55,420 nucleotides of DNA, taken from a virus (taxonomy: Duplodnaviria > Caudoviricetes). Positions 1 to 55,420 of this stretch are shown here, piece by piece. The position numbers were made by a program, and so were the translations under genes. How positions within the stretch are numbered: the first letter of the stretch is position 1; the number at the start of each line of letters is the position of its first letter. The notes beneath the pieces were generated by a model. It worked only from the letters and a program-made list of their open reading frames with translations, did no database searches and was not told where the DNA came from. The stretch is from IMG/VR virus record IMGVR_UViG_3300024254_000010, positions 1 through 55,420 of that record. One strand, given 5' to 3'.

Positions 1-116
1 GCTCCCGAGAGAGCAGGGTCCTTACGAGAGGATGCTATGTTAGTAACCATACTTCTTCCTGTAATGTGCCTTGCAAAGCTTGAGTGCGTACTGCGGTTTT
101 CCACACACCTTACAAA
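1..116 (+). repeat. Terminal direct repeat (circularisation overlap), copy 1
   Basis: 1-116 is identical to 55272-55387, implying a circular or permuted unit of about 55,271 bp. Confidence 0.95.
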
Positions 117-747
117 GCACAATCGGCCGGTAGCAGGCCATGCAAATTTGCTTGTCCGTTTTCCTGAGATGCCAGTTCTTTTCAATCAATTTGCCGCACT
201 TCCCGCATGGGATCTTTCTATTGGTTCTGGCCCATCTGGAATAGTGAAGCGGACACAGCCCGCGTACTCTGGCCCTTTGTCCGCATTCCTTGCATTTCTT
301 CGGTTTCCTGAAGCATTCCAAACACATCTGTTTTCTGCCCTGCGAAACGTATCTTTTTGGGATGTCCTTGCCGCACTTAAAACACGTTGTTCGGTATTTT
401 GCCGCGTTCCAGAATCTCTGGTAATGATTCGCGCACATTCCCCTAGCGATGGCAACTTTATCGCAAAATTTGCAGGGCTTCTTTGGATAATGAATTTGTT
501 TGTGATGAGCATGATCCTCACAAAGCTCAAGATTGTCTGGGTCGTTATTGTCAACCACCCCGTCACGATGGTGAACAATCTCAGATGGCTTAAGAAAGCG
601 TCCAATCTTCTTTTCCATAATGAGCCTATGTTCAAACACATATCCATCGGTGTGACGATGCGGATGCTCCGGGCAGCGAACCAAAAGATAGCCCTTCTTA
701 TTGCGGTATTTCCCGCCTTTCCAGTTTGGGTGAGATGCGCCTTCCAT
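40..747 (-). CDS. HNH endonuclease with C-terminal zinc-finger array
   Basis: GYVFEHRLIME...EIVHHRDG..DNNDPDNLEL HNH motif, then three CxxC-x9-CxxHY and two CxxC-x16/17-CxxC units; antisense to the surrounding late genes. Confidence 0.85.
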   Translation of the reverse strand: MEGASHPNWKGGKYRNKKGYLLVRCPEHPHRHTDGYVFEHRLIMEKKIGRFLKPSEIVHHRDGVVDNNDPDNLELCEDHAHHKQIHYPKKPCKFCDKVAIARGMCANHYQRFWNAAKYRTTCFKCGKDIPKRYVSQGRKQMCLECFRKPKKCKECGQRARVRGLCPLHYSRWARTNRKIPCGKCGKLIEKNWHLRKTDKQICMACYRPIVLCKVCGKPQYALKLCKAHYRKKYGY

Positions 748-806
748 GGATGTGAAAGCGAGTATGGTCGTCGCGACTTTAATTGCAACACTAAACTGCT
801 ATTTAT

Positions 807-1775
807 ATGCCGATAATCGCTTGCCCAAATAAGATAACTTGTGAGTGTTCCGACGACCCCGTGAGAAATTTGAGCGCGGAAGACAGCGATAAGGACCGTC
901 ACATCGGAATCTACAACCTCATCATCCTCGATGACCTCCAAACAGCCTACCAAGCCTTCGCCTGCAAGACTTACTGCTACTCGGAGATTAGCCAGGAGGA
1001 AGCCGATGATTGCGCACGACGCGCAGCCCTGGAATGCATTGGTGAGCTTCCGCCTCCGGTCGGCACATCGAATCCTCTGAGTCTGTTCTACAATTCAGCG
1101 GTGACCCAGACCGTGAGTTGCCCAGATGGATCGACTTTCAGCTGGACGATTGGAGCCGGACAATTCGTAGCGGCCAATCAAGCCACAGCCAACGCCATTG
1201 CGGCAAGCGTGGCCAAGAACCGAGCCGAACAACATCGCATCTGCATCGTTAGCACGGGCCAAGGCGGCTGCCGGGACAGCCGTTACAGCACGACGCTTCA
1301 GGCGGTGGGAGGCACGGCTCTGTTCTTTCCTTACCTGAACGCACCGCCGAGTTTCTTCGGTTGCGGTCACGGAGAACCAGTCCATTACACATGGATGGTG
1401 ATTGTTGGCGCGTTGCCTCCAGGGCTGGAATTGGATGAATGCACTGGAGTTATTTCGGGAACGACAACGGCTACTGGAAACTATACCTTCACCGTGCGGG
1501 CGACCGACGCTATTGGCTCCTTCCAACAAAAGACGCTTTCGATCTGCATCATTCGAATCACGACTAACGACCCTTTGCCTGACGCGGTGAAGGACAATCA
1601 TTATCTGGTTAACCTAACCGAAGTTCCGGGAGTGGCAGAGACAGAGCTTTGGACGATTGCCTACGGGAGTTTGCCTGACGGAATGACCCTGACGCCTGCT
1701 GGAGTGCTGAGCGGAACACCGACCGAGACTGGCGACTTCACCATTGGAATTAGAGTAGCTGTCGGCACCTGTTGA
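807..1775 (+). CDS. Cys-rich virion protein with putative Ig (He_PIG-like) domains
   Basis: GALPPGLELDECTGVISGTTTATGNYTFTVRATD and GSLPDGMTLTPAGVLSGTPTETGDFTI repeats. Confidence 0.75.
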   Translation: MPIIACPNKITCECSDDPVRNLSAEDSDKDRHIGIYNLIILDDLQTAYQAFACKTYCYSEISQEEADDCARRAALECIGELPPPVGTSNPLSLFYNSAVTQTVSCPDGSTFSWTIGAGQFVAANQATANAIAASVAKNRAEQHRICIVSTGQGGCRDSRYSTTLQAVGGTALFFPYLNAPPSFFGCGHGEPVHYTWMVIVGALPPGLELDECTGVISGTTTATGNYTFTVRATDAIGSFQQKTLSICIIRITTNDPLPDAVKDNHYLVNLTEVPGVAETELWTIAYGSLPDGMTLTPAGVLSGTPTETGDFTIGIRVAVGTC

Positions 1776-1776
1776 T

Positions 1777-2526
1777 ATGGCTGCCATTTGCACAAAAGAA
1801 TTCGCTCTGCATGTCGGACCAGCGGTGTCGCTAGTGGACTACTGGGACTTCGATGACGGCGCGACTCCGTTCATAGCCAAGCTGGATCCCGATAACAATT
1901 TTGCGGTTACCTCAGGTGCTGTTGGAGCCGGTGCGGCTGGAATCATTAACACCTGCATGCGGATTAGCGGAGTGCCATTGCTCGGAACGGCCAAGATTGA
2001 GAGCACCCCCAACCCCATTATCGTCCCGACTCATGGCTTTACTTGGACGACCTGGGTTAACTTCGCGACTTACGGAAGTGGTGAAAGCATCGTATTCGAG
2101 ATCCATTTTCTTAATGTCCTAAACGTTGAAGTCATAACTTTCAGGGCCGTGCTCCCGTCCGGTCCTCCTCCTGCGTTCATGGTACTTCAGAGAAATAATG
2201 CCACATTTTTCACGGGTGGATTCGCTTTTAGCACAGCTCTTTGGTACTTCATACAGATTCAATACAACGCTACGACCAAGAAGTTTGGATGCCAGTTTGG
2301 TCATCCCGTATTCGGTCTTGGTGGCTTAGTTGAGAGTGCTCCGATTGCCGATGACCTATCCACGATAACCAAGGGTTACCTCGCCTTGGGATGCCAGAAT
2401 CAAGGAGCAAGCCCGGATTGGAGGCAGGATGAGAGCGCGTTTTGGGCGAGGCTCCTGACTAACGCCGAGGTAGTTCAACTCTTTGGTGGCGGAACCCCAC
2501 CGGCTTACCCAGCCATCCCGCAATAA
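1777..2526 (+). CDS. LamG/concanavalin-like domain virion protein
   Basis: LVDYWDFDDG...FTWTTWVN...WYFIQIQYN...DESAFWARLLTNAEVVQLF pattern. Confidence 0.65.
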   Translation: MAAICTKEFALHVGPAVSLVDYWDFDDGATPFIAKLDPDNNFAVTSGAVGAGAAGIINTCMRISGVPLLGTAKIESTPNPIIVPTHGFTWTTWVNFATYGSGESIVFEIHFLNVLNVEVITFRAVLPSGPPPAFMVLQRNNATFFTGGFAFSTALWYFIQIQYNATTKKFGCQFGHPVFGLGGLVESAPIADDLSTITKGYLALGCQNQGASPDWRQDESAFWARLLTNAEVVQLFGGGTPPAYPAIPQ

Positions 2527-2568
2527 CGATGCTTGTTAGTTTAACACCGAACCTTTATAGGAACGTTA

Positions 2569-3624
2569 ATGAACCGCAATCGGCTTATTGATTTCAGACT
2601 CTCCCGAGGGCCGCAGTCGATTGGGCTATGTCAGGCTGACACGCTGGGTTGCGCTCAATTCGTGAATGCGGCTACGCAACGGTTGCTCTTGGCGCGCGAG
2701 AGCGGCGACACCGGCTGGTGGGGAACTTGGGCTAGGATGGTGTTTAACGTGGACAAGGCTGATCCATTCATCACATTACCAAGAGAGGTTGCTAGGCTGA
2801 TCAACGTCGATATTTGCCGGAGTCCGGTCAATGTCCAGAATGAGTTTTATGAGTTCCTGAGCTTTGGGATTGGCTTACAGGAGCCGCGCACCGCGACCGG
2901 CCGCTGTCGGAACAGGACGTGCGACTTGATGGAGGTCTACGACCGAGGCACATATCCCAGCTTCACTGATTTGGACGCCAACCGAATCCTGCGAGCCTAC
3001 ATCGCCGATAACCGTGACATTGGTGCGCGTATTCTGGTTCAAGGCACCGACACCAGCGACAATCCAATCATTAGCCTTGATGGCACAGACGACATTCTGG
3101 GCGTGATGCTGGATGGCACGATGCCCTTTGTCGATTCGCCTATGCTGAATTCACTCATGGGAATCCAGAAAGGCGTGACGGCTGGGCCGGTGCGGTTCTA
3201 TCAGGTGGACCCGAATACTTCGGTGCAGGAGCTGATCCTGACGATGGAACCAAGCGAACAAGTGGCTGGCTACCGGCGCTATTTCCTGGGCGGTCTGCCT
3301 CGCAACTGTTGCGACCCCGGTAGCGACGTGACCAAAGTGCAGATTACCGCGATGGCCAAGCTGGAGTTCGTGCCGGTCAAGGTGGATACCGATTATCTGC
3401 TCATCGGCAACATCGAGGCGCTGATTGCCGAGTGCGAGAGCGTGCGGTACTCCAGCATGGATTCGCCCACAGCCAAGCAGATGTCGCAGGAGCGGCACGG
3501 GCAAGCGATTCGGCTGTTGCAGGGCGAGCTTGTGCATCAACTCGGGCGCGAGATGCCTGCGATAAATTTTGCGCCGTTTGGCAGCGCCCATCTTCGAAAC
3601 CAACTGATAGGTCACCTAACATAA
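2569..3624 (+). CDS. Putative head-tail connector/adaptor (tail tubular A-like)
   Basis: FVNAATQRLL helix, ITLPREVARLINVD strand, C-terminal helix; lies before the internal virion genes. Confidence 0.5.
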   Translation: MNRNRLIDFRLSRGPQSIGLCQADTLGCAQFVNAATQRLLLARESGDTGWWGTWARMVFNVDKADPFITLPREVARLINVDICRSPVNVQNEFYEFLSFGIGLQEPRTATGRCRNRTCDLMEVYDRGTYPSFTDLDANRILRAYIADNRDIGARILVQGTDTSDNPIISLDGTDDILGVMLDGTMPFVDSPMLNSLMGIQKGVTAGPVRFYQVDPNTSVQELILTMEPSEQVAGYRRYFLGGLPRNCCDPGSDVTKVQITAMAKLEFVPVKVDTDYLLIGNIEALIAECESVRYSSMDSPTAKQMSQERHGQAIRLLQGELVHQLGREMPAINFAPFGSAHLRNQLIGHLT

Positions 3625-3630
3625 GGCATC

Positions 3631-4674
3631 ATGGCATCAGCAACACCATTTGGCGGTGGTAACCAAGCGAATTGGGCTAGGAATCTGGCCGGCTGGGCAC
3701 CGATGCCGATTAACATTGGCGCAGTAGCGCCCGCTCCTGCCCCTGGTGGTGGCACGGGTGGTGGTGCTGGCGCTGGGGCCATACCCGGCACCTATAATCC
3801 AGCCTCAGGCGGTATTCCGAATATCAGCAGCCCGAGTGAATCGTTGGCCAATCTCATCAACGCGATTTCAGGCAATCTGAACAACCTCGGTCCGATTATC
3901 AGCGGTGTGACAGGCGCGGAGAACAAGGCGTTACGCGACCAGTATCCTTCGAGCTACTTCGACACGCTCAACACGCTAATGGGCAATGTGGGCAGGCGGG
4001 CTACCGGGGACATTACTGACCTATTGCCGCAGTTGGGCCAGACAGCGGGCGAGTGGGGTATTGGCAGTGGTGTGGCTGGTGGACCGGCAGCCGCCAGCAA
4101 ACTTGCTCGCGACGTGCTGGGAAGCTCCTATGCTGTGCAGCAACAGGCATTGCAGGATCAGGGGGCGATTCAGAACCTAATTCCCAAGGTGGCACCCTAT
4201 GACATTGGTCGTCTTATCCCTCAGTATAGCGATCAGCAATGGAACGACCTGATGAGGAAGATTTACGGGTCAGCGCCCATTCCTGAATCAGCTTATGGGC
4301 GGGCCCGCGCTGATGCACTCTCTGGCCTTAATCGGGGCTTCAACGCTGGTGGCGGTGGCTATGGCTGGTTTAATCCGATGACCCGACCCACGGTTGGTGC
4401 CTATGGCCCTCCGAGTCCGGGCGCTGCTGCGTCGCCATTCTATACAACTCACGGTGGCGGCAACTGGCTCGATTCGTTTGGAGTCGAGCGAGGAATTGCC
4501 AACCGGGGATTGCCGGCCAACGTTGGCGGACTGCCAGGATTTCCAGGGCTGCCCGTGGACGCGCTGCCCGGAGAAGGTCCACCGTTGGCTGGAGACGAGA
4601 ATTCCCCGGGTTATTACGACACAGTGCCCAACATTTACGACACACCATTCGACATGCCGGATTACTTTGGATAA
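3631..4674 (+). CDS. Putative internal virion/DNA ejection protein (Gly/Pro/Ala-rich)
   Basis: Composition and podovirus-like synteny. Confidence 0.45.
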   Translation: MASATPFGGGNQANWARNLAGWAPMPINIGAVAPAPAPGGGTGGGAGAGAIPGTYNPASGGIPNISSPSESLANLINAISGNLNNLGPIISGVTGAENKALRDQYPSSYFDTLNTLMGNVGRRATGDITDLLPQLGQTAGEWGIGSGVAGGPAAASKLARDVLGSSYAVQQQALQDQGAIQNLIPKVAPYDIGRLIPQYSDQQWNDLMRKIYGSAPIPESAYGRARADALSGLNRGFNAGGGGYGWFNPMTRPTVGAYGPPSPGAAASPFYTTHGGGNWLDSFGVERGIANRGLPANVGGLPGFPGLPVDALPGEGPPLAGDENSPGYYDTVPNIYDTPFDMPDYFG

Positions 4675-4677
4675 CTT

Positions 4678-5532
4678 ATGGCTGGTCCCGTAGAGATCCC
4701 CCCGTGGTTGAACATTGATCCCACCGCTCCAGTGGGCCGATTGCTCGAAGGCTATCGTAGTGGCCTAGCTGCCGCCGAAGCACAGAATCAAGCAGCGGCT
4801 CGGGCGCAACAGCAGGAACTGGCGGCAGAGCAGGCGGCTCAGATGAACGCCTACCGGCAACAACAACAGCAGGCTCTGGTTCAGCATTGGGAACAGCAAC
4901 TGCGGCTTCAGCAGGAAAAGGATCAGCGGGCAGCGGCTGAAGCGGCGATCCAATCCCAAGCCATGAATGAGCTACAAAAGAGAACGGCTGCGGGGGAGCC
5001 ATTCGAAAAGGTGTGGCCCGAACTAGCGCCCAGAGTGCTCTATCGGCATCCTCAGTCTATCGCCCAATCCATTCGCGCCGTAACACCGCCCGGAGAACCT
5101 CAGGTTGGCATGACGCCATCCGGGAAGGAATACCTGATCAATCCAAGAACTGGCGCGGCAGTGTTTTCTCCATTGGGAGCACAGCCACAGACCGTGGAAG
5201 GTATCGCAAGAGAACTAAGGGATGAGCAGGGCAACTTGCTTGGCCAACGGTACGTTCCTGGTGCCAGGGGCGGTGTGCATTTCCTGCCGCGCACCGAATT
5301 GTCCCCGGAAGGCAGAGTCCGAGCCCTCTCAGCAAGACTCGCGGTGGTTAAGGGGCTAATGGAAGACGCGACGCCAACGGAATTGCCGACATTAAAGGCG
5401 CAGCGGGACGAAATCATGGGTGAGTTGAAACGGATGACCACCGCGCCAGCACCAGCCACTGGGTTCGCCCCATTACCCGAAGCCACGCCAGCAGAAGCGG
5501 AGGCTGCCGCCGCCAGCACCGAGGAAGAGTAA
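4678..5532 (+). CDS. Putative internal virion/ejection protein (Gln/Ala coiled coil)
   Basis: Composition and synteny. Confidence 0.45.
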   Translation: MAGPVEIPPWLNIDPTAPVGRLLEGYRSGLAAAEAQNQAAARAQQQELAAEQAAQMNAYRQQQQQALVQHWEQQLRLQQEKDQRAAAEAAIQSQAMNELQKRTAAGEPFEKVWPELAPRVLYRHPQSIAQSIRAVTPPGEPQVGMTPSGKEYLINPRTGAAVFSPLGAQPQTVEGIARELRDEQGNLLGQRYVPGARGGVHFLPRTELSPEGRVRALSARLAVVKGLMEDATPTELPTLKAQRDEIMGELKRMTTAPAPATGFAPLPEATPAEAEAAAASTEEE

Positions 5533-8500
5533 TGGCTGTCCTGCCGATTTATCCGAGCACGTTGTCCGATGAGGATTATGCGTTCGAAGGGGACGCAACT
5601 CCTACGGTGCCTGTCGGCCCGGAGCCTTTCGCTTCCATCGACCAAGCCAACGTGGCTGGGCCCGCACTGGAAACGCCCAGTGACATAAGGAGGCTGGTCG
5701 CTCCGGTCCCGATTAAGCCCGATCTGTTTGCCCCACTGCTTCCACTGGCAAAGACGCTTGGCGTCACACCACAGACGGTGATGGATGCGATGGATTACCT
5801 AGCTGCCGCGTCCCCAGAATTGGGCCAAGAAGACGCCGAGCGGTTGCTCTACGGCCCGCAGCGACCACCTGACGCGTTGGCCAAGTCAGTTGCTGGAGCG
5901 CAACAGTCGCTTCTGCGCGGGGCAGAGAGCATGACGAGCGTCCCGATGCTGGCGACGCTCGGACTGGCCGCAGCGCCCGCCGCAGTCGGCAAAGTGGCTT
6001 CAGCGGCGTTTGCTGGACAAATGGCTAGTCAGGCACCAGAAGCCATCGCGCAATTATCCGATGCGATTGATGCCAGGGATCCCGAGAAGATTGCTTCAGC
6101 GGTCACCGATCTAGCCCAGTTGGCCACCTTCACCGCAGCAGCCGCCGCGCATGTCGCTGGGCGCAGCCCGCTTGAGAAGGCGTTGCCCAAATCAGTCGAA
6201 GCCCTCAAGGAAACAGGACCAGCGGCAGTGCAGCCCGAGGCACCACCAGAGCCGACTGCTCCAACACCGCCGCCCGAGGTCTCTCCAGCAGCCGAATCGG
6301 CACCGGCTGCCGAAGCCGCGCCCAAGGGTATCGGTGCTTCTGTGCGGGGCCCGGGAGCATTGGCTGGTGGTGGTGAGGCCGGAGCGATGTCGTTGCAGCC
6401 AATCAGAGACTTGATCGATAAAGCGGCTCCAGCCGTTAAGAATGCGTACGAAGCGGTAAAGAACATCGCATCCGAGGTCAAAGAGACAGGTAAGGAAGCT
6501 ATCGCCACGCCTAAGATGACCGATTACCGACGCAGCGTGCTCAACTGGAGCGCGAAATTGCAACGGTCCTTTGGCGAAGCAGCCAGTGAACAAAAGAATA
6601 TCCAGCGGATTGTTCCCGATCCGATTCGCGATGCCGCCCTCACCAACTGGATTCAGGCCGGTGGCGATGACGCAATTCTCGCTCAGCGGGCCGCAGCCAC
6701 ATCTGATCCGAAACTACGCGCTGGCTACGAAGCGGCTAGACATTTGACCCCAGAGGAATTGCAGGTGGCCAGCGATAGCAAACACCTATTCGACTCCTTG
6801 GGTCAGCGCGGGCAGGCAAATGACGTTCTCAATAGTTTCAAGGAAAATTACGTCACCCAGATTTGGGACTTGGGCAAAACCAAACCCTCTGGAGGCAGCA
6901 GTAGCCGAATCCTGAAAGAGAAATTCAAATTCGCCAAGGCATCCACGTTCCCTACGTTTTTCGATGGAGAGCAGGCTGGTTATACTCCCAAGACCAAGCA
7001 ATTGTCCAAACTCCTGCCGATCTACATGCACGAGATGAATTCGGTCATCGCTGCGCGTGAGTTGGTCAAGGAGATGAGTAAAGGCGTGGCCAGCGACGGT
7101 CGGCCATTGGTCGCGCCCAGAGGGGTCGGTGTGCCAGTGGCCGGGGCTGGAGGCGAGGCAACATTGATTATGCCCAAGGCGGTTAAGGGAGAGGATACGC
7201 TGGATTACAAGGTACTGCCCAATCAGCCCGCGCTACAGAACTGGCGCTGGGCAGCCAAGGACACAGCCGGAGCATCGATCTTTCTCAAGTCCGATTTGGC
7301 TCTGCACCCCGAAGCCTATAACCGCATTAAATCTGTCTTAGGCCGTTCGGCTATCCGAGAATGGTACTCGACACCCACAACGCGATTGGCTGCCGTTCCA
7401 AAGCTCCTGGTGAAAGGATTGGATTCATGGAACAGCGTGACCAAGCGGACCATGCTTGGCTTGCTCGCGCCATTTCATCAAGTCCAGACCGGCACACACG
7501 CCGTAGGTCATCGCGTCAATCCGTTCGGAGCGATCCCCGCTATAGACTTGGCCAACGACCCGCTCCAGATGGATGCCGCCAGACATGGCCTGATGCTTTT
7601 GCCAGACCGGGCCAGCGAGAGCCAGTTCATGGAGGGACTTCGGCCTAGCGGATTGATCAGTAAGATCCCACTCATTGGAAAGATTTCCGATTGGTACACT
7701 AATTACCTCTTCAAAGATTATATCCCGGGCCTGAAATTCAAGACATACGAGGCGATCCTGGACCGCAACCGGCAAGTTTACGCCAGAGACTTGGCTGCCG
7801 GATCGGTGAAACAAGAAGACATCAAGATTCTTTCAGCCCAACAGGCCAATGCTGCCTACGGTCATCTAAACTATGCTGACCTTGGACGAAACCCAACCGT
7901 ACAGCATGCAATGCAACTTGGCCTATTGGCTCCTGACTTCCTTGAAGCTCGGGGCCGTTTCGCTGGACAAGCCACCAAGGGATTGACCGGAGCTAAGGCT
8001 GGTCGGGAGCAGGTACTAGCTTTGGCCACGTTGGCCATTGCCCAAGCGGCGGGGGCTTACATCTCCGCGCAGTTAAGCGGCGGCGAATGGGATCCAAAGC
8101 ATCCGTTCGAATTTAGTGTCGGGGCGAGAAAATACACCATCCGTTCGGTGCCAGAAGACATTTCCAGGCTGTTATTCGACACACGCGCTTTTATTCATGC
8201 CCGTCTTTCCCCCATTCTCGGCAAGGGAGCCATTCAATTGGCTACCGGCAAAGATTACGCTGGCCGCAACGTCACAGCGGGCGAAACTGCGAAGGAACTC
8301 ATCACTCAGCCGCTCCCGCTCACCTTACGCGCACTGCCTGGAGTCAGGGAAATAAGCGGGGCAGAACGGCCAGGAGCCATCAAATGGTGGGAACAACTGG
8401 CCGGATCGGTTGGGCTGAAAATCTCCCGCTTCAATCCCAACAAAGCCTTGACCGACATCCACACTGAGTGGCTGAAAAACAATCCTGACCCGATCATAAA

Positions 8501-8879
8501 ACAGGATTATGAGCGCAACCAAGCAGCCACCTATCCGCTGAGCAAATACCGCAGCTTGGATGCCGCGCTGGACGATCACGATCCGCAATCCATCGCTAAG
8601 GCTATTGAGGAACTGCGCCCGCTGGTCAGGAAGGATTCTGACATCCTGAAACGAATGCGGCCTTACATTGGCAAGGATCTAAACATTAACCGCAAGCCGC
8701 TCTTTCAGGAATCAGCGAAGTTGGAGCGCAAGTTTGTGCAATCTCTGGAACCCGAACAACGCCTGCTTTACGAACGGGCCATGAAAGAACGCCACGAGCA
8801 ATGGCTTATGTTCCTGCAAGTCTGGCGGCAACGGGGTCCACGCAGTAAACTCCAAACCACAACCACGAACACACCATGA
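5532..8879 (+). CDS. Large putative internal virion/ejection protein (1115 aa)
   Basis: Long Ala-rich helical protein, third and largest of the ejection-like trio. Confidence 0.55.
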   Translation: MAVLPIYPSTLSDEDYAFEGDATPTVPVGPEPFASIDQANVAGPALETPSDIRRLVAPVPIKPDLFAPLLPLAKTLGVTPQTVMDAMDYLAAASPELGQEDAERLLYGPQRPPDALAKSVAGAQQSLLRGAESMTSVPMLATLGLAAAPAAVGKVASAAFAGQMASQAPEAIAQLSDAIDARDPEKIASAVTDLAQLATFTAAAAAHVAGRSPLEKALPKSVEALKETGPAAVQPEAPPEPTAPTPPPEVSPAAESAPAAEAAPKGIGASVRGPGALAGGGEAGAMSLQPIRDLIDKAAPAVKNAYEAVKNIASEVKETGKEAIATPKMTDYRRSVLNWSAKLQRSFGEAASEQKNIQRIVPDPIRDAALTNWIQAGGDDAILAQRAAATSDPKLRAGYEAARHLTPEELQVASDSKHLFDSLGQRGQANDVLNSFKENYVTQIWDLGKTKPSGGSSSRILKEKFKFAKASTFPTFFDGEQAGYTPKTKQLSKLLPIYMHEMNSVIAARELVKEMSKGVASDGRPLVAPRGVGVPVAGAGGEATLIMPKAVKGEDTLDYKVLPNQPALQNWRWAAKDTAGASIFLKSDLALHPEAYNRIKSVLGRSAIREWYSTPTTRLAAVPKLLVKGLDSWNSVTKRTMLGLLAPFHQVQTGTHAVGHRVNPFGAIPAIDLANDPLQMDAARHGLMLLPDRASESQFMEGLRPSGLISKIPLIGKISDWYTNYLFKDYIPGLKFKTYEAILDRNRQVYARDLAAGSVKQEDIKILSAQQANAAYGHLNYADLGRNPTVQHAMQLGLLAPDFLEARGRFAGQATKGLTGAKAGREQVLALATLAIAQAAGAYISAQLSGGEWDPKHPFEFSVGARKYTIRSVPEDISRLLFDTRAFIHARLSPILGKGAIQLATGKDYAGRNVTAGETAKELITQPLPLTLRALPGVREISGAERPGAIKWWEQLAGSVGLKISRFNPNKALTDIHTEWLKNNPDPIIKQDYERNQAATYPLSKYRSLDAALDDHDPQSIAKAIEELRPLVRKDSDILKRMRPYIGKDLNINRKPLFQESAKLERKFVQSLEPEQRLLYERAMKERHEQWLMFLQVWRQRGPRSKLQTTTTNTP

Positions 8880-9064
8880 AGCATCCAGGATTTAAGGCCG
8901 TAGCCAAAGGCATCGCAGCACGGGAGGGGGTCTCACAGGAACGAGCCAACGCGATGTTGGCGGCTGGCACACGCCGGGCCGGGGCGGCAGCCCGCAAGAA
9001 GAACCCGCACTTAAACCGGGTCCACGGCTCGATGAACCCCAACCTCAACCCAAAGTACCACTGA
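8876..9064 (+). CDS. Small basic phage protein
   Basis: HPGFKAVAKGIAAREGVSQERANAMLAAGTR; ATGA overlap with the upstream gene. Confidence 0.7.
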   Translation: MKHPGFKAVAKGIAAREGVSQERANAMLAAGTRRAGAAARKKNPHLNRVHGSMNPNLNPKYH

Positions 9065-9068
9065 TTTT

Positions 9069-9254
9069 ATGCCAGTCGGAACACGAGTTTATCGTTGTGT
9101 TCAAAAGGTCAAAACCAAGGGCGGGCATGTCAATCCGTACGCGGTGTGCCAAGCGGCCACGCATCAATCTTACGCGACGGGTAAGGCATTACCTCCTGAG
9201 ACCAGCCACGCCCGCCACGCCCAGAAGAAGCGCGGGAACGTGCGCTACGTGTGA
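9069..9254 (+). CDS. Small basic phage protein
   Basis: MPVGTRVYRCVQKVK...NPYAVCQ; operonic spacing. Confidence 0.65.
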   Translation: MPVGTRVYRCVQKVKTKGGHVNPYAVCQAATHQSYATGKALPPETSHARHAQKKRGNVRYV

Positions 9255-9349
9255 TCATCGTCATCGCCTTTATCGTCGGATTCATTGCGGGGCTTCTGTT
9301 CATTCCGCTCTGGACACACTTCGTTGATGACGGCTATCGCTGGTGGTGA
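9251..9349 (+). CDS. 32-aa membrane peptide (below the ORF-track cutoff)
   Basis: GTGA and TGATG overlaps at its two ends; one hydrophobic segment. Confidence 0.45.
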   Translation: MIIVIAFIVGFIAGLLFIPLWTHFVDDGYRWW

Positions 9350-10329
9350 TGTTCCTACGAGGTCTGCTCCTAGCCAAACGGCAAGCCACCCGGATTGCTG
9401 ACAGGCTCCTTTATTGGAATGCCAGGATCAACCGCAAACGGCTCTGGCGCGGTATCGAGCGGCATTTCGATTGGAATGCCATCCACATTGCCAACGTCAA
9501 CTTCTGCAATGCGCGGTGTGTGTTCTGCGGGCAACATAAGTTCGACCGCAAAGCCCAGGTGATGTCCATGGCGACCTTCGTCGCTCTGGCGTTGGACGCC
9601 AGGAAGATGGGCATCAAGGTCATGGACTTCACGCCACCGCTGGGCGATCCCTTGCTTGACCCCGAACTGCTGCGCAAGGCGCGGCTGGCCCAACAGTTGG
9701 GCTTTGAAGAATTGCAGATGACCACTAATGGGATTCTCTTGCGCAAATGGGGCGCGGAGCTTTTGGAACCGTTCAATCTCATACGCCTGTCCATTGGCGG
9801 CTTCTCCCGAGAAGCCTACAAGGAAGCCTATCAGGTGGACCGTTACGACGAGGTAATCAAGGGGCTAAAGCTGGCCCTGTTCTGCGGGCATGACGACCTT
9901 CGAATCCACGTATTCCTGCGCACAGGTCGGCCCATCGCTGAGACGGTCAAGAGCGAGGATTTCCTGGATTGTTTCACCTACCCCAACTTCACCTTCGAAC
10001 AGACCAATTTCTACGATAATTGGGGTGGGGCAATTCAGCCGGAGGAATTGGTGGGCCAGATGGTCATGCGCCCAGCCAAGAAGAAGGCGGGCGTGCCTTG
10101 TATTGCGCTGTTCCAATTTTTCGCGGAACACTCAGGCAACATTCGGCTGTGCGGTTGCCGGTTTAAGGACACCGAGGACGATGAGTTAGTCGTGGGCAAC
10201 ATCCATGAGGACCCGCTGGAAAGGATCCTGCACCCAGACAACATCATGCCCTTGTTGCGCCGGTTCGAGGATGGCGCGGTTGTGCCCAAGGTCTGCCAGG
10301 ATTGCACGCTTTACCGGCCTATCTCGTGA
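9349..10329 (+). CDS. Radical SAM enzyme with SPASM/twitch-type C-terminal domain
   Basis: CNARCVFC (CxxxCxxC), GDPLL, MTTNG, and C-terminal PC...LCGC...GNI...CQDC. Confidence 0.9.
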   Translation: MFLRGLLLAKRQATRIADRLLYWNARINRKRLWRGIERHFDWNAIHIANVNFCNARCVFCGQHKFDRKAQVMSMATFVALALDARKMGIKVMDFTPPLGDPLLDPELLRKARLAQQLGFEELQMTTNGILLRKWGAELLEPFNLIRLSIGGFSREAYKEAYQVDRYDEVIKGLKLALFCGHDDLRIHVFLRTGRPIAETVKSEDFLDCFTYPNFTFEQTNFYDNWGGAIQPEELVGQMVMRPAKKKAGVPCIALFQFFAEHSGNIRLCGCRFKDTEDDELVVGNIHEDPLERILHPDNIMPLLRRFEDGAVVPKVCQDCTLYRPIS

Positions 10330-10496
10330 AACGAGCCTTGGGCATATTCTTCTGCGTATTTGCAGCCGCATGTCTAAGCACGATCATCTGTCCGGCTTAC
10401 TGGCGCGTTTGGCCCAGCTGGACTCTGGGTTGGGCGCTGGGCGGCGGGAGCTTGTGGGTCGGACTGATGTTGTTGCTTGGTCCTCCAGACGGTTAA
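10326..10496 (+). CDS. Small two-TM membrane protein
   Basis: GTGA overlap; two hydrophobic segments. Confidence 0.5.
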   Translation: MKRALGIFFCVFAAACLSTIICPAYWRVWPSWTLGWALGGGSLWVGLMLLLGPPDG

Positions 10497-10744
10497 AAAT
10501 CGGTGCGGCCAGTGCCATTACAACTCTCACAAATCCATTTGTTTTCACCGATGCCACCAGCCCCGTAAATAACTCCACACCCACCGCAATCGGAACAAAG
10601 AGCAGTTACCTTACGGATATTCCAAGCCGGGGCCTGCGATTTGCATGCAGCCCTAACATCAGCCTCCGTTGCATCATTCATCTGTGCGTGATAAATCGCT
10701 CGCAGCGGTGGAATTTCGTACTCGATCAGCCAATTCTTTTTCAT
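10493..10744 (-). CDS. Small protein with DnaJ-like zinc finger
   Basis: CSDCGGCG and CESCNGTG motifs. Confidence 0.6.
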   Translation of the reverse strand: MKKNWLIEYEIPPLRAIYHAQMNDATEADVRAACKSQAPAWNIRKVTALCSDCGGCGVIYGAGGIGENKWICESCNGTGRTDF

Positions 10745-10840
10745 TTCAGCAACGCCAACCAGCGGGCCCCAGGTTCGTTCCATGAAGCCCAGGAACGCCC
10801 GGCGTATAAGGGCGTCGACTGCCCGGCTGATTGGCGAAAG

Positions 10841-11038
10841 TCATTCGGTTAGTTTTCTCCAGTGCGTAGGCACGTAGTAGACATACATCTGGCCGTCTGG
10901 CGTGAACCACAGTCGCCCGCTCTGCCCGCCGCGCTGGAGTTTCGTGACGTTACGGCAGCCGTCCGCATCATCGATCTTGGTGCACACGATTTCCCATAAA
11001 GGCGGTAGCTCATGTTTAGTGCTGATCCAGTCGTTCAT
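10841..11038 (-). CDS. DUF551-like phage protein
   Basis: [12 protein letters not shown]...VPTHWR. Confidence 0.65.
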
Positions 11039-11277
11039 ATCTGATAATCCACCACGAAATCCTCGCGCCACCGCTCGTAAGTCGTGAACCGTCGTCCGCA
11101 CATCAGGCACACGCGCCTGCGGCGAATTTCGTTGCCGCTTAATCTTGAGTCAATCACTTGACTATTTCCGCTACAGGTCGGGCAGGGCAGGCCAGCCGAC
11201 TTGCTCTTAGGCCACACTGACGCTGGCAAACCGCGCCGGAGCGATTGCGGACCGGTATGCTGAGTGTGGTACCTCAT
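11035..11277 (-). CDS. NrdR N-terminal-like zinc-ribbon protein (no ATP cone)
   Basis: CPTC...VIDSR...[18 protein letters not shown]. Confidence 0.75.
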
Positions 11278-11450
11278 ACCTGCATCCAAATACGGCAAAG
11301 CACGTAGCCGCCACAAATGCCTGCGCTTATGCCAAAAATGAACCTTGAAATCTTCTGCAACCTTGGGCAATCGACCGTAGCCGCGCCCACCAAAATGCTC
11401 GCCAGCATGAGCACCGTGAAAGTCGCGACGATCTTTTGGACCAAGCTCAT
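11274..11450 (-). CDS. 58-aa membrane protein (below the ORF-track cutoff)
   Basis: [22 protein letters not shown]...; ATGA overlaps at both ends; flanked by a 13-bp direct repeat. Confidence 0.6.
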
Positions 11451-12286
11451 ACCTGCATGCCCAAAAGCTTCTTCAGTTCATCCCTGCGTGCCCGGAGTGC
11501 GCTGAGCCTCTCGGCGTCCTGTTTACTGCAAGTCTGGTGTTCCGCGTAGGAATCCTTGATGGACTTGATCCTCGCCTCTACTCGGTCGAATTCCTTCGAG
11601 AAAATGCTTTTGTCCACGTTGGACAATTGAGATGGCTGCCCCTTATGCGCCTGCTCCAAGGGCCGGGCCCGAGCGTCGGTTGCCCAAATGGCGAGCTTTG
11701 ATTGCCAGTTGACCACGGGGTTGCCGTTCTTGTCCACCCAGCCGCTTGACTCGTAATGATGCCAGAACCGCTCAGCCTCGGCCGAGGGGCAGCCAGTGAT
11801 GGCCGCCCTGTCCAGGACCGCCTGAAGGCTCCCCGGCCTGCCATCGTGGTGTGTGGTTGTTGTACTTGCTTCTGCTTCTGGTGCTGCTTCTGGTTGTGTT
11901 GACGGTGTGGACAATCCGCGACGTTTGTTGACACGCGACTCCTGTTTCTTAACTCGGAGGTATTCCCGCCGCTCGTCTTGGTTAAGTTTTGCGCGGTATT
12001 TGGCGTGATTCACCAACTGCCAGCCCCCTTCGATTTCGAGGATGCGTCGGCCCTGCTCGGCCTTTGTGCGTGAATCCGGGTCAGGTGCCTTGAGTTTCTC
12101 AAGCCCCTCCCGGCATTCGTCCACCGAGACACGGCAGAGGTCGGCCAACCCCGGCACCGAGCCTTCGACGATTCCTCGTTTATCGGCCAAAGCCAGCATC
12201 GTGATCCAAACAATGCGGATATGGTTTGGCTCCCGCCAGATCGTTGACAGGACGATAGATCCGAAAAGCTTAGTGTATCCGGTCAT
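11447..12286 (-). CDS. Phage replication initiator (replisome organiser-like)
   Basis: [14 protein letters not shown]...[10 protein letters not shown]...[11 protein letters not shown]; low-complexity linker; C-terminal [10 protein letters not shown]...NWQ domain. Confidence 0.75.
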
Positions 12287-12330
12287 CGTGTGCATGATGT
12301 CAACAATGTCAACATGAGTGCAAGCAAAAG

Positions 12331-12627
12331 TTATGCACAGTAGTCCCTCCGCAATGCCGGGGTTAAGCGAACGTACGGCCCAGGATAATCCGGCTGAATC
12401 ATAATGCATTCCTCGGTAAGCCCATTTAGGTAGGTTGGCGGCTTGTCGCATCGCGAGAAATAGTTAGTCATGTGGTGGGCGTTGATGTTGGCCCCGTATT
12501 CCTGCAAGAGTTCGAGTGCCCGCTTCTTTGTACGTGCCACGACTGTCACGTTGTACTGGTTATGGCGGCTGCTTCCCTTCTTTAAGGCGATGAAGATCCA
12601 GCCATTGAAGTAGTTAAGTGCTCTCAC
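12331..12627 (-). CDS. Hypothetical protein flanked by a 14-bp direct repeat
   Basis: ORF fills the operon gap; GTG start abuts the repeat. Confidence 0.6.
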   Translation of the reverse strand: MRALNYFNGWIFIALKKGSSRHNQYNVTVVARTKKRALELLQEYGANINAHHMTNYFSRCDKPPTYLNGLTEECIMIQPDYPGPYVRLTPALRRDYCA

Positions 12628-12636
12628 AAGCAAAAG

Positions 12637-12966
12637 TTATTGGCCTTGTTCATGGTGAATGCAGCCAAACTTGGGGCCAGTTAGGAAGCAAAGATCATGC
12701 GTATCTGCTGCGTCTGGGGTTGCTTGGTCCAGCGGAACAGTGTGTTTTTCCTCCGTCTCAATGTAATCCCCCGGAGAAACCGCGCCTTTAGCTATCTGCC
12801 AAGCGTACGCCCGGCGAGCACCGTCTGGGAACTGGGTCAAAAGCGGGTGAGAGCCAGTCACCTTTGGGTTGGTGCATTCCCGGTAAAGGCTGATGATGGT
12901 CATACTGCCCACATTGGATTCAGCGGCTTGCTTAGCCCAATGCTTGCACGTATCGCAGGTGTTCAC
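12637..12966 (-). CDS. Hypothetical Cys-containing phage protein flanked by a 16-bp direct repeat
   Basis: CDTCKHW...TGPKFGCIHH pattern. Confidence 0.65.
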   Translation of the reverse strand: MNTCDTCKHWAKQAAESNVGSMTIISLYRECTNPKVTGSHPLLTQFPDGARRAYAWQIAKGAVSPGDYIETEEKHTVPLDQATPDAADTHDLCFLTGPKFGCIHHEQGQ

Positions 12967-12990
12967 GACTTATTGGCCTTGTTCACAGGG

Positions 12991-13164
12991 TTATTCACGG
13001 GGCTTGTTGGCCGCACGGCGTCTCTGCTCAGCGTCTTGGTCGCGCATTCGGCTCACGGCCTCTAAAATTGCGCAGGCCAAATCGTAAATCATCCATAGGA
13101 AAAGGCTTTGGATGACAAAGCTGCCTATGATTGCAATCAGGACGACCCGTATTTCTGCAGTCAC
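12991..13164 (-). CDS. Small single-TM protein
   Basis: GTGA overlap; hydrophobic segment VVLIAIIGSFVIQSLFLW. Confidence 0.5.
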   Translation of the reverse strand: MTAEIRVVLIAIIGSFVIQSLFLWMIYDLACAILEAVSRMRDQDAEQRRRAANKPRE

Positions 13165-13973
13165 GGCGTGGCCTCCACGGGGCCTGTCGGCCAGTATTGG
13201 TTTTCCTCCTGCCACACGGCCAATAGGCCAAGGAACAGATCGTGGTAGTAGGAGACCGGCCTGTCCCAGACCTTCGCTTCCAAGGCGGCTGGGCCCGTGG
13301 AAGCCACTGCGATACTGATGATGCAGTCGATATGCCGTGATTGTTCTCCAAGATAGGGTGGGCAGGCTCCGGCGTAGGCTCCGAGTTGGAGAGCCCATGA
13401 AAAGTAAAAGTTGAACTTGTTTCGCTTGCTAATGTCTTGAGTCTTAACGTCTACCAGCGAAACTCGGCCATCCTGGAGTACACAGCAATGGTCCTCGCGC
13501 CCGGCGTAGCCTTGGCCCACGACGAATTGCTCCACCGCGAGGGTCTTTCTGACCCACTTCTCGTACCAGCGGAGGTAAAGGTCAAATCCATCGCGCAGTT
13601 CGCGGGTCGCCATTGCCGCCACGCCGCTGCCATGAAGGTATTCCACGACCTCCGGGAATGGCCGCATCCCCACCACGGCTTGGTGAAATTCCTGGATGAT
13701 CTTGTGCAGGGCTAGACCTTTGTCCCGTGCCGCTAGGCTATGTTCTTCGCTCCATTTCACGCAGGCGTCATAGAACTCGGCGTCTGTCCACTCCGGTCGG
13801 CGCGGGGTCGTCACAGCCGCTTCGAACATGCTTTTCTTGAAGTATTGAATCAGGCCCTCGCCTTTGATTAGGCCAAGGACCGTAGTGGGTGAGGGTAAGG
13901 CGCTTACGAGCCGCGCCTCGCGCAGACCGCCGACAAGTTCTCCGGTGGTTGGGTGGTAGAAATGGTTGCTCAC
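13161..13973 (-). CDS. PD-(D/E)XK exonuclease
   Basis: PSPTTVL, G..LH, VEQ...YAGRED...LVDVKT...QLGAYA. Confidence 0.8.
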   Translation of the reverse strand: MSNHFYHPTTGELVGGLREARLVSALPSPTTVLGLIKGEGLIQYFKKSMFEAAVTTPRRPEWTDAEFYDACVKWSEEHSLAARDKGLALHKIIQEFHQAVVGMRPFPEVVEYLHGSGVAAMATRELRDGFDLYLRWYEKWVRKTLAVEQFVVGQGYAGREDHCCVLQDGRVSLVDVKTQDISKRNKFNFYFSWALQLGAYAGACPPYLGEQSRHIDCIISIAVASTGPAALEAKVWDRPVSYYHDLFLGLLAVWQEENQYWPTGPVEATP

Positions 13974-14215
13974 TTGCTCTCCTTACTTAGTTGTTTGATT
14001 AGGGCATCGGCCTGCATACAAGCCACTTGGGCTACCGTGCCAGCTAAGAGGATTGGATTATGCTCAGAAACGCGATTGGCCTCCTGGAGCCAGTCCCTAT
14101 TGCCGATATAGGCAGCCATGGCGGCGGTGGCGACGTAGGTGCGTATGTCCATGCCACCAACGCCGACTTGCTCGGTATATCCGGGCACGTAACATGGAAA
14201 GGCTGGCGTGCTCAT
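13970..14215 (-). CDS. Conserved small phage protein
   Basis: PAFP...GMDIRTYVATAAM...ADALI family pattern. Confidence 0.65.
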   Translation of the reverse strand: MSTPAFPCYVPGYTEQVGVGGMDIRTYVATAAMAAYIGNRDWLQEANRVSEHNPILLAGTVAQVACMQADALIKQLSKESK

Positions 14216-14535
14216 GGATTCTTTACGATTCTGGTTTCCTTGACGATCAGCTTGCCCGCCTTGAGGTCGCGTCGAAGGTTGGCCAATTCCTTCATAAATC
14301 CCTCACAGAAGCGCGAGGACAAGGAGAGCGTTCGGGGTTCCAATGGGCTGTCCTTGTCCTTCTGCATCATCGTCACTTGAAGCTTCGGCTTCCATGCCAG
14401 CAATGCCTGAGTGATGGGGGTCTGGACGCGCACCACCCGGCAGTACTCTGAGTCGATGTCCTCGACCATGGCAAAGCCGTTGCCGCCGTGCTCGTGGGTC
14501 AGGTCGTATTCGATTAGGTCTTGTTTGGTGATCAT
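14212..14535 (-). CDS. Hypothetical protein
   Basis: ATGA-coupled ORF in the operon. Confidence 0.55.
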   Translation of the reverse strand: MITKQDLIEYDLTHEHGGNGFAMVEDIDSEYCRVVRVQTPITQALLAWKPKLQVTMMQKDKDSPLEPRTLSLSSRFCEGFMKELANLRRDLKAGKLIVKETRIVKNP

Positions 14536-15986
14536 GGGGACATGTCGTCGTAGGGGTTAGAGTCTTCGCCGCTGTCCTGTTCCTTGGCCTGTTCCAGGTG
14601 GGCTCGGGCTTGGTCGCAAGCTCGGCCAAAGGCAATATCGGCATCAGACGGGCCGTAATGCTTGCCCTTCCAATCTCGGCCCAACCTAGCCTTGGCCTCG
14701 CTGTTGTTTAAAACGAGGCCATAGCCCCTCTTGTTGTCCACACGGAACACCTGCCCAAGCGTCATGGGCTGGGCGTCGTAGTCCTTCTTGGTCACGCCCG
14801 GTGGCGGAATCGGGCAGATCACCTTCTGCCATTCATGTTCCTCGAAGTAATCGCCTGTTTGCACATCCCATTGCCACGCACAGGCTTGGCACACTAAGAT
14901 GCCGTCGTAATCCTTGGACATGACGACCGCCTTATGCCCGCAGTTGGGGCAGCCCTGAGCCGATTTGTCGGTGACGCCGCCGATGCTCACGGGTTCCTCG
15001 AAGTTTGGCCCCACCCCGTCCTGGACAGCGCCTTCCACTGGGTGTTCTGCCGCCAAGGACATGACGGCCTTCTCATGGGCTAGGAATTGTTCGGTAACCG
15101 CTGGAGTATTGCCCGCAACGTCCTTGTTGTAATCGAGCACGAACACTGGGCTCCACGCCCCATGCCCTAGGATTGCCTCAATGGTCTCGTTGGACAGAAT
15201 CCAGCCCTGGTCTTGGGCGTACATGTCCCAATATGGGAGGTTCACAACGTTGGCCTTGGCCTTTTCTACCAACTTGGCCTTACAACGCTCCCTGAAGGCG
15301 TTTAGGGCGCTGGCGAGACCCTTGGGTGACGCCTGTGACGCTGGTGACGCCGGTTTGGCTCGCTTGAAAGGGGTCGGGGCGGGCCTTGAGGCTCGCTTTG
15401 GTCCGGCTGCGGCGTTGCCGTCATCGTCAAACTCGCCAACGGAGACGTTGAAGATCATCTTGAGCAAATACCGCATGCCGTAGCTTACGGCTGAACCAGT
15501 TGCGTGGGTTTTGGTCTGCACATCTCCCCCCTTAGCCCCTTTGCCGTCAGCCGGCATTTCGATTTCTACCCGCTCGGTGTGGCCGGCGCGGTGGCTGACC
15601 CGGCAGGTAATGGTCACCCGGTCTGGCCCACTGGCGCGAGTACCGAAGGACAGGCTGAACCCGTGGGCCGTATAAATAGGCCGGACAGCTCGGTCAAGCG
15701 CCCCATAGGACACGTACCTACTCCGAGTCTGTGGGTTATCGCTATCCCGGGCTACCGGCAACATCTCGCTCTGGGCCGCGTTCATGGCTTGGTCGTACTC
15801 CGATTCAGCCCGCTTAGCCTGCAATCGCTCAGCCATGGCCAGAAGCTTCTCCATTTTCTCCACGTCCACGGTTTGGTCGCGGGTCGCCCGCTCGACTAGG
15901 GCAAGCATGGGCTCGATTTCGGGGCCGCGCACTTTGATGCCCTGGACGGCTTGTTGATTGTGCTCAATGTCAATCGCGTCAGTCAT
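14532..15986 (-). CDS. erf: ERF-family single-strand annealing protein with long C-terminal extension (CxxC...CxxC)
   Basis: NPQTRSRYVSY...HGFSLSF...GSAVSYGMRYLL...DDDGN. Confidence 0.85.
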   Translation of the reverse strand: MTDAIDIEHNQQAVQGIKVRGPEIEPMLALVERATRDQTVDVEKMEKLLAMAERLQAKRAESEYDQAMNAAQSEMLPVARDSDNPQTRSRYVSYGALDRAVRPIYTAHGFSLSFGTRASGPDRVTITCRVSHRAGHTERVEIEMPADGKGAKGGDVQTKTHATGSAVSYGMRYLLKMIFNVSVGEFDDDGNAAAGPKRASRPAPTPFKRAKPASPASQASPKGLASALNAFRERCKAKLVEKAKANVVNLPYWDMYAQDQGWILSNETIEAILGHGAWSPVFVLDYNKDVAGNTPAVTEQFLAHEKAVMSLAAEHPVEGAVQDGVGPNFEEPVSIGGVTDKSAQGCPNCGHKAVVMSKDYDGILVCQACAWQWDVQTGDYFEEHEWQKVICPIPPPGVTKKDYDAQPMTLGQVFRVDNKRGYGLVLNNSEAKARLGRDWKGKHYGPSDADIAFGRACDQARAHLEQAKEQDSGEDSNPYDDMSP

Positions 15987-16177
15987 AATGGTTTTGTGGT
16001 CGTCAGGGCAACAAGGGCCAGGAAGTAACGGTTGGCAAAGTCAGGAGGCGCTATTACAGGGAATTTCTCAATCCGGCTCAACCACAGGGGGTGGATACTC
16101 AATTGTCTCGCCATGGCATCCAGGCTCACACGGGCCTTCTTGCGCATCATACGCAAATGTTTGATGTCTCGTTCCAT
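15983..16177 (-). CDS. XRE-type HTH protein
   Basis: LRMMRKKARVSLDAMARQLSIHPLWLSRIEK. Confidence 0.7.
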   Translation of the reverse strand: MERDIKHLRMMRKKARVSLDAMARQLSIHPLWLSRIEKFPVIAPPDFANRYFLALVALTTTKPL

Positions 16178-16312
16178 AAAAATTGGTGGGCCGAGTTGCA
16201 CGGCCCTGGGTTCCTTTAGACAGCTTATCCCTCGCTGGTCCGCATCAGGGAGTGCACCCCTGCTTTTACCGGCTGCGGTCCTAACCACCCAACACGGGTC
16301 ACCGGGTTCATT

Positions 16313-16846
16313 TTACTCGATTGCTTTTAACAGCGATTGCAACTGTTCAATGGCGCGCAGAAGGGTGCCGCGCAGCCCGTAGCCATTGCTGGCCTCGGGC
16401 ACCGGATTCACAGCTGGCTCGTCCAAGTCCTCACGTCGAGCGATGATCGGCTTGATGCGGGTTCGGTGCACCTTGCGCCTCTCTCCTGCGGCCAAACGGG
16501 CGTTACTCTCCCGCTTCTGTTCCCGCCACGCTGCCCGTTGCTCCGGGGTGGAACGTGCACGTTCCCGTTCATTGGCCCGACGCTTACTGTCCCGCTCTTT
16601 CCTGGTGCCGGTGACGTGGTAGGTGTAGAAGAAGGACAGGGCATTAGCCAGTTTCTTGTCCCAATGGCCTTCCGGGTCAAGCCCCAGGTCGTTAGCCAAG
16701 GACGGATTGAGCTTGAGGAACGTTTGCCAATAGATTTTGTCTTCGCCCCGTTCGCCCTGAAAAGCCTTAACCGCCGCTCGCAATTGTTCGGCGTGAGGTT
16801 TCCATTGCACGCATAGCTCGCGTAGACTCATTTCATTGATATTCAT
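16313..16846 (-). CDS. Hypothetical protein
   Basis: Operonic ORF with an Arg-rich helical middle. Confidence 0.55.
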   Translation of the reverse strand: MNINEMSLRELCVQWKPHAEQLRAAVKAFQGERGEDKIYWQTFLKLNPSLANDLGLDPEGHWDKKLANALSFFYTYHVTGTRKERDSKRRANERERARSTPEQRAAWREQKRESNARLAAGERRKVHRTRIKPIIARREDLDEPAVNPVPEASNGYGLRGTLLRAIEQLQSLLKAIE

Positions 16847-16850
16847 GGCT

Positions 16851-17303
16851 TTACACTCCGCTGACTCGGATTCGGGTGGTGTGATGCCGACGGCGACTAT
16901 CCACATCGGCTTTGCTGCCATTCTTGACCCCACGTTTGCGCTCACGCTTCCGACCCAGCCTGGAAGATGGTGTGACCGCACTCAGCCGGTAGTTTTGGCC
17001 CTGGGCAAAGTCCTGGTGCCGGTCAAAACTGGTTATTTCCCGGCCCACCGTTCCAGGGGTCATGTAGCGGGTAGCCACTGAACCCTTGATGAGATAGGAA
17101 TAACCAATCCCAATGATGCAGCCGTCGGCCAATTGTTTGCGCAGGCAAGCCCTGGCAAACGCGCAGCCTTCCGGGTCTTTCTTGCGCCCATTGCGCCCAT
17201 CCTCCGGCAAGACTTCCACAAACACGGGCTTAGTCGCGTCCACCACATCCTTAACACCCGGGAAATGAGCCTTAATCCGATTCAACACAGTTTGCTTACT
17301 CAT
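16851..17303 (-). CDS. Conserved hypothetical phage protein
   Basis: VVDATKP...DPEGCAFARAC...EITSFDR; GGGGGAG SD upstream. Confidence 0.65.
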   Translation of the reverse strand: MSKQTVLNRIKAHFPGVKDVVDATKPVFVEVLPEDGRNGRKKDPEGCAFARACLRKQLADGCIIGIGYSYLIKGSVATRYMTPGTVGREITSFDRHQDFAQGQNYRLSAVTPSSRLGRKRERKRGVKNGSKADVDSRRRHHTTRIRVSGV

Positions 17304-17541
17304 GGCTCCCCCCTTTCGACGCGCACAACAGCCCGTCAAAGAACTCTTGAGCCTTGCTCACGGCCGGTTTACCCGCCAGCCATGTGTTGATGTGTTTGGT
17401 CGTGGTCGAACTGTGCTTGACCACCGTTCTAAACAACTCCCGGCCCACCTGGGCAGCTACCGGGGTGTTGTAGGAGAAGAAGACGCACACTCCGTCAACC
17501 TCAACCTCCGTTTGATTTGGTCCTATGACTCTCAACTTCAT
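17296..17541 (-). CDS. Conserved small phage early protein
   Basis: FSYNTPVA...SSTTTKHINTWL; first gene after the leftward promoter. Confidence 0.65.
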   Translation of the reverse strand: MKLRVIGPNQTEVEVDGVCVFFSYNTPVAAQVGRELFRTVVKHSSTTTKHINTWLAGKPAVSKAQEFFDGLLCASKGGSHE

Positions 17542-17595
17542 ATTAACCTTTCTTTCGGTTTGTTTTTGTTTCACCGCTACTGCGGCTTGGGGCAT

Positions 17596-17659
17596 ATCTT
17601 ATCAAAACGGCTTCCAGACGCAAGTGATATTTGACTATTTCTCTCAAAGCCCTTTTAAT
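17596..17659. promoter_or_regulatory. Divergent sigma70-like promoters
   Basis: Leftward TTGCGT-N16-TAAGAT; rightward TTGACT(17631)-N17-TTTAAT(17654). Confidence 0.55.
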
Positions 17660-17692
17660 AAGGGACAACCTACGTGAAACGTGGTGAAACTT

Positions 17693-17848
17693 ATGAAGTC
17701 CAACGCTAAAAATGGGGTCTTGAGCGACTATTTCCGGCTTCAAGGTAAGAAAGGCGGCAAGAGCAAAAGCAAAGCCAAGCTCGCCGCCATGGCCCGTAAC
17801 TTGGAGAAAGCCCGCGCCTCTCGCTGGCCTAAGAAGGAAAGGAGGTGA
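17693..17848 (+). CDS. 51-aa basic KGG-motif protein, putative DNA-binding (missed by the track)
   Basis: MKSNAKNGVLSDYFRLQGKKGGKSKSKAKLAAMARNLEKARASRWPKKERR. Confidence 0.7.
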   Translation: MKSNAKNGVLSDYFRLQGKKGGKSKSKAKLAAMARNLEKARASRWPKKERR

Positions 17849-18216
17849 TGCAACGTGCCCCCATTCGATCCGGGGTTGTTATAAGCGGGGGACGCATCCG
17901 TCATAAAACACGCACGCTTCCATAGGCAAAGGGTAGGCAAATTTCCATTTCCACAGCGCCCCCTGGATCACGCGAGTCTTCGTCAACTCAGCGATTTGCT
18001 TTAGGATCGCCTCGGCGCTTCGCCAGCCGGCGCAACCCGGCCATGCGCCGCCCTCGGCCGATGCACACCCCCAGCGCACTATGCGCCAGGATGCCGGTCT
18101 CAACCGCGCACACTGGCCACGGCTAGCGTTTCACTCTTCTGTCCGGTCTGATGGCATGACTGCATCCGGGTAACCTCTCACACAATCCCCAGTTTGCCTA
18201 GGCTTGTCCGTATAAC

Positions 18217-18252
18217 TACGGACTATCTCTGGAACCGGCTTTGTGATTTAAT
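18217..18252 (+). promoter_or_regulatory. Phage promoter motif upstream of the MoxR gene
   Basis: TACGGACTAT-N6-AACCGGC-TTTGTGATTT-AAT; near-identical inverted copy at 21109-21141. Confidence 0.55.
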
Positions 18253-18337
18253 CCTGTCCAGCATGAATGCTGCAACGCCGATAAATCCTGCAAAGACGCG
18301 GGAAACGGTTTAGTTGCGCATTCTGCCGCTAAAGACA

Positions 18338-19060
18338 ATGCCAACAGCATCAGCTAAAACCAAAAGTCTCGCATGGTTCGAGGTTCTCACTGCCGTCGTC
18401 AACGCCGGTCTCAACCGCGTTCTCCTATATGGTCCCCCTGATACGGGCAAGACTACAACGGCAACCAAGATCCGGGAAGATAAGCCCGTGTTCCGGGTCC
18501 AATGCTCACGCCAACAGGGAATCGAGGATTTACTTGGTTCCTATGTATTACAAGCTGGGGAAACAAAGTTTATCCCCGGTCCAGTCGCGCAAGCTATGCT
18601 CCAAGGCGCAACCTTGCTAGTGGACGAGTTCGACATGCGCAACCCGGCGCATGACAGCATATGGCATTCGGTTCTTGACGATGAATCTATTGCCGAGGTT
18701 CGGTTGCCTGACGGGACAGTCATTAAACCCGCTCCCGGGTTTATCGCGATAGCTACCACAAACGCGACCCCCAACGCGTTTAGTCCGGCGTTACAGCGCC
18801 GATTCCAACTCAAGTTATTCTGTGGGCAGGCGCATCCCGAGGCTCTCAACAGCCTCAAGCCAGCGCATCGGTCCATTGTCGTGAACTGGCAAAAAGCTCT
18901 CACCCCTCCGCAGATCAAATTCGAGCTGTCGGTGTCGGCTCTGCGCACCTTCTCCATCCTGGCAGACTGCTACGGCTGTCAGGATACTGCGGCCCGTCTG
19001 GTTTTCCACGACGGCGCAGCTGAGTTTATTTCGGCCCTTGCGAATAACCAGAAAGTTTAA
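18338..19060 (+). CDS. MoxR/CbbQ-like AAA+ ATPase
   Basis: Walker A GPPDTGKT, Walker B LLVDEFD, sensor ATTN, ALQRRF. Confidence 0.88.
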   Translation: MPTASAKTKSLAWFEVLTAVVNAGLNRVLLYGPPDTGKTTTATKIREDKPVFRVQCSRQQGIEDLLGSYVLQAGETKFIPGPVAQAMLQGATLLVDEFDMRNPAHDSIWHSVLDDESIAEVRLPDGTVIKPAPGFIAIATTNATPNAFSPALQRRFQLKLFCGQAHPEALNSLKPAHRSIVVNWQKALTPPQIKFELSVSALRTFSILADCYGCQDTAARLVFHDGAAEFISALANNQKV

Positions 19061-19080
19061 CCTATCCGAACCTAAACCCG

Positions 19081-19107
19081 GGGAGTTGCGCACATTGCGC
19101 AATTCCC
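19081..19107 (+). other. Intergenic hairpin / palindromic site
   Basis: GGGAGTTGCGCA-CAT-TGCGCAATTCCC. Confidence 0.6.
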
Positions 19108-19126
19108 CTTTCCCCTTTCAAAACCT

Positions 19127-20527
19127 ATGATTCCAATCAATAAGATATTCCAAGCCCGTTGTGAGGATAAGATCACAAGCTTTCTTCCCCCTCCAAACGG
19201 TTGCGCTGGCGCAGTGCAAAAGAATCCTGACGGCACCATTCAAGCCGGATTCGAGCCTGCCCTAAATGCCCGTGGTAGAACCGTGAGGCTCCATGAGGCC
19301 GATCATCTGCGTTATCACACTCCTAAAGATCACAAGCGCCGTTTCATCACGGAAGCCCGTAAGGAAGGGATGACTGACGATAATATCTTCCAAACCTATA
19401 ACGCACTGGAAGACAGTTTCATCTCCACTGTGCCCGTTTGGGAAAAGCGCCCAATCTCTGTCCTACGCGACGCTGCCGCCACCGTTCTGCGCGAAGTGCG
19501 CAATGCTTACCGGCACGCTAAACCCATCCTGCAATCCAAGGACACCCCTCCGGCAATGCGCGATTACGTCAAGACTCACCTATTCAACGTGAGCTTACGG
19601 GCTATCTCACTGGCCAAACGACGGGCTTTTTCAACCACGCTCTGCGCAGAACGCGCAAGTCTTCTCCTGCGCCATTGCGCGTCTCTGTTAGATGTTTCAT
19701 TGGGCAATATCGCCCGCGATCTGCAGCATGGGCGCTTGGCCGATGCCCGTCACAAGGCAATCCAAGCCATGAAGCCGACCCCACTGCCCAAACTGGACTT
19801 GCCACAGCCCGATCTTCCCCCGTTTGACGAGTCCGATCCAGACTATGAGCAACAACCGGAAGATGATAGCCGTTATGGTTCTTCTGGCATCGCCTCTCAC
19901 ACTGGACCGGAAGTAAAGATCGTGCGCCCGCCTCTTACCTGTCCTTGCGACCTTGGTTTAGACGGAGATCCCTTGGAGTCCTACGGTTCTTCTGGTTATC
20001 GGCTACGCAGGTCTGCCCTTGTCCCCATCGGCATCGGCATCCCCTGTTCATCCCCATTCATTCGCACTAGCCAGCCCTCGCCCTCCGGTGTGGTTCTGCT
20101 CGACGCAAGCGGCAGCATGCACCTGTCCGCCGACATGCTGCGCCGGCTCTGCAAAGCATCCCCAGCCTCAACCGTGATCTATTACTCCGGGGATGACCAC
20201 GAAGGCAAGTGGGCAAGGATCGTGGTGTATGCCAAAGACGGCCGCAGGCTCGATGATTCCATTCCCCTCCCGGACGTACACACTGGCAACGTTTGCGACG
20301 AAATTGCCATCCGCTTCGCCCTCAAAGCCCGCGCCGATCAAGGTTCCAATGAACCCCTTATCTTCATCTCTGATCTCGGCTTCAACGGCAATACAGAGGA
20401 AAGTCATGCCCGCGCCCACGAAATTGTTACTCGCGGTGTCCAGGACGGGTCCATCGAAGTGATCGGTAACTCAGACGCTGCCCTCGCCCGGTTCGAGTTT
20501 AGTTGCTCTGACCCCCACGACAACTAA
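19127..20527 (+). CDS. vWA-domain protein with N-terminal HExxH motif (MoxR partner)
   Basis: LHEADH; MIDAS DASGS; IFISD; acidic/Pro linker. Confidence 0.82.
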   Translation: MIPINKIFQARCEDKITSFLPPPNGCAGAVQKNPDGTIQAGFEPALNARGRTVRLHEADHLRYHTPKDHKRRFITEARKEGMTDDNIFQTYNALEDSFISTVPVWEKRPISVLRDAAATVLREVRNAYRHAKPILQSKDTPPAMRDYVKTHLFNVSLRAISLAKRRAFSTTLCAERASLLLRHCASLLDVSLGNIARDLQHGRLADARHKAIQAMKPTPLPKLDLPQPDLPPFDESDPDYEQQPEDDSRYGSSGIASHTGPEVKIVRPPLTCPCDLGLDGDPLESYGSSGYRLRRSALVPIGIGIPCSSPFIRTSQPSPSGVVLLDASGSMHLSADMLRRLCKASPASTVIYYSGDDHEGKWARIVVYAKDGRRLDDSIPLPDVHTGNVCDEIAIRFALKARADQGSNEPLIFISDLGFNGNTEESHARAHEIVTRGVQDGSIEVIGNSDAALARFEFSCSDPHDN

Positions 20528-20558
20528 ACCATTGCGCATTCTGCGCAGCCCCTCACAC

Positions 20559-20586
20559 AGCCCGGGCCACAAACCCGGGCTTTTTT
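20559..20586 (+). terminator. Rho-independent terminator
   Basis: AGCCCGGG-ccacaaa-CCCGGGCT followed by a T-run. Confidence 0.8.
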
Positions 20587-20602
20587 GCTTTGCCTTGCGT
20601 AC

Positions 20603-20638
20603 AAAACAGAGGCCCCGATCCTATGCAGGAATCGGGGC
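20603..20638 (-). terminator. Probable terminator of the convergent gene
   Basis: GCCCCGAT...ATCGGGGC stem; T-rich tail on the - strand. Confidence 0.55.
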
Positions 20639-20660
20639 TGTTAAGCGGAAGCAATAACCC

Positions 20661-21050
20661 TTAGTTTTCCTCCCCAGGTTTGGCAAATGGCGCAACTGCA
20701 TACTTTGGATCGGCGCTGACTTTGAGCGTTGTGCGATGATCGGGTGTGGCCTTGGCAATGGCATCCAAAGCGATCTTGCGCGTTCGTTCCCATGCCTTGC
20801 CATCATTCTCATTGCGCTCCGGCATGTCCATGCGCCAGCGTTCGTGTAGTTCCACGTAATAGCGCAACGCCTCAAGCAGTTCAGGCGCAGCTGCAATCAA
20901 CCGGGCATTGGCTTGGGCGTTCTCGTCTTTGACTATGGCGAGATCGCTGTGTGCTGCCGCTCCATCAGCGTAAATGCCGAATTGCGGGCAATAGTCCGGC
21001 GTTGCGTGCTTGGATATGTTCCACGGTCCCGGTGTGTGTGTCGCTTTCAT
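20661..21050 (-). CDS. Conserved phage protein (HTPGPW / ANARLIAAAPELLEAL family)
   Basis: Both family motifs present. Confidence 0.8.
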   Translation of the reverse strand: MKATHTPGPWNISKHATPDYCPQFGIYADGAAAHSDLAIVKDENAQANARLIAAAPELLEALRYYVELHERWRMDMPERNENDGKAWERTRKIALDAIAKATPDHRTTLKVSADPKYAVAPFAKPGEEN

Positions 21051-21209
21051 CTTATTCCCTTTGGTTAGGTTTGTTTGTTTTTGTTTGTTCAACCGTCAGG
21101 CGCAACTAAAATCACAAACCCGCTTTGCTGCATAGTCCGTACTTATACCTAACCTCACTGGCATCATTCTTGCCTTGGCAGACCCCAATCGCGCATTTAT
21201 CTTCCGCTT

Positions 21210-21548
21210 GTGTCTACCGCGACCGCGCAACTAACGCCAACCACACCGCGCAAGCCATTGCCCAGACGCGGCCCCTCCCGCGACCGCAGACAAGCCGTTC
21301 TAATCCAACGCATCCTGACAGACACGATCCTGGACCCCAGCACGCCCGCGCAATCACGCGCTTCCTGTGCTGCCGCTTGGTCGCGAGTCCAGGAAGCCAA
21401 GCGCATCCTAGACGGTAAGCCATTGCCCGGCGCATTACGTCCTGAACTAGCCGCTCTGCGCGAGCTGCGCCGTGGCCGGCAATCCGCGCACAAGGCGTTG
21501 CTTGCGATCAACCCGGCCGACTTGCCGACTGGCAGCACTGGCACGTAA
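21210..21548 (+). CDS. Basic helical protein, possible terminase small subunit
   Basis: AWSRVQEAKRILDGKPLPG; TTGGCA-N17-TATCTT promoter just upstream (leaderless GTG); precedes non-coding hairpins. Confidence 0.4.
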   Translation: MSTATAQLTPTTPRKPLPRRGPSRDRRQAVLIQRILTDTILDPSTPAQSRASCAAAWSRVQEAKRILDGKPLPGALRPELAALRELRRGRQSAHKALLAINPADLPTGSTGT

Positions 21549-22003
21549 TCACACACGCGCACGCAAGGAATCTCTTTTCCTGGCCTAGACCGTCCCGGCA
21601 CCCCCGACCGCCAGGGGGCTTTTAGAGCGGGTCCTCTTTCTATAAGGGGCCCACCCCTCACACATGAGAGCCAGGTTGGACATAAGCCATAATGGTCATA
21701 AGGTGGTCATAAGGCTGCACAGGACACGCAGGGATAGTTTGTCCAAAGACCGCCATGCCCTTGTAGGAGGACCTACGGGATGGGTTTAACGAGTAAACTT
21801 GAGGGAGTCTCTAGGAGAGCTTGGTTCGGCGGCACCCCGGTTGGGCTGCTCTGGTCAACCGGCGTCTTGAGGCGGCGAAGATGCTTGGCCTATGGGACAG
21901 GAGCCGTCTCGCTCCTTCTACTCTTTAGGAATAGTTGGAAGCAGCGGCGGTATGTTTTTCTCGACCGGGTTTTACGACCCCGGCCTATTTGCTCAGTGAC
22001 ATC

Positions 22004-22225
22004 TCAAGGAACGCTCAAGGGCACTTCTGGCCGATGAGAAAGTGAATGGACGTTGGCCGGGTCGCGGGTTGGGTTACGATGGGCGCGGCGGCTTTGGCGG
22101 TCGGTATAATTGTCCATGAGCCGTCTGGCTTTCTTGCGGAGCTTGTGGGCCTCTGGGCCATTGATGGCCAGGATGCGGGATTCCCTGTTGGAGAAGCTTA
22201 AGATGCCGTTTCGGTCGATGAACAT
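22004..22225 (-). CDS. Small Arg-rich hypothetical protein
   Basis: ATG-start ORF between two structured non-coding blocks. Confidence 0.45.
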   Translation of the reverse strand: MFIDRNGILSFSNRESRILAINGPEAHKLRKKARRLMDNYTDRQSRRAHRNPTRDPANVHSLSHRPEVPLSVP

Positions 22226-22229
22226 GGCT

Positions 22230-22575
22230 TTAGTTAAGCAGGCAATCCCGAGGGCTCATGCGGCCACAGCCGCAACCCGAAGGTCTATCTCTTCTCTGAG
22301 CAAGACTCTCGTTGGATGTGTAAATGCCCATGTTATAACTCGGGGTTGCCTTAAAGTTAAAGTGGATAGGTTGGCTTGTGAGGTGTTTCATGCTCAAGTA
22401 CAGGGGGAGACCAAGGGTGAGGTCGGCGGTTCTCCCGCCGCACCATGCCTCCACAGAACCAACCTAAAGGGGAAAAGGGCGCCCCCGTGTTTAACCACGA
22501 GAGTTGTGAAGCACTGGCGGTGCTGAGGTGGTGCCCAAATCCAGTCCCAGCGGGGGCGTTATGTTGTAACCCATG
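22230..22575 (-). ncRNA. Candidate structured non-coding RNA (unassigned)
   Basis: Long-range stems 22240-22252/22339-22351 and 22367-22376/22457-22466, nested hairpins, cUUCGg tetraloop. Confidence 0.5.
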
Positions 22576-22596
22576 CTTCACGATGGTTTTTTAATC

Positions 22597-22800
22597 CTAG
22601 GCCACCGGGTCTGCAAGAACTTTTTTTGGAATTCCGTTAGCCTGCCATTCTCCGCACCAATCTCCCTGCCGGGTTTTGGCCCAGGATACGCTCTTAGTGG
22701 AGTTGGCTGGTGGAAAGCGGCGGCAGATGGCAACGGCATCATCTGAACCAATCTGGTCCCAGAACCGGCAGTTGCCACAGGATTGGCCCGGAGGATTCAT
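22597..22800 (-). CDS. Small Cys-motif phage protein
   Basis: CGNCRFW...CRRFPP...DWCGEW. Confidence 0.65.
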   Translation of the reverse strand: MNPPGQSCGNCRFWDQIGSDDAVAICRRFPPANSTKSVSWAKTRQGDWCGEWQANGIPKKVLADPVA

Positions 22801-23156
22801 CCTTTAATTAAGTGCTTGGCCCAGTGTTCTTGAATCAGCGGAGGCAGGGTCGGCAGATTCCAGAGCTTGCCATCCACGAAGATCACCAACTGGTATAAAT
22901 CAGGCCATTTATCGATATATTGCTCAATGAATTTCCACATTTCACCACTATCATCAGTGGCAAACTGGCGAATCACGACATCACCTAACGAACCTTCGGT
23001 GGGCCATTCGCAAGCCACCACGACATGAAACTTGGTCTGAGGAAAGGCCCGGGTTGGGATGGGATCAGCAATTGGGCCCTTTGCCAACACGGCTGGCAAC
23101 AGCGGGCCACCCGCGCAAAGCATGGCCGTGGCAGAGAGGAAGGCGCGACGTTTCAT
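22797..23156 (-). CDS. Protein with twin-arginine-like N-terminus
   Basis: MKRRAFLSATAMLCAGG. Confidence 0.6.
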   Translation of the reverse strand: MKRRAFLSATAMLCAGGPLLPAVLAKGPIADPIPTRAFPQTKFHVVVACEWPTEGSLGDVVIRQFATDDSGEMWKFIEQYIDKWPDLYQLVIFVDGKLWNLPTLPPLIQEHWAKHLIKG

Positions 23157-23326
23157 TTATGCACAGCCGGTCCGAAGACCTGCCAGCCCAACAGGCCGAT
23201 TAGGATAAAGATGATCAGGGAGAGGCCCAGCGGTTTGGCCTTATTGGCCTCGGGCGGCCAGTTGGTCCACACGCCGAAGATGAGGCTGATGATGTAGATG
23301 ACCCAGAATAATAGGCTGAGGTTCAT
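23153..23326 (-). CDS. 57-aa two-TM protein (missed by the track)
   Basis: MNLSLLFWVIYIISLIFGVW...LIIFILIGLLGWQVFGPAVHK; ATGA overlaps. Confidence 0.65.
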   Translation of the reverse strand: MNLSLLFWVIYIISLIFGVWTNWPPEANKAKPLGLSLIIFILIGLLGWQVFGPAVHK

Positions 23327-23610
23327 TGTCGGAGTAAATTGGTTATGGCGTTGGGAGTAAAGTAGTAAACATTGGTTGGCCCGGGCACCACATCAGGGAG
23401 AGGGAACTTGCGTTCCGCGATAACCGGCCCCTCAGCGGTCTCGATCACTATCGACTTTGCTTCGCCATTCCAGTGGATAATGGCTATCGTGTTGGTGACG
23501 ATACGGCCCTCCTGGACCTCTGAGGGTCGCCCAACATGGGGAGTGAAAGTTCCGATGGAATGCCAATTGGTTGAGAGCGTGACAATGATGGCCGCGACAA
23601 CGTTGGTCAT
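23323..23610 (-). CDS. TN-rich small hypothetical protein
   Basis: Operonic ORF with five TN dipeptides in 95 aa. Confidence 0.55.
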   Translation of the reverse strand: MTNVVAAIIVTLSTNWHSIGTFTPHVGRPSEVQEGRIVTNTIAIIHWNGEAKSIVIETAEGPVIAERKFPLPDVVPGPTNVYYFTPNAITNLLRQ

Positions 23611-23617
23611 AAGCCCT

Positions 23618-24124
23618 TCACTTGGGCAGTGGTGGAGCGGTGATGAATGGCGTCACGACTTTGCTGCGCATAAACATGAGCGGCTCGGTGGGGTATTGGA
23701 CCCAAGTCACCGCCACGGCCCCCGGGCCCGCCGAGGCCAACCGGATGCGCTGATTCCAGTCGATCAGGTCACGGCTTATCTCGATTACCCCCGGCACCGC
23801 GCTATTGATTGTGAGCGGAATGAGCCGCAGGTTCTGCACCGGGGCTGGCGCAGCGGGAACGTTGAGCGGCACAGCTTGAGCCGATTCGCCTATGGCATTA
23901 GTGGCCGTTACGGTGACGGTGTGCGGCTGGCTTGTGTTCCAGTTGGGGATGACGATGCCGTTAGTGTTCGAACTGCCAAGGAACACGCGGCTAGTCCCGA
24001 AGAGTTCGTAGAAACGGTAGCCGCTGGCCCCGCTGGAGGCATCCCAGACGAAGGTCAGATTGGTGGTCTGCCCAAAGGTGGGCAGGCAGAGCAGCAAGGG
24101 AACAAGGGTGATGAATTTCTTCAT
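23618..24124 (-). CDS. Secreted fibronectin type III-like protein
   Basis: Signal MKKFITLVPLLLCLPTFG; FVWDASSGASGYRFY...VTATNAIGES; C-terminal IEISRDLIDW. Confidence 0.75.
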   Translation of the reverse strand: MKKFITLVPLLLCLPTFGQTTNLTFVWDASSGASGYRFYELFGTSRVFLGSSNTNGIVIPNWNTSQPHTVTVTATNAIGESAQAVPLNVPAAPAPVQNLRLIPLTINSAVPGVIEISRDLIDWNQRIRLASAGPGAVAVTWVQYPTEPLMFMRSKVVTPFITAPPLPK

Positions 24125-24242
24125 GGCGCATTCTTGAGTGAGTCCCAGCGTTCCTGCAAGGCCCGAGATTCGGGGACATTGAGGTAAAGGGCGAAAATCC
24201 TCATGGCTTCTTCCATCATGTCCATTAGCTCGGCTTCCTTGT

Positions 24243-24527
24243 TCACTGCTTATAGTGATGGGTGTTGGTGCAGGTGGGCAGATGCAACAGGAAGAAGGGC
24301 TCGCTAACGGTGATGTACTGGCAGTCAAAGAGACTGACGATCTGGATCTGTCGGGGAAGGGTGGGCGCTTTGGGTGCCGCTACTGTTGGGGCTGGCGCAG
24401 GCTTGGAAAAGAACAGCGTGGTTGGGATGCCCAACGCAGCTCCGAGAATGGCCGACAGCGCGTATTTCATAATTGGATGCAATGGTGAAGGGGCGTTGGG
24501 AGTGGGTTCAGTAACTGGTTCGCTCAT
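24243..24527 (-). CDS. Membrane-anchored small protein
   Basis: One TM segment; DCQYI...HLPTCTN. Confidence 0.55.
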   Translation of the reverse strand: MSEPVTEPTPNAPSPLHPIMKYALSAILGAALGIPTTLFFSKPAPAPTVAAPKAPTLPRQIQIVSLFDCQYITVSEPFFLLHLPTCTNTHHYKQ

Positions 24528-24545
24528 GGTTGTGGTTTATGTGGA

Positions 24546-25340
24546 TTATGGCGGCAAAACGCCTTTTCGGGATACAATTCTGTACACTGCTCCATCCTCA
24601 AATACATCATAAAAGGCGTTAATCCCAGGATCTCCATCGATCTCCGGTAGGCGCACTTCCCAGTTGTGAAAGTCGCGTGAACGTTGGAAGGAATAAATGT
24701 GATTGGTCTTAGCCAGAAACGTCACCTGAAACAATCGGCAGTCACAGTTTGGATCCAATATAGATGCGGCATGGAGAACTAAGCCGGGGTCAGGTAAGGG
24801 CAAAATCGGGGCTGCGGTCATCTGGTGCATGGAGTTTAACTGAAGCGCAAGCTTAGCCTCTGAAACACTCGAAGGCGGCAACGGAGGCGTGCGCAATTTC
24901 TCCGCCGTCGCTGACAAAAGTTGAACTGCCGGAGAATAGGCGCAGGTTGGGCAGCGAATGGGGCCAAGATTTCGGATTCTGACTAACCACTCATCCATCC
25001 TGATCGGGCGAGGATAGGTCCAGTTGGTTCCGGTCTCGGTGTAATGCCAATTCCCAAAATCTCCACCCAGCCCAGCCCACTCATTTCCGCAGTGCGTCCA
25101 CGTTGCCCCGCCATCAATCGTGTATTCGGGTATCCAGATGTTGGTATTGTCGGGCACTTGCCAGTACGCAGCCCAGCCAAGATGTGGAATGCCGAGTGGA
25201 TTATTTGTTCCTGCGATTGTCGTTAGGCTCACTGTGGATGCAGCCAGTTGGGTTCCTGCTAGTCGCAGATTCTGCGGTGTGGCGGGAGGAGACTGGGCCA
25301 GAGCAGTAACACAGACTAGAAACGGGAGGCTTGCTTTCAT
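24546..25340 (-). CDS. Secreted protein with Verrucomicrobia-type C-terminal domain
   Basis: Signal MKASLPFLVCVTALAQ; C-terminal TNHIYSFQRSRDFHNW...AVYRI. Confidence 0.65.
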   Translation of the reverse strand: MKASLPFLVCVTALAQSPPATPQNLRLAGTQLAASTVSLTTIAGTNNPLGIPHLGWAAYWQVPDNTNIWIPEYTIDGGATWTHCGNEWAGLGGDFGNWHYTETGTNWTYPRPIRMDEWLVRIRNLGPIRCPTCAYSPAVQLLSATAEKLRTPPLPPSSVSEAKLALQLNSMHQMTAAPILPLPDPGLVLHAASILDPNCDCRLFQVTFLAKTNHIYSFQRSRDFHNWEVRLPEIDGDPGINAFYDVFEDGAVYRIVSRKGVLPP

Positions 25341-25504
25341 TTTCGGGGCCGTTTTCGTTGAGCTTCTTTCACTAAGCGGTGCATCTTGCGGTCGATGATA
25401 TGGAACCAGGACAGGCCGTCGTCAGTGCAGATGGTGTTTAACAATTCCTGCACAAGCTCGGCTGCGTGTTGCGTGATCAAGAGTTCGAGTTCCTTGGGCC
25501 TCAT
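25337..25504 (-). CDS. 55-aa hypothetical protein
   Basis: ATGA overlaps at both ends. Confidence 0.5.
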   Translation of the reverse strand: MRPKELELLITQHAAELVQELLNTICTDDGLSWFHIIDRKMHRLVKEAQRKRPRK

Positions 25505-25686
25505 GCCGCTGGCAGGCTGCTTAAAATCTGGTTAATCTTGCGCTTCTCGAATTCCGCATGGCACTGCCGAGCAAGAGCCTCGCCTGTCCAAAAGTCCAGG
25601 CCATAATCAGTCGGCCTGGGCTCATCGTGGCGCAAGCCACGCTTCCAATCCCAATAAGCGATGCAGAAACGTTCTTCGTTGCTCAT
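25501..25686 (-). CDS. Hypothetical protein
   Basis: AYWDWKRG...EPRPTDYGL; ATGA coupling. Confidence 0.55.
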   Translation of the reverse strand: MSNEERFCIAYWDWKRGLRHDEPRPTDYGLDFWTGEALARQCHAEFEKRKINQILSSLPAA

Positions 25687-25811
25687 AAAACTAGCATCCG
25701 AATAAACCACATGATCACGACCGCCAGGAAACTGGCGATGCCAAAGACCGTCCCGGCAAAGGCCAAGAGCCGCATATCACCGTAGGCACCGTTCCGACTA
25801 ATCGTCTTCAT
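25683..25811 (-). CDS. 42-aa single-TM peptide
   Basis: First ORF after the divergent promoter region; ATGA coupling. Confidence 0.4.
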   Translation of the reverse strand: MKTISRNGAYGDMRLLAFAGTVFGIASFLAVVIMWFIRMLVL

Positions 25812-25902
25812 TCTGGCAAAATGCCATAGTCCACGGCTTTTGCGCTAGTCCGTTTTATTACGGATAGACCCCTAGTCATTTTTCTGATTGGCTTGGGGAT
25901 GT

Positions 25903-26100
25903 ATGGCATTTAAGCCACCCAAAGTCGGTGATCCGGTGATTTATTGTGTCGATTCTCCGACGCTGGGCATTAGTCGAGAGCCAGTGAGGATAAGTCGCAT
26001 TACAAAGTCCGAGATTTTTGTGGCTTCCAAATGTGCTCGATTCACTCGCGATGGGAAAGTCATCGGTGGACGAGGCAACAAGTGGCTGGAACCATGTTGA
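25903..26100 (+). CDS. Small beta-rich hypothetical protein
   Basis: KVGDPV...VRISRITKSEI...RFTRDG. Confidence 0.55.
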   Translation: MAFKPPKVGDPVIYCVDSPTLGISREPVRISRITKSEIFVASKCARFTRDGKVIGGRGNKWLEPC

Positions 26101-26492
26101 GAAACGAAATCCTTCGGCGTTTTCCCAATGCCAGTAAAGCCACCATCGCCAGGAACATTGGTGCTGATAACCAAACACCCAGTCCCGAGCCTCAATGCGC
26201 TGTTTGCCATGACTCATTGGCAGAGACACCGCGAGAAAAAGGCAACCTTGACCGCGTTGTTGTCCGCATTGTCTCCTTCCGCACTCGCTTACTCGATGCC
26301 GACAACTTGGTGGGAGGATCGAAGTATTTTACGGACGGCTTACGATACGCTGGCCTCATATCAGGCGATGCAGAAGCGCAAATCCGTCTTGAAGTCAGCC
26401 AGCAAAAAGTTAAGTCCAAAGCAGAGGAACGCACCCAAATCGAAATCGAACCGCTCGACCAAACGCCAGATTCAGGACATGACTCGTGCTGA
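26094..26492 (+). CDS. RusA-like resolvase, catalytic C-terminal half
   Basis: RTRLLDADNLVGGSKYFTDGLRYAGLISGD (DxDN..K...D...D). Confidence 0.7.
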   Translation: MLRNEILRRFPNASKATIARNIGADNQTPSPEPQCAVCHDSLAETPREKGNLDRVVVRIVSFRTRLLDADNLVGGSKYFTDGLRYAGLISGDAEAQIRLEVSQQKVKSKAEERTQIEIEPLDQTPDSGHDSC

Positions 26493-26613
26493 ACTAATCG
26501 AGGCTTACTGGGACAGTTGCTTTGGTTCGTGGAATCGTTCTGCTTTCGACGCGCTCATGGAAACCCTTTCGGATTCGGACTTGCGCCAATACATTCAGAT
26601 GGGCACAACTTAA
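26128..26613 (+). CDS. Overlapping ORF carrying the RusA-like N-terminal motif
   Basis: PVPSLNALFAMTHWQRHREKK; stop lies 7 nt before the next ATG. Confidence 0.6.
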   Translation: MPVKPPSPGTLVLITKHPVPSLNALFAMTHWQRHREKKATLTALLSALSPSALAYSMPTTWWEDRSILRTAYDTLASYQAMQKRKSVLKSASKKLSPKQRNAPKSKSNRSTKRQIQDMTRAELIEAYWDSCFGSWNRSAFDALMETLSDSDLRQYIQMGTT

Positions 26614-26620
26614 CTCCGCA

Positions 26621-27322
26621 ATGACGCGCCTCAAATCGCTCACTTCTTTCCCGCCCTATGGGTTCCGCTATATCAACCCTGTCTTCGGAATGAAGAAGGA
26701 TGACGAAGGCTCCTTCTCTGTCGTCTGCCAGAAGGAATTGGCCCGGCGCAAAGCCAACAAATATCTGTGCGAGAAGCATAACCTCGGCCTGGACATGATC
26801 AGCGTTGAGTACGACGTGGAACAGCAGAACGTGGCCCGGTGTCTGGCCCATGGCTGGCATGATTTCGTGGTCACTGACGCGCCCGTGACCCGCTACGTGG
26901 CTGATGGGTCAAAAAAAAACAGGTTCGGCAATGCTGCGGGAGGTCTTAAGAGGGTGGCGGCGGGAGTTGGCGTACTTCTTGATTGGCTTGGGAGTGGAGG
27001 AAAGCCCGTCGATCAAGCCACGGCTGAGCATCGGGCAAATGTGTGCGCAACTTGCCCAAAGAATGATGGAGGCGATTGGAAGGCTTACTTCACTGGAAAG
27101 ATTGCCGATAAAATCAAAACGCAATTGCTGATGAAGCAGGACCTGCAATTGTGGACGAGTCAGGACGACAAGCTCACGGTCTGCTCAGCCTGTGACTGCC
27201 CATTGCAACTCAAGGTGCATACGCCGTTGGTCCATGTGCTGGCCCACACTGACGACGAAGTGAAGAAACGGCTGGCAGAGGGCTGTTGGATTCTTGCAGA
27301 GGAAAGAAATAATGACCGATAA
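26621..27322 (+). CDS. Conserved Cys-rich phage protein
   Basis: RANVCATCPKN...CSACDCPLQLKV...CW. Confidence 0.7.
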   Translation: MTRLKSLTSFPPYGFRYINPVFGMKKDDEGSFSVVCQKELARRKANKYLCEKHNLGLDMISVEYDVEQQNVARCLAHGWHDFVVTDAPVTRYVADGSKKNRFGNAAGGLKRVAAGVGVLLDWLGSGGKPVDQATAEHRANVCATCPKNDGGDWKAYFTGKIADKIKTQLLMKQDLQLWTSQDDKLTVCSACDCPLQLKVHTPLVHVLAHTDDEVKKRLAEGCWILAEERNNDR

Positions 27323-27944
27323 TCTTCAAGCACGCAGGTTTGGGAAGTGGACAGTTATTGGCAATGGTCGGTCCCAATTTTGTTTGTGCCGATGCGAATG
27401 TGGCCAGGAGAAGCCAGTGTACAGATACGACTTGCTCGGCGGAACTTCGCGCCAATGCGTCCGTTGTCATGCCTTCAAACACGGCCACACGGTTGATTAC
27501 AAGCCATCTCGTACCTATGCATCTTGGATGTGCATGAAGCGGCGTTGTTTAGATCCAAGGTACAAAGACTGGGAAAATTACGGTGGCAGAGGAATTACCC
27601 TGCATGAGCCTTGGCACTCATTTGAGAATTTCCTAGCTGATATGGGAGAGCGACCAGTCGGTACGTTGCTCGACAGAATTGACGGGCGCGGAAATTACGA
27701 GCCGGACAATTGTCGATGGGCTTCTTTCGCAGAAAGCGCGAGAAATCGCCTTAGTACTAGATGGATAATCTATCAGGGACAGCGAATGACCGTAAGTGAT
27801 GCCGCCAAAAAAATCGGTGTCCCGATAACATCTCTGCACAGTCGATTACGGCGGGCTGGCTGGCCGTGTGCGGACATCGAGCCATTCGCTAGGAGTAAGC
27901 GCAAGTCGCCATCGCTGAAAACGCTCATTAGCACTAAGCCATGA
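27312..27944 (+). CDS. HNH-type homing endonuclease
   Basis: CRCECG; YGGRGI...FENFLADMGERP...LDRID...NYEPDNCRWA. Confidence 0.85.
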   Translation: MTDNLQARRFGKWTVIGNGRSQFCLCRCECGQEKPVYRYDLLGGTSRQCVRCHAFKHGHTVDYKPSRTYASWMCMKRRCLDPRYKDWENYGGRGITLHEPWHSFENFLADMGERPVGTLLDRIDGRGNYEPDNCRWASFAESARNRLSTRWIIYQGQRMTVSDAAKKIGVPITSLHSRLRRAGWPCADIEPFARSKRKSPSLKTLISTKP

Positions 27945-28150
27945 AAACCCAGGAACAACTTGTGCGTATGCAGGAAAACCTACGCGTGGCCATGGCCAGC
28001 CTTCAGGCCAGCGGCGCACCCCCAGCGGCCGTTGAGCGAAGCGCACTTAGTTTGGCCAGCGCCGATGATGTGCTCAGTTGGGTGCTGGGAAAGCGCAGCG
28101 AATTAGGCAGGCTGGAACAGGAATACGACCGGATCAAAGCGCAAACATAG
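27941..28150 (+). CDS. Hypothetical protein
   Basis: ATGA-coupled; LSWVLG. Confidence 0.6.
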   Translation: MKTQEQLVRMQENLRVAMASLQASGAPPAAVERSALSLASADDVLSWVLGKRSELGRLEQEYDRIKAQT

Positions 28151-28157
28151 ACAGCCA

Positions 28158-28388
28158 ATGAATAACATCCCGATCAATTATCCCACGCCTGAAGATGATG
28201 CGACTGGTTTGCGCGTTGATGTCGGATTCAAGGATGGCTCTGTGATGATCCAGTTCAGCAAGCCGGTGCTGCAAATGGCCCTGCGGCCAGAGCACACGCG
28301 CTCGCTGGCCATTGCCCTGCTGCAAAATGCTGAGATGGCTTTGGCTCAAGGCAACGGACCACAACTGCCGCCATCGAGGATGCAGTGA
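28158..28388 (+). CDS. Hypothetical protein
   Basis: Operonic ORF. Confidence 0.6.
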   Translation: MNNIPINYPTPEDDATGLRVDVGFKDGSVMIQFSKPVLQMALRPEHTRSLAIALLQNAEMALAQGNGPQLPPSRMQ

Positions 28389-28389
28389 G

Positions 28390-29811
28390 ATGCAGGTCGT
28401 CGTTCCTTTCCATTCCGGTGATGCTCAGGACGCCATCGATCTGCTCTATTGGATGGAGCAATTGGGCGACAAATCCGTCACGAAGGGAATTCTCGCCGTA
28501 GATGCCGGAGTGGACTGGGGTCGAGCCATTGATGTGCTTACCGCCGCAAGGCATATTTTTAGGTTCGTTCAGTTCGTGGGCAACGAGGAACCAGTCAGCG
28601 GCTGGCCCAGGGGTGCCAATTCCTTATTCTGGAAAGCCGCCGAGCATTGTCAGCGACTGAACGAACCGTTCCTTTGGCTGGAACCAGACTGCGTGCCACT
28701 CGCTCGCAATTGGTTCGAACGCATTCAAGCCGAATATCAGGGCAGCTATCTCGGCCACATTTACGAGTGCAATCAACCGGGCTTGCCACGACGGCTGTTG
28801 AGCGGAGTGGCCGTCTATCCGCCGAGTGCCTTTGAACTGATTAGCCCATTCATCGGCAATCAACCGCATCTGGCTTGGGACGTATCGGCAGCCGAAGCCA
28901 TCTTGCCGCTGGCCAACGACAGCCACTTATTCCACCATCTCTGGGGTGAAAAAGATTTACTTCCAACCTTCCGCTCAAGCCGAGGTCAGAACGATGCATC
29001 GAACATCCTTACTCTGGATCACCTGCGCAAAGGAGCCGTACTGTTCCACCGCAACAAGGACGGGACTCTTCAGCGGCTCGTGGCCCATAAACTGGGTCTT
29101 GCCGCGCTTACAGATTTCGTTGTCGTGCTGCCCGTCTGTAACATGGACGCTGAACTGATGCTCAAGATGCTTGATTGGATCCTGGAGCTAGGCAACTCTC
29201 AATCTCACGAAACCCTGCTTTCCTACGATCAAACCACTCTGCGTGGTTCGGTGTCGCGCATCGCGTCCAAGGCCAGCGCCTGTTTCGCCAAGGTGCATCA
29301 GACGGCGTATGGCGTGCCTAAGGGGACGCGCTTTCCTCAAACGGCCGCATGGCAGCATGCCGCTCGCGTCATGCAGGAGATTGGTCGGCCATGGCTGTGG
29401 CTGGAGGCGGATTGCGTGCCGCTGCGTTCATCGTGGTTGCATGAATTACAGATGGAGTACGATCGGTGCGGGAAACCGTTCTGCGGACCCATCGTCCCGA
29501 CCCAAGGCCACGTTAATGGGACTTCCATTTATCCGGCCAATACTCCGCAGTTACTCCCACGCACCATGAGCCATGCCCTGAACGCATTTGACGTGGAATG
29601 CAAGGACGAGATGGGCGCTAATGTTTGCGGTAGCAATTTATGGTGTCTGGCTTGGGCGGTGGAGCGAGGTCGGCTTGTGGCAGATGGCAATGGATCGTTG
29701 CCAAGCTTTCCGCCCAATAGCCCGCTCTTGCGGCAGATTCCACGTGAGGCGGCAATCTTCCACAGAGAAAAAACCGGCTCGCTTATAGACCGATTACGCG
29801 AACGAAAATGA
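28390..29811 (+). CDS. Tandem two-domain GT-A-like glycosyltransferase
   Basis: Two homologous halves (VVVPF...LWLEPDCVP...FHRNKDG and VVVLP...LWLEADCVP...FHREKTG). Confidence 0.6.
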   Translation: MQVVVPFHSGDAQDAIDLLYWMEQLGDKSVTKGILAVDAGVDWGRAIDVLTAARHIFRFVQFVGNEEPVSGWPRGANSLFWKAAEHCQRLNEPFLWLEPDCVPLARNWFERIQAEYQGSYLGHIYECNQPGLPRRLLSGVAVYPPSAFELISPFIGNQPHLAWDVSAAEAILPLANDSHLFHHLWGEKDLLPTFRSSRGQNDASNILTLDHLRKGAVLFHRNKDGTLQRLVAHKLGLAALTDFVVVLPVCNMDAELMLKMLDWILELGNSQSHETLLSYDQTTLRGSVSRIASKASACFAKVHQTAYGVPKGTRFPQTAAWQHAARVMQEIGRPWLWLEADCVPLRSSWLHELQMEYDRCGKPFCGPIVPTQGHVNGTSIYPANTPQLLPRTMSHALNAFDVECKDEMGANVCGSNLWCLAWAVERGRLVADGNGSLPSFPPNSPLLRQIPREAAIFHREKTGSLIDRLRERK

Positions 29812-30611
29812 TCTCCACCGACCTCTTTATTGTTACCTGCGGGAAAGACTTCGGTTACCTCAAGTACTGCCTGCTCTCCATCGCTAAATATTGTAAGCGG
29901 TTTAACTACCTGCGCGTGCTCGTTCCGGCCAATGATGCTGACGCAGCCGAGAAACTTATTGCTGATGCCAACATTCCGTTCCCGGCCAAAGCCTATGGCC
30001 ACTGCGAGCCTGAAGGGAAAGGCTTTCTCTGGCACATGCGCCAGATCATGCATGCCGACACGTTTACCGACGCGGAGCGTATCGCGCACTTAGATTCGGA
30101 TTGCATCTTCACTCGGTTGACCGAGCCGGATCATTTCGCCACGCCCGAAGGTAAGATAATCCTACGTTACGAACCTTTCGCCATCATCAACAAACGACAT
30201 CCGCAGATGGGTCGCTGGCAGGTATGCACTCAGGCTTGTCTGCGTTTCCCAGTTCTTTATGAGACCATGCGGGCGCACCCAGGCGTATTCCACCGGTCCA
30301 CTTATCAGCTGGCCCGCAAACTCATGGAACAAGCCACTGGCCACCCCGTGGATGATTACATCCTATCCTGCCAGAATGCTTTTCCGCAGACGTTCGCAGA
30401 ATTCAACACGCTGGGCAACGTGGCGATGGAGAAACAGCGCGACCTTTATCATCCGGTTTTGCAAAGGAGCGATGCTCCAGATCCACCCACGCCGATTCAG
30501 CAATTCTGGTCTCACGGCTCCATCAATGAACCGCAGGAGATTTGGGTTGAGGGCAAACCCACCAAACAGATTCCGATGGACCTGATCAAACGCTATGTAC
30601 TCTCAGAATGA
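29808..30611 (+). CDS. GT-A-like glycosyltransferase
   Basis: LFIVTC..D...LLSI; HLDSDCIF DxD motif. Confidence 0.6.
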   Translation: MISTDLFIVTCGKDFGYLKYCLLSIAKYCKRFNYLRVLVPANDADAAEKLIADANIPFPAKAYGHCEPEGKGFLWHMRQIMHADTFTDAERIAHLDSDCIFTRLTEPDHFATPEGKIILRYEPFAIINKRHPQMGRWQVCTQACLRFPVLYETMRAHPGVFHRSTYQLARKLMEQATGHPVDDYILSCQNAFPQTFAEFNTLGNVAMEKQRDLYHPVLQRSDAPDPPTPIQQFWSHGSINEPQEIWVEGKPTKQIPMDLIKRYVLSE

Positions 30612-31200
30612 CGAGGAAGATTTCCTGGTTAAATTGTTTGCCAAAGAACCGCCCGGTCGATTCCTGGACATTGGCGCGTACGACGGCATTCACATGAGCA
30701 ATACCCGCCGTTTGCTCGAACTGGGCTGGAGCGGTGTTCTGGTAGAGGCGCACTGGGGCAATTTCGAATCACTCTGCGAAAACTGTAAGAAATTCACTGA
30801 CCGCGTGACATTGGTTTGCGCGGCCCTCGCGCCCAAGGCCGAGCTGCGTCGGCTGTGGGTGGATCTGTACGAAGATCGGTCCTGGAGCACGACCATCAAC
30901 GATGACCTGAAGAATAGCGGTTCGGTCATGGACCCGAGCAAACTGCTGACCATGGTCAGTTGCATCACCATGGATGACCTGTGGCCGCTGGGTCCATACG
31001 ACCTGATTTCTATGGACGCTGAGTGGGAGGACTTCGCGATTATCAAGAGCCAACCAATGGAGGCATGGCGAAAGGCCAGTGTGATTTGTGTAGAGACCCG
31101 TTCGCCAGAGGAGAGGCCCAACGTAAAAGCGTTTCTGCGGCTCATGGGCTTCTTTGCCGTGCACGAAACTAAAGAAAACTTAATCGTCCAAAGGCGATGA
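30595..31200 (+). CDS. FkbM-family SAM methyltransferase
   Basis: YSQNDEE...FLDIGAYDG...SNT...WSGVLVE...ISMDAE. Confidence 0.85.
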   Translation: MYSQNDEEDFLVKLFAKEPPGRFLDIGAYDGIHMSNTRRLLELGWSGVLVEAHWGNFESLCENCKKFTDRVTLVCAALAPKAELRRLWVDLYEDRSWSTTINDDLKNSGSVMDPSKLLTMVSCITMDDLWPLGPYDLISMDAEWEDFAIIKSQPMEAWRKASVICVETRSPEERPNVKAFLRLMGFFAVHETKENLIVQRR

Positions 31201-31760
31201 ACCGCATTCTTCAAATCAATCATCGGGAGGCGCTTGGCTTTTGGCTAAATGAAATGGGATTATTGTTCGAAGTGGCCGAGATTGGTTGCGCTCGCGGCAC
31301 CTTCTCGCGCACTGTTCTGTCCCAATGGCGAGGGTGCATTTACAACATGATCGATCCTTGGATGACCCAGGACATAGAGATTTACAAAGAGGCACAAGAA
31401 CGTCAGGAAGGTTATGATGCGTGGCACAAGGACTGTGTTCTTTTAGCTGAACAGGATCCGCGAGTCAGGATCATTAAAGATTTCTCAGTTCCGGCCAGTG
31501 CCAAGTTTCAGCCCTACCAGCTGGACATGGTGTACATTGACGGCAACCACTCTTATCCCGCTGTTATGGCCGACATGGATGCGTGGTGGCCTAAGATTCG
31601 CATCGGCGGCCTAATGGGTGGCCACGATTATGGGCATATCACCAAAGGCAAAGCCTGGATTGAGGTCGAGCCAGCCGTCAATCGCTGGGCCAAGGAACAC
31701 GAGAAAGTATTCTACGTCTGCCCTTGTTCCTCGTGGTTCATCGTGAAGCAGGCACCATGA
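31197..31760 (+). CDS. Class I SAM methyltransferase (Methyltransf_24-like)
   Basis: AEIGCARG...IDPW...DMVYIDGNHSY...GGLMGGHDY. Confidence 0.85.
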   Translation: MNRILQINHREALGFWLNEMGLLFEVAEIGCARGTFSRTVLSQWRGCIYNMIDPWMTQDIEIYKEAQERQEGYDAWHKDCVLLAEQDPRVRIIKDFSVPASAKFQPYQLDMVYIDGNHSYPAVMADMDAWWPKIRIGGLMGGHDYGHITKGKAWIEVEPAVNRWAKEHEKVFYVCPCSSWFIVKQAP

Positions 31761-32401
31761 TAGCGGTGTCGTCATTCCGCCCGTTGGACGATAATAAGGA
31801 AGTGGCCACTAACCAGATCCTGGCCATCGACTCATGGCGCTCGGTGTTTCAGGGCATATTCCTGTTCGGCGCGTTCGACTGGCGCTTGGCCTGCCCGCGC
31901 ACCACGTTCATCGAAGGGCCAGATTTCCCGCCGCTAAGCCTGCTCTATCTTGTGGCTTCCCAATCCGAGGAACCTGCCGCCATCCTAAACGCCGACATCG
32001 TGGTTGGCCGCAACTTAGTTGAAGTGGCCGATAAGGCATTTCGCATGGGCGCTTACGCACTCACCAGTCGCCGTTATGAGTACGATCCGGCCAAGCCAAA
32101 CTTTGAGGCTGCTAAGGTCGTGGACCTGGGTGCTGACTTCTTCTGCGCTCACCCATGGATCTGGGCCAAGGCATGGCGAGCTGTGCCCGAGCAGTATAGG
32201 TTCGGAAACGGCGGTTGGGATAATTGGCTCTTGGGCTACCTCGGGGTAACTCTGCGACGGGCCTTTGCTGATATTACACCCTCTCGCTGCATCTTTCATC
32301 CACGCCACGTAGAGCGTAAACGTGTCGCCATGGAACAGCCGATCATGGACCGATACAACACGAGCAGCCTCGGATTCCCTCGGGCGTTGACCTTGACCTG
32401 A
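31757..32401 (+). CDS. GT-A-like protein
   Basis: ILNADI, GADFF, WDNW, IFHPRH. Confidence 0.5.
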   Translation: MIAVSSFRPLDDNKEVATNQILAIDSWRSVFQGIFLFGAFDWRLACPRTTFIEGPDFPPLSLLYLVASQSEEPAAILNADIVVGRNLVEVADKAFRMGAYALTSRRYEYDPAKPNFEAAKVVDLGADFFCAHPWIWAKAWRAVPEQYRFGNGGWDNWLLGYLGVTLRRAFADITPSRCIFHPRHVERKRVAMEQPIMDRYNTSSLGFPRALTLT

Positions 32402-32421
32402 CTGACGGCGTTGCCTAGTGT
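32393..32421 (+). promoter_or_regulatory. Possible near-leaderless promoter for the portal gene
   Basis: TTGACC-N17-TAGTGT, ending 9 nt before the ATG. Confidence 0.4.
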
Positions 32422-32430
32422 CCACATTCG

Positions 32431-34791
32431 ATGAACTTTAAGACCGCCTCCGTCATAGAATCCCTTACGTGGCAGATGCGGTTGGCCGATTTTCCACGCG
32501 CACAGAACCGCGCTCGTATCAACGCGATTTTCGACGGTTCACCTCCCTATAGCGATCAGGAAGAACGTGAGAATAACATCGCAATTAACTGCAACTTCTT
32601 GGAATCAACCAAGGTCGGTCACGAGGCGCGTCAACAATTCAGCAACGCCTTTATGAAGCCGGGCAAGTTCTTCACTGCCCGCACCGATAATGGTCCAGCC
32701 CATAAACGAGCCAAGTGGGGCACCATCGTCTCCAACGAAATCAATCGGCGTATGAAACGGTCTCCGATTTATTTCGAGAACATGCGCAGCAAGTTCGCCC
32801 TGCTCGTGCTGCACGGCATCGCGCCATCCTGTTGGGAGAACTCGTATGGCTGGTGTCCGCTGTCCCTTGGGGTCGAGGACGTAATGATTCCCAGTGGAAC
32901 GTTGCTCACGATGAAGAATCTGCCATTCTTCGCGATTTACCGGGCTTACACGGCAATGGAGCTTTACCGGCTCACTAGCGGCCCAAAAGTCGATCCTGGC
33001 TGGCAGATGGATAACGTGAAAGCGGCCCTGAAATGGGCTGATGATCAAACATCGCAGCTTTCTGGGACGACGTGGCCTGAGGTCTGGAGCCCGGACAAGA
33101 TGGAGCAACGAATGAAGGAAGATTCGGGCCTTTACGCCTCCGATGCTGTGCCGGTCATCTCCTGTTGGGATTTCTATTGGTGGAATGACGACAATAAGGT
33201 GCAAGGCTGGAATCGGCGCATCGTCCTGGACGCCTTCGGCCAGCCTGGAGTGGGTGGGGTTTTGCCGCAGGGCACCAACATGCCCGATAAAAACATCATC
33301 GGCGGGCGCAACCAGTTTCTGTTTAACCCCGGTGACCGCAAGTACGCCATGGATCTGCGTGAAGTGCTCCAATTCCAGTTCGCTGATCTGTCAGCTGTGG
33401 CTCCGTTTCGATATCATGCGGTCCGAAGCCTGGGTTTTCTGCTCTACGCGGTGTGCCATTTGCAGAATCGGCTGCGATGTAAGTTCAACGAGGCTGTTTT
33501 CGAAGGGCTGATGATGTATTTCCGGGTCAATTCCCTCGATGAATCCGAGCGGGCGCTGAAAATTAACCTTATCAGCCGGGGGCTCATTGATCCAACGGTG
33601 CAGTTCTTGCCTCCGCAGGAGCGTTGGCAGCCAAATCAGCCCTTTACGCAGATGGGATTGCTCGAAAATCAGCAGATCATCAATGAAAACTCAGCTTCCT
33701 TCACTCAAAACAACAATTTCAGCCGGCCCCAAGTGGAAAAGACTGCCTTTCAGGTCCGAGCCGAGCTTAATGCCACCACCGCGCTCATTTCGGCTGCGTT
33801 GTTGCAGGCGTATCAGTATCAGACCTTTGAGTACTATGAGATTTTTAGGCGTTTTTGTGAGAAAGACTCTCGGGATCCCGATGTACGGTCTTTTCGGCTG
33901 GCTTGTCTCAAGGCCGGGGTGCCGCCTGAGGTTTTGGTGCCCGAAGCCTGGGAAATCGAGCCGGAGCGCGTCATGGGCGCTGGCAATAAGACCCTCGAAC
34001 TGGCCACCGCGCAGCAATTGATGGAATGGCGACCGTTATTTGACCCAGAAGCCCAGCGGACGATCCTCAAGATGTCCACGCTGGCCATAACCGATGATTC
34101 CGGGGCCACCGATGAGCTTGTGCCTGATACCGAGGACCAAGTGACCGATTCCAAGCATGACGCCATGGTCTCCATGGGCAGTCTCATGCAGGGATTGCCG
34201 GTCCAGTTTGGCCCGCGCTCCAATCGCATCGAAATCGTTGAGGTTTTGCTGGCTGAGATGACCCTGATCGTGCAACGCATCGAACAACAGCAACAATCCA
34301 TGGCCAAGCCCGAGCAATTGGTAGGGTTACAGACGGTGGGCCAAACCATTGCCGAGCAACTCCAGATTTTGAGCCAGGACAAGGAACAGAAAGAGCGCGT
34401 GCGCCAGTACGGCGATGGCCTCAGTCAACTGATGAACATGGTCAAGGCGTACGGGCAACGGTTGCAGCAAGCCATGGAAGCTGCCGCGCAACAAAACGGC
34501 AATGGCCAAGCCCAAATGGACCCCAAAGACTTGGCCAAGGTTCAGGCGATGCAATTGCAGGCCCAAACCAAGGCTTCCAATGCCAGCGAAAGCCATGCCC
34601 AACGCACTGCGCAACGACAGGTGCAATGGGAAGCCGAAGAGAAGCGAAAGCAACAGCAGCATCAACTGGACATGCAACGTCAGCGTATCGAGTTGCAGGC
34701 TGATGTGGCCGCAACCGATGTCGAGACGGCTGCCGAGATTCGACGTGAGAATGCCAAGGCTGCTGCGGAGCCTAAGGAGAAGGCGCAATGA
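32431..34791 (+). CDS. Portal protein (probable)
   Basis: 786 aa; KTAFQV motif; Gln-rich C-terminal coiled coil; precedes scaffold and capsid. Confidence 0.7.
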   Translation: MNFKTASVIESLTWQMRLADFPRAQNRARINAIFDGSPPYSDQEERENNIAINCNFLESTKVGHEARQQFSNAFMKPGKFFTARTDNGPAHKRAKWGTIVSNEINRRMKRSPIYFENMRSKFALLVLHGIAPSCWENSYGWCPLSLGVEDVMIPSGTLLTMKNLPFFAIYRAYTAMELYRLTSGPKVDPGWQMDNVKAALKWADDQTSQLSGTTWPEVWSPDKMEQRMKEDSGLYASDAVPVISCWDFYWWNDDNKVQGWNRRIVLDAFGQPGVGGVLPQGTNMPDKNIIGGRNQFLFNPGDRKYAMDLREVLQFQFADLSAVAPFRYHAVRSLGFLLYAVCHLQNRLRCKFNEAVFEGLMMYFRVNSLDESERALKINLISRGLIDPTVQFLPPQERWQPNQPFTQMGLLENQQIINENSASFTQNNNFSRPQVEKTAFQVRAELNATTALISAALLQAYQYQTFEYYEIFRRFCEKDSRDPDVRSFRLACLKAGVPPEVLVPEAWEIEPERVMGAGNKTLELATAQQLMEWRPLFDPEAQRTILKMSTLAITDDSGATDELVPDTEDQVTDSKHDAMVSMGSLMQGLPVQFGPRSNRIEIVEVLLAEMTLIVQRIEQQQQSMAKPEQLVGLQTVGQTIAEQLQILSQDKEQKERVRQYGDGLSQLMNMVKAYGQRLQQAMEAAAQQNGNGQAQMDPKDLAKVQAMQLQAQTKASNASESHAQRTAQRQVQWEAEEKRKQQQHQLDMQRQRIELQADVAATDVETAAEIRRENAKAAAEPKEKAQ

Positions 34792-35063
34792 ACCTGACGC
34801 CTCGGGCCAGATTTCAGTCTAACGTCCAACAATCACGGGCCCATCAGGATTTGGTCGTTAGCGAAGGATTCAGGATCGCTTGTGAGGCTGCGCTCCTTGA
34901 ACAAGTCCTGGCTATGCCGAACATTGGAGATCCAGCCGAGCAAGCGGCTGCCTATAACCGAATCATGGGAGCCACAGATTATATCCGACATTTGCTCTCC
35001 ATCGCTGAAACGACTGCCCCGCCCAAGGAGAAATTGCCGCAAAACCTCAACTACCGCACTTGA
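34788..35063 (+). CDS. Small head-assembly region protein
   Basis: Helical ORF between portal and scaffold. Confidence 0.55.
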   Translation: MNLTPRARFQSNVQQSRAHQDLVVSEGFRIACEAALLEQVLAMPNIGDPAEQAAAYNRIMGATDYIRHLLSIAETTAPPKEKLPQNLNYRT

Positions 35064-35069
35064 ACCATC

Positions 35070-36410
35070 ATGCCATCCGCGCCACCAGCCCCACCGCCGC
35101 CTGCTCCTGCCCAGCCTGCCCCGTCTGCCCCAAGCCCTGCCACATCAGCCAAAGCGCCTGCGGCCAGCCCGCCAAAGACTGCCCCCGCTCCATCAGGTTT
35201 ATCTTCCAGACCTTCACGTCGTGGGGTGGTGCTGCCGGAGAAACAGGCTCAGGACCCGTCCAAGTCAGCTGAGCCGCTCGGCACGATGGACAGTGCCTTT
35301 TCCGGCATCAAAGGATTGGCCGCGCCAGAGGACGGAGACCTAATGGGCGAGGAGCCAGCCAAGCCAACCGAGGAACAGAAACCAACTGAGCAAAAGGAGC
35401 CCACTACCGATGAACAGGTCCAGGACAAGAAAGTTGAGGAAGAGGCTGCGAAGGCTCAGCCTAAACCGGGCGATAAGAAGACCAATCCTTGGACGTTGGT
35501 AGAAAAGTTTAAGGCCGATAATAGCCGGCTCAAACAGGAAAACACCGAGCTTCGCACCAAGCAGACAGAACCGCCCAAGGAAATCACAGAGCGGCTTACA
35601 GCGTTGGAAAAGCGTAACCAGGAATTGGAGAATCACATTCGTTTCGTGGATTATTCCAAGAGCCAGGAGTTTGTCGATAAGTACCAGAAACCTTACGAGG
35701 AAGCTTGGTCGCGGGCGATTAGTGGACTCAAGGGATTACAGGTCAAGTTCACAAATGCCGAGACGGGCGAAACGGCGGCTCGCGATCTGACCCCAGCCGA
35801 CATTGCCGCGCTGGCCAATATGGATCCAGCGGCTGCCCGCATGGAGATTAAGAACCGGTTCCCCGAAGATGTGGCCGAAGTGCGCGGATACATTGACAAA
35901 ATCCGCGATCTGGCCACCGCGCAAAATCAAGCCTTGGAGGAACAAAAGTCCAAGGGTGGCGAATGGCAGAATCAGGTCTCCAACCAGCACAGGGCCGTGC
36001 AGGAAAATAATTCCAGGCTCTGGAAACAATTCAGCGATGAATCGGTGAGCAAGTTCGATTTCCTGCGTCCGGTGGAAGGCGACGATGAGCGCAACAGCAA
36101 ATTGGAGAAAGCCGCCGCGTTCGTGGCTGACGCGCTCTCGGCCAAGGCCAATGACCCAAATCTCACCGAAGAACAACGCGCCACCGTCATCAAGAAGCAT
36201 GTGGCATTGCGTAACCGCGCCATCGCCTACTCAGTGCTGATGCACGAAAACAGGCAACTAAAGGCGATGCTGGCCGAGAAGGAAGCAGCCCTTAAAGCCT
36301 ACGGCGACTCCGCTCCTACTGATGGTGAAGGCAAAGGTAAACAAGCCTCGGCCAACAACGATATTACTATCGAAGGAGTAGCAGCCATGCTTAGTAAGAT
36401 GGGTCGCTGA
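35070..36410 (+). CDS. Capsid scaffolding protein (probable)
   Basis: Pro/Glu/Lys-rich N-terminus, coiled coils, directly upstream of the capsid gene. Confidence 0.65.
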   Translation: MPSAPPAPPPPAPAQPAPSAPSPATSAKAPAASPPKTAPAPSGLSSRPSRRGVVLPEKQAQDPSKSAEPLGTMDSAFSGIKGLAAPEDGDLMGEEPAKPTEEQKPTEQKEPTTDEQVQDKKVEEEAAKAQPKPGDKKTNPWTLVEKFKADNSRLKQENTELRTKQTEPPKEITERLTALEKRNQELENHIRFVDYSKSQEFVDKYQKPYEEAWSRAISGLKGLQVKFTNAETGETAARDLTPADIAALANMDPAAARMEIKNRFPEDVAEVRGYIDKIRDLATAQNQALEEQKSKGGEWQNQVSNQHRAVQENNSRLWKQFSDESVSKFDFLRPVEGDDERNSKLEKAAAFVADALSAKANDPNLTEEQRATVIKKHVALRNRAIAYSVLMHENRQLKAMLAEKEAALKAYGDSAPTDGEGKGKQASANNDITIEGVAAMLSKMGR

Positions 36411-36422
36411 CAATTTTGGTTG

Positions 36423-36559
36423 TTGACATAGATCCCCCCAGCTTCTATTAGCTCGACTATCCGCTTAATAGGCGGGTTCGCCGGTTCATCCTCGGCATAA
36501 AAGGATCGCAAGCCTCCGGCTTCAAAGCACGTTCCCATGAACCTTTGCATTTTGAAGCT
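36423..36559 (+). promoter_or_regulatory. Capsid promoter and structured 5' leader
   Basis: TTGACA-N17-TATTAG; several stems, one closing next to the ATG. Confidence 0.5.
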
Positions 36560-37930
36560 ATGTCTATTTTATCTTGCGACCAATTTACCAATTTCTTGGT
36601 AGACCAACAACCGGTCTACGACAAACTCATCCTCTCCGACATCCGGCCCACCGATTCCTGGGTGCTTAACGTTAAGACGGGCACCTTCGATGCCTATTCC
36701 GGCGTTGAACATACCCTGGACCGATTCCGGCATGTCTTCCCCAATACCACCAAGGTCTGGAACCGGACCGAGTACGCCTCCTGCGTGGGAACGCCCTGCG
36801 ATAAGACCGAGCATTGCATCGGCTGGGGCGCTACGCGCATCACCTACTTCCTGGAGGAGCAAAGTTGGGCCACGCCGCTGTTGTGCTTCGACCAGATGAT
36901 GCATGTCACCAAGGCCCAGGAACATTTTCGGCAGATCATCAGCGACATCCTGCGCCCGGCCACAACCGACATCATGTCCAATTTCCTGCGCAAGCGGGCC
37001 TTGGACCATGCTGATAAGAAATTCATCGCTAACCGGGCGATGACGCAGTTCACGTTCAACTGGACGGTGGTTGGTGACGAAGAAATCTTCTTCGACACGT
37101 CAGCGGACCCGACGACGGTGTTCAAGCTCGTCCCGCAGATGCTTCAGGTGCGTTTCGAGCCTCTCATGCGCCGGGGTTACGGCGGCAAGAATCCGTTCAA
37201 GGAAACCGCTCCCTACATTGAACTCGTCACCGACATCGCCACCGCTTGGGAATTGGACAAGTTGGGTGGGCAATGCGGTGGGGGAGGCGGGTCATGTCCC
37301 ACCATCGCCGGCAACTGGCGTTTCACCGAATGGTCCAGCGCCAACGCTTTTTGGCGTTACGGATTCTCCGGCCAGATCGGCAATTACCTCGTTCGCACCG
37401 ACCCGATGGGATTGCGCTTCAACTTCGTGGCTGACCGGGGCGCGGGCGCGGCTCCTAACCGTTATCGCTATCAGGTCGTCCTTCCTTACGTCAATCAGGT
37501 AACCAGTGGCGCAGGTGGCGACCCGGGCCTGGGCAGCGTGGAAAACCCCGACTTCGATAAGGCGCAATTCGCTATCACCTACATCTGGCACAAGATGGGT
37601 CTGGAGGCATTGGTGGCAGATGCCACGCCGGTCAATCCCGAGATGCCATTCTCATCGCGCAACTTCGGCGGGAAATGGCAATTTGTGATGGATAATCTCG
37701 GTGAGGATGTAAATGGCTGCGTTATCGAGAACAAGCGCCGAAACAAGGGCATGTTCATCGCTGACTTCAAGCTGGCCATTCGCCCGCTCTACACGGAGTT
37801 CATCAACGTGTTCCTGCATCGCCGCGAACCGTTCTGCGTGCCTGAAATCAGCAATTGCAGTGAGGATCCTGGCTATCCGACTCAGGATTACGATTCCTGC
37901 AACACTCCCTGCGAGCCGGAAATCACCTAA
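36560..37930 (+). CDS. Major capsid protein (probable)
   Basis: 456 aa, own promoter, strong C-ending codon bias, follows the scaffold, hairpin downstream. Confidence 0.72.
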   Translation: MSILSCDQFTNFLVDQQPVYDKLILSDIRPTDSWVLNVKTGTFDAYSGVEHTLDRFRHVFPNTTKVWNRTEYASCVGTPCDKTEHCIGWGATRITYFLEEQSWATPLLCFDQMMHVTKAQEHFRQIISDILRPATTDIMSNFLRKRALDHADKKFIANRAMTQFTFNWTVVGDEEIFFDTSADPTTVFKLVPQMLQVRFEPLMRRGYGGKNPFKETAPYIELVTDIATAWELDKLGGQCGGGGGSCPTIAGNWRFTEWSSANAFWRYGFSGQIGNYLVRTDPMGLRFNFVADRGAGAAPNRYRYQVVLPYVNQVTSGAGGDPGLGSVENPDFDKAQFAITYIWHKMGLEALVADATPVNPEMPFSSRNFGGKWQFVMDNLGEDVNGCVIENKRRNKGMFIADFKLAIRPLYTEFINVFLHRREPFCVPEISNCSEDPGYPTQDYDSCNTPCEPEIT

Positions 37931-37947
37931 CCGGTGGTAGTCACAAT

Positions 37948-37988
37948 GGGTGCCATCATCCCGGGGTTGGCATGGTGGCACCCTCTTT
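37948..37988 (+). terminator. Hairpin / weak terminator after the capsid gene
   Basis: GGGTGCCATCAT...ATGGTGGCACCC-TCTTT. Confidence 0.5.
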
Positions 37989-38002
37989 AACCCACATAAC
38001 TT

Positions 38003-38296
38003 ATGGCCAGCGACTACATGGATCAGCAGGACGAAGGCTCCCAGGATAACTCCAACATGGATATGGAAAATGATAGCACGCCGGAGGAAAAAATGGGGTT
38101 GGTGCCACTGTCCTTCTTCAACAAGGATGTTAAACCCGGAGACAAGGAAACGGTGGAGGTTACGGCCATCAAGGACGGAGAAGCCGTAATCAAATGTGTT
38201 TACGGTGACAACAAGGACAACGAAGGCCCCAGCGATCAAAGTGACACGAATGAGTCAAGTGAGCCCGGAGAGATGGAAGACTCCATGATGACCTAG
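38003..38296 (+). CDS. Small acidic protein
   Basis: KDVKPGDKETVEV core with acidic tails. Confidence 0.65.
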   Translation: MASDYMDQQDEGSQDNSNMDMENDSTPEEKMGLVPLSFFNKDVKPGDKETVEVTAIKDGEAVIKCVYGDNKDNEGPSDQSDTNESSEPGEMEDSMMT

Positions 38297-38315
38297 TTAT
38301 GAAAGCCTCATAACT

Positions 38316-38561
38316 ATGGCCTGTGATCCAAATCAGTTGCTGGAGGATGCCAAGTGCTTCCAGTGCAAGTATGGCTCTCTTGGTCCACTCTATGATGCTG
38401 TAGAGATTGTCCTTCTGTGCGGCATCCGGGATGGGATGAATCTTCCTTGTGACCCGGACTTCTTAGCCAACGAAGCCAGATGCATTGTTAATTGTATCCC
38501 ATCCGGGGCTATGCAAGCCGTTAAGATTAGCATTCTGTGCGACATCTTGGGCATGACCTAG
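38316..38561 (+). CDS. Cys-repeat small virion-like protein (2 units)
   Basis: CDPNQLLEDAKC...LLC and CDPDFLANEARC...ILC. Confidence 0.7.
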   Translation: MACDPNQLLEDAKCFQCKYGSLGPLYDAVEIVLLCGIRDGMNLPCDPDFLANEARCIVNCIPSGAMQAVKISILCDILGMT

Positions 38562-38568
38562 GACCAGT

Positions 38569-38772
38569 ATGGCTTGCGAACCAAACCAGCTACTGGAAGA
38601 TGCAAAGTGCGTCATGTGGTGCGTGCCAAGGGGATCCAATGGAGCCATCATCGTATCGTTGTGGTGCCAGATTTTGGACAATGGTTTCCCACCTGGGATG
38701 ACGTTCTACATCCTTACTGAGCTGGGAGAGATCATAGACGCGGAGAATGCGGACAAATTACGCCAAGAGTGA
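38569..38772 (+). CDS. Cys-repeat small virion-like protein (1 unit plus ILTELGE tail)
   Basis: Paralogous N-terminus CEPNQLLEDAKC. Confidence 0.7.
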   Translation: MACEPNQLLEDAKCVMWCVPRGSNGAIIVSLWCQILDNGFPPGMTFYILTELGEIIDAENADKLRQE

Positions 38773-38784
38773 AAGGAATAAGCG

Positions 38785-39045
38785 ATGGCAGACAAAAAAA
38801 TCACACAATTGCCCGCTGCTGCCGGTATTACCGCCGACGACCTCTTCGCCATCGTCGATGCTCCGAGTGGCGCTGCAACGACCCAGAAGGCCACAGCCGC
38901 TCAATTGCGCAAGTTCATCGGATGCCAACTTTATCAAGGTCGCGCCCCGGCCGCGCCCGATGATCCCACGTTGCCCGCCCTGGATTATCCAGTTGGTGGC
39001 GGGAACCTTAGCCAGTGGGACGTGCCAACGCTTAGCTGGAAATGA
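38785..39045 (+). CDS. Short fibre-adaptor-like protein
   Basis: MADKKITQLP N-terminus, as seen in phage fibre proteins. Confidence 0.6.
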   Translation: MADKKITQLPAAAGITADDLFAIVDAPSGAATTQKATAAQLRKFIGCQLYQGRAPAAPDDPTLPALDYPVGGGNLSQWDVPTLSWK

Positions 39046-39046
39046 G

Positions 39047-39580
39047 TTAGATATGTTTCCACTTTTTACGAAGAACAATGCAAGAGACGTTTGCCTGAGC
39101 GATTCCAAATCGGTCAGCAACCGACTGCTGAGATTCTCCGCGTGCGCAGCAGTTCCTTATTGCTACGACATCGTCGCGTGTAAGTTTGCTCGAATGGTGA
39201 TTTTCTCCTCTCACGCAGAGATAGTCCTCTTTCCGCTTTTTGATTTTAGCTTTTGGGGCTCGGCCAAGAAGAACTCGGTAATAATGAAGTCTGTTTTGGG
39301 AATGTGTGCACCACTCAAGATTTTCGAGCTGATTGTTCGCTTTGTTGCCGTCCAAATGATTTACCTCGTCGGTTGGCAATGGAGGCTGGACAAAAGTCTT
39401 GAGGACGACCCTGTGAACGCTCTCGTAAACCACAACCCCGTGTTTTCTGAGCCCGATACGCATGTATCCAGATTTCTGGCGATACGGTTTAAGAATCTTT
39501 CCGTTCCGGCGAATTCTGCCAAGATTGCTGACTTCGTAAAATCCCTCAAATCCAGGAACTGGTTTCCATTCCTCATTCAT
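39047..39580 (-). CDS. NUMOD4-HNH homing endonuclease with C-terminal HTH
   Basis: EEWKPVPGFEGFYEVSNLGRIR; VHRVV...VNHLDGNKANNQLENLEW. Confidence 0.9.
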   Translation of the reverse strand: MNEEWKPVPGFEGFYEVSNLGRIRRNGKILKPYRQKSGYMRIGLRKHGVVVYESVHRVVLKTFVQPPLPTDEVNHLDGNKANNQLENLEWCTHSQNRLHYYRVLLGRAPKAKIKKRKEDYLCVRGENHHSSKLTRDDVVAIRNCCARGESQQSVADRFGIAQANVSCIVLRKKWKHI

Positions 39581-39640
39581 CGGACTGAGTGTCTTAAACC
39601 CAAGAACAATAATCAACAGGAATGTTGGGTATAATGACTA

Positions 39641-40036
39641 ATGGCCACATGCACCACCAACGAGCTAATGCAAGCGGCGGCCTCGATGAGCGGATTGAGT
39701 CCTGGCCAACTCGAACTAATCAAGACCGTCCTGCTCTGCCGAATCCTGCACATACAAAACCCCATGGCTAGTTGCAATGTTCAGGATCTACTCGATGACT
39801 CCAGTTGTTTCGCGTGCCTATTCCCGTTCCAACTCTCGGTCATCCAAACACAGTTGCTTTGCGAAATACTTCATGCGGGCGGGGGCAGTGGCAACAGTTG
39901 CTTGATGTGCGGCGATGCCGATCCGGTAGCCGCGCCAAATTGCGAATGCGCCCTGTACTACAACCGCACCACGTCCAGCTTCTGGTACTGGGACGACAAC
40001 CTGAGTCTTTGGGCAATGTTGATCGGTGGAATATGA
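39641..40036 (+). CDS. Cys-repeat small virion-like protein (2 units)
   Basis: CTTNELM...LLCRI; CNVQDLLDDSSCFAC...LLCEI; YYNRTTSSFWYW. Confidence 0.7.
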   Translation: MATCTTNELMQAAASMSGLSPGQLELIKTVLLCRILHIQNPMASCNVQDLLDDSSCFACLFPFQLSVIQTQLLCEILHAGGGSGNSCLMCGDADPVAAPNCECALYYNRTTSSFWYWDDNLSLWAMLIGGI

Positions 40037-43000
40037 CCATCCCTGATAAATATGCCTTTTGGCGTTGGCCGGCTAAGATTCGGTCGCTTACAACTGAACT
40101 TGAACACCTCAAGGAGGAACATGCCCGGGTTTTGGCTGGCCAATCCAAGCTCCTGGAATGGGTCAAGGTCACGCACCGGCTGACATCCCCAGCCCAAGGC
40201 ATCAGGGCACTATTGCAGAATGGAAAGCGATTGGTGCCGTTACTGGTACTTTTATTAGGCATGCAGGCGACACTGGCCCAGCCCGCGCCACCGATTTTGC
40301 GCTCTCCGCTCACGACCAATTCCCATTTCGGCCCTACCCCGACTGAAGGGCAGGTTCCGATCTGGAACGCCGCAGCCAAGAAATGGTCCAACAATGTGCC
40401 CGCAGGCGGTTCTTCCACTCCGCACACCTGGACCAATGACAATGGCACTCTCAAACCAATCGCGTTCCCGACCAATATCCTGCTGCGGGTCAACGTGCCT
40501 GACGACGGCATTGGAACGAACTTCTATTTCGACTCGCGGGTCTACCGGACCAACGCGGCGAGCAAACTCTTCACGATCCGAAACGGCGGCAGCAATGCGC
40601 TGACGATTGGTCCGAACGGCCAACTGATGGCCGGGAGAGGTAATGGAACTCCATTTCCTGGTGCGGTTCTCTACGGGATATTTGACACAGCCCTGGGCGA
40701 AACCAATCAGCAGGAGATTTTCACCCTCAGTGGCAATAGCGCGGTGGGCTACAGCGGGGCTTCGGACCTGATCATCGACACCAATTATGGGGCTCTGATT
40801 CTGTTTGCCAACAAGGAGGGGGGCGTGAAATTTACCAGATTCTCGGTTCAGGCCGGGGCTGGCGACAATCCACAGAACTTCAACAGCTTCACAATGCAGG
40901 CGTTGGTGGACGGGGCGACCTACATGCAGATGGACCCCAATTTTAGCCTGCTTACCCCGACCAATTATCTCTTCAGCAGCAGCATTCGAATCACCAACAC
41001 CGACACGTTGCTTTCCCTGCAAAACAGTAATTTCCCAGTGCTCGAAGTGGACGGTGTTGGGGACCTACGATTGATTAAGAAGATCCCGTACCTATGGCCA
41101 AGTGCCCAGGGAGCAGCCGGAACCACTCTCACCAATAATGGCTCGGGCGCTCTGGGCTGGTGGCCTATCTCGGCTGGCTCGGGTCCACCCGGACTCACGA
41201 CTAATGCCAACCAATTCCTTGGCGTTCCGTTGTCCATTAAGGACGGAGCGTTCCTCACCAACATCAACGTTCAATCGAGCCTCGAAGTCTCCAACGGCTG
41301 GATTTATGCCTCCGGTCCGGTCACCAATGGCACGCAGCTAAATCTGCCACACTTGACAGTTTCAAGGTCGGCCGTAATCAACGCACAAGGAGACGTGACC
41401 AATTCCAGCGCCGATTCCAACTGGAGCCTTTATCCGACCAATGTTTGGAATGATCGGCAATTCGGTTCCCAGAATCTCACCAACTGGTCGAATATCCCCA
41501 CGGGCGCGATGGCAAACGTCGTCGCGACTGATTATCTCACCAACTGGGCCAATGCAATCAGCAATCTGACCCAGACCAAACAGTTCGGGTCTGCCAATCT
41601 CACGAACTGGTCGAACATCCCGACTGGGGCTATGGCTAACGTCGTTTCCACGACGTTCCTGACCAATTGGGCTAATGCGATCAGCAACTTAGCGGAAACC
41701 AAACAGCTTGGCTCCGCTGTGCTAACCAATCTGGTCGGGACGGTGGCTAACAACGTTACAAACGTCGTCTCGCTAAGCACAACCAATGCGACGAGCAAGC
41801 CACTCACAAACAGTTACACAGCAGGCGTGCTGACGATCTTTGGGGTCGAGCAAGGCAGTGGCCAAGCGATCACGATGAACGCCTCGAATGTCGTGATCGC
41901 CAACGATTGGACACAGACGGCCAGTACTACAAATGTCGTTGGAGTGTCGAACTGGGTGAACTCGGTTTCCAACCTCGTACAGACCAAGCAAAATGGGAGC
42001 GCAGTCCTAACCAATCTAGTCAGCACCGTGGCTAATAACGTCACTAATGTGGTGAGTTTGAGCACCACAAATGCAACCTCCAAGCCGCTGACAAATGCAT
42101 ACGCTAACGGAGTTTTGACGCTGTTTGGAATCGAACAGGGGTCCGGCCTAGCCGTAACCATGAGTTCCAATATCGTGGTAGCCAATGACTGGGCGCAGAC
42201 GGCAAGCACGACGAATGTAGTGGGCGTGTCCAACTGGGTCAACTCTGTAAGCAATCTAGCTCAAACTAAACAGTTCGGGTCTCTCACATTGACCAATCTT
42301 TCTGGCACGGGGGCAATCACTAACCTATTCACGTCGTCTCTCTCCAACGCCACTATTAAACCACTGGTCGTTGGAGTCGGAACTGCGGCAGGAGCAACCA
42401 ATACCACTGGCGAGATTCGTGGGCTGGAAGCAGGCCCCAACATCACGCTTACTCCAAATGGAAGCAATTACGTAATCGCAAGCACTGGCGGTGGAACTGT
42501 GACATTCTCTGACCTTCTTTTTACCAACGAACCGTCTGGCCGAATTCATCCTGTTACGTGGACCAATCGACTGGAGATGCAACGGCCAATAACCATTGGA
42601 ACCAACCAGAATGATACGATCATAGGGGCGTCACTAAACACGAATGATTTCTTCGTTGCCTATAGGTCGATAACCAATGGCGAACAATATCTTCCCAGAT
42701 TTGAATTCGGAGCCTTCAGTAATGGCGCTATATCTTCAATAGTTGGTTACATCGACGACGGGTTTTCTGGCTTTACTCTGCACACCATGCTTGACGGAGG
42801 CGCTCCATTCGGAGGTGAAATCCGCATGCTGGCTGACGCAAGAAATATCGGTGGCATGGTGTTCGCAATCACGTCCACAAATGGATTTGTGCCGTTTTCA
42901 ATTATTGGAAGTGCCACTAAAATAAATAACGTCGGTTATGTATTCCCACCAGTTCAAGGCGCGGCCGGAACTGTGCTCACAAACAACGGATCTGGATCAT

Positions 43001-45246
43001 TGGGATGGTCGGCCCAACTGCAACCGTCCAGCACGACGCTAACGAATCTTTCTGGCACTGGAGCGATTACGAATCTGTTCAGCGCGACGCTTTCCAATGC
43101 GACGATTAAACCGCTCGTGGTCGGCATCGGCAACGCGGCCGGAGCGACGAATACGACCGGGGAAATCAGAGGGTTGGAGGCCGGAGCAAACATTACGCTT
43201 ACTCCGAACGGGAGCAATTATGTAATCGCTTCAACTGGATCTGGTGGGGTGGCTTTTTCGGATTTGGTTTGGACGAATGATACCGTCGCAATAAAGCCGA
43301 ACGCGTTCCCTACCAATATCATGTTGCGCATTGACGTACCGGATGACGGTGTTGGTACAAATTACTATTGGGATGCCAGAACCTACCGGGCCAATGCAGC
43401 CAGTAAGTTGTTTGCACTTTACAACGGCGGATCCAACGCGCTCACGGTTGGTCCCTTCGGCGGCGTTTTCATCGGCAGAAACAATGCCACCCCAGTTAAT
43501 CTCTATGCTTTCAATGCCATGCGTGACACAGCTATCGGTGAACCAAACTCGGCGTTCATCCAAGCCAAGGCATCGCAAAGCACGGTTGGCTATTTTGGAA
43601 CCACCCTGTTCGGGGTGAACACTAACTCCTCTGAACTTACGATGAGGACCTTCGACGGAGTTAATAAGCAATGCATCTTTGCTGTCACTGCGGATAATTT
43701 CACCAATTCCACCTTAAAGTTGACTGACAAAATTGGATCGAGTGAACGCGGCGTGTTTTTGTCTCCAGGCATTGGGCTAACCTACCCGACCAACTACATG
43801 TTCAACACTTGGTATGAACTCACAAATACCGATACCCTTCTTAGCTTGCAGAACTCAAACACTCCGGTTTTTGAAATTGATGGAATCGGTGATCTTAAAC
43901 TGTTGAAACGGGTCGCTTATTCCTGGCCAGTTGCACAGGGAGGCGCGAGCACCGTCCTAGCTAATGACGGGTCCGGTAACCTTAGTTGGTCTGGAGCATT
44001 CCAGCCAGGAAGCACAACCCTTACTAATCTGGCTGGCACCAAAGCTATCACCAATCTGTTCGCGCCTTCATTATCCAACGCCACGATTAAGCCGATTGTC
44101 TTTGGTGGAGTCGGAAACGCGGCCGGGATGACCAATACGACAGGACAGGTATATGGCCTTGAAGCGGGAGCTGGCACAACTCTAACACCAAACGGGAGCA
44201 ACATCGTCATCGCAACCACTGTGAGCGGCACTGGTGTTTCAACGAACGCCAATCAATTTGGAACCCAGGTCACGTTGACTCTCAAGGACGGCATATTCCT
44301 GACCAATATAATTGCCTTCCCAACCGGAAACGGGACAGCGCCAGCACTAACCGTAACCAACGTCCCTGGAATCGGCACGAACAGCTTTCAAGTGCTGAAC
44401 ACCAACGGCGTGCCTGTCATCTATGGTTTGACCAACAACGGAATTACCCTCGTGGCCAGCAACGTCAATTTCCTAGGGCCACAGACCAATACTTCGTCGT
44501 TAAATGTCCTGGGCGGCGTGACCAACTGGGCGGCAGTGGAAACCCGGGGTAACGCCACTAATGCCGGATGGCTAGCCATTGCAGGCGGATTTACCAACAT
44601 CGGAGGGTCATTGCTGACCGGGAGCGTCACCAACGGAGGACGGGTGGACACAGCCGGTGGAGCGACCAACTGGATTGGGGCTGAAACCAAGGGCACGCTC
44701 TACGCCAGCAGCAATTTGCTGGTGAAAGCAGGCCAAGGCACCAGCAACGCCTGGGTAGGTGGGAGAATTTTTATTGATGCATCAACGGCCACAACAAATC
44801 ATAGCGGGACGGCAGCTTACACGAATCTGTTCACCTACACCGTTCCCGGTAATACCCTCACCAACACTGGAGATGAATTGGAGTTTTATTTGTCAGGCCA
44901 GTTCAAGTTTGCAACCACTACGACCAACGGATTCAAAGCTATCTATGGCACAGCAACCATATTCGATACTGGTCTTATTACAGCCTCGAATTGCCCGTGG
45001 GCGGTGACCATACGAATGACTCGTACAGGCAATTCTTCTCAGCGAGTAGAGAGCAAGGTCCTATGGAACGTCAGCGGTGCTGTAAACTCCTCCGGTAACG
45101 GACCCCTTTCATGTTATGCAACGAACATGCCATTCGCTCAAAACAATGGCATCACCAACATTTTCGTATTCCAAGGAGAATCACGCATTGCGGCAGTCAT
45201 CACCAACGATTACCGGGCCATTACTTACACTCCTGGGCTTAACTGA
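40033..45246 (+). CDS. Very large TN-rich fibre/adhesin-like repeat protein with an internal signal-peptide-like segment
   Basis: ATGA-coupled start at 40033; KRLVPLLVLLLGMQATLA|Q; WPSAQGAAGTTLTNNGSGALGW-type fibre repeats. Confidence 0.75.
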   Translation: MTIPDKYAFWRWPAKIRSLTTELEHLKEEHARVLAGQSKLLEWVKVTHRLTSPAQGIRALLQNGKRLVPLLVLLLGMQATLAQPAPPILRSPLTTNSHFGPTPTEGQVPIWNAAAKKWSNNVPAGGSSTPHTWTNDNGTLKPIAFPTNILLRVNVPDDGIGTNFYFDSRVYRTNAASKLFTIRNGGSNALTIGPNGQLMAGRGNGTPFPGAVLYGIFDTALGETNQQEIFTLSGNSAVGYSGASDLIIDTNYGALILFANKEGGVKFTRFSVQAGAGDNPQNFNSFTMQALVDGATYMQMDPNFSLLTPTNYLFSSSIRITNTDTLLSLQNSNFPVLEVDGVGDLRLIKKIPYLWPSAQGAAGTTLTNNGSGALGWWPISAGSGPPGLTTNANQFLGVPLSIKDGAFLTNINVQSSLEVSNGWIYASGPVTNGTQLNLPHLTVSRSAVINAQGDVTNSSADSNWSLYPTNVWNDRQFGSQNLTNWSNIPTGAMANVVATDYLTNWANAISNLTQTKQFGSANLTNWSNIPTGAMANVVSTTFLTNWANAISNLAETKQLGSAVLTNLVGTVANNVTNVVSLSTTNATSKPLTNSYTAGVLTIFGVEQGSGQAITMNASNVVIANDWTQTASTTNVVGVSNWVNSVSNLVQTKQNGSAVLTNLVSTVANNVTNVVSLSTTNATSKPLTNAYANGVLTLFGIEQGSGLAVTMSSNIVVANDWAQTASTTNVVGVSNWVNSVSNLAQTKQFGSLTLTNLSGTGAITNLFTSSLSNATIKPLVVGVGTAAGATNTTGEIRGLEAGPNITLTPNGSNYVIASTGGGTVTFSDLLFTNEPSGRIHPVTWTNRLEMQRPITIGTNQNDTIIGASLNTNDFFVAYRSITNGEQYLPRFEFGAFSNGAISSIVGYIDDGFSGFTLHTMLDGGAPFGGEIRMLADARNIGGMVFAITSTNGFVPFSIIGSATKINNVGYVFPPVQGAAGTVLTNNGSGSLGWSAQLQPSSTTLTNLSGTGAITNLFSATLSNATIKPLVVGIGNAAGATNTTGEIRGLEAGANITLTPNGSNYVIASTGSGGVAFSDLVWTNDTVAIKPNAFPTNIMLRIDVPDDGVGTNYYWDARTYRANAASKLFALYNGGSNALTVGPFGGVFIGRNNATPVNLYAFNAMRDTAIGEPNSAFIQAKASQSTVGYFGTTLFGVNTNSSELTMRTFDGVNKQCIFAVTADNFTNSTLKLTDKIGSSERGVFLSPGIGLTYPTNYMFNTWYELTNTDTLLSLQNSNTPVFEIDGIGDLKLLKRVAYSWPVAQGGASTVLANDGSGNLSWSGAFQPGSTTLTNLAGTKAITNLFAPSLSNATIKPIVFGGVGNAAGMTNTTGQVYGLEAGAGTTLTPNGSNIVIATTVSGTGVSTNANQFGTQVTLTLKDGIFLTNIIAFPTGNGTAPALTVTNVPGIGTNSFQVLNTNGVPVIYGLTNNGITLVASNVNFLGPQTNTSSLNVLGGVTNWAAVETRGNATNAGWLAIAGGFTNIGGSLLTGSVTNGGRVDTAGGATNWIGAETKGTLYASSNLLVKAGQGTSNAWVGGRIFIDASTATTNHSGTAAYTNLFTYTVPGNTLTNTGDELEFYLSGQFKFATTTTNGFKAIYGTATIFDTGLITASNCPWAVTIRMTRTGNSSQRVESKVLWNVSGAVNSSGNGPLSCYATNMPFAQNNGITNIFVFQGESRIAAVITNDYRAITYTPGLN

Positions 45247-45253
45247 GACATCT

Positions 45254-47662
45254 ATGAAACGATTAGTGCTCGTCCTTTTTCTGTTCCTGATGGCCATTGG
45301 GGCTTTCGCCGCCAATCCGCCCTACACGGCATTCATTGGCACAAATGGAATTCTCATAAGGTCCAATGTGGGCATCGGTAAAATCCTCGTGGACGGCGGC
45401 GGCATAACGAACGGGTCCAGCCCAGTCTTCGTCACGACCAATCTGTTCGTGGTGAACAATACTTTCAGCAGCAACATCTTCGTTACCAATCTGACCGTCC
45501 AGAGCATAACGGTGCTCCAGACCCTGTTTGCGATCAGCAATATCTTCGTGAGCAACATTTTCGTGACGAACATCGTCGTCAACAACATCAACGTGAATAG
45601 TAACCTGTTCGTGACGAATGCCTTCTTCTCTGGAATCACGACCAATAGTGGCACGATTTCCAGTCGCGTGCTGATCCTTCCCACCACGGCGGGACTGGGC
45701 TGGTTTAACGGCACCAACCAGTGGTACAGCACCAACCTCACAGCGAATGTGGCCGTTCTCCTGACCAACCTCATGGAAGGCGCTGACTATTATCTTCAGG
45801 TCAGCAATCCAGCCTCATTTGCTGTCACGTTTACGTCGATAGGGGCTGACAGTTGGATTGAGCATCCTTACGTGGCTGGAACAGCGGTCACCAACGGAAT
45901 CACGCTATTCAAGTTCCAGCGGTGGGGAACCAAGACCAATGCCTTCGAAGTCAAACGAAGCCTGACCCTAACCAATGACGACGGAAGCATTACATTTGTG
46001 ACCAATCAGGATACGCTCGTTATCCGCGCTGCGCCCGGTGGGATAACCTTTGGGGACTTGGTTTGGACCAACGACAACAATGACATCACCGTCATTTCTA
46101 CGATAACCACGAACATTCACTTCTCGCTCGACGGCAGCATGCACATCGGGCCAGAGATAACCAATGGCGTTTTCATCGACCTCTCCAATCCTTCGATTAA
46201 GTCGATAAATGTGGATCGGCCCAACGCCAACTCCACGCTTCAAGCTGACGACAACGGATTTGCCATGGCGGGAGCTGTAAATGCTGCTGAAGGCGGATCC
46301 ACCCGATTCGACGTGTTTGGAATAGGCGACACGGGAGGCGGCCTTTCGAGTGTGGAATTGGCCATGCAAATTGCTAACAGGTACGTCGTTCTCCTTGATC
46401 CAACCTACTCAGTCGGCCCCACATCGTACATATTCAACACCGCCTACCGAGTCACGAATACCGACACGATTCTGTCCTTGCAGAACTCCAACGCGCCAAT
46501 GTTCGAAGTGAACGGTATAGGCGACCTAAAGCTCCTGAAGCGAGTTGCCTACTCCTGGCCCAGCGCCCAGGGCGCTGCTCAGACTGTTCTGACCAACGAC
46601 GGCGCAGGAAATTTGGGATGGGGCGCTGTGATCGGAACGGGTGGCGGCGATTCGGTGTGGACGAATGATGGCACTAGAATTCGACCATCTGCTCTTAACT
46701 CTGGAAGATACATCTACAATGTTGGTGGCTATAATACTGGAATTGGCGTTACGAATGCCAACAACGGCTATACCCCCACGGCCCAGAACGCATTTACTTC
46801 ACTGCATAACGTTCAAGATGGCGACAATCAAGGGAATCAGTTCCGAATCGTTGTCCAACAGGACACCAATGCAATTCAGAACGCCAGAATAATCGGTGCA
46901 GCAAACTATTTTGATGGAGATTCTTACACTGAGCTGGATATTGAGGCACGAGGAACCAATGGAACTGTCGGGCTACAGTTATTTGCGGACTACCTTTTCG
47001 GTACGTTTGTGACATGGGAAACCACCAACGGCACTTTTAATTGGCAGTTCCCCAATGCCCAAGGATCGGCTGGCACAGTTTTAACCAATGACGGTAGCGG
47101 TAATCTAGGCTGGGGCACTGTCGCCGCCGCAAATCCGCTGTCGGGCACCACCAACATACTCAATCTGTCGGTGCAAGCGGCCAAGCTGCCGGCCACCAAT
47201 TATCCGGTTATTGATGCTGGGTGGCAGGCTTGGGAAACCGTTTACGCGGAGACCAATGCTGAGGGTGCTCGCATCGCCACGAGTGCCACATGGCAGTTTG
47301 TGGTTCCTCCCGACTATGCAACTAACACGCTAAAGCTATTGATTAACTATTCGCTTTCATCCACCAATGGACCCAACACGAGCAACGTTGTCTTTGGAGT
47401 TTCGGTCCTGCCGATTAGGAGCGGTACTACCAATAATGTTCACACCAACTTCTTCGGTGCGCTTGTTAGAGGATCAAACGATTGGATCGCCAAATATGAC
47501 GGCACCAATATCGTGACTAATCTTGTCATTGATTTGGGCGTTAATTCGCTCCTCATGCCCCGAGACGTGGGCCTTATAAAACTGCAACGACTTCCAACCG
47601 AAGATACCTACGGCGGGGCGGTCGCAGTGCATGGATTGCAGTTGGAATACACACGCCCATGA
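45254..47662 (+). CDS. Secreted TN-rich fibre-like protein
   Basis: Signal MKRLVLVLFLFLMAIGAFA|A; shares modules with the 40033 protein. Confidence 0.75.
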   Translation: MKRLVLVLFLFLMAIGAFAANPPYTAFIGTNGILIRSNVGIGKILVDGGGITNGSSPVFVTTNLFVVNNTFSSNIFVTNLTVQSITVLQTLFAISNIFVSNIFVTNIVVNNINVNSNLFVTNAFFSGITTNSGTISSRVLILPTTAGLGWFNGTNQWYSTNLTANVAVLLTNLMEGADYYLQVSNPASFAVTFTSIGADSWIEHPYVAGTAVTNGITLFKFQRWGTKTNAFEVKRSLTLTNDDGSITFVTNQDTLVIRAAPGGITFGDLVWTNDNNDITVISTITTNIHFSLDGSMHIGPEITNGVFIDLSNPSIKSINVDRPNANSTLQADDNGFAMAGAVNAAEGGSTRFDVFGIGDTGGGLSSVELAMQIANRYVVLLDPTYSVGPTSYIFNTAYRVTNTDTILSLQNSNAPMFEVNGIGDLKLLKRVAYSWPSAQGAAQTVLTNDGAGNLGWGAVIGTGGGDSVWTNDGTRIRPSALNSGRYIYNVGGYNTGIGVTNANNGYTPTAQNAFTSLHNVQDGDNQGNQFRIVVQQDTNAIQNARIIGAANYFDGDSYTELDIEARGTNGTVGLQLFADYLFGTFVTWETTNGTFNWQFPNAQGSAGTVLTNDGSGNLGWGTVAAANPLSGTTNILNLSVQAAKLPATNYPVIDAGWQAWETVYAETNAEGARIATSATWQFVVPPDYATNTLKLLINYSLSSTNGPNTSNVVFGVSVLPIRSGTTNNVHTNFFGALVRGSNDWIAKYDGTNIVTNLVIDLGVNSLLMPRDVGLIKLQRLPTEDTYGGAVAVHGLQLEYTRP

Positions 47663-48507
47663 ATAAATGTCTAATCTTGCTGATATTGGCATTGTCAATG
47701 GTACCCGGTCCGGGTGCAGTCCACACCATCATAGGGCAATCCGACAATAAAACACCTATTGGAACCTCTGGGAATAGGGCGACTGAACTATTCGCTCAGA
47801 TGACTAACTCCAGTTCCATAACCATTGCCTGTTGGGTCAAGTACGACTGGACCGACGCCGGAGTAAATGGCCAACTGGGAGGAGGAGCAAAACAGGGTTT
47901 GGTTGGCAAAGGTCGATTCGAACAATCTGGGGCTGACGGAAATCAACAGTTCGGATTATCCTCGGTCAGCGAAAAGATTGGATTCAGCTTCGCTAGTCCC
48001 AACGGCACCTATCACATCTGGCGAACAACTGGCGACTCAGTGCAGACAAATACCTGGATGCATGTGGCTTGCAGTTATACCTACAGTAACGCCAATTCTC
48101 TCGCCTTTTACATCAATGGCAAAGCTACCTCGGGCAGCTGGGGAACAGGAACTGGAAACGCCGTTGGGATAACGAACGCCACCACTTTTCACACATTCGT
48201 CTACCAGCAGAATGGAGGGTCGTCTTTTTTTGGTGGGGCCATGTCGGATTTAGCCTTCTGGACTAATGCATTGTCGGCTGGAGACGTCGGCAAATTGGCC
48301 TTCAGCAAAGTGAAGTACATGCCGTTTCAGGTCCAGCCGGAATCGCTGATGTTCTATTGGCCAATGGATACGACACCCATTGGTCCAGTCATTACCGGAG
48401 GTAGCCCAGCCAATCTAGACTGCGACAGGAACAAGTACCATTTCGATCTGGATGCAGGCGGGCTGTTCTCTGGAGAGCGCACCCTTAGCTACCAACCCAA
48501 CGAATAG
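47659..48507 (+). CDS. Secreted LamG-like lectin-domain protein
   Basis: Signal MNKCLILLILALSMV; ITIACWVK...TWMHVACSY...FYING...SDLAFWTNALS. Confidence 0.78.
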   Translation: MNKCLILLILALSMVPGPGAVHTIIGQSDNKTPIGTSGNRATELFAQMTNSSSITIACWVKYDWTDAGVNGQLGGGAKQGLVGKGRFEQSGADGNQQFGLSSVSEKIGFSFASPNGTYHIWRTTGDSVQTNTWMHVACSYTYSNANSLAFYINGKATSGSWGTGTGNAVGITNATTFHTFVYQQNGGSSFFGGAMSDLAFWTNALSAGDVGKLAFSKVKYMPFQVQPESLMFYWPMDTTPIGPVITGGSPANLDCDRNKYHFDLDAGGLFSGERTLSYQPNE

Positions 48508-49932
48508 ATGAAGACATTCCTAGCTCTGGCTTTAGCACTGATCGCATCTGTGTGTCATGGAGCGACGATTACCGCAGTCGATACAAGCTGGGCTGCTGTC
48601 TCGAACGCGGTCAGGATTGCTGTCTCCGGGGACACGGTGGTTGTGCCAGCTGGATTATCGAGTTGGAGCACAGAAGTCATAATTACTGGCAAAAGGCTGA
48701 CTGTTTTAGGGGCCGGGATTGGGAAGACGATCATTCTTGATAACGGAAATGGCGCTTTCCAGGTGTTTTGTTCTTTGGCCAATCAGGTGCGAATCTCTGG
48801 TTTTGAGTTTCGGTCGGGTGCAAATCATCATTCCTCGGGACTGATCGACATCGACGGGCCATCCAACGTGGCAGGCGATCAGGTGGGATATCGCATTGAT
48901 CGTTGCAAGCTAGTCATCGCTGACGGAGATACACGCGGGATTGTGACTGTGAACACCTACGGCCTCATTGATTTCAATTACTTCGACGTAAGTTATATCG
49001 GCCAATCAATTCAAAGCATTTCTCCGTTCGGTAGCATTGATGGGTCAGACGGCGGATTTACCCCTTGGCGCAGACCACTAGTCCTAGGGTCCACAAACTG
49101 CACCTTCATCGAAAACAACACCTTCGCCTATACGGTTGGAATCGCCAATGTAGAGGACTGCATTGATGGCTACGGCGGCGCTCGACTGACGATCCGGTCC
49201 AATTATTTCCTCAACTCGCACCCTGGATTTCATGGCACGGATAGCGGTAACCGAAGGTCCGCACACAGCTTCGAGGTTTACTCCAATAACTACGTCAACA
49301 ACTCGGCCTTCACCTATCGCACCCTAACAGTGCGGGGTGGAACTGGAGTTGTATTCTGGAACAGCTATGGCGGAACCCAGCCAGTAGGCGGGGTTACCCT
49401 GATGTATTACCGGGCATCCACGACCCTGGACAGTAGCACTTGGCAAAGATGCGACGGGACCGAATGGGAACTTGGTTCGATAAATCTGAGTGCCGGCGCG
49501 AGTCGGGTCTGTTCAACGACAGGCAACGTCCGTTTCTGTGGTTACGACAAGGAGACGATTGGAACCGAAAATCTGGTGTGCGTTGGAAGCACTTTCAGCC
49601 GTCCTTTTGATGGTCCTGGAATATCTGGAAGGCCCGGGCGGGATCAACCAGGAGTCACTACAGGGCAGTTTGAAACTCCGATTTATGTTTGGAATAACGG
49701 CACGCACACCGCAGGAACGTATGATGGGGGAACACCAACGGTAGGGAACCGGGGCATCGACTTCTGGATTATCGCTGGCAAACATTACAGTAACAATTTC
49801 GCACGGCCGGGCTACATCCCACTTGGCAAACATCCATTGACGCTTACCGATCCACAGGTATCGGGACCGCCGCCGTCTGGATGGCAAAAGTTTCTGTTCG
49901 GCGCAGGGGCGAACCCGGTTATCTTACCATAA
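48508..49932 (+). CDS. Secreted pectin-lyase-like beta-helix protein (possible depolymerase)
   Basis: Signal MKTFLALALALIASVCHG|A; GDTVVVPAG, GAGIGKTII, FIENNTF, EVYSNNY. Confidence 0.72.
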   Translation: MKTFLALALALIASVCHGATITAVDTSWAAVSNAVRIAVSGDTVVVPAGLSSWSTEVIITGKRLTVLGAGIGKTIILDNGNGAFQVFCSLANQVRISGFEFRSGANHHSSGLIDIDGPSNVAGDQVGYRIDRCKLVIADGDTRGIVTVNTYGLIDFNYFDVSYIGQSIQSISPFGSIDGSDGGFTPWRRPLVLGSTNCTFIENNTFAYTVGIANVEDCIDGYGGARLTIRSNYFLNSHPGFHGTDSGNRRSAHSFEVYSNNYVNNSAFTYRTLTVRGGTGVVFWNSYGGTQPVGGVTLMYYRASTTLDSSTWQRCDGTEWELGSINLSAGASRVCSTTGNVRFCGYDKETIGTENLVCVGSTFSRPFDGPGISGRPGRDQPGVTTGQFETPIYVWNNGTHTAGTYDGGTPTVGNRGIDFWIIAGKHYSNNFARPGYIPLGKHPLTLTDPQVSGPPPSGWQKFLFGAGANPVILP

Positions 49933-50300
49933 TGAGTGACGTATCAATGCGAGAATACCTGGAAACATTGATCGCCGCTCACCGCCGCGAGATTGATGTG
50001 AAAAGTGCAGCCACCGAATCGGCCATCCTGTTGGCCAGGGAAGAAGTGGCGCGGCGACTGGGTGAACTCAACCAGTTGCGCAGTGAAGTTATCTCTGACC
50101 GTGAACAATTTGTGAGCAAACTACAATTCGAACCAATGATGCAGGAGCGTGACGCCTGGAGAGGCGACATGACTGACAAACTAACCTCCATAAACGAGCG
50201 CATAACCAAAATCGAGACCCGGGGCAGCACCTGGACTCTGGCCATTGGCCTATTCTTCGTCGTGCTCCAAATCGCCTTGATGTTTCTATTGCGCAAATAG
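49932..50300 (+). CDS. Coiled-coil protein with C-terminal TM (holin-like candidate)
   Basis: Heptad pattern; WTLAIGLFFVVLQIALMFLL. Confidence 0.5.
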   Translation: MSDVSMREYLETLIAAHRREIDVKSAATESAILLAREEVARRLGELNQLRSEVISDREQFVSKLQFEPMMQERDAWRGDMTDKLTSINERITKIETRGSTWTLAIGLFFVVLQIALMFLLRK

Positions 50301-50326
50301 GGCCAAACGCGCTACCAAGCCAATCT

Positions 50327-51019
50327 ATGAAAACAAACATGCGGCTAACGGCCATGGTCGCCATGGCGTTCACGTTAATTCAGATCACGCTTCAATGCGC
50401 GGAGGATCCGAATCAGCTGCCATCGGTTGACTGGGCGCAAGTCGCCCAGGTCCAACCAAAACCCTGGATGATGACCACGCCCAAACCGGGCACTGCGGCC
50501 AAACCGGCTGCACCAGCCGCCCCGCCAAAAGAGAAGCCTGTTTCCTGGTGGACCGACTTCTCCATCAGTCCGTACGTCGCATGGCGAAATGTGGATTTTA
50601 CCGGCAAACCCATCTTCGGCGCGGGGATAGGATTGGGCTACCAGATCAACCGCGCAGTGGGAGTTCATCTCCTAAACACCCTCTACGATGAACCTGACGT
50701 GCTTACCTACGACAGACGCGGCAATGCATTTGTCCAAAAGCACGGCTGGACCTCAGGGATGGGCATTGATGAGACGGAGGTTATGGCGCGGGCTGACATG
50801 AATGGGCTTGTCGGCAAAGGCAATGAGCGATTTGTTCCGTTTCTTCTTGGTTCCTATACTCATTCGTGGGAACATGACGATGAAGCCATTGGAGCCGGGG
50901 CCGGATTTGACATTCGTTTGTCCAAAAACTTCTCCTTCGAGATGAGTTACCGGGTTCGTGTATTTTTCAACGGTGGAGATGAAGGCTGTGGAATGGCTGG
51001 ACTACACTTTCAGTGGTAA
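50327..51019 (+). CDS. Outer-membrane beta-barrel protein (OmpA/Lom-like fold)
   Basis: Signal peptide; amphipathic strands GAGIGLGYQI, FVPFLLG, GAGAGFDIRL; terminal aromatic GLHFQW. Confidence 0.72.
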   Translation: MKTNMRLTAMVAMAFTLIQITLQCAEDPNQLPSVDWAQVAQVQPKPWMMTTPKPGTAAKPAAPAAPPKEKPVSWWTDFSISPYVAWRNVDFTGKPIFGAGIGLGYQINRAVGVHLLNTLYDEPDVLTYDRRGNAFVQKHGWTSGMGIDETEVMARADMNGLVGKGNERFVPFLLGSYTHSWEHDDEAIGAGAGFDIRLSKNFSFEMSYRVRVFFNGGDEGCGMAGLHFQW

Positions 51020-51526
51020 ATGAGGGTGCTGTTGCTCTTTGCAAGATTCGTGAAGACTGTCATAAACATTTTCAACGGGGGTTCCCCGATGAAAGAGAAG
51101 AAAAAGAAAAAACCAATCCGATTGATCGTGTTCGAAACCGGGCATGACGAGCGGATACCACAAGGACCACCAGATATGGAAGTCACACTAAGTAAGCCAA
51201 TTAAGCCCGGATTCCGACGCGCTTTCACGGTTGGAACCGATGAAGCAATCGACAAACAGCCGGACGGAACATACGCCAAGAGCGAAACCCTCGAAGGCGA
51301 TTCAACGGCACCGGTCATTCTGCCCGAATCCACCGCCACTCTGTTGACGGGTTGGATTTATGGCGACGGGTCCATTGGGTCCAAGAAGGCTCGCATCACC
51401 GTTGACGGCCACGTCGGAGATGGTGATGTGCCGATCACCCTGGATATCACTTATGAAGTCCAAAGCCCAGACGCCACCGCCTTCCAAAACTTCACCGAAG
51501 GTGCCGACGAGGCTATTCCCACTTAA
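51020..51526 (+). CDS. Hypothetical beta-rich protein (start uncertain)
   Basis: Operonic ORF; alternative ATGs at 51089 and 51176. Confidence 0.55.
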   Translation: MRVLLLFARFVKTVINIFNGGSPMKEKKKKKPIRLIVFETGHDERIPQGPPDMEVTLSKPIKPGFRRAFTVGTDEAIDKQPDGTYAKSETLEGDSTAPVILPESTATLLTGWIYGDGSIGSKKARITVDGHVGDGDVPITLDITYEVQSPDATAFQNFTEGADEAIPT

Positions 51527-51666
51527 GCTCGCGCCGAAGGTCTCAACCCTCACCATGGCTCCTGCTGTGGTGAGGCCGCTTCCCCAGCCAGTGGCTGTGC
51601 CGAAAGCATCCATTTCTGCGTTGCAGGCTGCGCGGCAGGCCCGAAGGCTTCGACGGTTGGAGCGGC

Positions 51667-53460
51667 TTAAGAGGCGTAATTGAGCGTGTGACGCTTTTTC
51701 ACGCGCTCCATCCGTTTGGCCAAGTCCAGTCGCCATCCATTGTCGGCCGTTGCGCCGACATTGGTTAGCTTTGCGATGTGAAACCCACGTCGCCGGGCCC
51801 CTTCCACCCCGCAGGCCAGCGCGTCGAATAGGTCGGGCGACCGGCCGCTTTTCAGCTTCATCTTATCCTTGGGCTCAATCTCGATCTTGTTGCCACCGAC
51901 AAACCCCCATTCGCGCATCGAACCTTCCAGGAGGATGTCCTCAGTCATGCCCCGGAATTGACCGCTTTGGATGGTCAGAGCCACTGAGTACCAAAGCTCG
52001 GTCACGAACTTCGAATAGTAATCCTTGCACAGCACCCGAATGTTATCGGACACGTAACGCTCGCTAGGTTTACCGCCAAACTCGACTGTGCCGACATGGG
52101 CGCTCCAGAGCCGCGCAAAGGCCCCAACGAGGCTGCCACGCCCGGTGGAGTCAAAGAACACATCCTCGGGCTTGATGTGCCTCTGTTCGCATTGGGTCTT
52201 CACGAATAGGGCAATCTGATCCTCGGGCAACTCGGGGCTGGTCGTAGTGACGGGGACGAGCATCGTGTCGATCACAGCCAAGATTTCGCGGTCATTGGGG
52301 TCCTTGCCAATCTGCAATTCCCCAAAGACGCAGCGATCCCCGCCCACGCTGCCATAAGCGGCATCCAGAAAGCCGATGCGGGTGCGCTCGTCACTCTTCC
52401 AGATGGGCGCTTCCATCGCCCCAAACTTCAGGCACATGGCCCGCGTAATGACCCGGCGCAGACCTTGGCCGCGAGGCATGCGGCCTTCGTTCATCATCGA
52501 GTACTGGATCGAATCCATCCCGTAGAAGGCGACATCCGACTCAATGGCTTCGCGGGTGATGAGGAACGGATAAGGAACTGGCGCGTCCTTTGGCACATCC
52601 ATGTTCGGGCAATCAGACCCAACTAACTGCACGCAAATCCCATCCTTGAAACGGGTGGGCCAAGTCTTGGTCATCGGGGCTTGGTCAACGCCTCCGTCCC
52701 ATCCGCCCAGTTCGGCAGACGGTTCACAAACAACTCCAAGTGCGTCGGTGGTTTCCTTAGGATTCCCTAGGACGATGCACTTGAACCCCTTGTTCTTATT
52801 CAGATTGGAAATGGCATCGACGTAGGCCCGGGGCATGAACGCACCTTCATCAGCGACGAGTAAGATGTGCTTGTTCTTCACCCCGATAAATCCGGTCATA
52901 CCCACGTACTGGCCCCCCTTCTTACACGGAACTCCAGTGACACCATTCCTGAAATCTCGACCCTCACTATCCACGAAACGGTCATCAGTCACGAGCCGTT
53001 GGCGACTCTCAACCAAGATTCCGGGTAGCCCATGCATACGGCTTGTGGCCAACTTGTGAGCCTTCTTAATCTCTCCCCACACGCGCATCTCTAGCATCTC
53101 CCGTTCAGTCGAGGACACCAAAACCGTTGTGCAATCTGAGAAGGAGTAGTAAAATATGAGTGCAAAAGTTGCAGCCTCGTAAGTTTTACCCGAGCTGGCA
53201 GGCCCTAGTACCCCAATAATTCTGTGGTCGAGGAAGTTTTTAAGGAGCAGATCATTCCACTTATGCCATTCCTTTTCGGGCCAAAGTAGCTTCTGGGCCT
53301 CTTTGTAATGATAGAAATTGCCCATGCCCGCGTATTCACCATTGGGCTTCTTCCACCGCCCACCAGCCTGGATGCAGGCGATGTGGCACCAGAACATGGG
53401 CGTGAGCGGTTCGAAATCAGTGTTGAACAGGACTTGGCGCTGGGGATTGGGTCTTGCCAT
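51667..53460 (-). CDS. terL: Terminase large subunit
   Basis: Walker A GPASSGKT, Walker B LLVADEG, GNP, nuclease FLDAA...GDRC and SPDLFDA. Confidence 0.9.
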   Translation of the reverse strand: MARPNPQRQVLFNTDFEPLTPMFWCHIACIQAGGRWKKPNGEYAGMGNFYHYKEAQKLLWPEKEWHKWNDLLLKNFLDHRIIGVLGPASSGKTYEAATFALIFYYSFSDCTTVLVSSTEREMLEMRVWGEIKKAHKLATSRMHGLPGILVESRQRLVTDDRFVDSEGRDFRNGVTGVPCKKGGQYVGMTGFIGVKNKHILLVADEGAFMPRAYVDAISNLNKNKGFKCIVLGNPKETTDALGVVCEPSAELGGWDGGVDQAPMTKTWPTRFKDGICVQLVGSDCPNMDVPKDAPVPYPFLITREAIESDVAFYGMDSIQYSMMNEGRMPRGQGLRRVITRAMCLKFGAMEAPIWKSDERTRIGFLDAAYGSVGGDRCVFGELQIGKDPNDREILAVIDTMLVPVTTTSPELPEDQIALFVKTQCEQRHIKPEDVFFDSTGRGSLVGAFARLWSAHVGTVEFGGKPSERYVSDNIRVLCKDYYSKFVTELWYSVALTIQSGQFRGMTEDILLEGSMREWGFVGGNKIEIEPKDKMKLKSGRSPDLFDALACGVEGARRRGFHIAKLTNVGATADNGWRLDLAKRMERVKKRHTLNYAS

Positions 53461-53484
53461 AAGTGCTATTGGCATTGATAACTC

Positions 53485-55314
53485 ATGCCAATGCCAAATG
53501 GCAAATCAGACCTCAGACTCGTGGATGGTCAATTGTCGTTCGCTGGAGGAATTGACTCGGGCAAAATCTCGACGATAGCCACTGATTCCTACCCTGAAGG
53601 ACTCAAGCGTAACCAGTTGGCGTGGCTTACCAACGGGACCTGTCGTGGTGGTGGCATTACTCAGCGAACTGGCTGGAAGCCCTTGGTCCAAAGTTTTCCA
53701 TGGCCTGGAATATTTCAGGGCGGATACATGTACGAGCCGCCATTCGCCAATCCTTATCTGGTCCTTTCAATCGGCGGGCATCTGTATATCGTAAACGTAG
53801 ACTCCGATAACTCAGTGCGCGATATTTCGGCTGACTTCGGTCAGTTCAATCCGCCTAACGAAGTGCAGGCGTTCTTTGTGCAAGCCGAAGAATTTCTCGT
53901 GGTTCAAGGCGGGGACTTTGTGACGAAGCCTCTCATTTGGGACGGAGTGACACTGAGGCGCAGCAATGGAATCACGGGCAATCTGGCCGGACCTAATATC
54001 AACGAGATACCTCCTGCTGGCCCGATGGACTATTACATGGGCCGGCTCTGGTACGCCTTTGGCCGGGTCTACGCAGCCGGCGACATCGTGCAGGGGCTAA
54101 GCGGGACGGCAGCCTACAATTACCGGGACGCCGTGCTTAAAGTAACGGAATCCCCGTTATCGTTAGCGGGGGATGGCTTCATTGTCCCCGCGCAATCGGG
54201 CAATATCAGGGGTTTGAGCCATACGGCTGAACTGGATACGGCCTTGGGCCAGGGCCGACTTTACATCGGGACTCGGCGCGACGTGTTCCGCTGCAACGTT
54301 CCCGTTACCAGAAGCGATTGGATCGGAGCTGGTGCGACGTTGGCCGGCCGAGGGCCGGACGCTAATCCGCTGCAAACCGTTGCCCAAATCAACTTTGGAT
54401 TCATCAATGACCGCAGTGTGGTGCGCGTCAATGGTGATCTGTTCTACCAAGCCATGGACGGGGTGCGTTCACTGGCTCTGGCCACCCGCTTCTTCCAGCA
54501 ATGGGGCAACGTCTCCATCAGCCGCAATGAGAACAGGGTCTTACGCTTTAACGACCGGAAGTTATTACGCTTCGCCAGTGGCATTGAATTCGATAATCGC
54601 CTCCTGCAAACCTGCCTCCCAATTCAAACTCCGGTCGGAGTCGCCCACAAGGGACTCATGCCGCTGGATTTTGATCTGATCACGAGCCTGGAAGAGAAAT
54701 ATCCACCCGCCTGGGAAGGGATGATTGAGGCCCTTGATGTCATGCAGTTGTTCGAAGGCGACTTCGGCGGATTACAGCGCGGATTTGCCACCATCGTCAG
54801 CAAACAGACTGGCTCCATTGACCTGTGGGAGATTACCACTCAGGACCGATTCGATCAGCAGATCGATAACAACGGCAACCGGGTAACGTGGTATCTCGAA
54901 AGCCCATCTTACAATTGGGGTGACGCTTTCGCTCTCAAGCAACTCGATGGGATGGAGCTATGGGTTGATAAGCTGTTCGGCACGGTGGAGTTCGTGGTAG
55001 ACTACCGGGTGGACCAAAACCCGTGTTGGGTATTCTGGCATGCTTGGAAGGAATGCAGCGCGAAGGATTGCCGGGAAGATACGGAGCCGGTGTTTTGCCC
55101 AGAGTATCCGATCCAGCCTTACTGCGAATCATTCAGAGCCACGATGGTTTTACCAAAGCCGCCCGTGCGCTGTGAGAGCGGGAACAACCATCCAACCAAC
55201 CAAGGGTTCCAGTTTCAGATAAGGGTCACAATTCGCGGTTGGTGCCGCGTCCGTGGGCTGATTGTTTACGCGCTCCCGAGAGAGCAGGGTCCTTACGAGA
55301 GGATGCTATGTTAG
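53485..55314 (+). CDS. Tail nozzle / packaged-DNA stabilisation protein (tail tubular B / P22 gp10-like)
   Basis: SFAGGIDS N-terminus, RGGGITQRTG, propeller-like strands (YMGRLWY, VNGDLFY), FQFQIRV near the C-terminus. Confidence 0.6.
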   Translation: MPMPNGKSDLRLVDGQLSFAGGIDSGKISTIATDSYPEGLKRNQLAWLTNGTCRGGGITQRTGWKPLVQSFPWPGIFQGGYMYEPPFANPYLVLSIGGHLYIVNVDSDNSVRDISADFGQFNPPNEVQAFFVQAEEFLVVQGGDFVTKPLIWDGVTLRRSNGITGNLAGPNINEIPPAGPMDYYMGRLWYAFGRVYAAGDIVQGLSGTAAYNYRDAVLKVTESPLSLAGDGFIVPAQSGNIRGLSHTAELDTALGQGRLYIGTRRDVFRCNVPVTRSDWIGAGATLAGRGPDANPLQTVAQINFGFINDRSVVRVNGDLFYQAMDGVRSLALATRFFQQWGNVSISRNENRVLRFNDRKLLRFASGIEFDNRLLQTCLPIQTPVGVAHKGLMPLDFDLITSLEEKYPPAWEGMIEALDVMQLFEGDFGGLQRGFATIVSKQTGSIDLWEITTQDRFDQQIDNNGNRVTWYLESPSYNWGDAFALKQLDGMELWVDKLFGTVEFVVDYRVDQNPCWVFWHAWKECSAKDCREDTEPVFCPEYPIQPYCESFRATMVLPKPPVRCESGNNHPTNQGFQFQIRVTIRGWCRVRGLIVYALPREQGPYERMLC

Positions 55315-55420
55315 TAACCATACTTCTTCCTGTAATGTGCCTTGCAAAGCTTGAGTGCGTACTGCGGTTTTCCACACACCTTACAAATCAATTTGCCGCA
55401 CTTCCCGCATGGGATCTTTC
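55272..55420 (+). repeat. Terminal repeat copy 2, with a 69-nt deletion relative to 1-218
   Basis: 55272-55387 = 1-116; 55388-55420 = 186-218. Confidence 0.92.

Follow-up and report, generated by a model that had tools for sequence, protein, structure and literature searches.

Overlapping phage reading frames that may supply complementary halves of one RusA-like resolvase

How can a resolvase be made when the conserved parts of its fold are written in two different reading frames? The question is raised by a locus in a complete viral record of 55,420 bp (here called the window; all positions are counted from its first base), which belongs to a phage found in soil metagenomes. Two open reading frames (ORFs) overlap on the plus strand of this locus. 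ORF A occupies positions 26128-26613 (161 aa plus stop) and ORF B positions 26094-26492 (132 aa plus stop), with a shared stretch of 365 nt (26128-26492). The phase of frame A is that of frame B plus one, which makes the move from A to B a shift of -1. Each ORF sits close to a neighbor: frame B is without a stop from 26031 and has its ATG at 26094, overlapped by the stop of an upstream ORF (25888-26100), and the ATG of the next ORF lies at 26621, 7 nt past the stop of ORF A. A preliminary description of the locus had reported both ORFs and their ATG starts, the extent of the overlap, and a G_AAA_AAG heptamer at 26235-26241, all of which we reproduced on the window. That description offered two readings, namely, a programmed -1 frameshift at the heptamer or an enzyme assembled from two overprinted polypeptides.

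Layout of the locus and identity of the two halves

Frame A reads TLVLITKHPVPSLNALFAMTHWQRHREKKATLTALLSAL, followed by a Lys/Arg/Ser-rich stretch and finally by a 44-aa segment with an ATG at 26479. Its landmarks are PSLN (26185-26196), W31 (26218-26220), and K37-K38 (26236-26241), the conserved Lys-Lys that is encoded by the G_AAA_AAG heptamer, in phase with frame A. Frame B reads as a short N-terminal motif and a Pro/Glu-rich stretch and then as DRVVVRIVSFRTRLLDADNL...K...D...GD...IEIEP; here the landmark is LLDADN, with D68 at 26295, D70 at 26301, and N71 at 26304.

ORF B was modeled with AF2 at a mean pLDDT of 84. Its residues 1-21 (26094-26156), a mini-domain with the motif ELxRRFPNASxSF.xRN, formed two short helices (residues 3-9 and 15-21; pLDDT 93-95). 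Residues 22-52 (26157-26249) are a linker that runs over the A-coded half, open and unconstrained in its frame-B amino acids, and the 10-residue pLDDT block means over residues 21-50 were 74, 66, and 57. Residues 53-120 (26250-26453) are the RusA-like catalytic core, made up of a strand, D68-x-D70-N71, a helix with K77, D92, and two further strands, and were modeled at a pLDDT above 90 (strand 55-63, helix 69-86, strands 97-105 and 113-120). In ORF A, residues 10-50 (26155-26277) contain a strand, PSLN, HW.R, and a helix, apparently the front half of the fold that is missing from ORF B, and had a pLDDT of 89-97. The tail that follows (residues 51-117; 26278-26478) lies over the B core out of frame with it and is Lys/Arg/Ser/Thr-rich, open, and unconstrained in its amino acids, with block means of 51-77. 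The 44-aa C-terminal domain (TRAELIEAYW...YIQMGTT; 26479-26613), which in the window is in frame A with its own ATG at 26479, was helical (pLDDT 78-89).

The closest known proteins are Escherichia coli RusA (prophage DLP12; PDB 1Q8R, 2H8C, and 2H8E) and PHROGs 34 and 1682, both named RusA-like. Among 31 family cores, phrog_34 matched 29 and phrog_1682 matched 23 (best E near 1e-8); the B core of the window matched the RusA-like PHROG profiles at E values of 6.9e-5 (phrog_1682) to 1.1e-4. Pfam RusA did not match frame A or frame B at E ≤ 1, and PF05866 found nothing at E ≤ 10 in a six-frame search of the whole record. Profiles built from the core and the front half gave only chance-level rows and no RusA when run against the Protein Data Bank, and a PHROG scan of the 41-aa front halves gave nothing significant. 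When the B model was compared with the PDB by Foldseek, no match reached E ≤ 0.001; RusA chains stood at ranks 15 and 31 (probabilities 0.90 and 0.89). ORF B aligns to RusA residues 52-118, and the first strand and first helix are absent from it.

In the available portion of the RusA structure report (PMC1636454), the monomer consists of a mixed sheet of four strands with two helices at its flanks; D70, D72, K76, and D90 are critical residues, D91 belongs to the cation site, and residues 66-69 form an Arg-rich DNA-binding region. RusA holds this fold in a single chain of about 120 residues. Here, ORF B contributes three of the strands and one of the helices, and the remaining parts, strand one and helix one, are encoded in frame A. 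RusA and ORF B have in common the Arg-rich strand end, D-x-D-N, the helix Lys, and a later Asp. In ORF B, D68, D70, N71, K77, and D92 were invariant among 31 sequences, and R63 and R65 were also invariant or nearly so. Judging from residue numbering, the five invariant residues would be equivalent to catalytic residues of RusA, where the counterparts in that portion of the report are R66-R69, D70, D72, N73, K76, and D90/D91. The A half has invariant positions as well (P11, S12, N14, R24, K28, and L39 in 31 sequences); it matches no RusA profile, and its motif, its position, and the complex model described below suggest that it corresponds to the RusA front half. The family differs from RusA in that the first strand and helix are in a second ORF, one base out of frame; in that the N-to-K spacing is one residue longer in most members; and in that the A half is without the long flexible loop of RusA (residues 15-28). 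The B N-terminal motif, the basic A tail, and the 44-aa C-terminal domain go beyond RusA.

Conservation of the layout and selection in each frame

An indel introduced during assembly could split an ordinary gene in this manner, a concern already raised in the preliminary description. Contigs assembled separately from four public soil-metagenome runs span positions 25900-26900 with no insertions or deletions and at most one substitution (word depths, 13-41; three of the four runs may be the source of the window DNA). The run assemblies thus gave no sign of an indel.

We then asked how widely the two-frame layout recurs. A search with frame B returned 15 homologues (54-76% identity, covering ORF B), and a scan of viral contigs gave 263 pattern matches, 127 of them confirmed as relatives; 79 loci were fetched. 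Among these 79 loci, tblastn matched residues 1-55 of frame A in 77, the frame-B core in 66, the frame-B N terminus in only 40, and the frame-A middle in only 19. Profiles of the two halves were both found in 83 of 85 fetched loci (78 viral and 5 bacterial), with A in phase B+1 in every one and with the starts of the two profile matches 89-104 nt apart. In one other locus (L015), the +1 frame encodes a divergent A-like half (TPSQN...HWSKSRK), and another locus (L086) was a spurious pattern match. All five bacterial loci lie in genome records, two of which are labeled Verrucomicrobium sp. with strain names and are not marked as metagenome-assembled genomes. On a larger scale, the A-half profile matched 281 representatives of 50%-identity clusters at E ≤ 1e-3 (88 at E ≤ 1e-10), and the two-frame family, with at least 281 such clusters, has members in Verrucomicrobial genomes and in viral contigs of soil, freshwater, and marine origin. 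A first scan of genome contigs gave nine pattern matches, none of which was confirmed, and tblastn of 50,697 GenBank phage records with ORF B of the window and of a relative (L014) gave no match. In most relatives, the chains are about 95 to 130 residues long, compared to 132 and 161 in the window. Gene callers have predicted frame-A ORFs in other contigs (P0017-P0022).

Homologues in a single frame would have told a different story, as the preliminary description had pointed out. Among the best 150 of the 281 A-half profile matches, none (0/150) had D.DN in the same chain, and no intact single-frame homologue was present. Seven of these 150 had a partial core behind the A half, each with a different junction point and each with the first strand, the D.DN block, or both absent. 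One of the seven (P0068) equals L077 minus a block between two GAAAA repeats (32 nt, hand count). The seven partial-core chains look like sporadic deletions or sequencing errors rather than the ancestral form.

Next, we compared the constraint on the two frames along the overlap. Codon-position entropy in an alignment of 49 distinct sequences showed that the frame-A third position was the most variable from the first strand through PSLN, W.R, and the conserved Gln at W+10 (positions relative to the conserved Trp), and that the frame-B third position was the most variable from the strand before D.DN onward. Pairwise pN/pS, calculated for 29 of the 31 non-redundant sequences (two were excluded for an indel), switched in the same manner: the front half gave 0.47 in frame A and 1.26 in frame B, the D.DN block gave 1.31 in frame A and 0.38 in frame B, and the helix block after D.DN gave 0.92 in frame A and 0.41 in frame B. 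Both proteins are therefore under purifying selection, A over the front half and B over the core, and each frame is unconstrained wherever the other is structured. The possibility that frame A is not conserved, also named at the outset, is contradicted by the presence of the A half in 83 of 85 loci and by its pN/pS of 0.47. We conclude that the two-frame layout is real, conserved, and under selection.

The switch between frames is not abrupt. The preliminary description had noted that the helix after Lys-Lys overprints the first strand of frame B, such that both frames appear constrained, and codon counts at W+12 to W+17 in 29 of the 31 non-redundant loci support this. In the window, the doubly constrained stretch covers 26251-26274 (A codons W+11 to W+18, over the first B strand from R54); across the family, its length is about 6 codons. 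For the arginine that opens the B strand, the codon is CGC in 20 loci, AGA in 5, and CGA in 3; one locus has AAA (Lys) instead. Five codons past it, the A leucine at W+17 is invariant (TTA in 20 loci and TTG in 9), the B codon that overlaps it is always NTT, and the A residue at W+13 is hydrophobic in all 29 loci. Because the B arginine and the downstream A leucine are both kept, one linear reading with a single -1 shift cannot hold both.

Open frames, start codons, and the fit of the two halves

If each frame is translated separately, each has to be open beyond its structured half. Over the 32 A-coded codons, frame B was free of stops in all 50 unique loci and in all 31 non-redundant ones. 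The expected numbers, with loci counted as independent although they are kin, were 12.8 and 8.7 by synonymous resampling (flanking-gene codon usage) and 33.7 and 20.3 by codon permutation within the region. As a background, the -1 frame was open in 552 of 1619 such windows of flanking genes (0.34). In frame A, no stop occurred within at least 45 codons of the end of the helix in 43 of the 50 unique loci and in 24 of the 31 non-redundant ones (observed median, 52 codons; simulated median, about 12; Fisher's combined chi-square of 148 with 62 degrees of freedom, related loci again being treated as independent). It ends directly after the helix in three of 31 lineages (L002, L011, and L033) and 33-40 codons past it in four other loci (L007, L009, L038, and L056). 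The tail is strongly basic: among the 28 of 31 tails that reach 30 aa, the final 30 residues have a median net charge of +9.5. The tail's pN/pS of 0.92-1.31 in frame A indicates no amino-acid constraint. The frame-A tail is thus usual but not obligatory, and its length is not fully explained.

A start codon upstream of the structured part was present in each frame of every non-redundant locus. By hand count, A starts are ATG in 28 of 31 loci and GTG in three, and B starts are ATG in 26 of 31 and GTG or TTG in five; in the shortest members, the A and B starts are one to three codons apart. Of the 50 unique loci, 17, including the window, encode the B N-terminal motif in frame B. Most of the motif precedes the A start, in a region where frame A holds stops, and its frame-B third position is the most variable; this pattern suggests that B is translated from its own start. 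The B core would then be reached without a shift, and the A half would be made only from the A start.

To examine the fit of the two halves, which the preliminary description had proposed to check by comparing a modeled A+B complex with the fusion, we modeled the B core (68 aa) and the A half (41 aa) as a 1:1 complex, with alignments of 31 rows for each. The halves joined with a score of 0.73, compared to 0.01 for the best of three controls; of 157 solved complexes, 116 attained the score mark, as did 2 of 215 mismatched pairs, counts that apply here only roughly because our own alignments were used. Runs agreed in at least 96% of contacts, and the pLDDT of the partner was at least 87. In the model, the A strand (residues 2-10 of the A half) pairs with the last B strand (residues 61-66 of the core) at low expected error, and helix positions 27-28, 31-32, 35-36, and 38-39 of the A half pack on the B helix. 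Positions 35 and 39 of this modeled interface are the Phe and Leu that are conserved inside the doubly constrained stretch. The model shows that the A and B halves can fit into one predicted RusA-like unit; it is silent on whether they are separate chains, because a fold that has been split can score well through the resemblance of its halves to solved single-chain structures.

Competing explanations and relation to known systems

Taken together, these data lead us to assign a probability of roughly two in three to the reading in which two reciprocally overprinted polypeptides are translated separately and assemble into one RusA-type fold with resolvase activity. Two same-strand genes, one base apart and in nearly full overlap, would divide a RusA-type Holliday-junction resolvase between them, one structured half per gene, and the structured half of each protein would overlie the unstructured half of the other. 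ORF A, from the ATG at 26128, would provide the N-terminal strand, the PSLN...HW.R loop, and the first helix, followed by the unconstrained basic tail and the small C-terminal domain. ORF B, from the ATG at 26094, would provide the two-helix N-terminal motif, the unconstrained linker, and the catalytic strand-helix-strand-strand core. The A strand would join the sheet beside the last B strand, the A helix would pack on the B helix, and the assembled unit would presumably dimerize and cut junctions as RusA does. As to its origin, it is rather probable that an old frameshift in a RusA-type gene was rescued by fragment complementation and then fixed, which would leave a resolvase that is a hetero-oligomer of the reciprocally overprinted chains.

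The order of the halves and their fixed spacing in the 83 loci (89-104 nt) also resemble a frameshifted gene, and we weighed a programmed -1 frameshift or other recoding event that joins the A front half to the B core, with unshifted A as a by-product or second isoform. For such an event, the G_AAA_AAG of the window is in phase, N_AAA_AAG is found at the conserved Lys-Lys in 8 of 31 non-redundant relatives, and a partial shift would likewise allow selection on both frames downstream. However, only 4 of 31 non-redundant loci contain a canonical X_XXY_YYZ heptamer between W-2 and W+13 (in the window, G_AAA_AAG is the sole candidate), and the site varies among relatives (GAG AAG AAG, CTG AAG GAG, TTG AAA CAC, and others). 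In the window, to which this calculation was confined, the 89 nt downstream fold at -24.5 kcal/mol (z = -1.05), and 33 of 200 shuffled sequences fold as well or better. A frameshift also has no need of the open upstream frame B (31/31), the B starts, or the B N-terminal motif (17/50), and a fusion at G_AAA_AAG would drop the selected A-helix residues F(W+13) and L(W+17) of the modeled interface. We therefore regard recoding as quite unlikely. Between the two readings offered at the outset, overprinted polypeptides are favored by the open frames, the starts, the switch in selection, and the model, and the -1 shift at G_AAA_AAG is disfavored by the rarity of the heptamer (4/31). A backward hop of about -22 nt, which would unite the A helix with the first B strand, was considered separately and rejected: it has no precedent, and we saw no conserved take-off or landing codons.

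It is unlikely, too, that ORF B acts alone as the nuclease, with its N-terminal helices replacing the front half, and that ORF A encodes a separate small basic protein for DNA binding or regulation. ORF B does model confidently as a single chain, with its core above 90 and its N-terminal helices at 93-95 pLDDT, and in that model the N-terminal helices might substitute for the first helix; no RusA profile matches the sequence of the A half, and the A tail is strongly basic. Nevertheless, the N-terminal motif is present in just 17 of 50 unique loci while every one of them has the A half, and ORF B does not contain strand one of the RusA sheet, which has four strands in the available portion of PMC1636454. 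The complex model instead sets the A strand beside the last B strand (0.73 versus 0.01, a score that likeness to single-chain structures may raise). In addition, the fixed spacing and phase of the halves in all loci are hard to reconcile with unrelated functions. A broken gene or an assembly error, i.e., a one-base indel in an ordinary RusA-like gene, is very improbable given the identical offset in 83 of 83 loci with both halves, the 281 A-half cluster representatives, the purifying selection on each frame, and the lack of an indel in the four run assemblies.

Overlapping genes are usually described as an old gene paired with a newly born one that is often disordered. If two overprinted polypeptides do form the resolvase, the two genes would instead each contain an old, folded piece of a single enzyme, the one complementing the other, and reciprocal overprinting would have locked in a natural example of protein-fragment complementation. 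A frameshift in an essential fold would then have been survivable and afterward irreversible, because any indel now breaks both genes. Known systems resemble this locus in part. The Rz and Rz1 genes of phage lambda are encoded on the same strand in frames that differ by +1, and their products bind into one working complex. Rz and Rz1 are different membrane proteins rather than halves of one enzyme, and Rz1 is embedded in Rz, so the overlap is one-sided; here, in contrast, the overlap is reciprocal, with structured and unstructured halves alternating. Programmed -1 frameshift genes such as dnaX, lambda G/GT, and IS3 transposases likewise have an N-terminal coding part that overlaps a C-terminal part read in the -1 frame. 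Unlike such frameshift genes, the family described here has no conserved heptamer (4/31), and both frames are open nearly from end to end and have their own starts. A literature search on RusA or Holliday junction resolvases in combination with frameshift, overlapping, overprinting, or split genes found no description of this layout in the portions of text that were available. The available text of PRFect names 'RusA/RuvC' among genes "known to contain a frameshift"; within its references 35-42, as far as these were accessible, the only item on RuvC, Holliday junctions, or endonucleases is Sharples and Lloyd 1991, on the ruvC product, with no evident support for a frameshift in RusA. Gene callers report one ORF of the pair, usually B, and as a result these resolvases would be annotated as hypothetical or truncated RusA-like proteins and the second subunit would be missed.

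The 44-aa C-terminal domain is a separate, conserved, helical unit with no family match at a meaningful E value in Pfam or PHROG. The window and L005/L006 have the domain in frame A; in L002-L004 and in 9 of the 15 database homologues, it forms an in-frame fusion with B. By hand count, the link from core to domain is 25 nt in the window versus 24 nt in L003, and the run assemblies confirm the window version. A domain that can be attached to either chain is what would be expected if A and B share one complex. The domain could also be made separately from its own ATG. As a conserved unit, it was missing from the preliminary description, and in most relatives it is in frame B.

Single-frame proteins joining the A half to part of the core

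Among the best 150 of 281 database proteins matched by a profile of the front half of the resolvase (the A half), we found seven in which this half is joined in one frame to a distal part of the catalytic core carried by ORF B (P0068, P0094, P0159, P0035, P0116, P0098, and P0060). The join point differs in each, and in every case either the first strand or the D.DN block is missing, or both are. One of them, P0068, looks like the relative locus L077 minus the segment between two GAAAA repeats, that is, a deletion.

Terminal regions of the two frames

ORF B begins with a conserved two-helix motif, ELxRRFPNASxSF.xRN (26094 to 26156, + strand; pLDDT 93 to 95), which was present in 17 of the 50 unique loci. 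In several loci, the P-N/Y/H-A codons of this motif contain the start codon of frame A.

At the 3′ end of the locus lies a conserved, helical domain of 44 amino acids (TRAELIEAYW...YIQMGTT; 26479 to 26613, + strand), for which no family match with a meaningful E-value was found. Its reading frame differs among relatives (the window and L002 to L006): the domain is joined to ORF B in most relatives and lies in frame A in the window, L005, and L006. Four other loci (L023, L031, L042, and L058) carry a different C-terminal extension on ORF B past the core (e.g., ...DLLDRAKAG...); there, frame A stops ∼35 codons upstream of the ORF B stop, where the core sequence of ORF B changes to the extension.

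Probable hosts and downstream genes

Bacterial genome records carry the two-frame locus as well (L081 to L085), among them Verrucomicrobium sp. BvORR106 (L081) and Verrucomicrobium sp. BvORR034 (L083), suggesting that Verrucomicrobia are the hosts of some members of the family. The sequencing runs containing the window DNA are soil metagenomes.

Directly 3′ of the resolvase locus, a 233-amino-acid ORF (26621 to 27322, + strand) without a PHROG match contains the Cys-rich strings CATCPKNDGG and CSACDCPL and may encode a zinc-binding protein. Two genes 3′ of the locus lies an HNH endonuclease gene (27312 to 27941, + strand; phrog_374, E = 2 × 10−46).

Follow-up and report, generated by a model that had tools for sequence, protein, structure and literature searches.

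The stretch of DNA analysed here (the window, 55,420 bp) is a complete phage genome. There is a late operon of densely spaced genes, in which promoter-like and terminator-like sites are not in excess, and it contains two fibre genes (A and B) followed by four further genes (C to F). A second cluster of genes for exported or membrane proteins lies on the other strand. The features are as follows; a slash within a motif marks the predicted cleavage.

39641..40036, plus strand: 131-aa protein, signal-less and cysteine-rich, ATGA-coupled to fibre A
40033..45246, plus strand: gene A, fibre, 1737 aa; its start overlaps the end of the 131-aa gene before it (ATGA)
40033..40224, plus strand: A residues 1-64, conserved extension at the N-terminus with a predicted cytoplasmic location; near-invariant in seven phage loci and in P0027 and P0028
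40225..40278, plus strand: A residues 65-82, putative internal signal peptide or signal anchor (KR, hydrophobic core, x-x-A/Q)
40279..45246, plus strand: mature part of A, ~1655 aa; conserved N-terminus beginning QPAPPILRSPLTTNSH, three globular modules and a TN-rich distal part
45254..47662, plus strand: gene B, fibre, 802 aa
45254..45310, plus strand: B residues 1-19, putative signal peptide (MKR, hydrophobic core, AFA/A)
45311..47662, plus strand: mature part of B; conserved N-terminus ANPPY-AF-GTNG, variable middle, C-terminal beta-sandwich
47659..48507, plus strand: gene C, LamG/concanavalin-like, predicted to be exported, 282 aa
48508..49932, plus strand: gene D, right-handed beta-helix-like, predicted to be exported, 474 aa
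49932..50300, plus strand: gene E, coiled coil and C-terminal membrane segment, signal-less, 122 aa
50327..51019, plus strand: gene F, outer-membrane barrel, 230 aa
22797..23156, minus strand: 119-aa protein with a twin-arginine-like leader, read by eye; it fails the Sec rule
23153..23326, minus strand: 57-aa holin-like protein with two membrane segments, read by eye
23618..24124, minus strand: 168-aa Ig-like (FN3/PKD-type) protein, predicted to be exported, leader ending TFG/Q
24546..25340, minus strand: 264-aa protein, predicted to be exported; passes the leader rule

Leaders (Sec-type signal peptides) were called with a home-made rule: a basic n-region, an uncharged hydrophobic 10-mer with a mean Kyte-Doolittle value of at least 1.9, and small residues at -1 and -3. 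The calls given here rest on this simple rule together with conservation. Five of the 50 window ORFs pass, four of them in the fibre block (B, C, D and F) and the fifth at 24546..25340 on the minus strand. A satisfies the signal-peptide pattern at residues 65-82 (KRLVPLLVLLLGMQATLA/Q). The initial annotation had described signal peptides in consecutive large genes; those of B, C and D are indeed at the N-terminus, but that of A, while real, is internal.

The survey of related contigs and other homologues agrees with the earlier proposal of export, because across about 30 homologues the kind of leader is kept while its sequence is not, and because a natural variant of A has an ordinary leader in the place of the internal segment. 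The leader rule is passed by 25 of the 31 proteins in the B family; the six failures are two proteins with a leader that is cut or that fails the rule yet is visible, two A-type proteins, one fragment and one protein with a different N-terminus. No signal-less member with the conserved mature N-terminus was found among the 31. In 23 members, pairwise identity is 38.9% over the leader (residues 4-19) in comparison with 67.4% over residues 20-47, and mean hydropathy of residues 4-19 lies between 1.64 and 2.95 in all 23. Leader-type segments head four to six adjoining genes of unrelated folds in every relative. Predicted export of A, B, C, D and F is thus well supported by the leaders and their evolution. 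All proteins of the phage that are predicted to be exported would together take up about 26% of its coding capacity.

The 64-residue extension of A has the look of a coiled coil. In relatives the sequence of residues 65-82 varies, whereas their hydrophobicity is kept and the motif A/QPAPP is invariant. An in-frame start codon directly before the segment is present in only two of seven relatives, and there is no conserved internal start. In one protein, P0066, the A-type mature N-terminus stands behind an ordinary short leader and the extension is absent. Because P0066 has a classical leader at the same place, the internal segment of A is probably a leader too. Beyond it, a globular module is repeated three times, each copy ending in WP-AQGAAGT-LTN-GSG-LGW. 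The 131-aa protein upstream is 79-98% identical in six related loci, in which it is invariably immediately 5' of A, and has no match in Pfam, PHROG or NCBIfam.

The C-terminal beta-sandwich of B (residues about 658-802) is conserved. Its likeness to carbohydrate-binding modules and phage tail-tip domains reaches only Z 6-7. The AF2 monomer model of B is poor (pLDDT 42.8): only the beta-sandwich is modelled, and the leader is drawn as a helix. ESM Atlas neighbours are viral clusters with scores of at most 0.87, which we treat as a lead.

C matches Pfam PF13385 (LamG) at 2.6e-14 (54.1 bits; cut-off 27.6). Leaders of differing sequence are present on C in five relatives, and the L006 and L007 versions also have LamG domains. 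D has no Pfam match, and its NCBIfam matches to beta_helix_1 and NosD are far below cut-off, but its ESM Atlas neighbours are beta-helix clusters carrying PF13229 (scores 0.94-0.98). It is a candidate glycanase. There is no N-terminal docking domain ahead of the beta-helix, so D has the look of a free enzyme. L006/L016 and L010/L011 have unrelated proteins with leaders in its place. E, which the initial annotation did not mention, is absent from L006, L007 and L016; an analogue of the same architecture adjoins a holin-like gene in an unrelated phage, G001, and in L011 there is a holin-like gene within the same cassette (Phage_holin_5_2, 8.3e-6, below cut-off).

That a signal-bearing beta-barrel follows the fibres had also been read from the sequence, and this is borne out. 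F consists of a signal peptide, a proline-rich linker of roughly 50 residues and an 8-stranded outer-membrane beta-barrel ending in ...LHFQW, with an aromatic last residue. Eight long strands are seen in the AF2 model, whose C-terminal half has pLDDT 72-83. All 16 Foldseek matches at E<=1e-3 are barrels, among them OmpA, Ail, NspA, OmpX and OmpW at 3e-5 to 1e-3. The Pfam match to OMP_b-brl (2.3e-5, 25.1 bits) is below the gathering cut-off of 28.7, and that of the G001 homologue (49% identity) is above it, at 31.8 bits. Homologues of F were found only within this phage set. F is missing in L006 and L016, which keep A and B, and in the fragment L007, which keeps at least B. The barrel is therefore not a general docking site for the fibres.

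In the minus-strand cluster, the 264-aa protein is 63% and the Ig-like protein 46% identical to proteins of G001; the latter has a PKD match below cut-off (1.9e-4), and the 119-aa and 57-aa proteins (22797..23326) have no family match. With sites placed by eye, predicted cleavage exposes Gln at +1 in three of the seven leader-bearing proteins of the window (A, the 264-aa and the Ig-like protein) and in five of seven in G001; in B, C, D and F it does not. According to the available text of PMC5837995, Gln at +1 averages 71% in Bacteroidetes species and is below 20% in most other groups.

TN dipeptides are a second property of the fibres. The earlier count of about 23 TN in the first ~520 mature residues of A was reproduced exactly (23 in residues 83-602). 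There are 71 in the whole of A (22.7 expected, z 11.3) and 34 in B (9.5 expected, z 9.1), numbers reached by none of 2000 shuffles in either case. The excess over composition, about 3-fold, is confined to A and B, and the reverse dipeptide NT is depleted. TN density per 100 aa is 4.3 in A and B, falls to 0.85 when the remaining six exported proteins are pooled, and is 0.17 for the pool of 42 signal-less proteins. The fibres are thus rich in TN as had been proposed, but exported proteins as a class are not: D has one TN and F none or one, so TN marks fibres and not export. TN is encoded by eight different hexamers and is therefore a feature at the protein level. The enrichment belongs to this phage-host system and is absent in distant fibre relatives.

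The initial annotation further pointed to many N-x-S/T sequons and to maturation in the periplasm by glycosylation and disulfides. A has 46 sequons and B has 11, but these numbers are in line with composition (z 2.0 and -1.1), and the Bacteroidota O-glycosylation motif D[ST][AILVMT] is not enriched (A, 7 against 4.4 expected; B, 3 against 2.9). Cysteine is limited to three of the 1737 residues of A and is absent from B. With no motif enriched and almost no cysteine, glycosylation and disulfides, and with them this part of the proposal, are unsupported in A and B.

A and B themselves have no matches in PHROGs, Pfam, NCBIfam or PDB sequences. Some B-family proteins that share B's leader and N-terminus do match PHROGs: phrog_4636 ('tail spike') and two families annotated 'virion structural' are hit by 4 of 23 members, and by 6 of 14 in a second set. 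Tail fibres and spikes annotated in 81 cultured or deposited phage records are 25-37% identical to one member, P0020. Among relatives the virion core is conserved (MCP 94-99%, TerL 84-97%, a 609-aa tail protein 79-98% identity), whereas A is conserved in its N-part only, the middle of B is swapped and D is replaced outright, a pattern typical of host range. Two signal-less proteins also vary: a 322-aa He_PIG Ig-like protein (57-92% identity) and a 249-aa LamG protein (no match in L006 or L007). The conserved mature N-termini, the swapped distal parts and the PHROG modules in some family members suggest that A and B are kin of tail fibres.

Exchange extends beyond this lineage. G001 is a siphovirus-like phage (PHROG TerL, portal, protease, MCP and tape measure) that carries the same exported set as the window phage. 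Its fibre P0029 is 54% identical to the distal half of A and 70-77% identical to those of other A proteins, giving a range of 54-77%, and has a different mature N-terminus. The gene lies between portal and protease, not at the tail tip. Its ATGA-coupled partner encodes a signal-less protein of 139 aa with a match to N-terminal regions of PHROG tail fibres (phrog_8469, 9e-14). The only other fibre-like protein of G001, encoded after the tape measure, is also leader-bearing. Distant relatives with the WP-AQG...LGW module have leaders and Peptidase_S74 in 9 of 35 scanned; some are encoded in bacterial chromosomes, in a 5.5-Mb Cytophagales genome and on 712-kb and 234-kb contigs.

Taken together, the data suggest that the host-recognition proteins of this phage very probably fold outside the cytoplasm, the compartment in which tailed-phage particles are built. 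Our preferred reading, to which we give a probability of about 0.5, is that A and B are long receptor-binding fibres made as Sec pre-proteins that dock on the virion after lysis. Late in infection the fibres would pass SecYEG, with cleavage by signal peptidase I following residue 19 in B and residue 82 in A. Folding and trimerisation would take place in the periplasm, beside the exported lectin (C) and the putative beta-helix glycanase (D). The head-tail particle built in the cytoplasm would be met only once holin lesions or lysis merge the compartments, and docking would occur via the conserved mature N-termini. Until cleavage, the extension of A may serve at the cytoplasmic face for timing, for tethering or for bringing the three chains into register, and E and F may form a lysis or envelope cassette interleaved with the fibre genes. 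For tailed phages, neither a mechanism nor a case of fibres attaching after lysis is known, and we found no published description of tailed-phage fibres bearing export signals.

The main alternative is that A, B, C and D are exported yet are not virion proteins and have the infected cell's envelope as their target. As adhesive fibres like the MAT fibres of Bdellovibrio and glycan-active proteins, they could mask or destroy receptors and so keep progeny from being caught on debris. Other possible roles are to loosen the capsule to aid release, or to let the infected cell adhere to new hosts. On this reading, host binding by the virion would fall to the signal-less Ig-like and LamG proteins, which differ between relatives and could be its binders. 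Several observations fit this or count against virion fibres. A and B match no PHROG, Pfam or NCBIfam family themselves, and D, lacking a docking domain, looks like a free enzyme. The MAT fibres of Bdellovibrio, which share the architecture, are described in the available part of PMC10769870 as located on the cell surface, and leader-bearing, Gln-exposing proteins of Porphyromonas gingivalis phages are interpreted in that of PMC10367356 as modifiers of the host outer membrane. Relatives with the WP-AQG...LGW module carry leaders and Peptidase_S74, some of them on chromosomes, holin-like genes and the barrel are interleaved with the exported genes, and the G001 fibre gene is away from the tail tip. 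However, about 18% of a lytic-looking genome would be spent on late non-virion proteins, and neither this phage nor G001 has another long fibre gene. Two phage lineages with common distal parts have different mature N-termini, which fits anchors that are specific to the phage and not to the host. There is no encoded route across the outer membrane; F has merely eight strands and is missing in three relatives. Leader-bearing proteins are also recorded in virions of the Cellulophaga phage phi18:3. Between the two fates named in the initial annotation, docking on the virion at lysis and remodelling of the cell surface, the indirect evidence leans to the virion because of the tail-fibre homology, the lineage-specific N-termini with shared distal parts, the coupling to a small signal-less gene and the phi18:3 precedent, and we hold action on the envelope to be possible but doubtful.

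An extended form of the preferred reading, in which particles finish assembly outside the cytoplasm, seems unlikely to us. All long fibres would be Sec-exported, A would be a membrane-tethered trimer held by its 64-residue domain, the fibres would snap onto signal-less tail adaptors at holin opening, and TN would be a code for modification or folding in the host envelope. We think it improbable that A stays uncleaved as a type II membrane protein, its cytoplasmic domain keeping the completed particle at the inner membrane by the tail, with the fibre body in the periplasm and release at lysis. This would agree with an extension that is nearly invariant in nine of nine long forms (seven loci, P0027 and P0028) and in every case joined in frame, a conserved internal start being absent, and with translational coupling to the conserved 131-aa protein. 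The cleavage-type site A/QPAPP (-3/-1) is nevertheless invariant, P0066 manages without the extension, and a membrane helix pulled out at lysis has no precedent. Finally, export is here deduced from sequence, leader predictors falsely call some phage capsid proteins (available text of PMC10367356) and AF2 draws the segment simply as a helix, but we likewise think it improbable that the fibres are assembled in the cytoplasm and that the segment is a trimerisation or membrane-active element or is removed by a phage protease. The segment is laid out in n, h and c regions, its -1 and -3 residues are small, it evolves like a leader, is of the same kind as the one heading F (an outer-membrane barrel that needs export) and recurs on adjoining genes of unrelated folds, and no signal-less B-family member that keeps the mature N-terminus was found.

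In textbook tailed phages all virion parts are built in the cytoplasm. If receptor-binding fibres routinely cross the periplasm, particle assembly gains a late compartment-crossing step and fibres can rely on envelope factors of the host to fold. Fibres produced recombinantly for phage engineering or diagnostics may then have to be expressed in the periplasm, and host-range prediction must consider leaders. The present analysis adds an 82-residue extended leader with a conserved, predicted cytoplasmic domain and a natural short-leader variant, an exported gene set common to two unrelated phage lineages, a TN signature instead of known glycosylation motifs, and a phage in which roughly a quarter of the coding capacity is predicted to serve exported proteins.

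Podovirus fibres and spikes such as T7 gp17 and P22 gp9 likewise have a conserved N-terminal part, exchangeable distal parts and genes in the late operon; they have no signal peptide and are attached in the cytoplasm. F resembles Lambda Lom in being a small phage-encoded, leader-bearing barrel adjoining fibre genes, and Ail, OmpX and OmpA are among its top structural matches. Membership of the Lom/Ail family proper was rejected, as the family is not among the Pfam matches of F and the likeness is structural only. F also differs in its proline-rich linker and is not a lysogeny gene here, because no integrase was seen among the profile matches inspected in the window. Extended signal peptides (ESPR) are found on very large autotransporter and two-partner adhesins; A, the largest exported protein, similarly bears a leader of unusual length that begins with a conserved extension, but the 64 residues of this extension have no sequence likeness to ESPR and no Pfam ESPR match.

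Leader-bearing genes with predicted cleavage exposing Gln are also described in P. gingivalis phages; in the available text of PMC10367356 they are not assigned a function and are not called fibres. The mosaic adhesive trimer (MAT) fibres of Bdellovibrio bacteriovorus are closer in plan: the accessible part of PMC10769870 describes exported proteins with a leader, a conserved beta-rich N-domain, a trimeric shaft like that of phage tail fibres and swappable tips. These are encoded by a bacterium and located on its surface and, unlike MAT fibres, A and B have no Peptidase_S74. Bdello_MAT_N (NCBIfam NF053851) gave no match to A or B at E<=0.01, so that only the architecture is shared.

The nearest precedent is phi18:3 (NC_021794), a cultured podovirus of the Pachyviridae. 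Its adjoining gp085, gp086 and gp087 (547, 785 and 559 aa) each begin with a Sec-type leader ending before Gln and are annotated as virion structural, structural and tail protein, respectively, 'based on experimental MS/MS proteomics analysis'; eight other MS/MS-annotated virion proteins examined all have no leader. The precedent is limited because there is no detectable sequence similarity to proteins of the window or its relatives (blastp E<=1e-3) and because MS/MS of particles can catch co-purifying envelope material. The phi18:3 proteins also differ in having no long N-terminal extension, and TN is not clearly enriched in them (3, 11 and 6 against 4.4, 5.9 and 6.5 expected). As a cultured phage, phi18:3 offers a system in which the question can be tested directly.

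The fibre block lies downstream of the capsid genes on the plus strand, where its genes are packed head to tail:

Genes of the fibre block
39641-40036, plus strand: 131-aa gene
40033-45246, plus strand: A, long tail-fibre-like protein, 1737 aa, ATGA overlap with the 131-aa gene
45254-47662, plus strand: B, long tail-fibre-like protein, 802 aa, 7-base gap after A
47659-48507, plus strand: C, LamG protein, 282 aa, 4-base overlap with B
48508-49932, plus strand: D, beta-helix-like protein, 474 aa, no gap after C
49932-50300, plus strand: E, coiled-coil protein, 122 aa, 1-base overlap with D
50327-51019, plus strand: F, barrel protein, 230 aa, 26-base gap after E

The start of E (MSDV...) was judged from its relatives. 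Promoter-like and terminator-like sites are rarer in the block than in shuffled sequence, so none of its genes is marked as a separate unit, and the idea that F is a separately transcribed, moron-like unit was rejected on the same counts. The 131-aa gene, which is translationally coupled to A, is the last of three small cysteine-rich paralogues (38316-38561, 38569-38772 and 39641-40036, plus strand) that share a repeated motif (C-PNQLLEDAKC...LLC-IL) and have no family match. Between them lies a gene for an 86-aa signal-less protein (38785-39045, plus strand) opening with KITQLP...DDLFAIVD, a motif that also opens the mature part of two leader-bearing fibres (KISQLP... in P0154 and P0161); this protein may be a separately encoded N-terminal or adaptor domain of a fibre. 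A homing-type endonuclease gene (NUMOD4 and HNH_3; 39047-39616, minus strand) is inserted between the 86-aa and 131-aa genes, which are adjacent in the related contig L003.

Sec-type signal peptides (leaders) were called with a sequence rule of our own in place of a trained predictor. To satisfy the rule, a protein must have a basic n-region, a core of 10 uncharged residues whose hydropathy averages 1.9 or more, and small residues at positions -3 and -1. Five of the 50 ORFs in the window qualify, namely B, C, D, F and 24546-25340 (minus strand). The leaders reported in the initial annotation are thus recovered for B, C, D and F, but the segment quoted for A is internal, at residues 65-82. A word-indexed search gave 31 homologues of B, every one on a contig of at most 57 kb, and 25 of these pass the rule. 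The remainder are two A-type proteins (P0027 and P0028), P0008, whose start is cut short, P0015, which has a visible leader and fails by a Met at -3, P0018, which has a different N-terminus, and the fragment P0030. In an alignment of 23 B-family members, leader residues 4-19 show 38.9% pairwise identity and are hydrophobic in all 23, whereas the 28 residues that follow the leader (ANPPY-AF-GTNG...) show 67.4% identity. Hydrophobicity is kept while the sequence drifts, which suggests that this segment evolves as a leader. The leaders of C, D and F likewise differ in sequence among relatives and keep their pattern.

F is modelled as eight long strands preceded by a leader and by a disordered linker rich in proline, and its structural matches are OmpA, Ail, NspA, OmpX and OmpW; its homologues are confined to this phage set. 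As an outer-membrane barrel F would need export, which argues that leaders of this style work in the host of the phage. Taken together, the sequences make export of B, C, D and F very probable, and export of A is likely too. The predicted exported proteins account for 4076 of the 15,695 residues encoded by the window ORFs (26%).

Across seven phage loci, and also in two proteins that are more distant, residues 1-64 of A (DKYAFWRWPAKIR...LLEWVKVTHRL) are near-invariant. The hydrophobic stretch that follows is variable and the x-x-A|QPAPP site invariant. A start codon lies immediately ahead of this stretch in only two of the seven loci; the long form therefore appears to be the conserved product, and an internal start giving A an ordinary leader was rejected. 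In P0066, for which no genomic context was found in the viral collection, an A-type mature N-terminus (QPNPPILRQPLTTNSH) directly follows a classical 18-residue leader. This places the internal segment of A in the position of a leader and suggests for A one of two forms, an extended leader of 82 residues or a signal anchor.

Neither A nor B has a match in Pfam, PHROGs, NCBIfam or PDB sequences. Both contain a module of approximately 250 residues that ends in WP-AQGAAGT-LTN-GSG-LGW (three copies in A, two in B), and stretches of LTNLSGTGAITN... recur in A. PHROG modules are matched by family members that share the leader and the mature N-terminus: 'tail spike' (phrog_4636, at best 1e-22) and 'virion structural protein' (4/23 members, and 6/14 in a second set). 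One member, P0020, matches 81 records of annotated tail fibres or spikes at 25-37% identity, each over less than 80% of the query, from Bacillus SPO1-like, Pelagibacter, Roseobacter, cyanobacterial and E. coli phages. Searched with a profile, 1.84 billion representatives yielded 1128 matches at E<=1e-3. Among the matches listed, the leader rule is passed by 66 of 136 new proteins, and by 47 of the 92 that have at least 400 aa and a Met start. Peptidase_S74, a tail-fibre chaperone domain, is present in 9 of the 35 new proteins scanned against Pfam, and some of these relatives are encoded on bacterial chromosomes, namely in a Cytophagales genome of 5.5 Mb and on two contigs (712 kb and 234 kb). 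These matches suggest that the module family takes in ordinary tail fibres as well as fibres with a leader, the latter from both phages and bacteria. The AF2 model of the B monomer is poor (pLDDT 42.8) and was rejected for fold searching except for the conserved C-terminal beta-sandwich (residues ~658-802), for which carbohydrate-binding modules and the tail-tip domains of phages score Z 6-7, values that may reflect a mere common fold.

The Thr-Asn (TN) flooding of the fibres that had been noticed initially is real and directional: A has 71 TN dipeptides against 22.7 expected and B 34 against 9.5, and the reverse dipeptide, NT, is depleted. The contrast drawn with signal-less proteins also holds, with 4.3 TN per 100 aa for A and B; pooling the other six exported proteins gives 0.85, and pooling 42 proteins with no signal gives 0.17. 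TN is almost absent from D and F, and the excess is a property of the fibres. Among P0047-P0182 it is common to all near, phage-borne relatives (observed/expected ~3-5), and distant bacterial Peptidase_S74 fibre proteins have TN at the level expected from composition. A cause at the DNA level was rejected, as eight different hexamers spell TN and no retroelement gene was seen in the window. TN is mostly preceded by a hydrophobic residue, a context compatible with TN sitting at a turn, or at a ladder position, of a shaft rich in beta structure. The proposal that the fibres are matured by glycosylation and disulfides is left without support, because neither N-x-S/T sequons nor the Bacteroidota O-glycosylation motif exceeds composition in A and B, and A has three cysteines and B none.

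The fibre block is present on eight related contigs, in which the core proteins are well conserved (MCP 94-99%, TerL 84-97% and the 609-aa tail protein 79-98% identity). A, in contrast, is conserved over its first 420-820 residues only, the middle of B is exchanged, and D is replaced by unrelated leader-bearing proteins. This pattern appears to be the signature of host-range genes. Signal-less proteins can vary too, namely a 322-aa He_PIG protein (57-92%) and a 249-aa LamG protein without a match in L006 or L007. E and F are absent from L006, L007 and L016, the last of which has a block reduced to A, a D-type protein and B; F was therefore rejected as a general docking site for fibres.

A second complete phage, G001 (40,764 bp), is siphovirus-like, with PHROG matches for TerL, portal, protease, major head and tape-measure proteins. 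Its core genes are unrelated to those of the window, yet much of the exported set is common to both. Its fibre, P0029 (1313 aa), has a classical leader and a mature N-terminus unlike that of A; it shares 54% identity with the window's A over the distal 770 residues of the latter, and 70-77% with other A proteins. The gene (10001-13942 in the G001 contig) sits between those for portal and prohead protease and is ATGA-coupled to a gene for a 139-aa signal-less protein (9585-10004) whose PHROG matches are the N-termini of tail-fibre families (phrog_8469, 9e-14). This pair parallels that of the 131-aa gene and A, and looks as if one fibre had been divided between an anchor in the cytoplasm and a shaft for export. 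G001 additionally encodes a 645-aa leader-bearing protein after the tape measure, homologues of the window's 264-aa exported protein (63%), its Ig-like protein (46%) and F (49%), and an E-like coiled-coil protein adjoining a holin-like gene.

Of the remaining block proteins, C is a LamG protein by Pfam, D has beta-helix neighbours in the ESM Atlas with all profile matches below the cut-off, and E is a coiled coil with no signal and a C-terminal membrane segment. Two further proteins occur in the block of relatives, an FN3 protein with a leader (fn3, 1.8e-7) and a holin-like one (Phage_holin_5_2, 8.3e-6, below the cut-off). The comparison with G001 also revealed a second exported cluster at ~22.6-25.3 kb, which may be a lysis cassette:

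22597-25340, minus strand: 264-aa leader protein, 94-aa membrane protein, 168-aa Ig-like leader protein, 57-aa holin-like protein with two membrane segments, and 119-aa protein with a twin-arginine-like leader

The window is a complete IMG/VR record (55,420 bp, completeness rating 100%). Its ends overlap by ~117 bases (1-117 = 55271-55387), so the record is terminally redundant or closes into a circle. Few of its genes match known families: the large terminase (phrog_2, 2e-10), an ERF recombinase, a PD-(D/E)XK nuclease, an AAA_5 ATPase, a radical-SAM/SPASM protein (9343-10329, plus strand), two methyltransferases, He_PIG and LamG domains and two HNH endonucleases. No tRNA gene or integrase was seen in the window and no endolysin was recognised genome-wide. 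In GenBank phages neither B nor the portal finds a match, and TerL finds a single one, at 21% identity. The FkbM-type and Methyltransf_24 methyltransferases lie immediately upstream of the portal with three unassigned genes around them (28312-32401, plus strand) and might modify DNA, glycan or protein. The other HNH gene (HNH_3, 1.9e-8; 43-747, minus strand, with the further region 55271-55420 and 1-218) separates the 609-aa tail gene from the 322-aa Ig-like gene; in L003 and L004 these two are direct neighbours.

A scan of 185,579 species genomes with the B-family and F alignments gave no match. Read by eye, Gln follows the predicted cleavage site in three of seven window proteins and five of seven G001 proteins. 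This lies between the Bacteroidetes norm (a mean of 71%) and the level of other groups (mostly below 20%), as reported in PMC5837995, and a host in Bacteroidota or a neighbouring group is plausible.

The observation is real and unusual. We favour the reading that A and B are virion fibres, with a probability of about one half, on the basis of their kinship with tail fibres, their lineage-specific anchors and shared distal parts, their coupling to small signal-less partner genes, the lack of a second long fibre gene in the window phage or G001, and a precedent in Cellulophaga phage phi18:3. It is possible, though rather unlikely, that the exported proteins instead act on the envelope and do not join the particle. 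Less weight still falls on A being uncleaved and tethered in the membrane, as the signal-anchor form would have it, or on there being no export of the leader-type proteins whatever, against which stands the leader-type drift in the B family.

Three known systems resemble this one. A full-text literature search listed no paper on Sec signals in tailed-phage fibres or virion proteins. The MAT fibres of Bdellovibrio are described as trimeric and variable, with a signal peptide and an N-domain of ~130 residues that is conserved, and are close to A and B in architecture; their location is the cell surface (PMC10769870). Phages of P. gingivalis are reported to encode Q-rule leader proteins of unknown function, which the authors read as possible outer-membrane modifiers (PMC10367356). 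For A and B as virion fibres the precedent is phi18:3 (NC_021794), which has no sequence likeness to the window phage in gp085, gp086 and gp087. These three are annotated as virion or tail proteins 'based on experimental MS/MS proteomics analysis' and each opens with a leader ending before Gln, whereas eight other virion proteins of phi18:3 annotated by MS/MS have no such leader.
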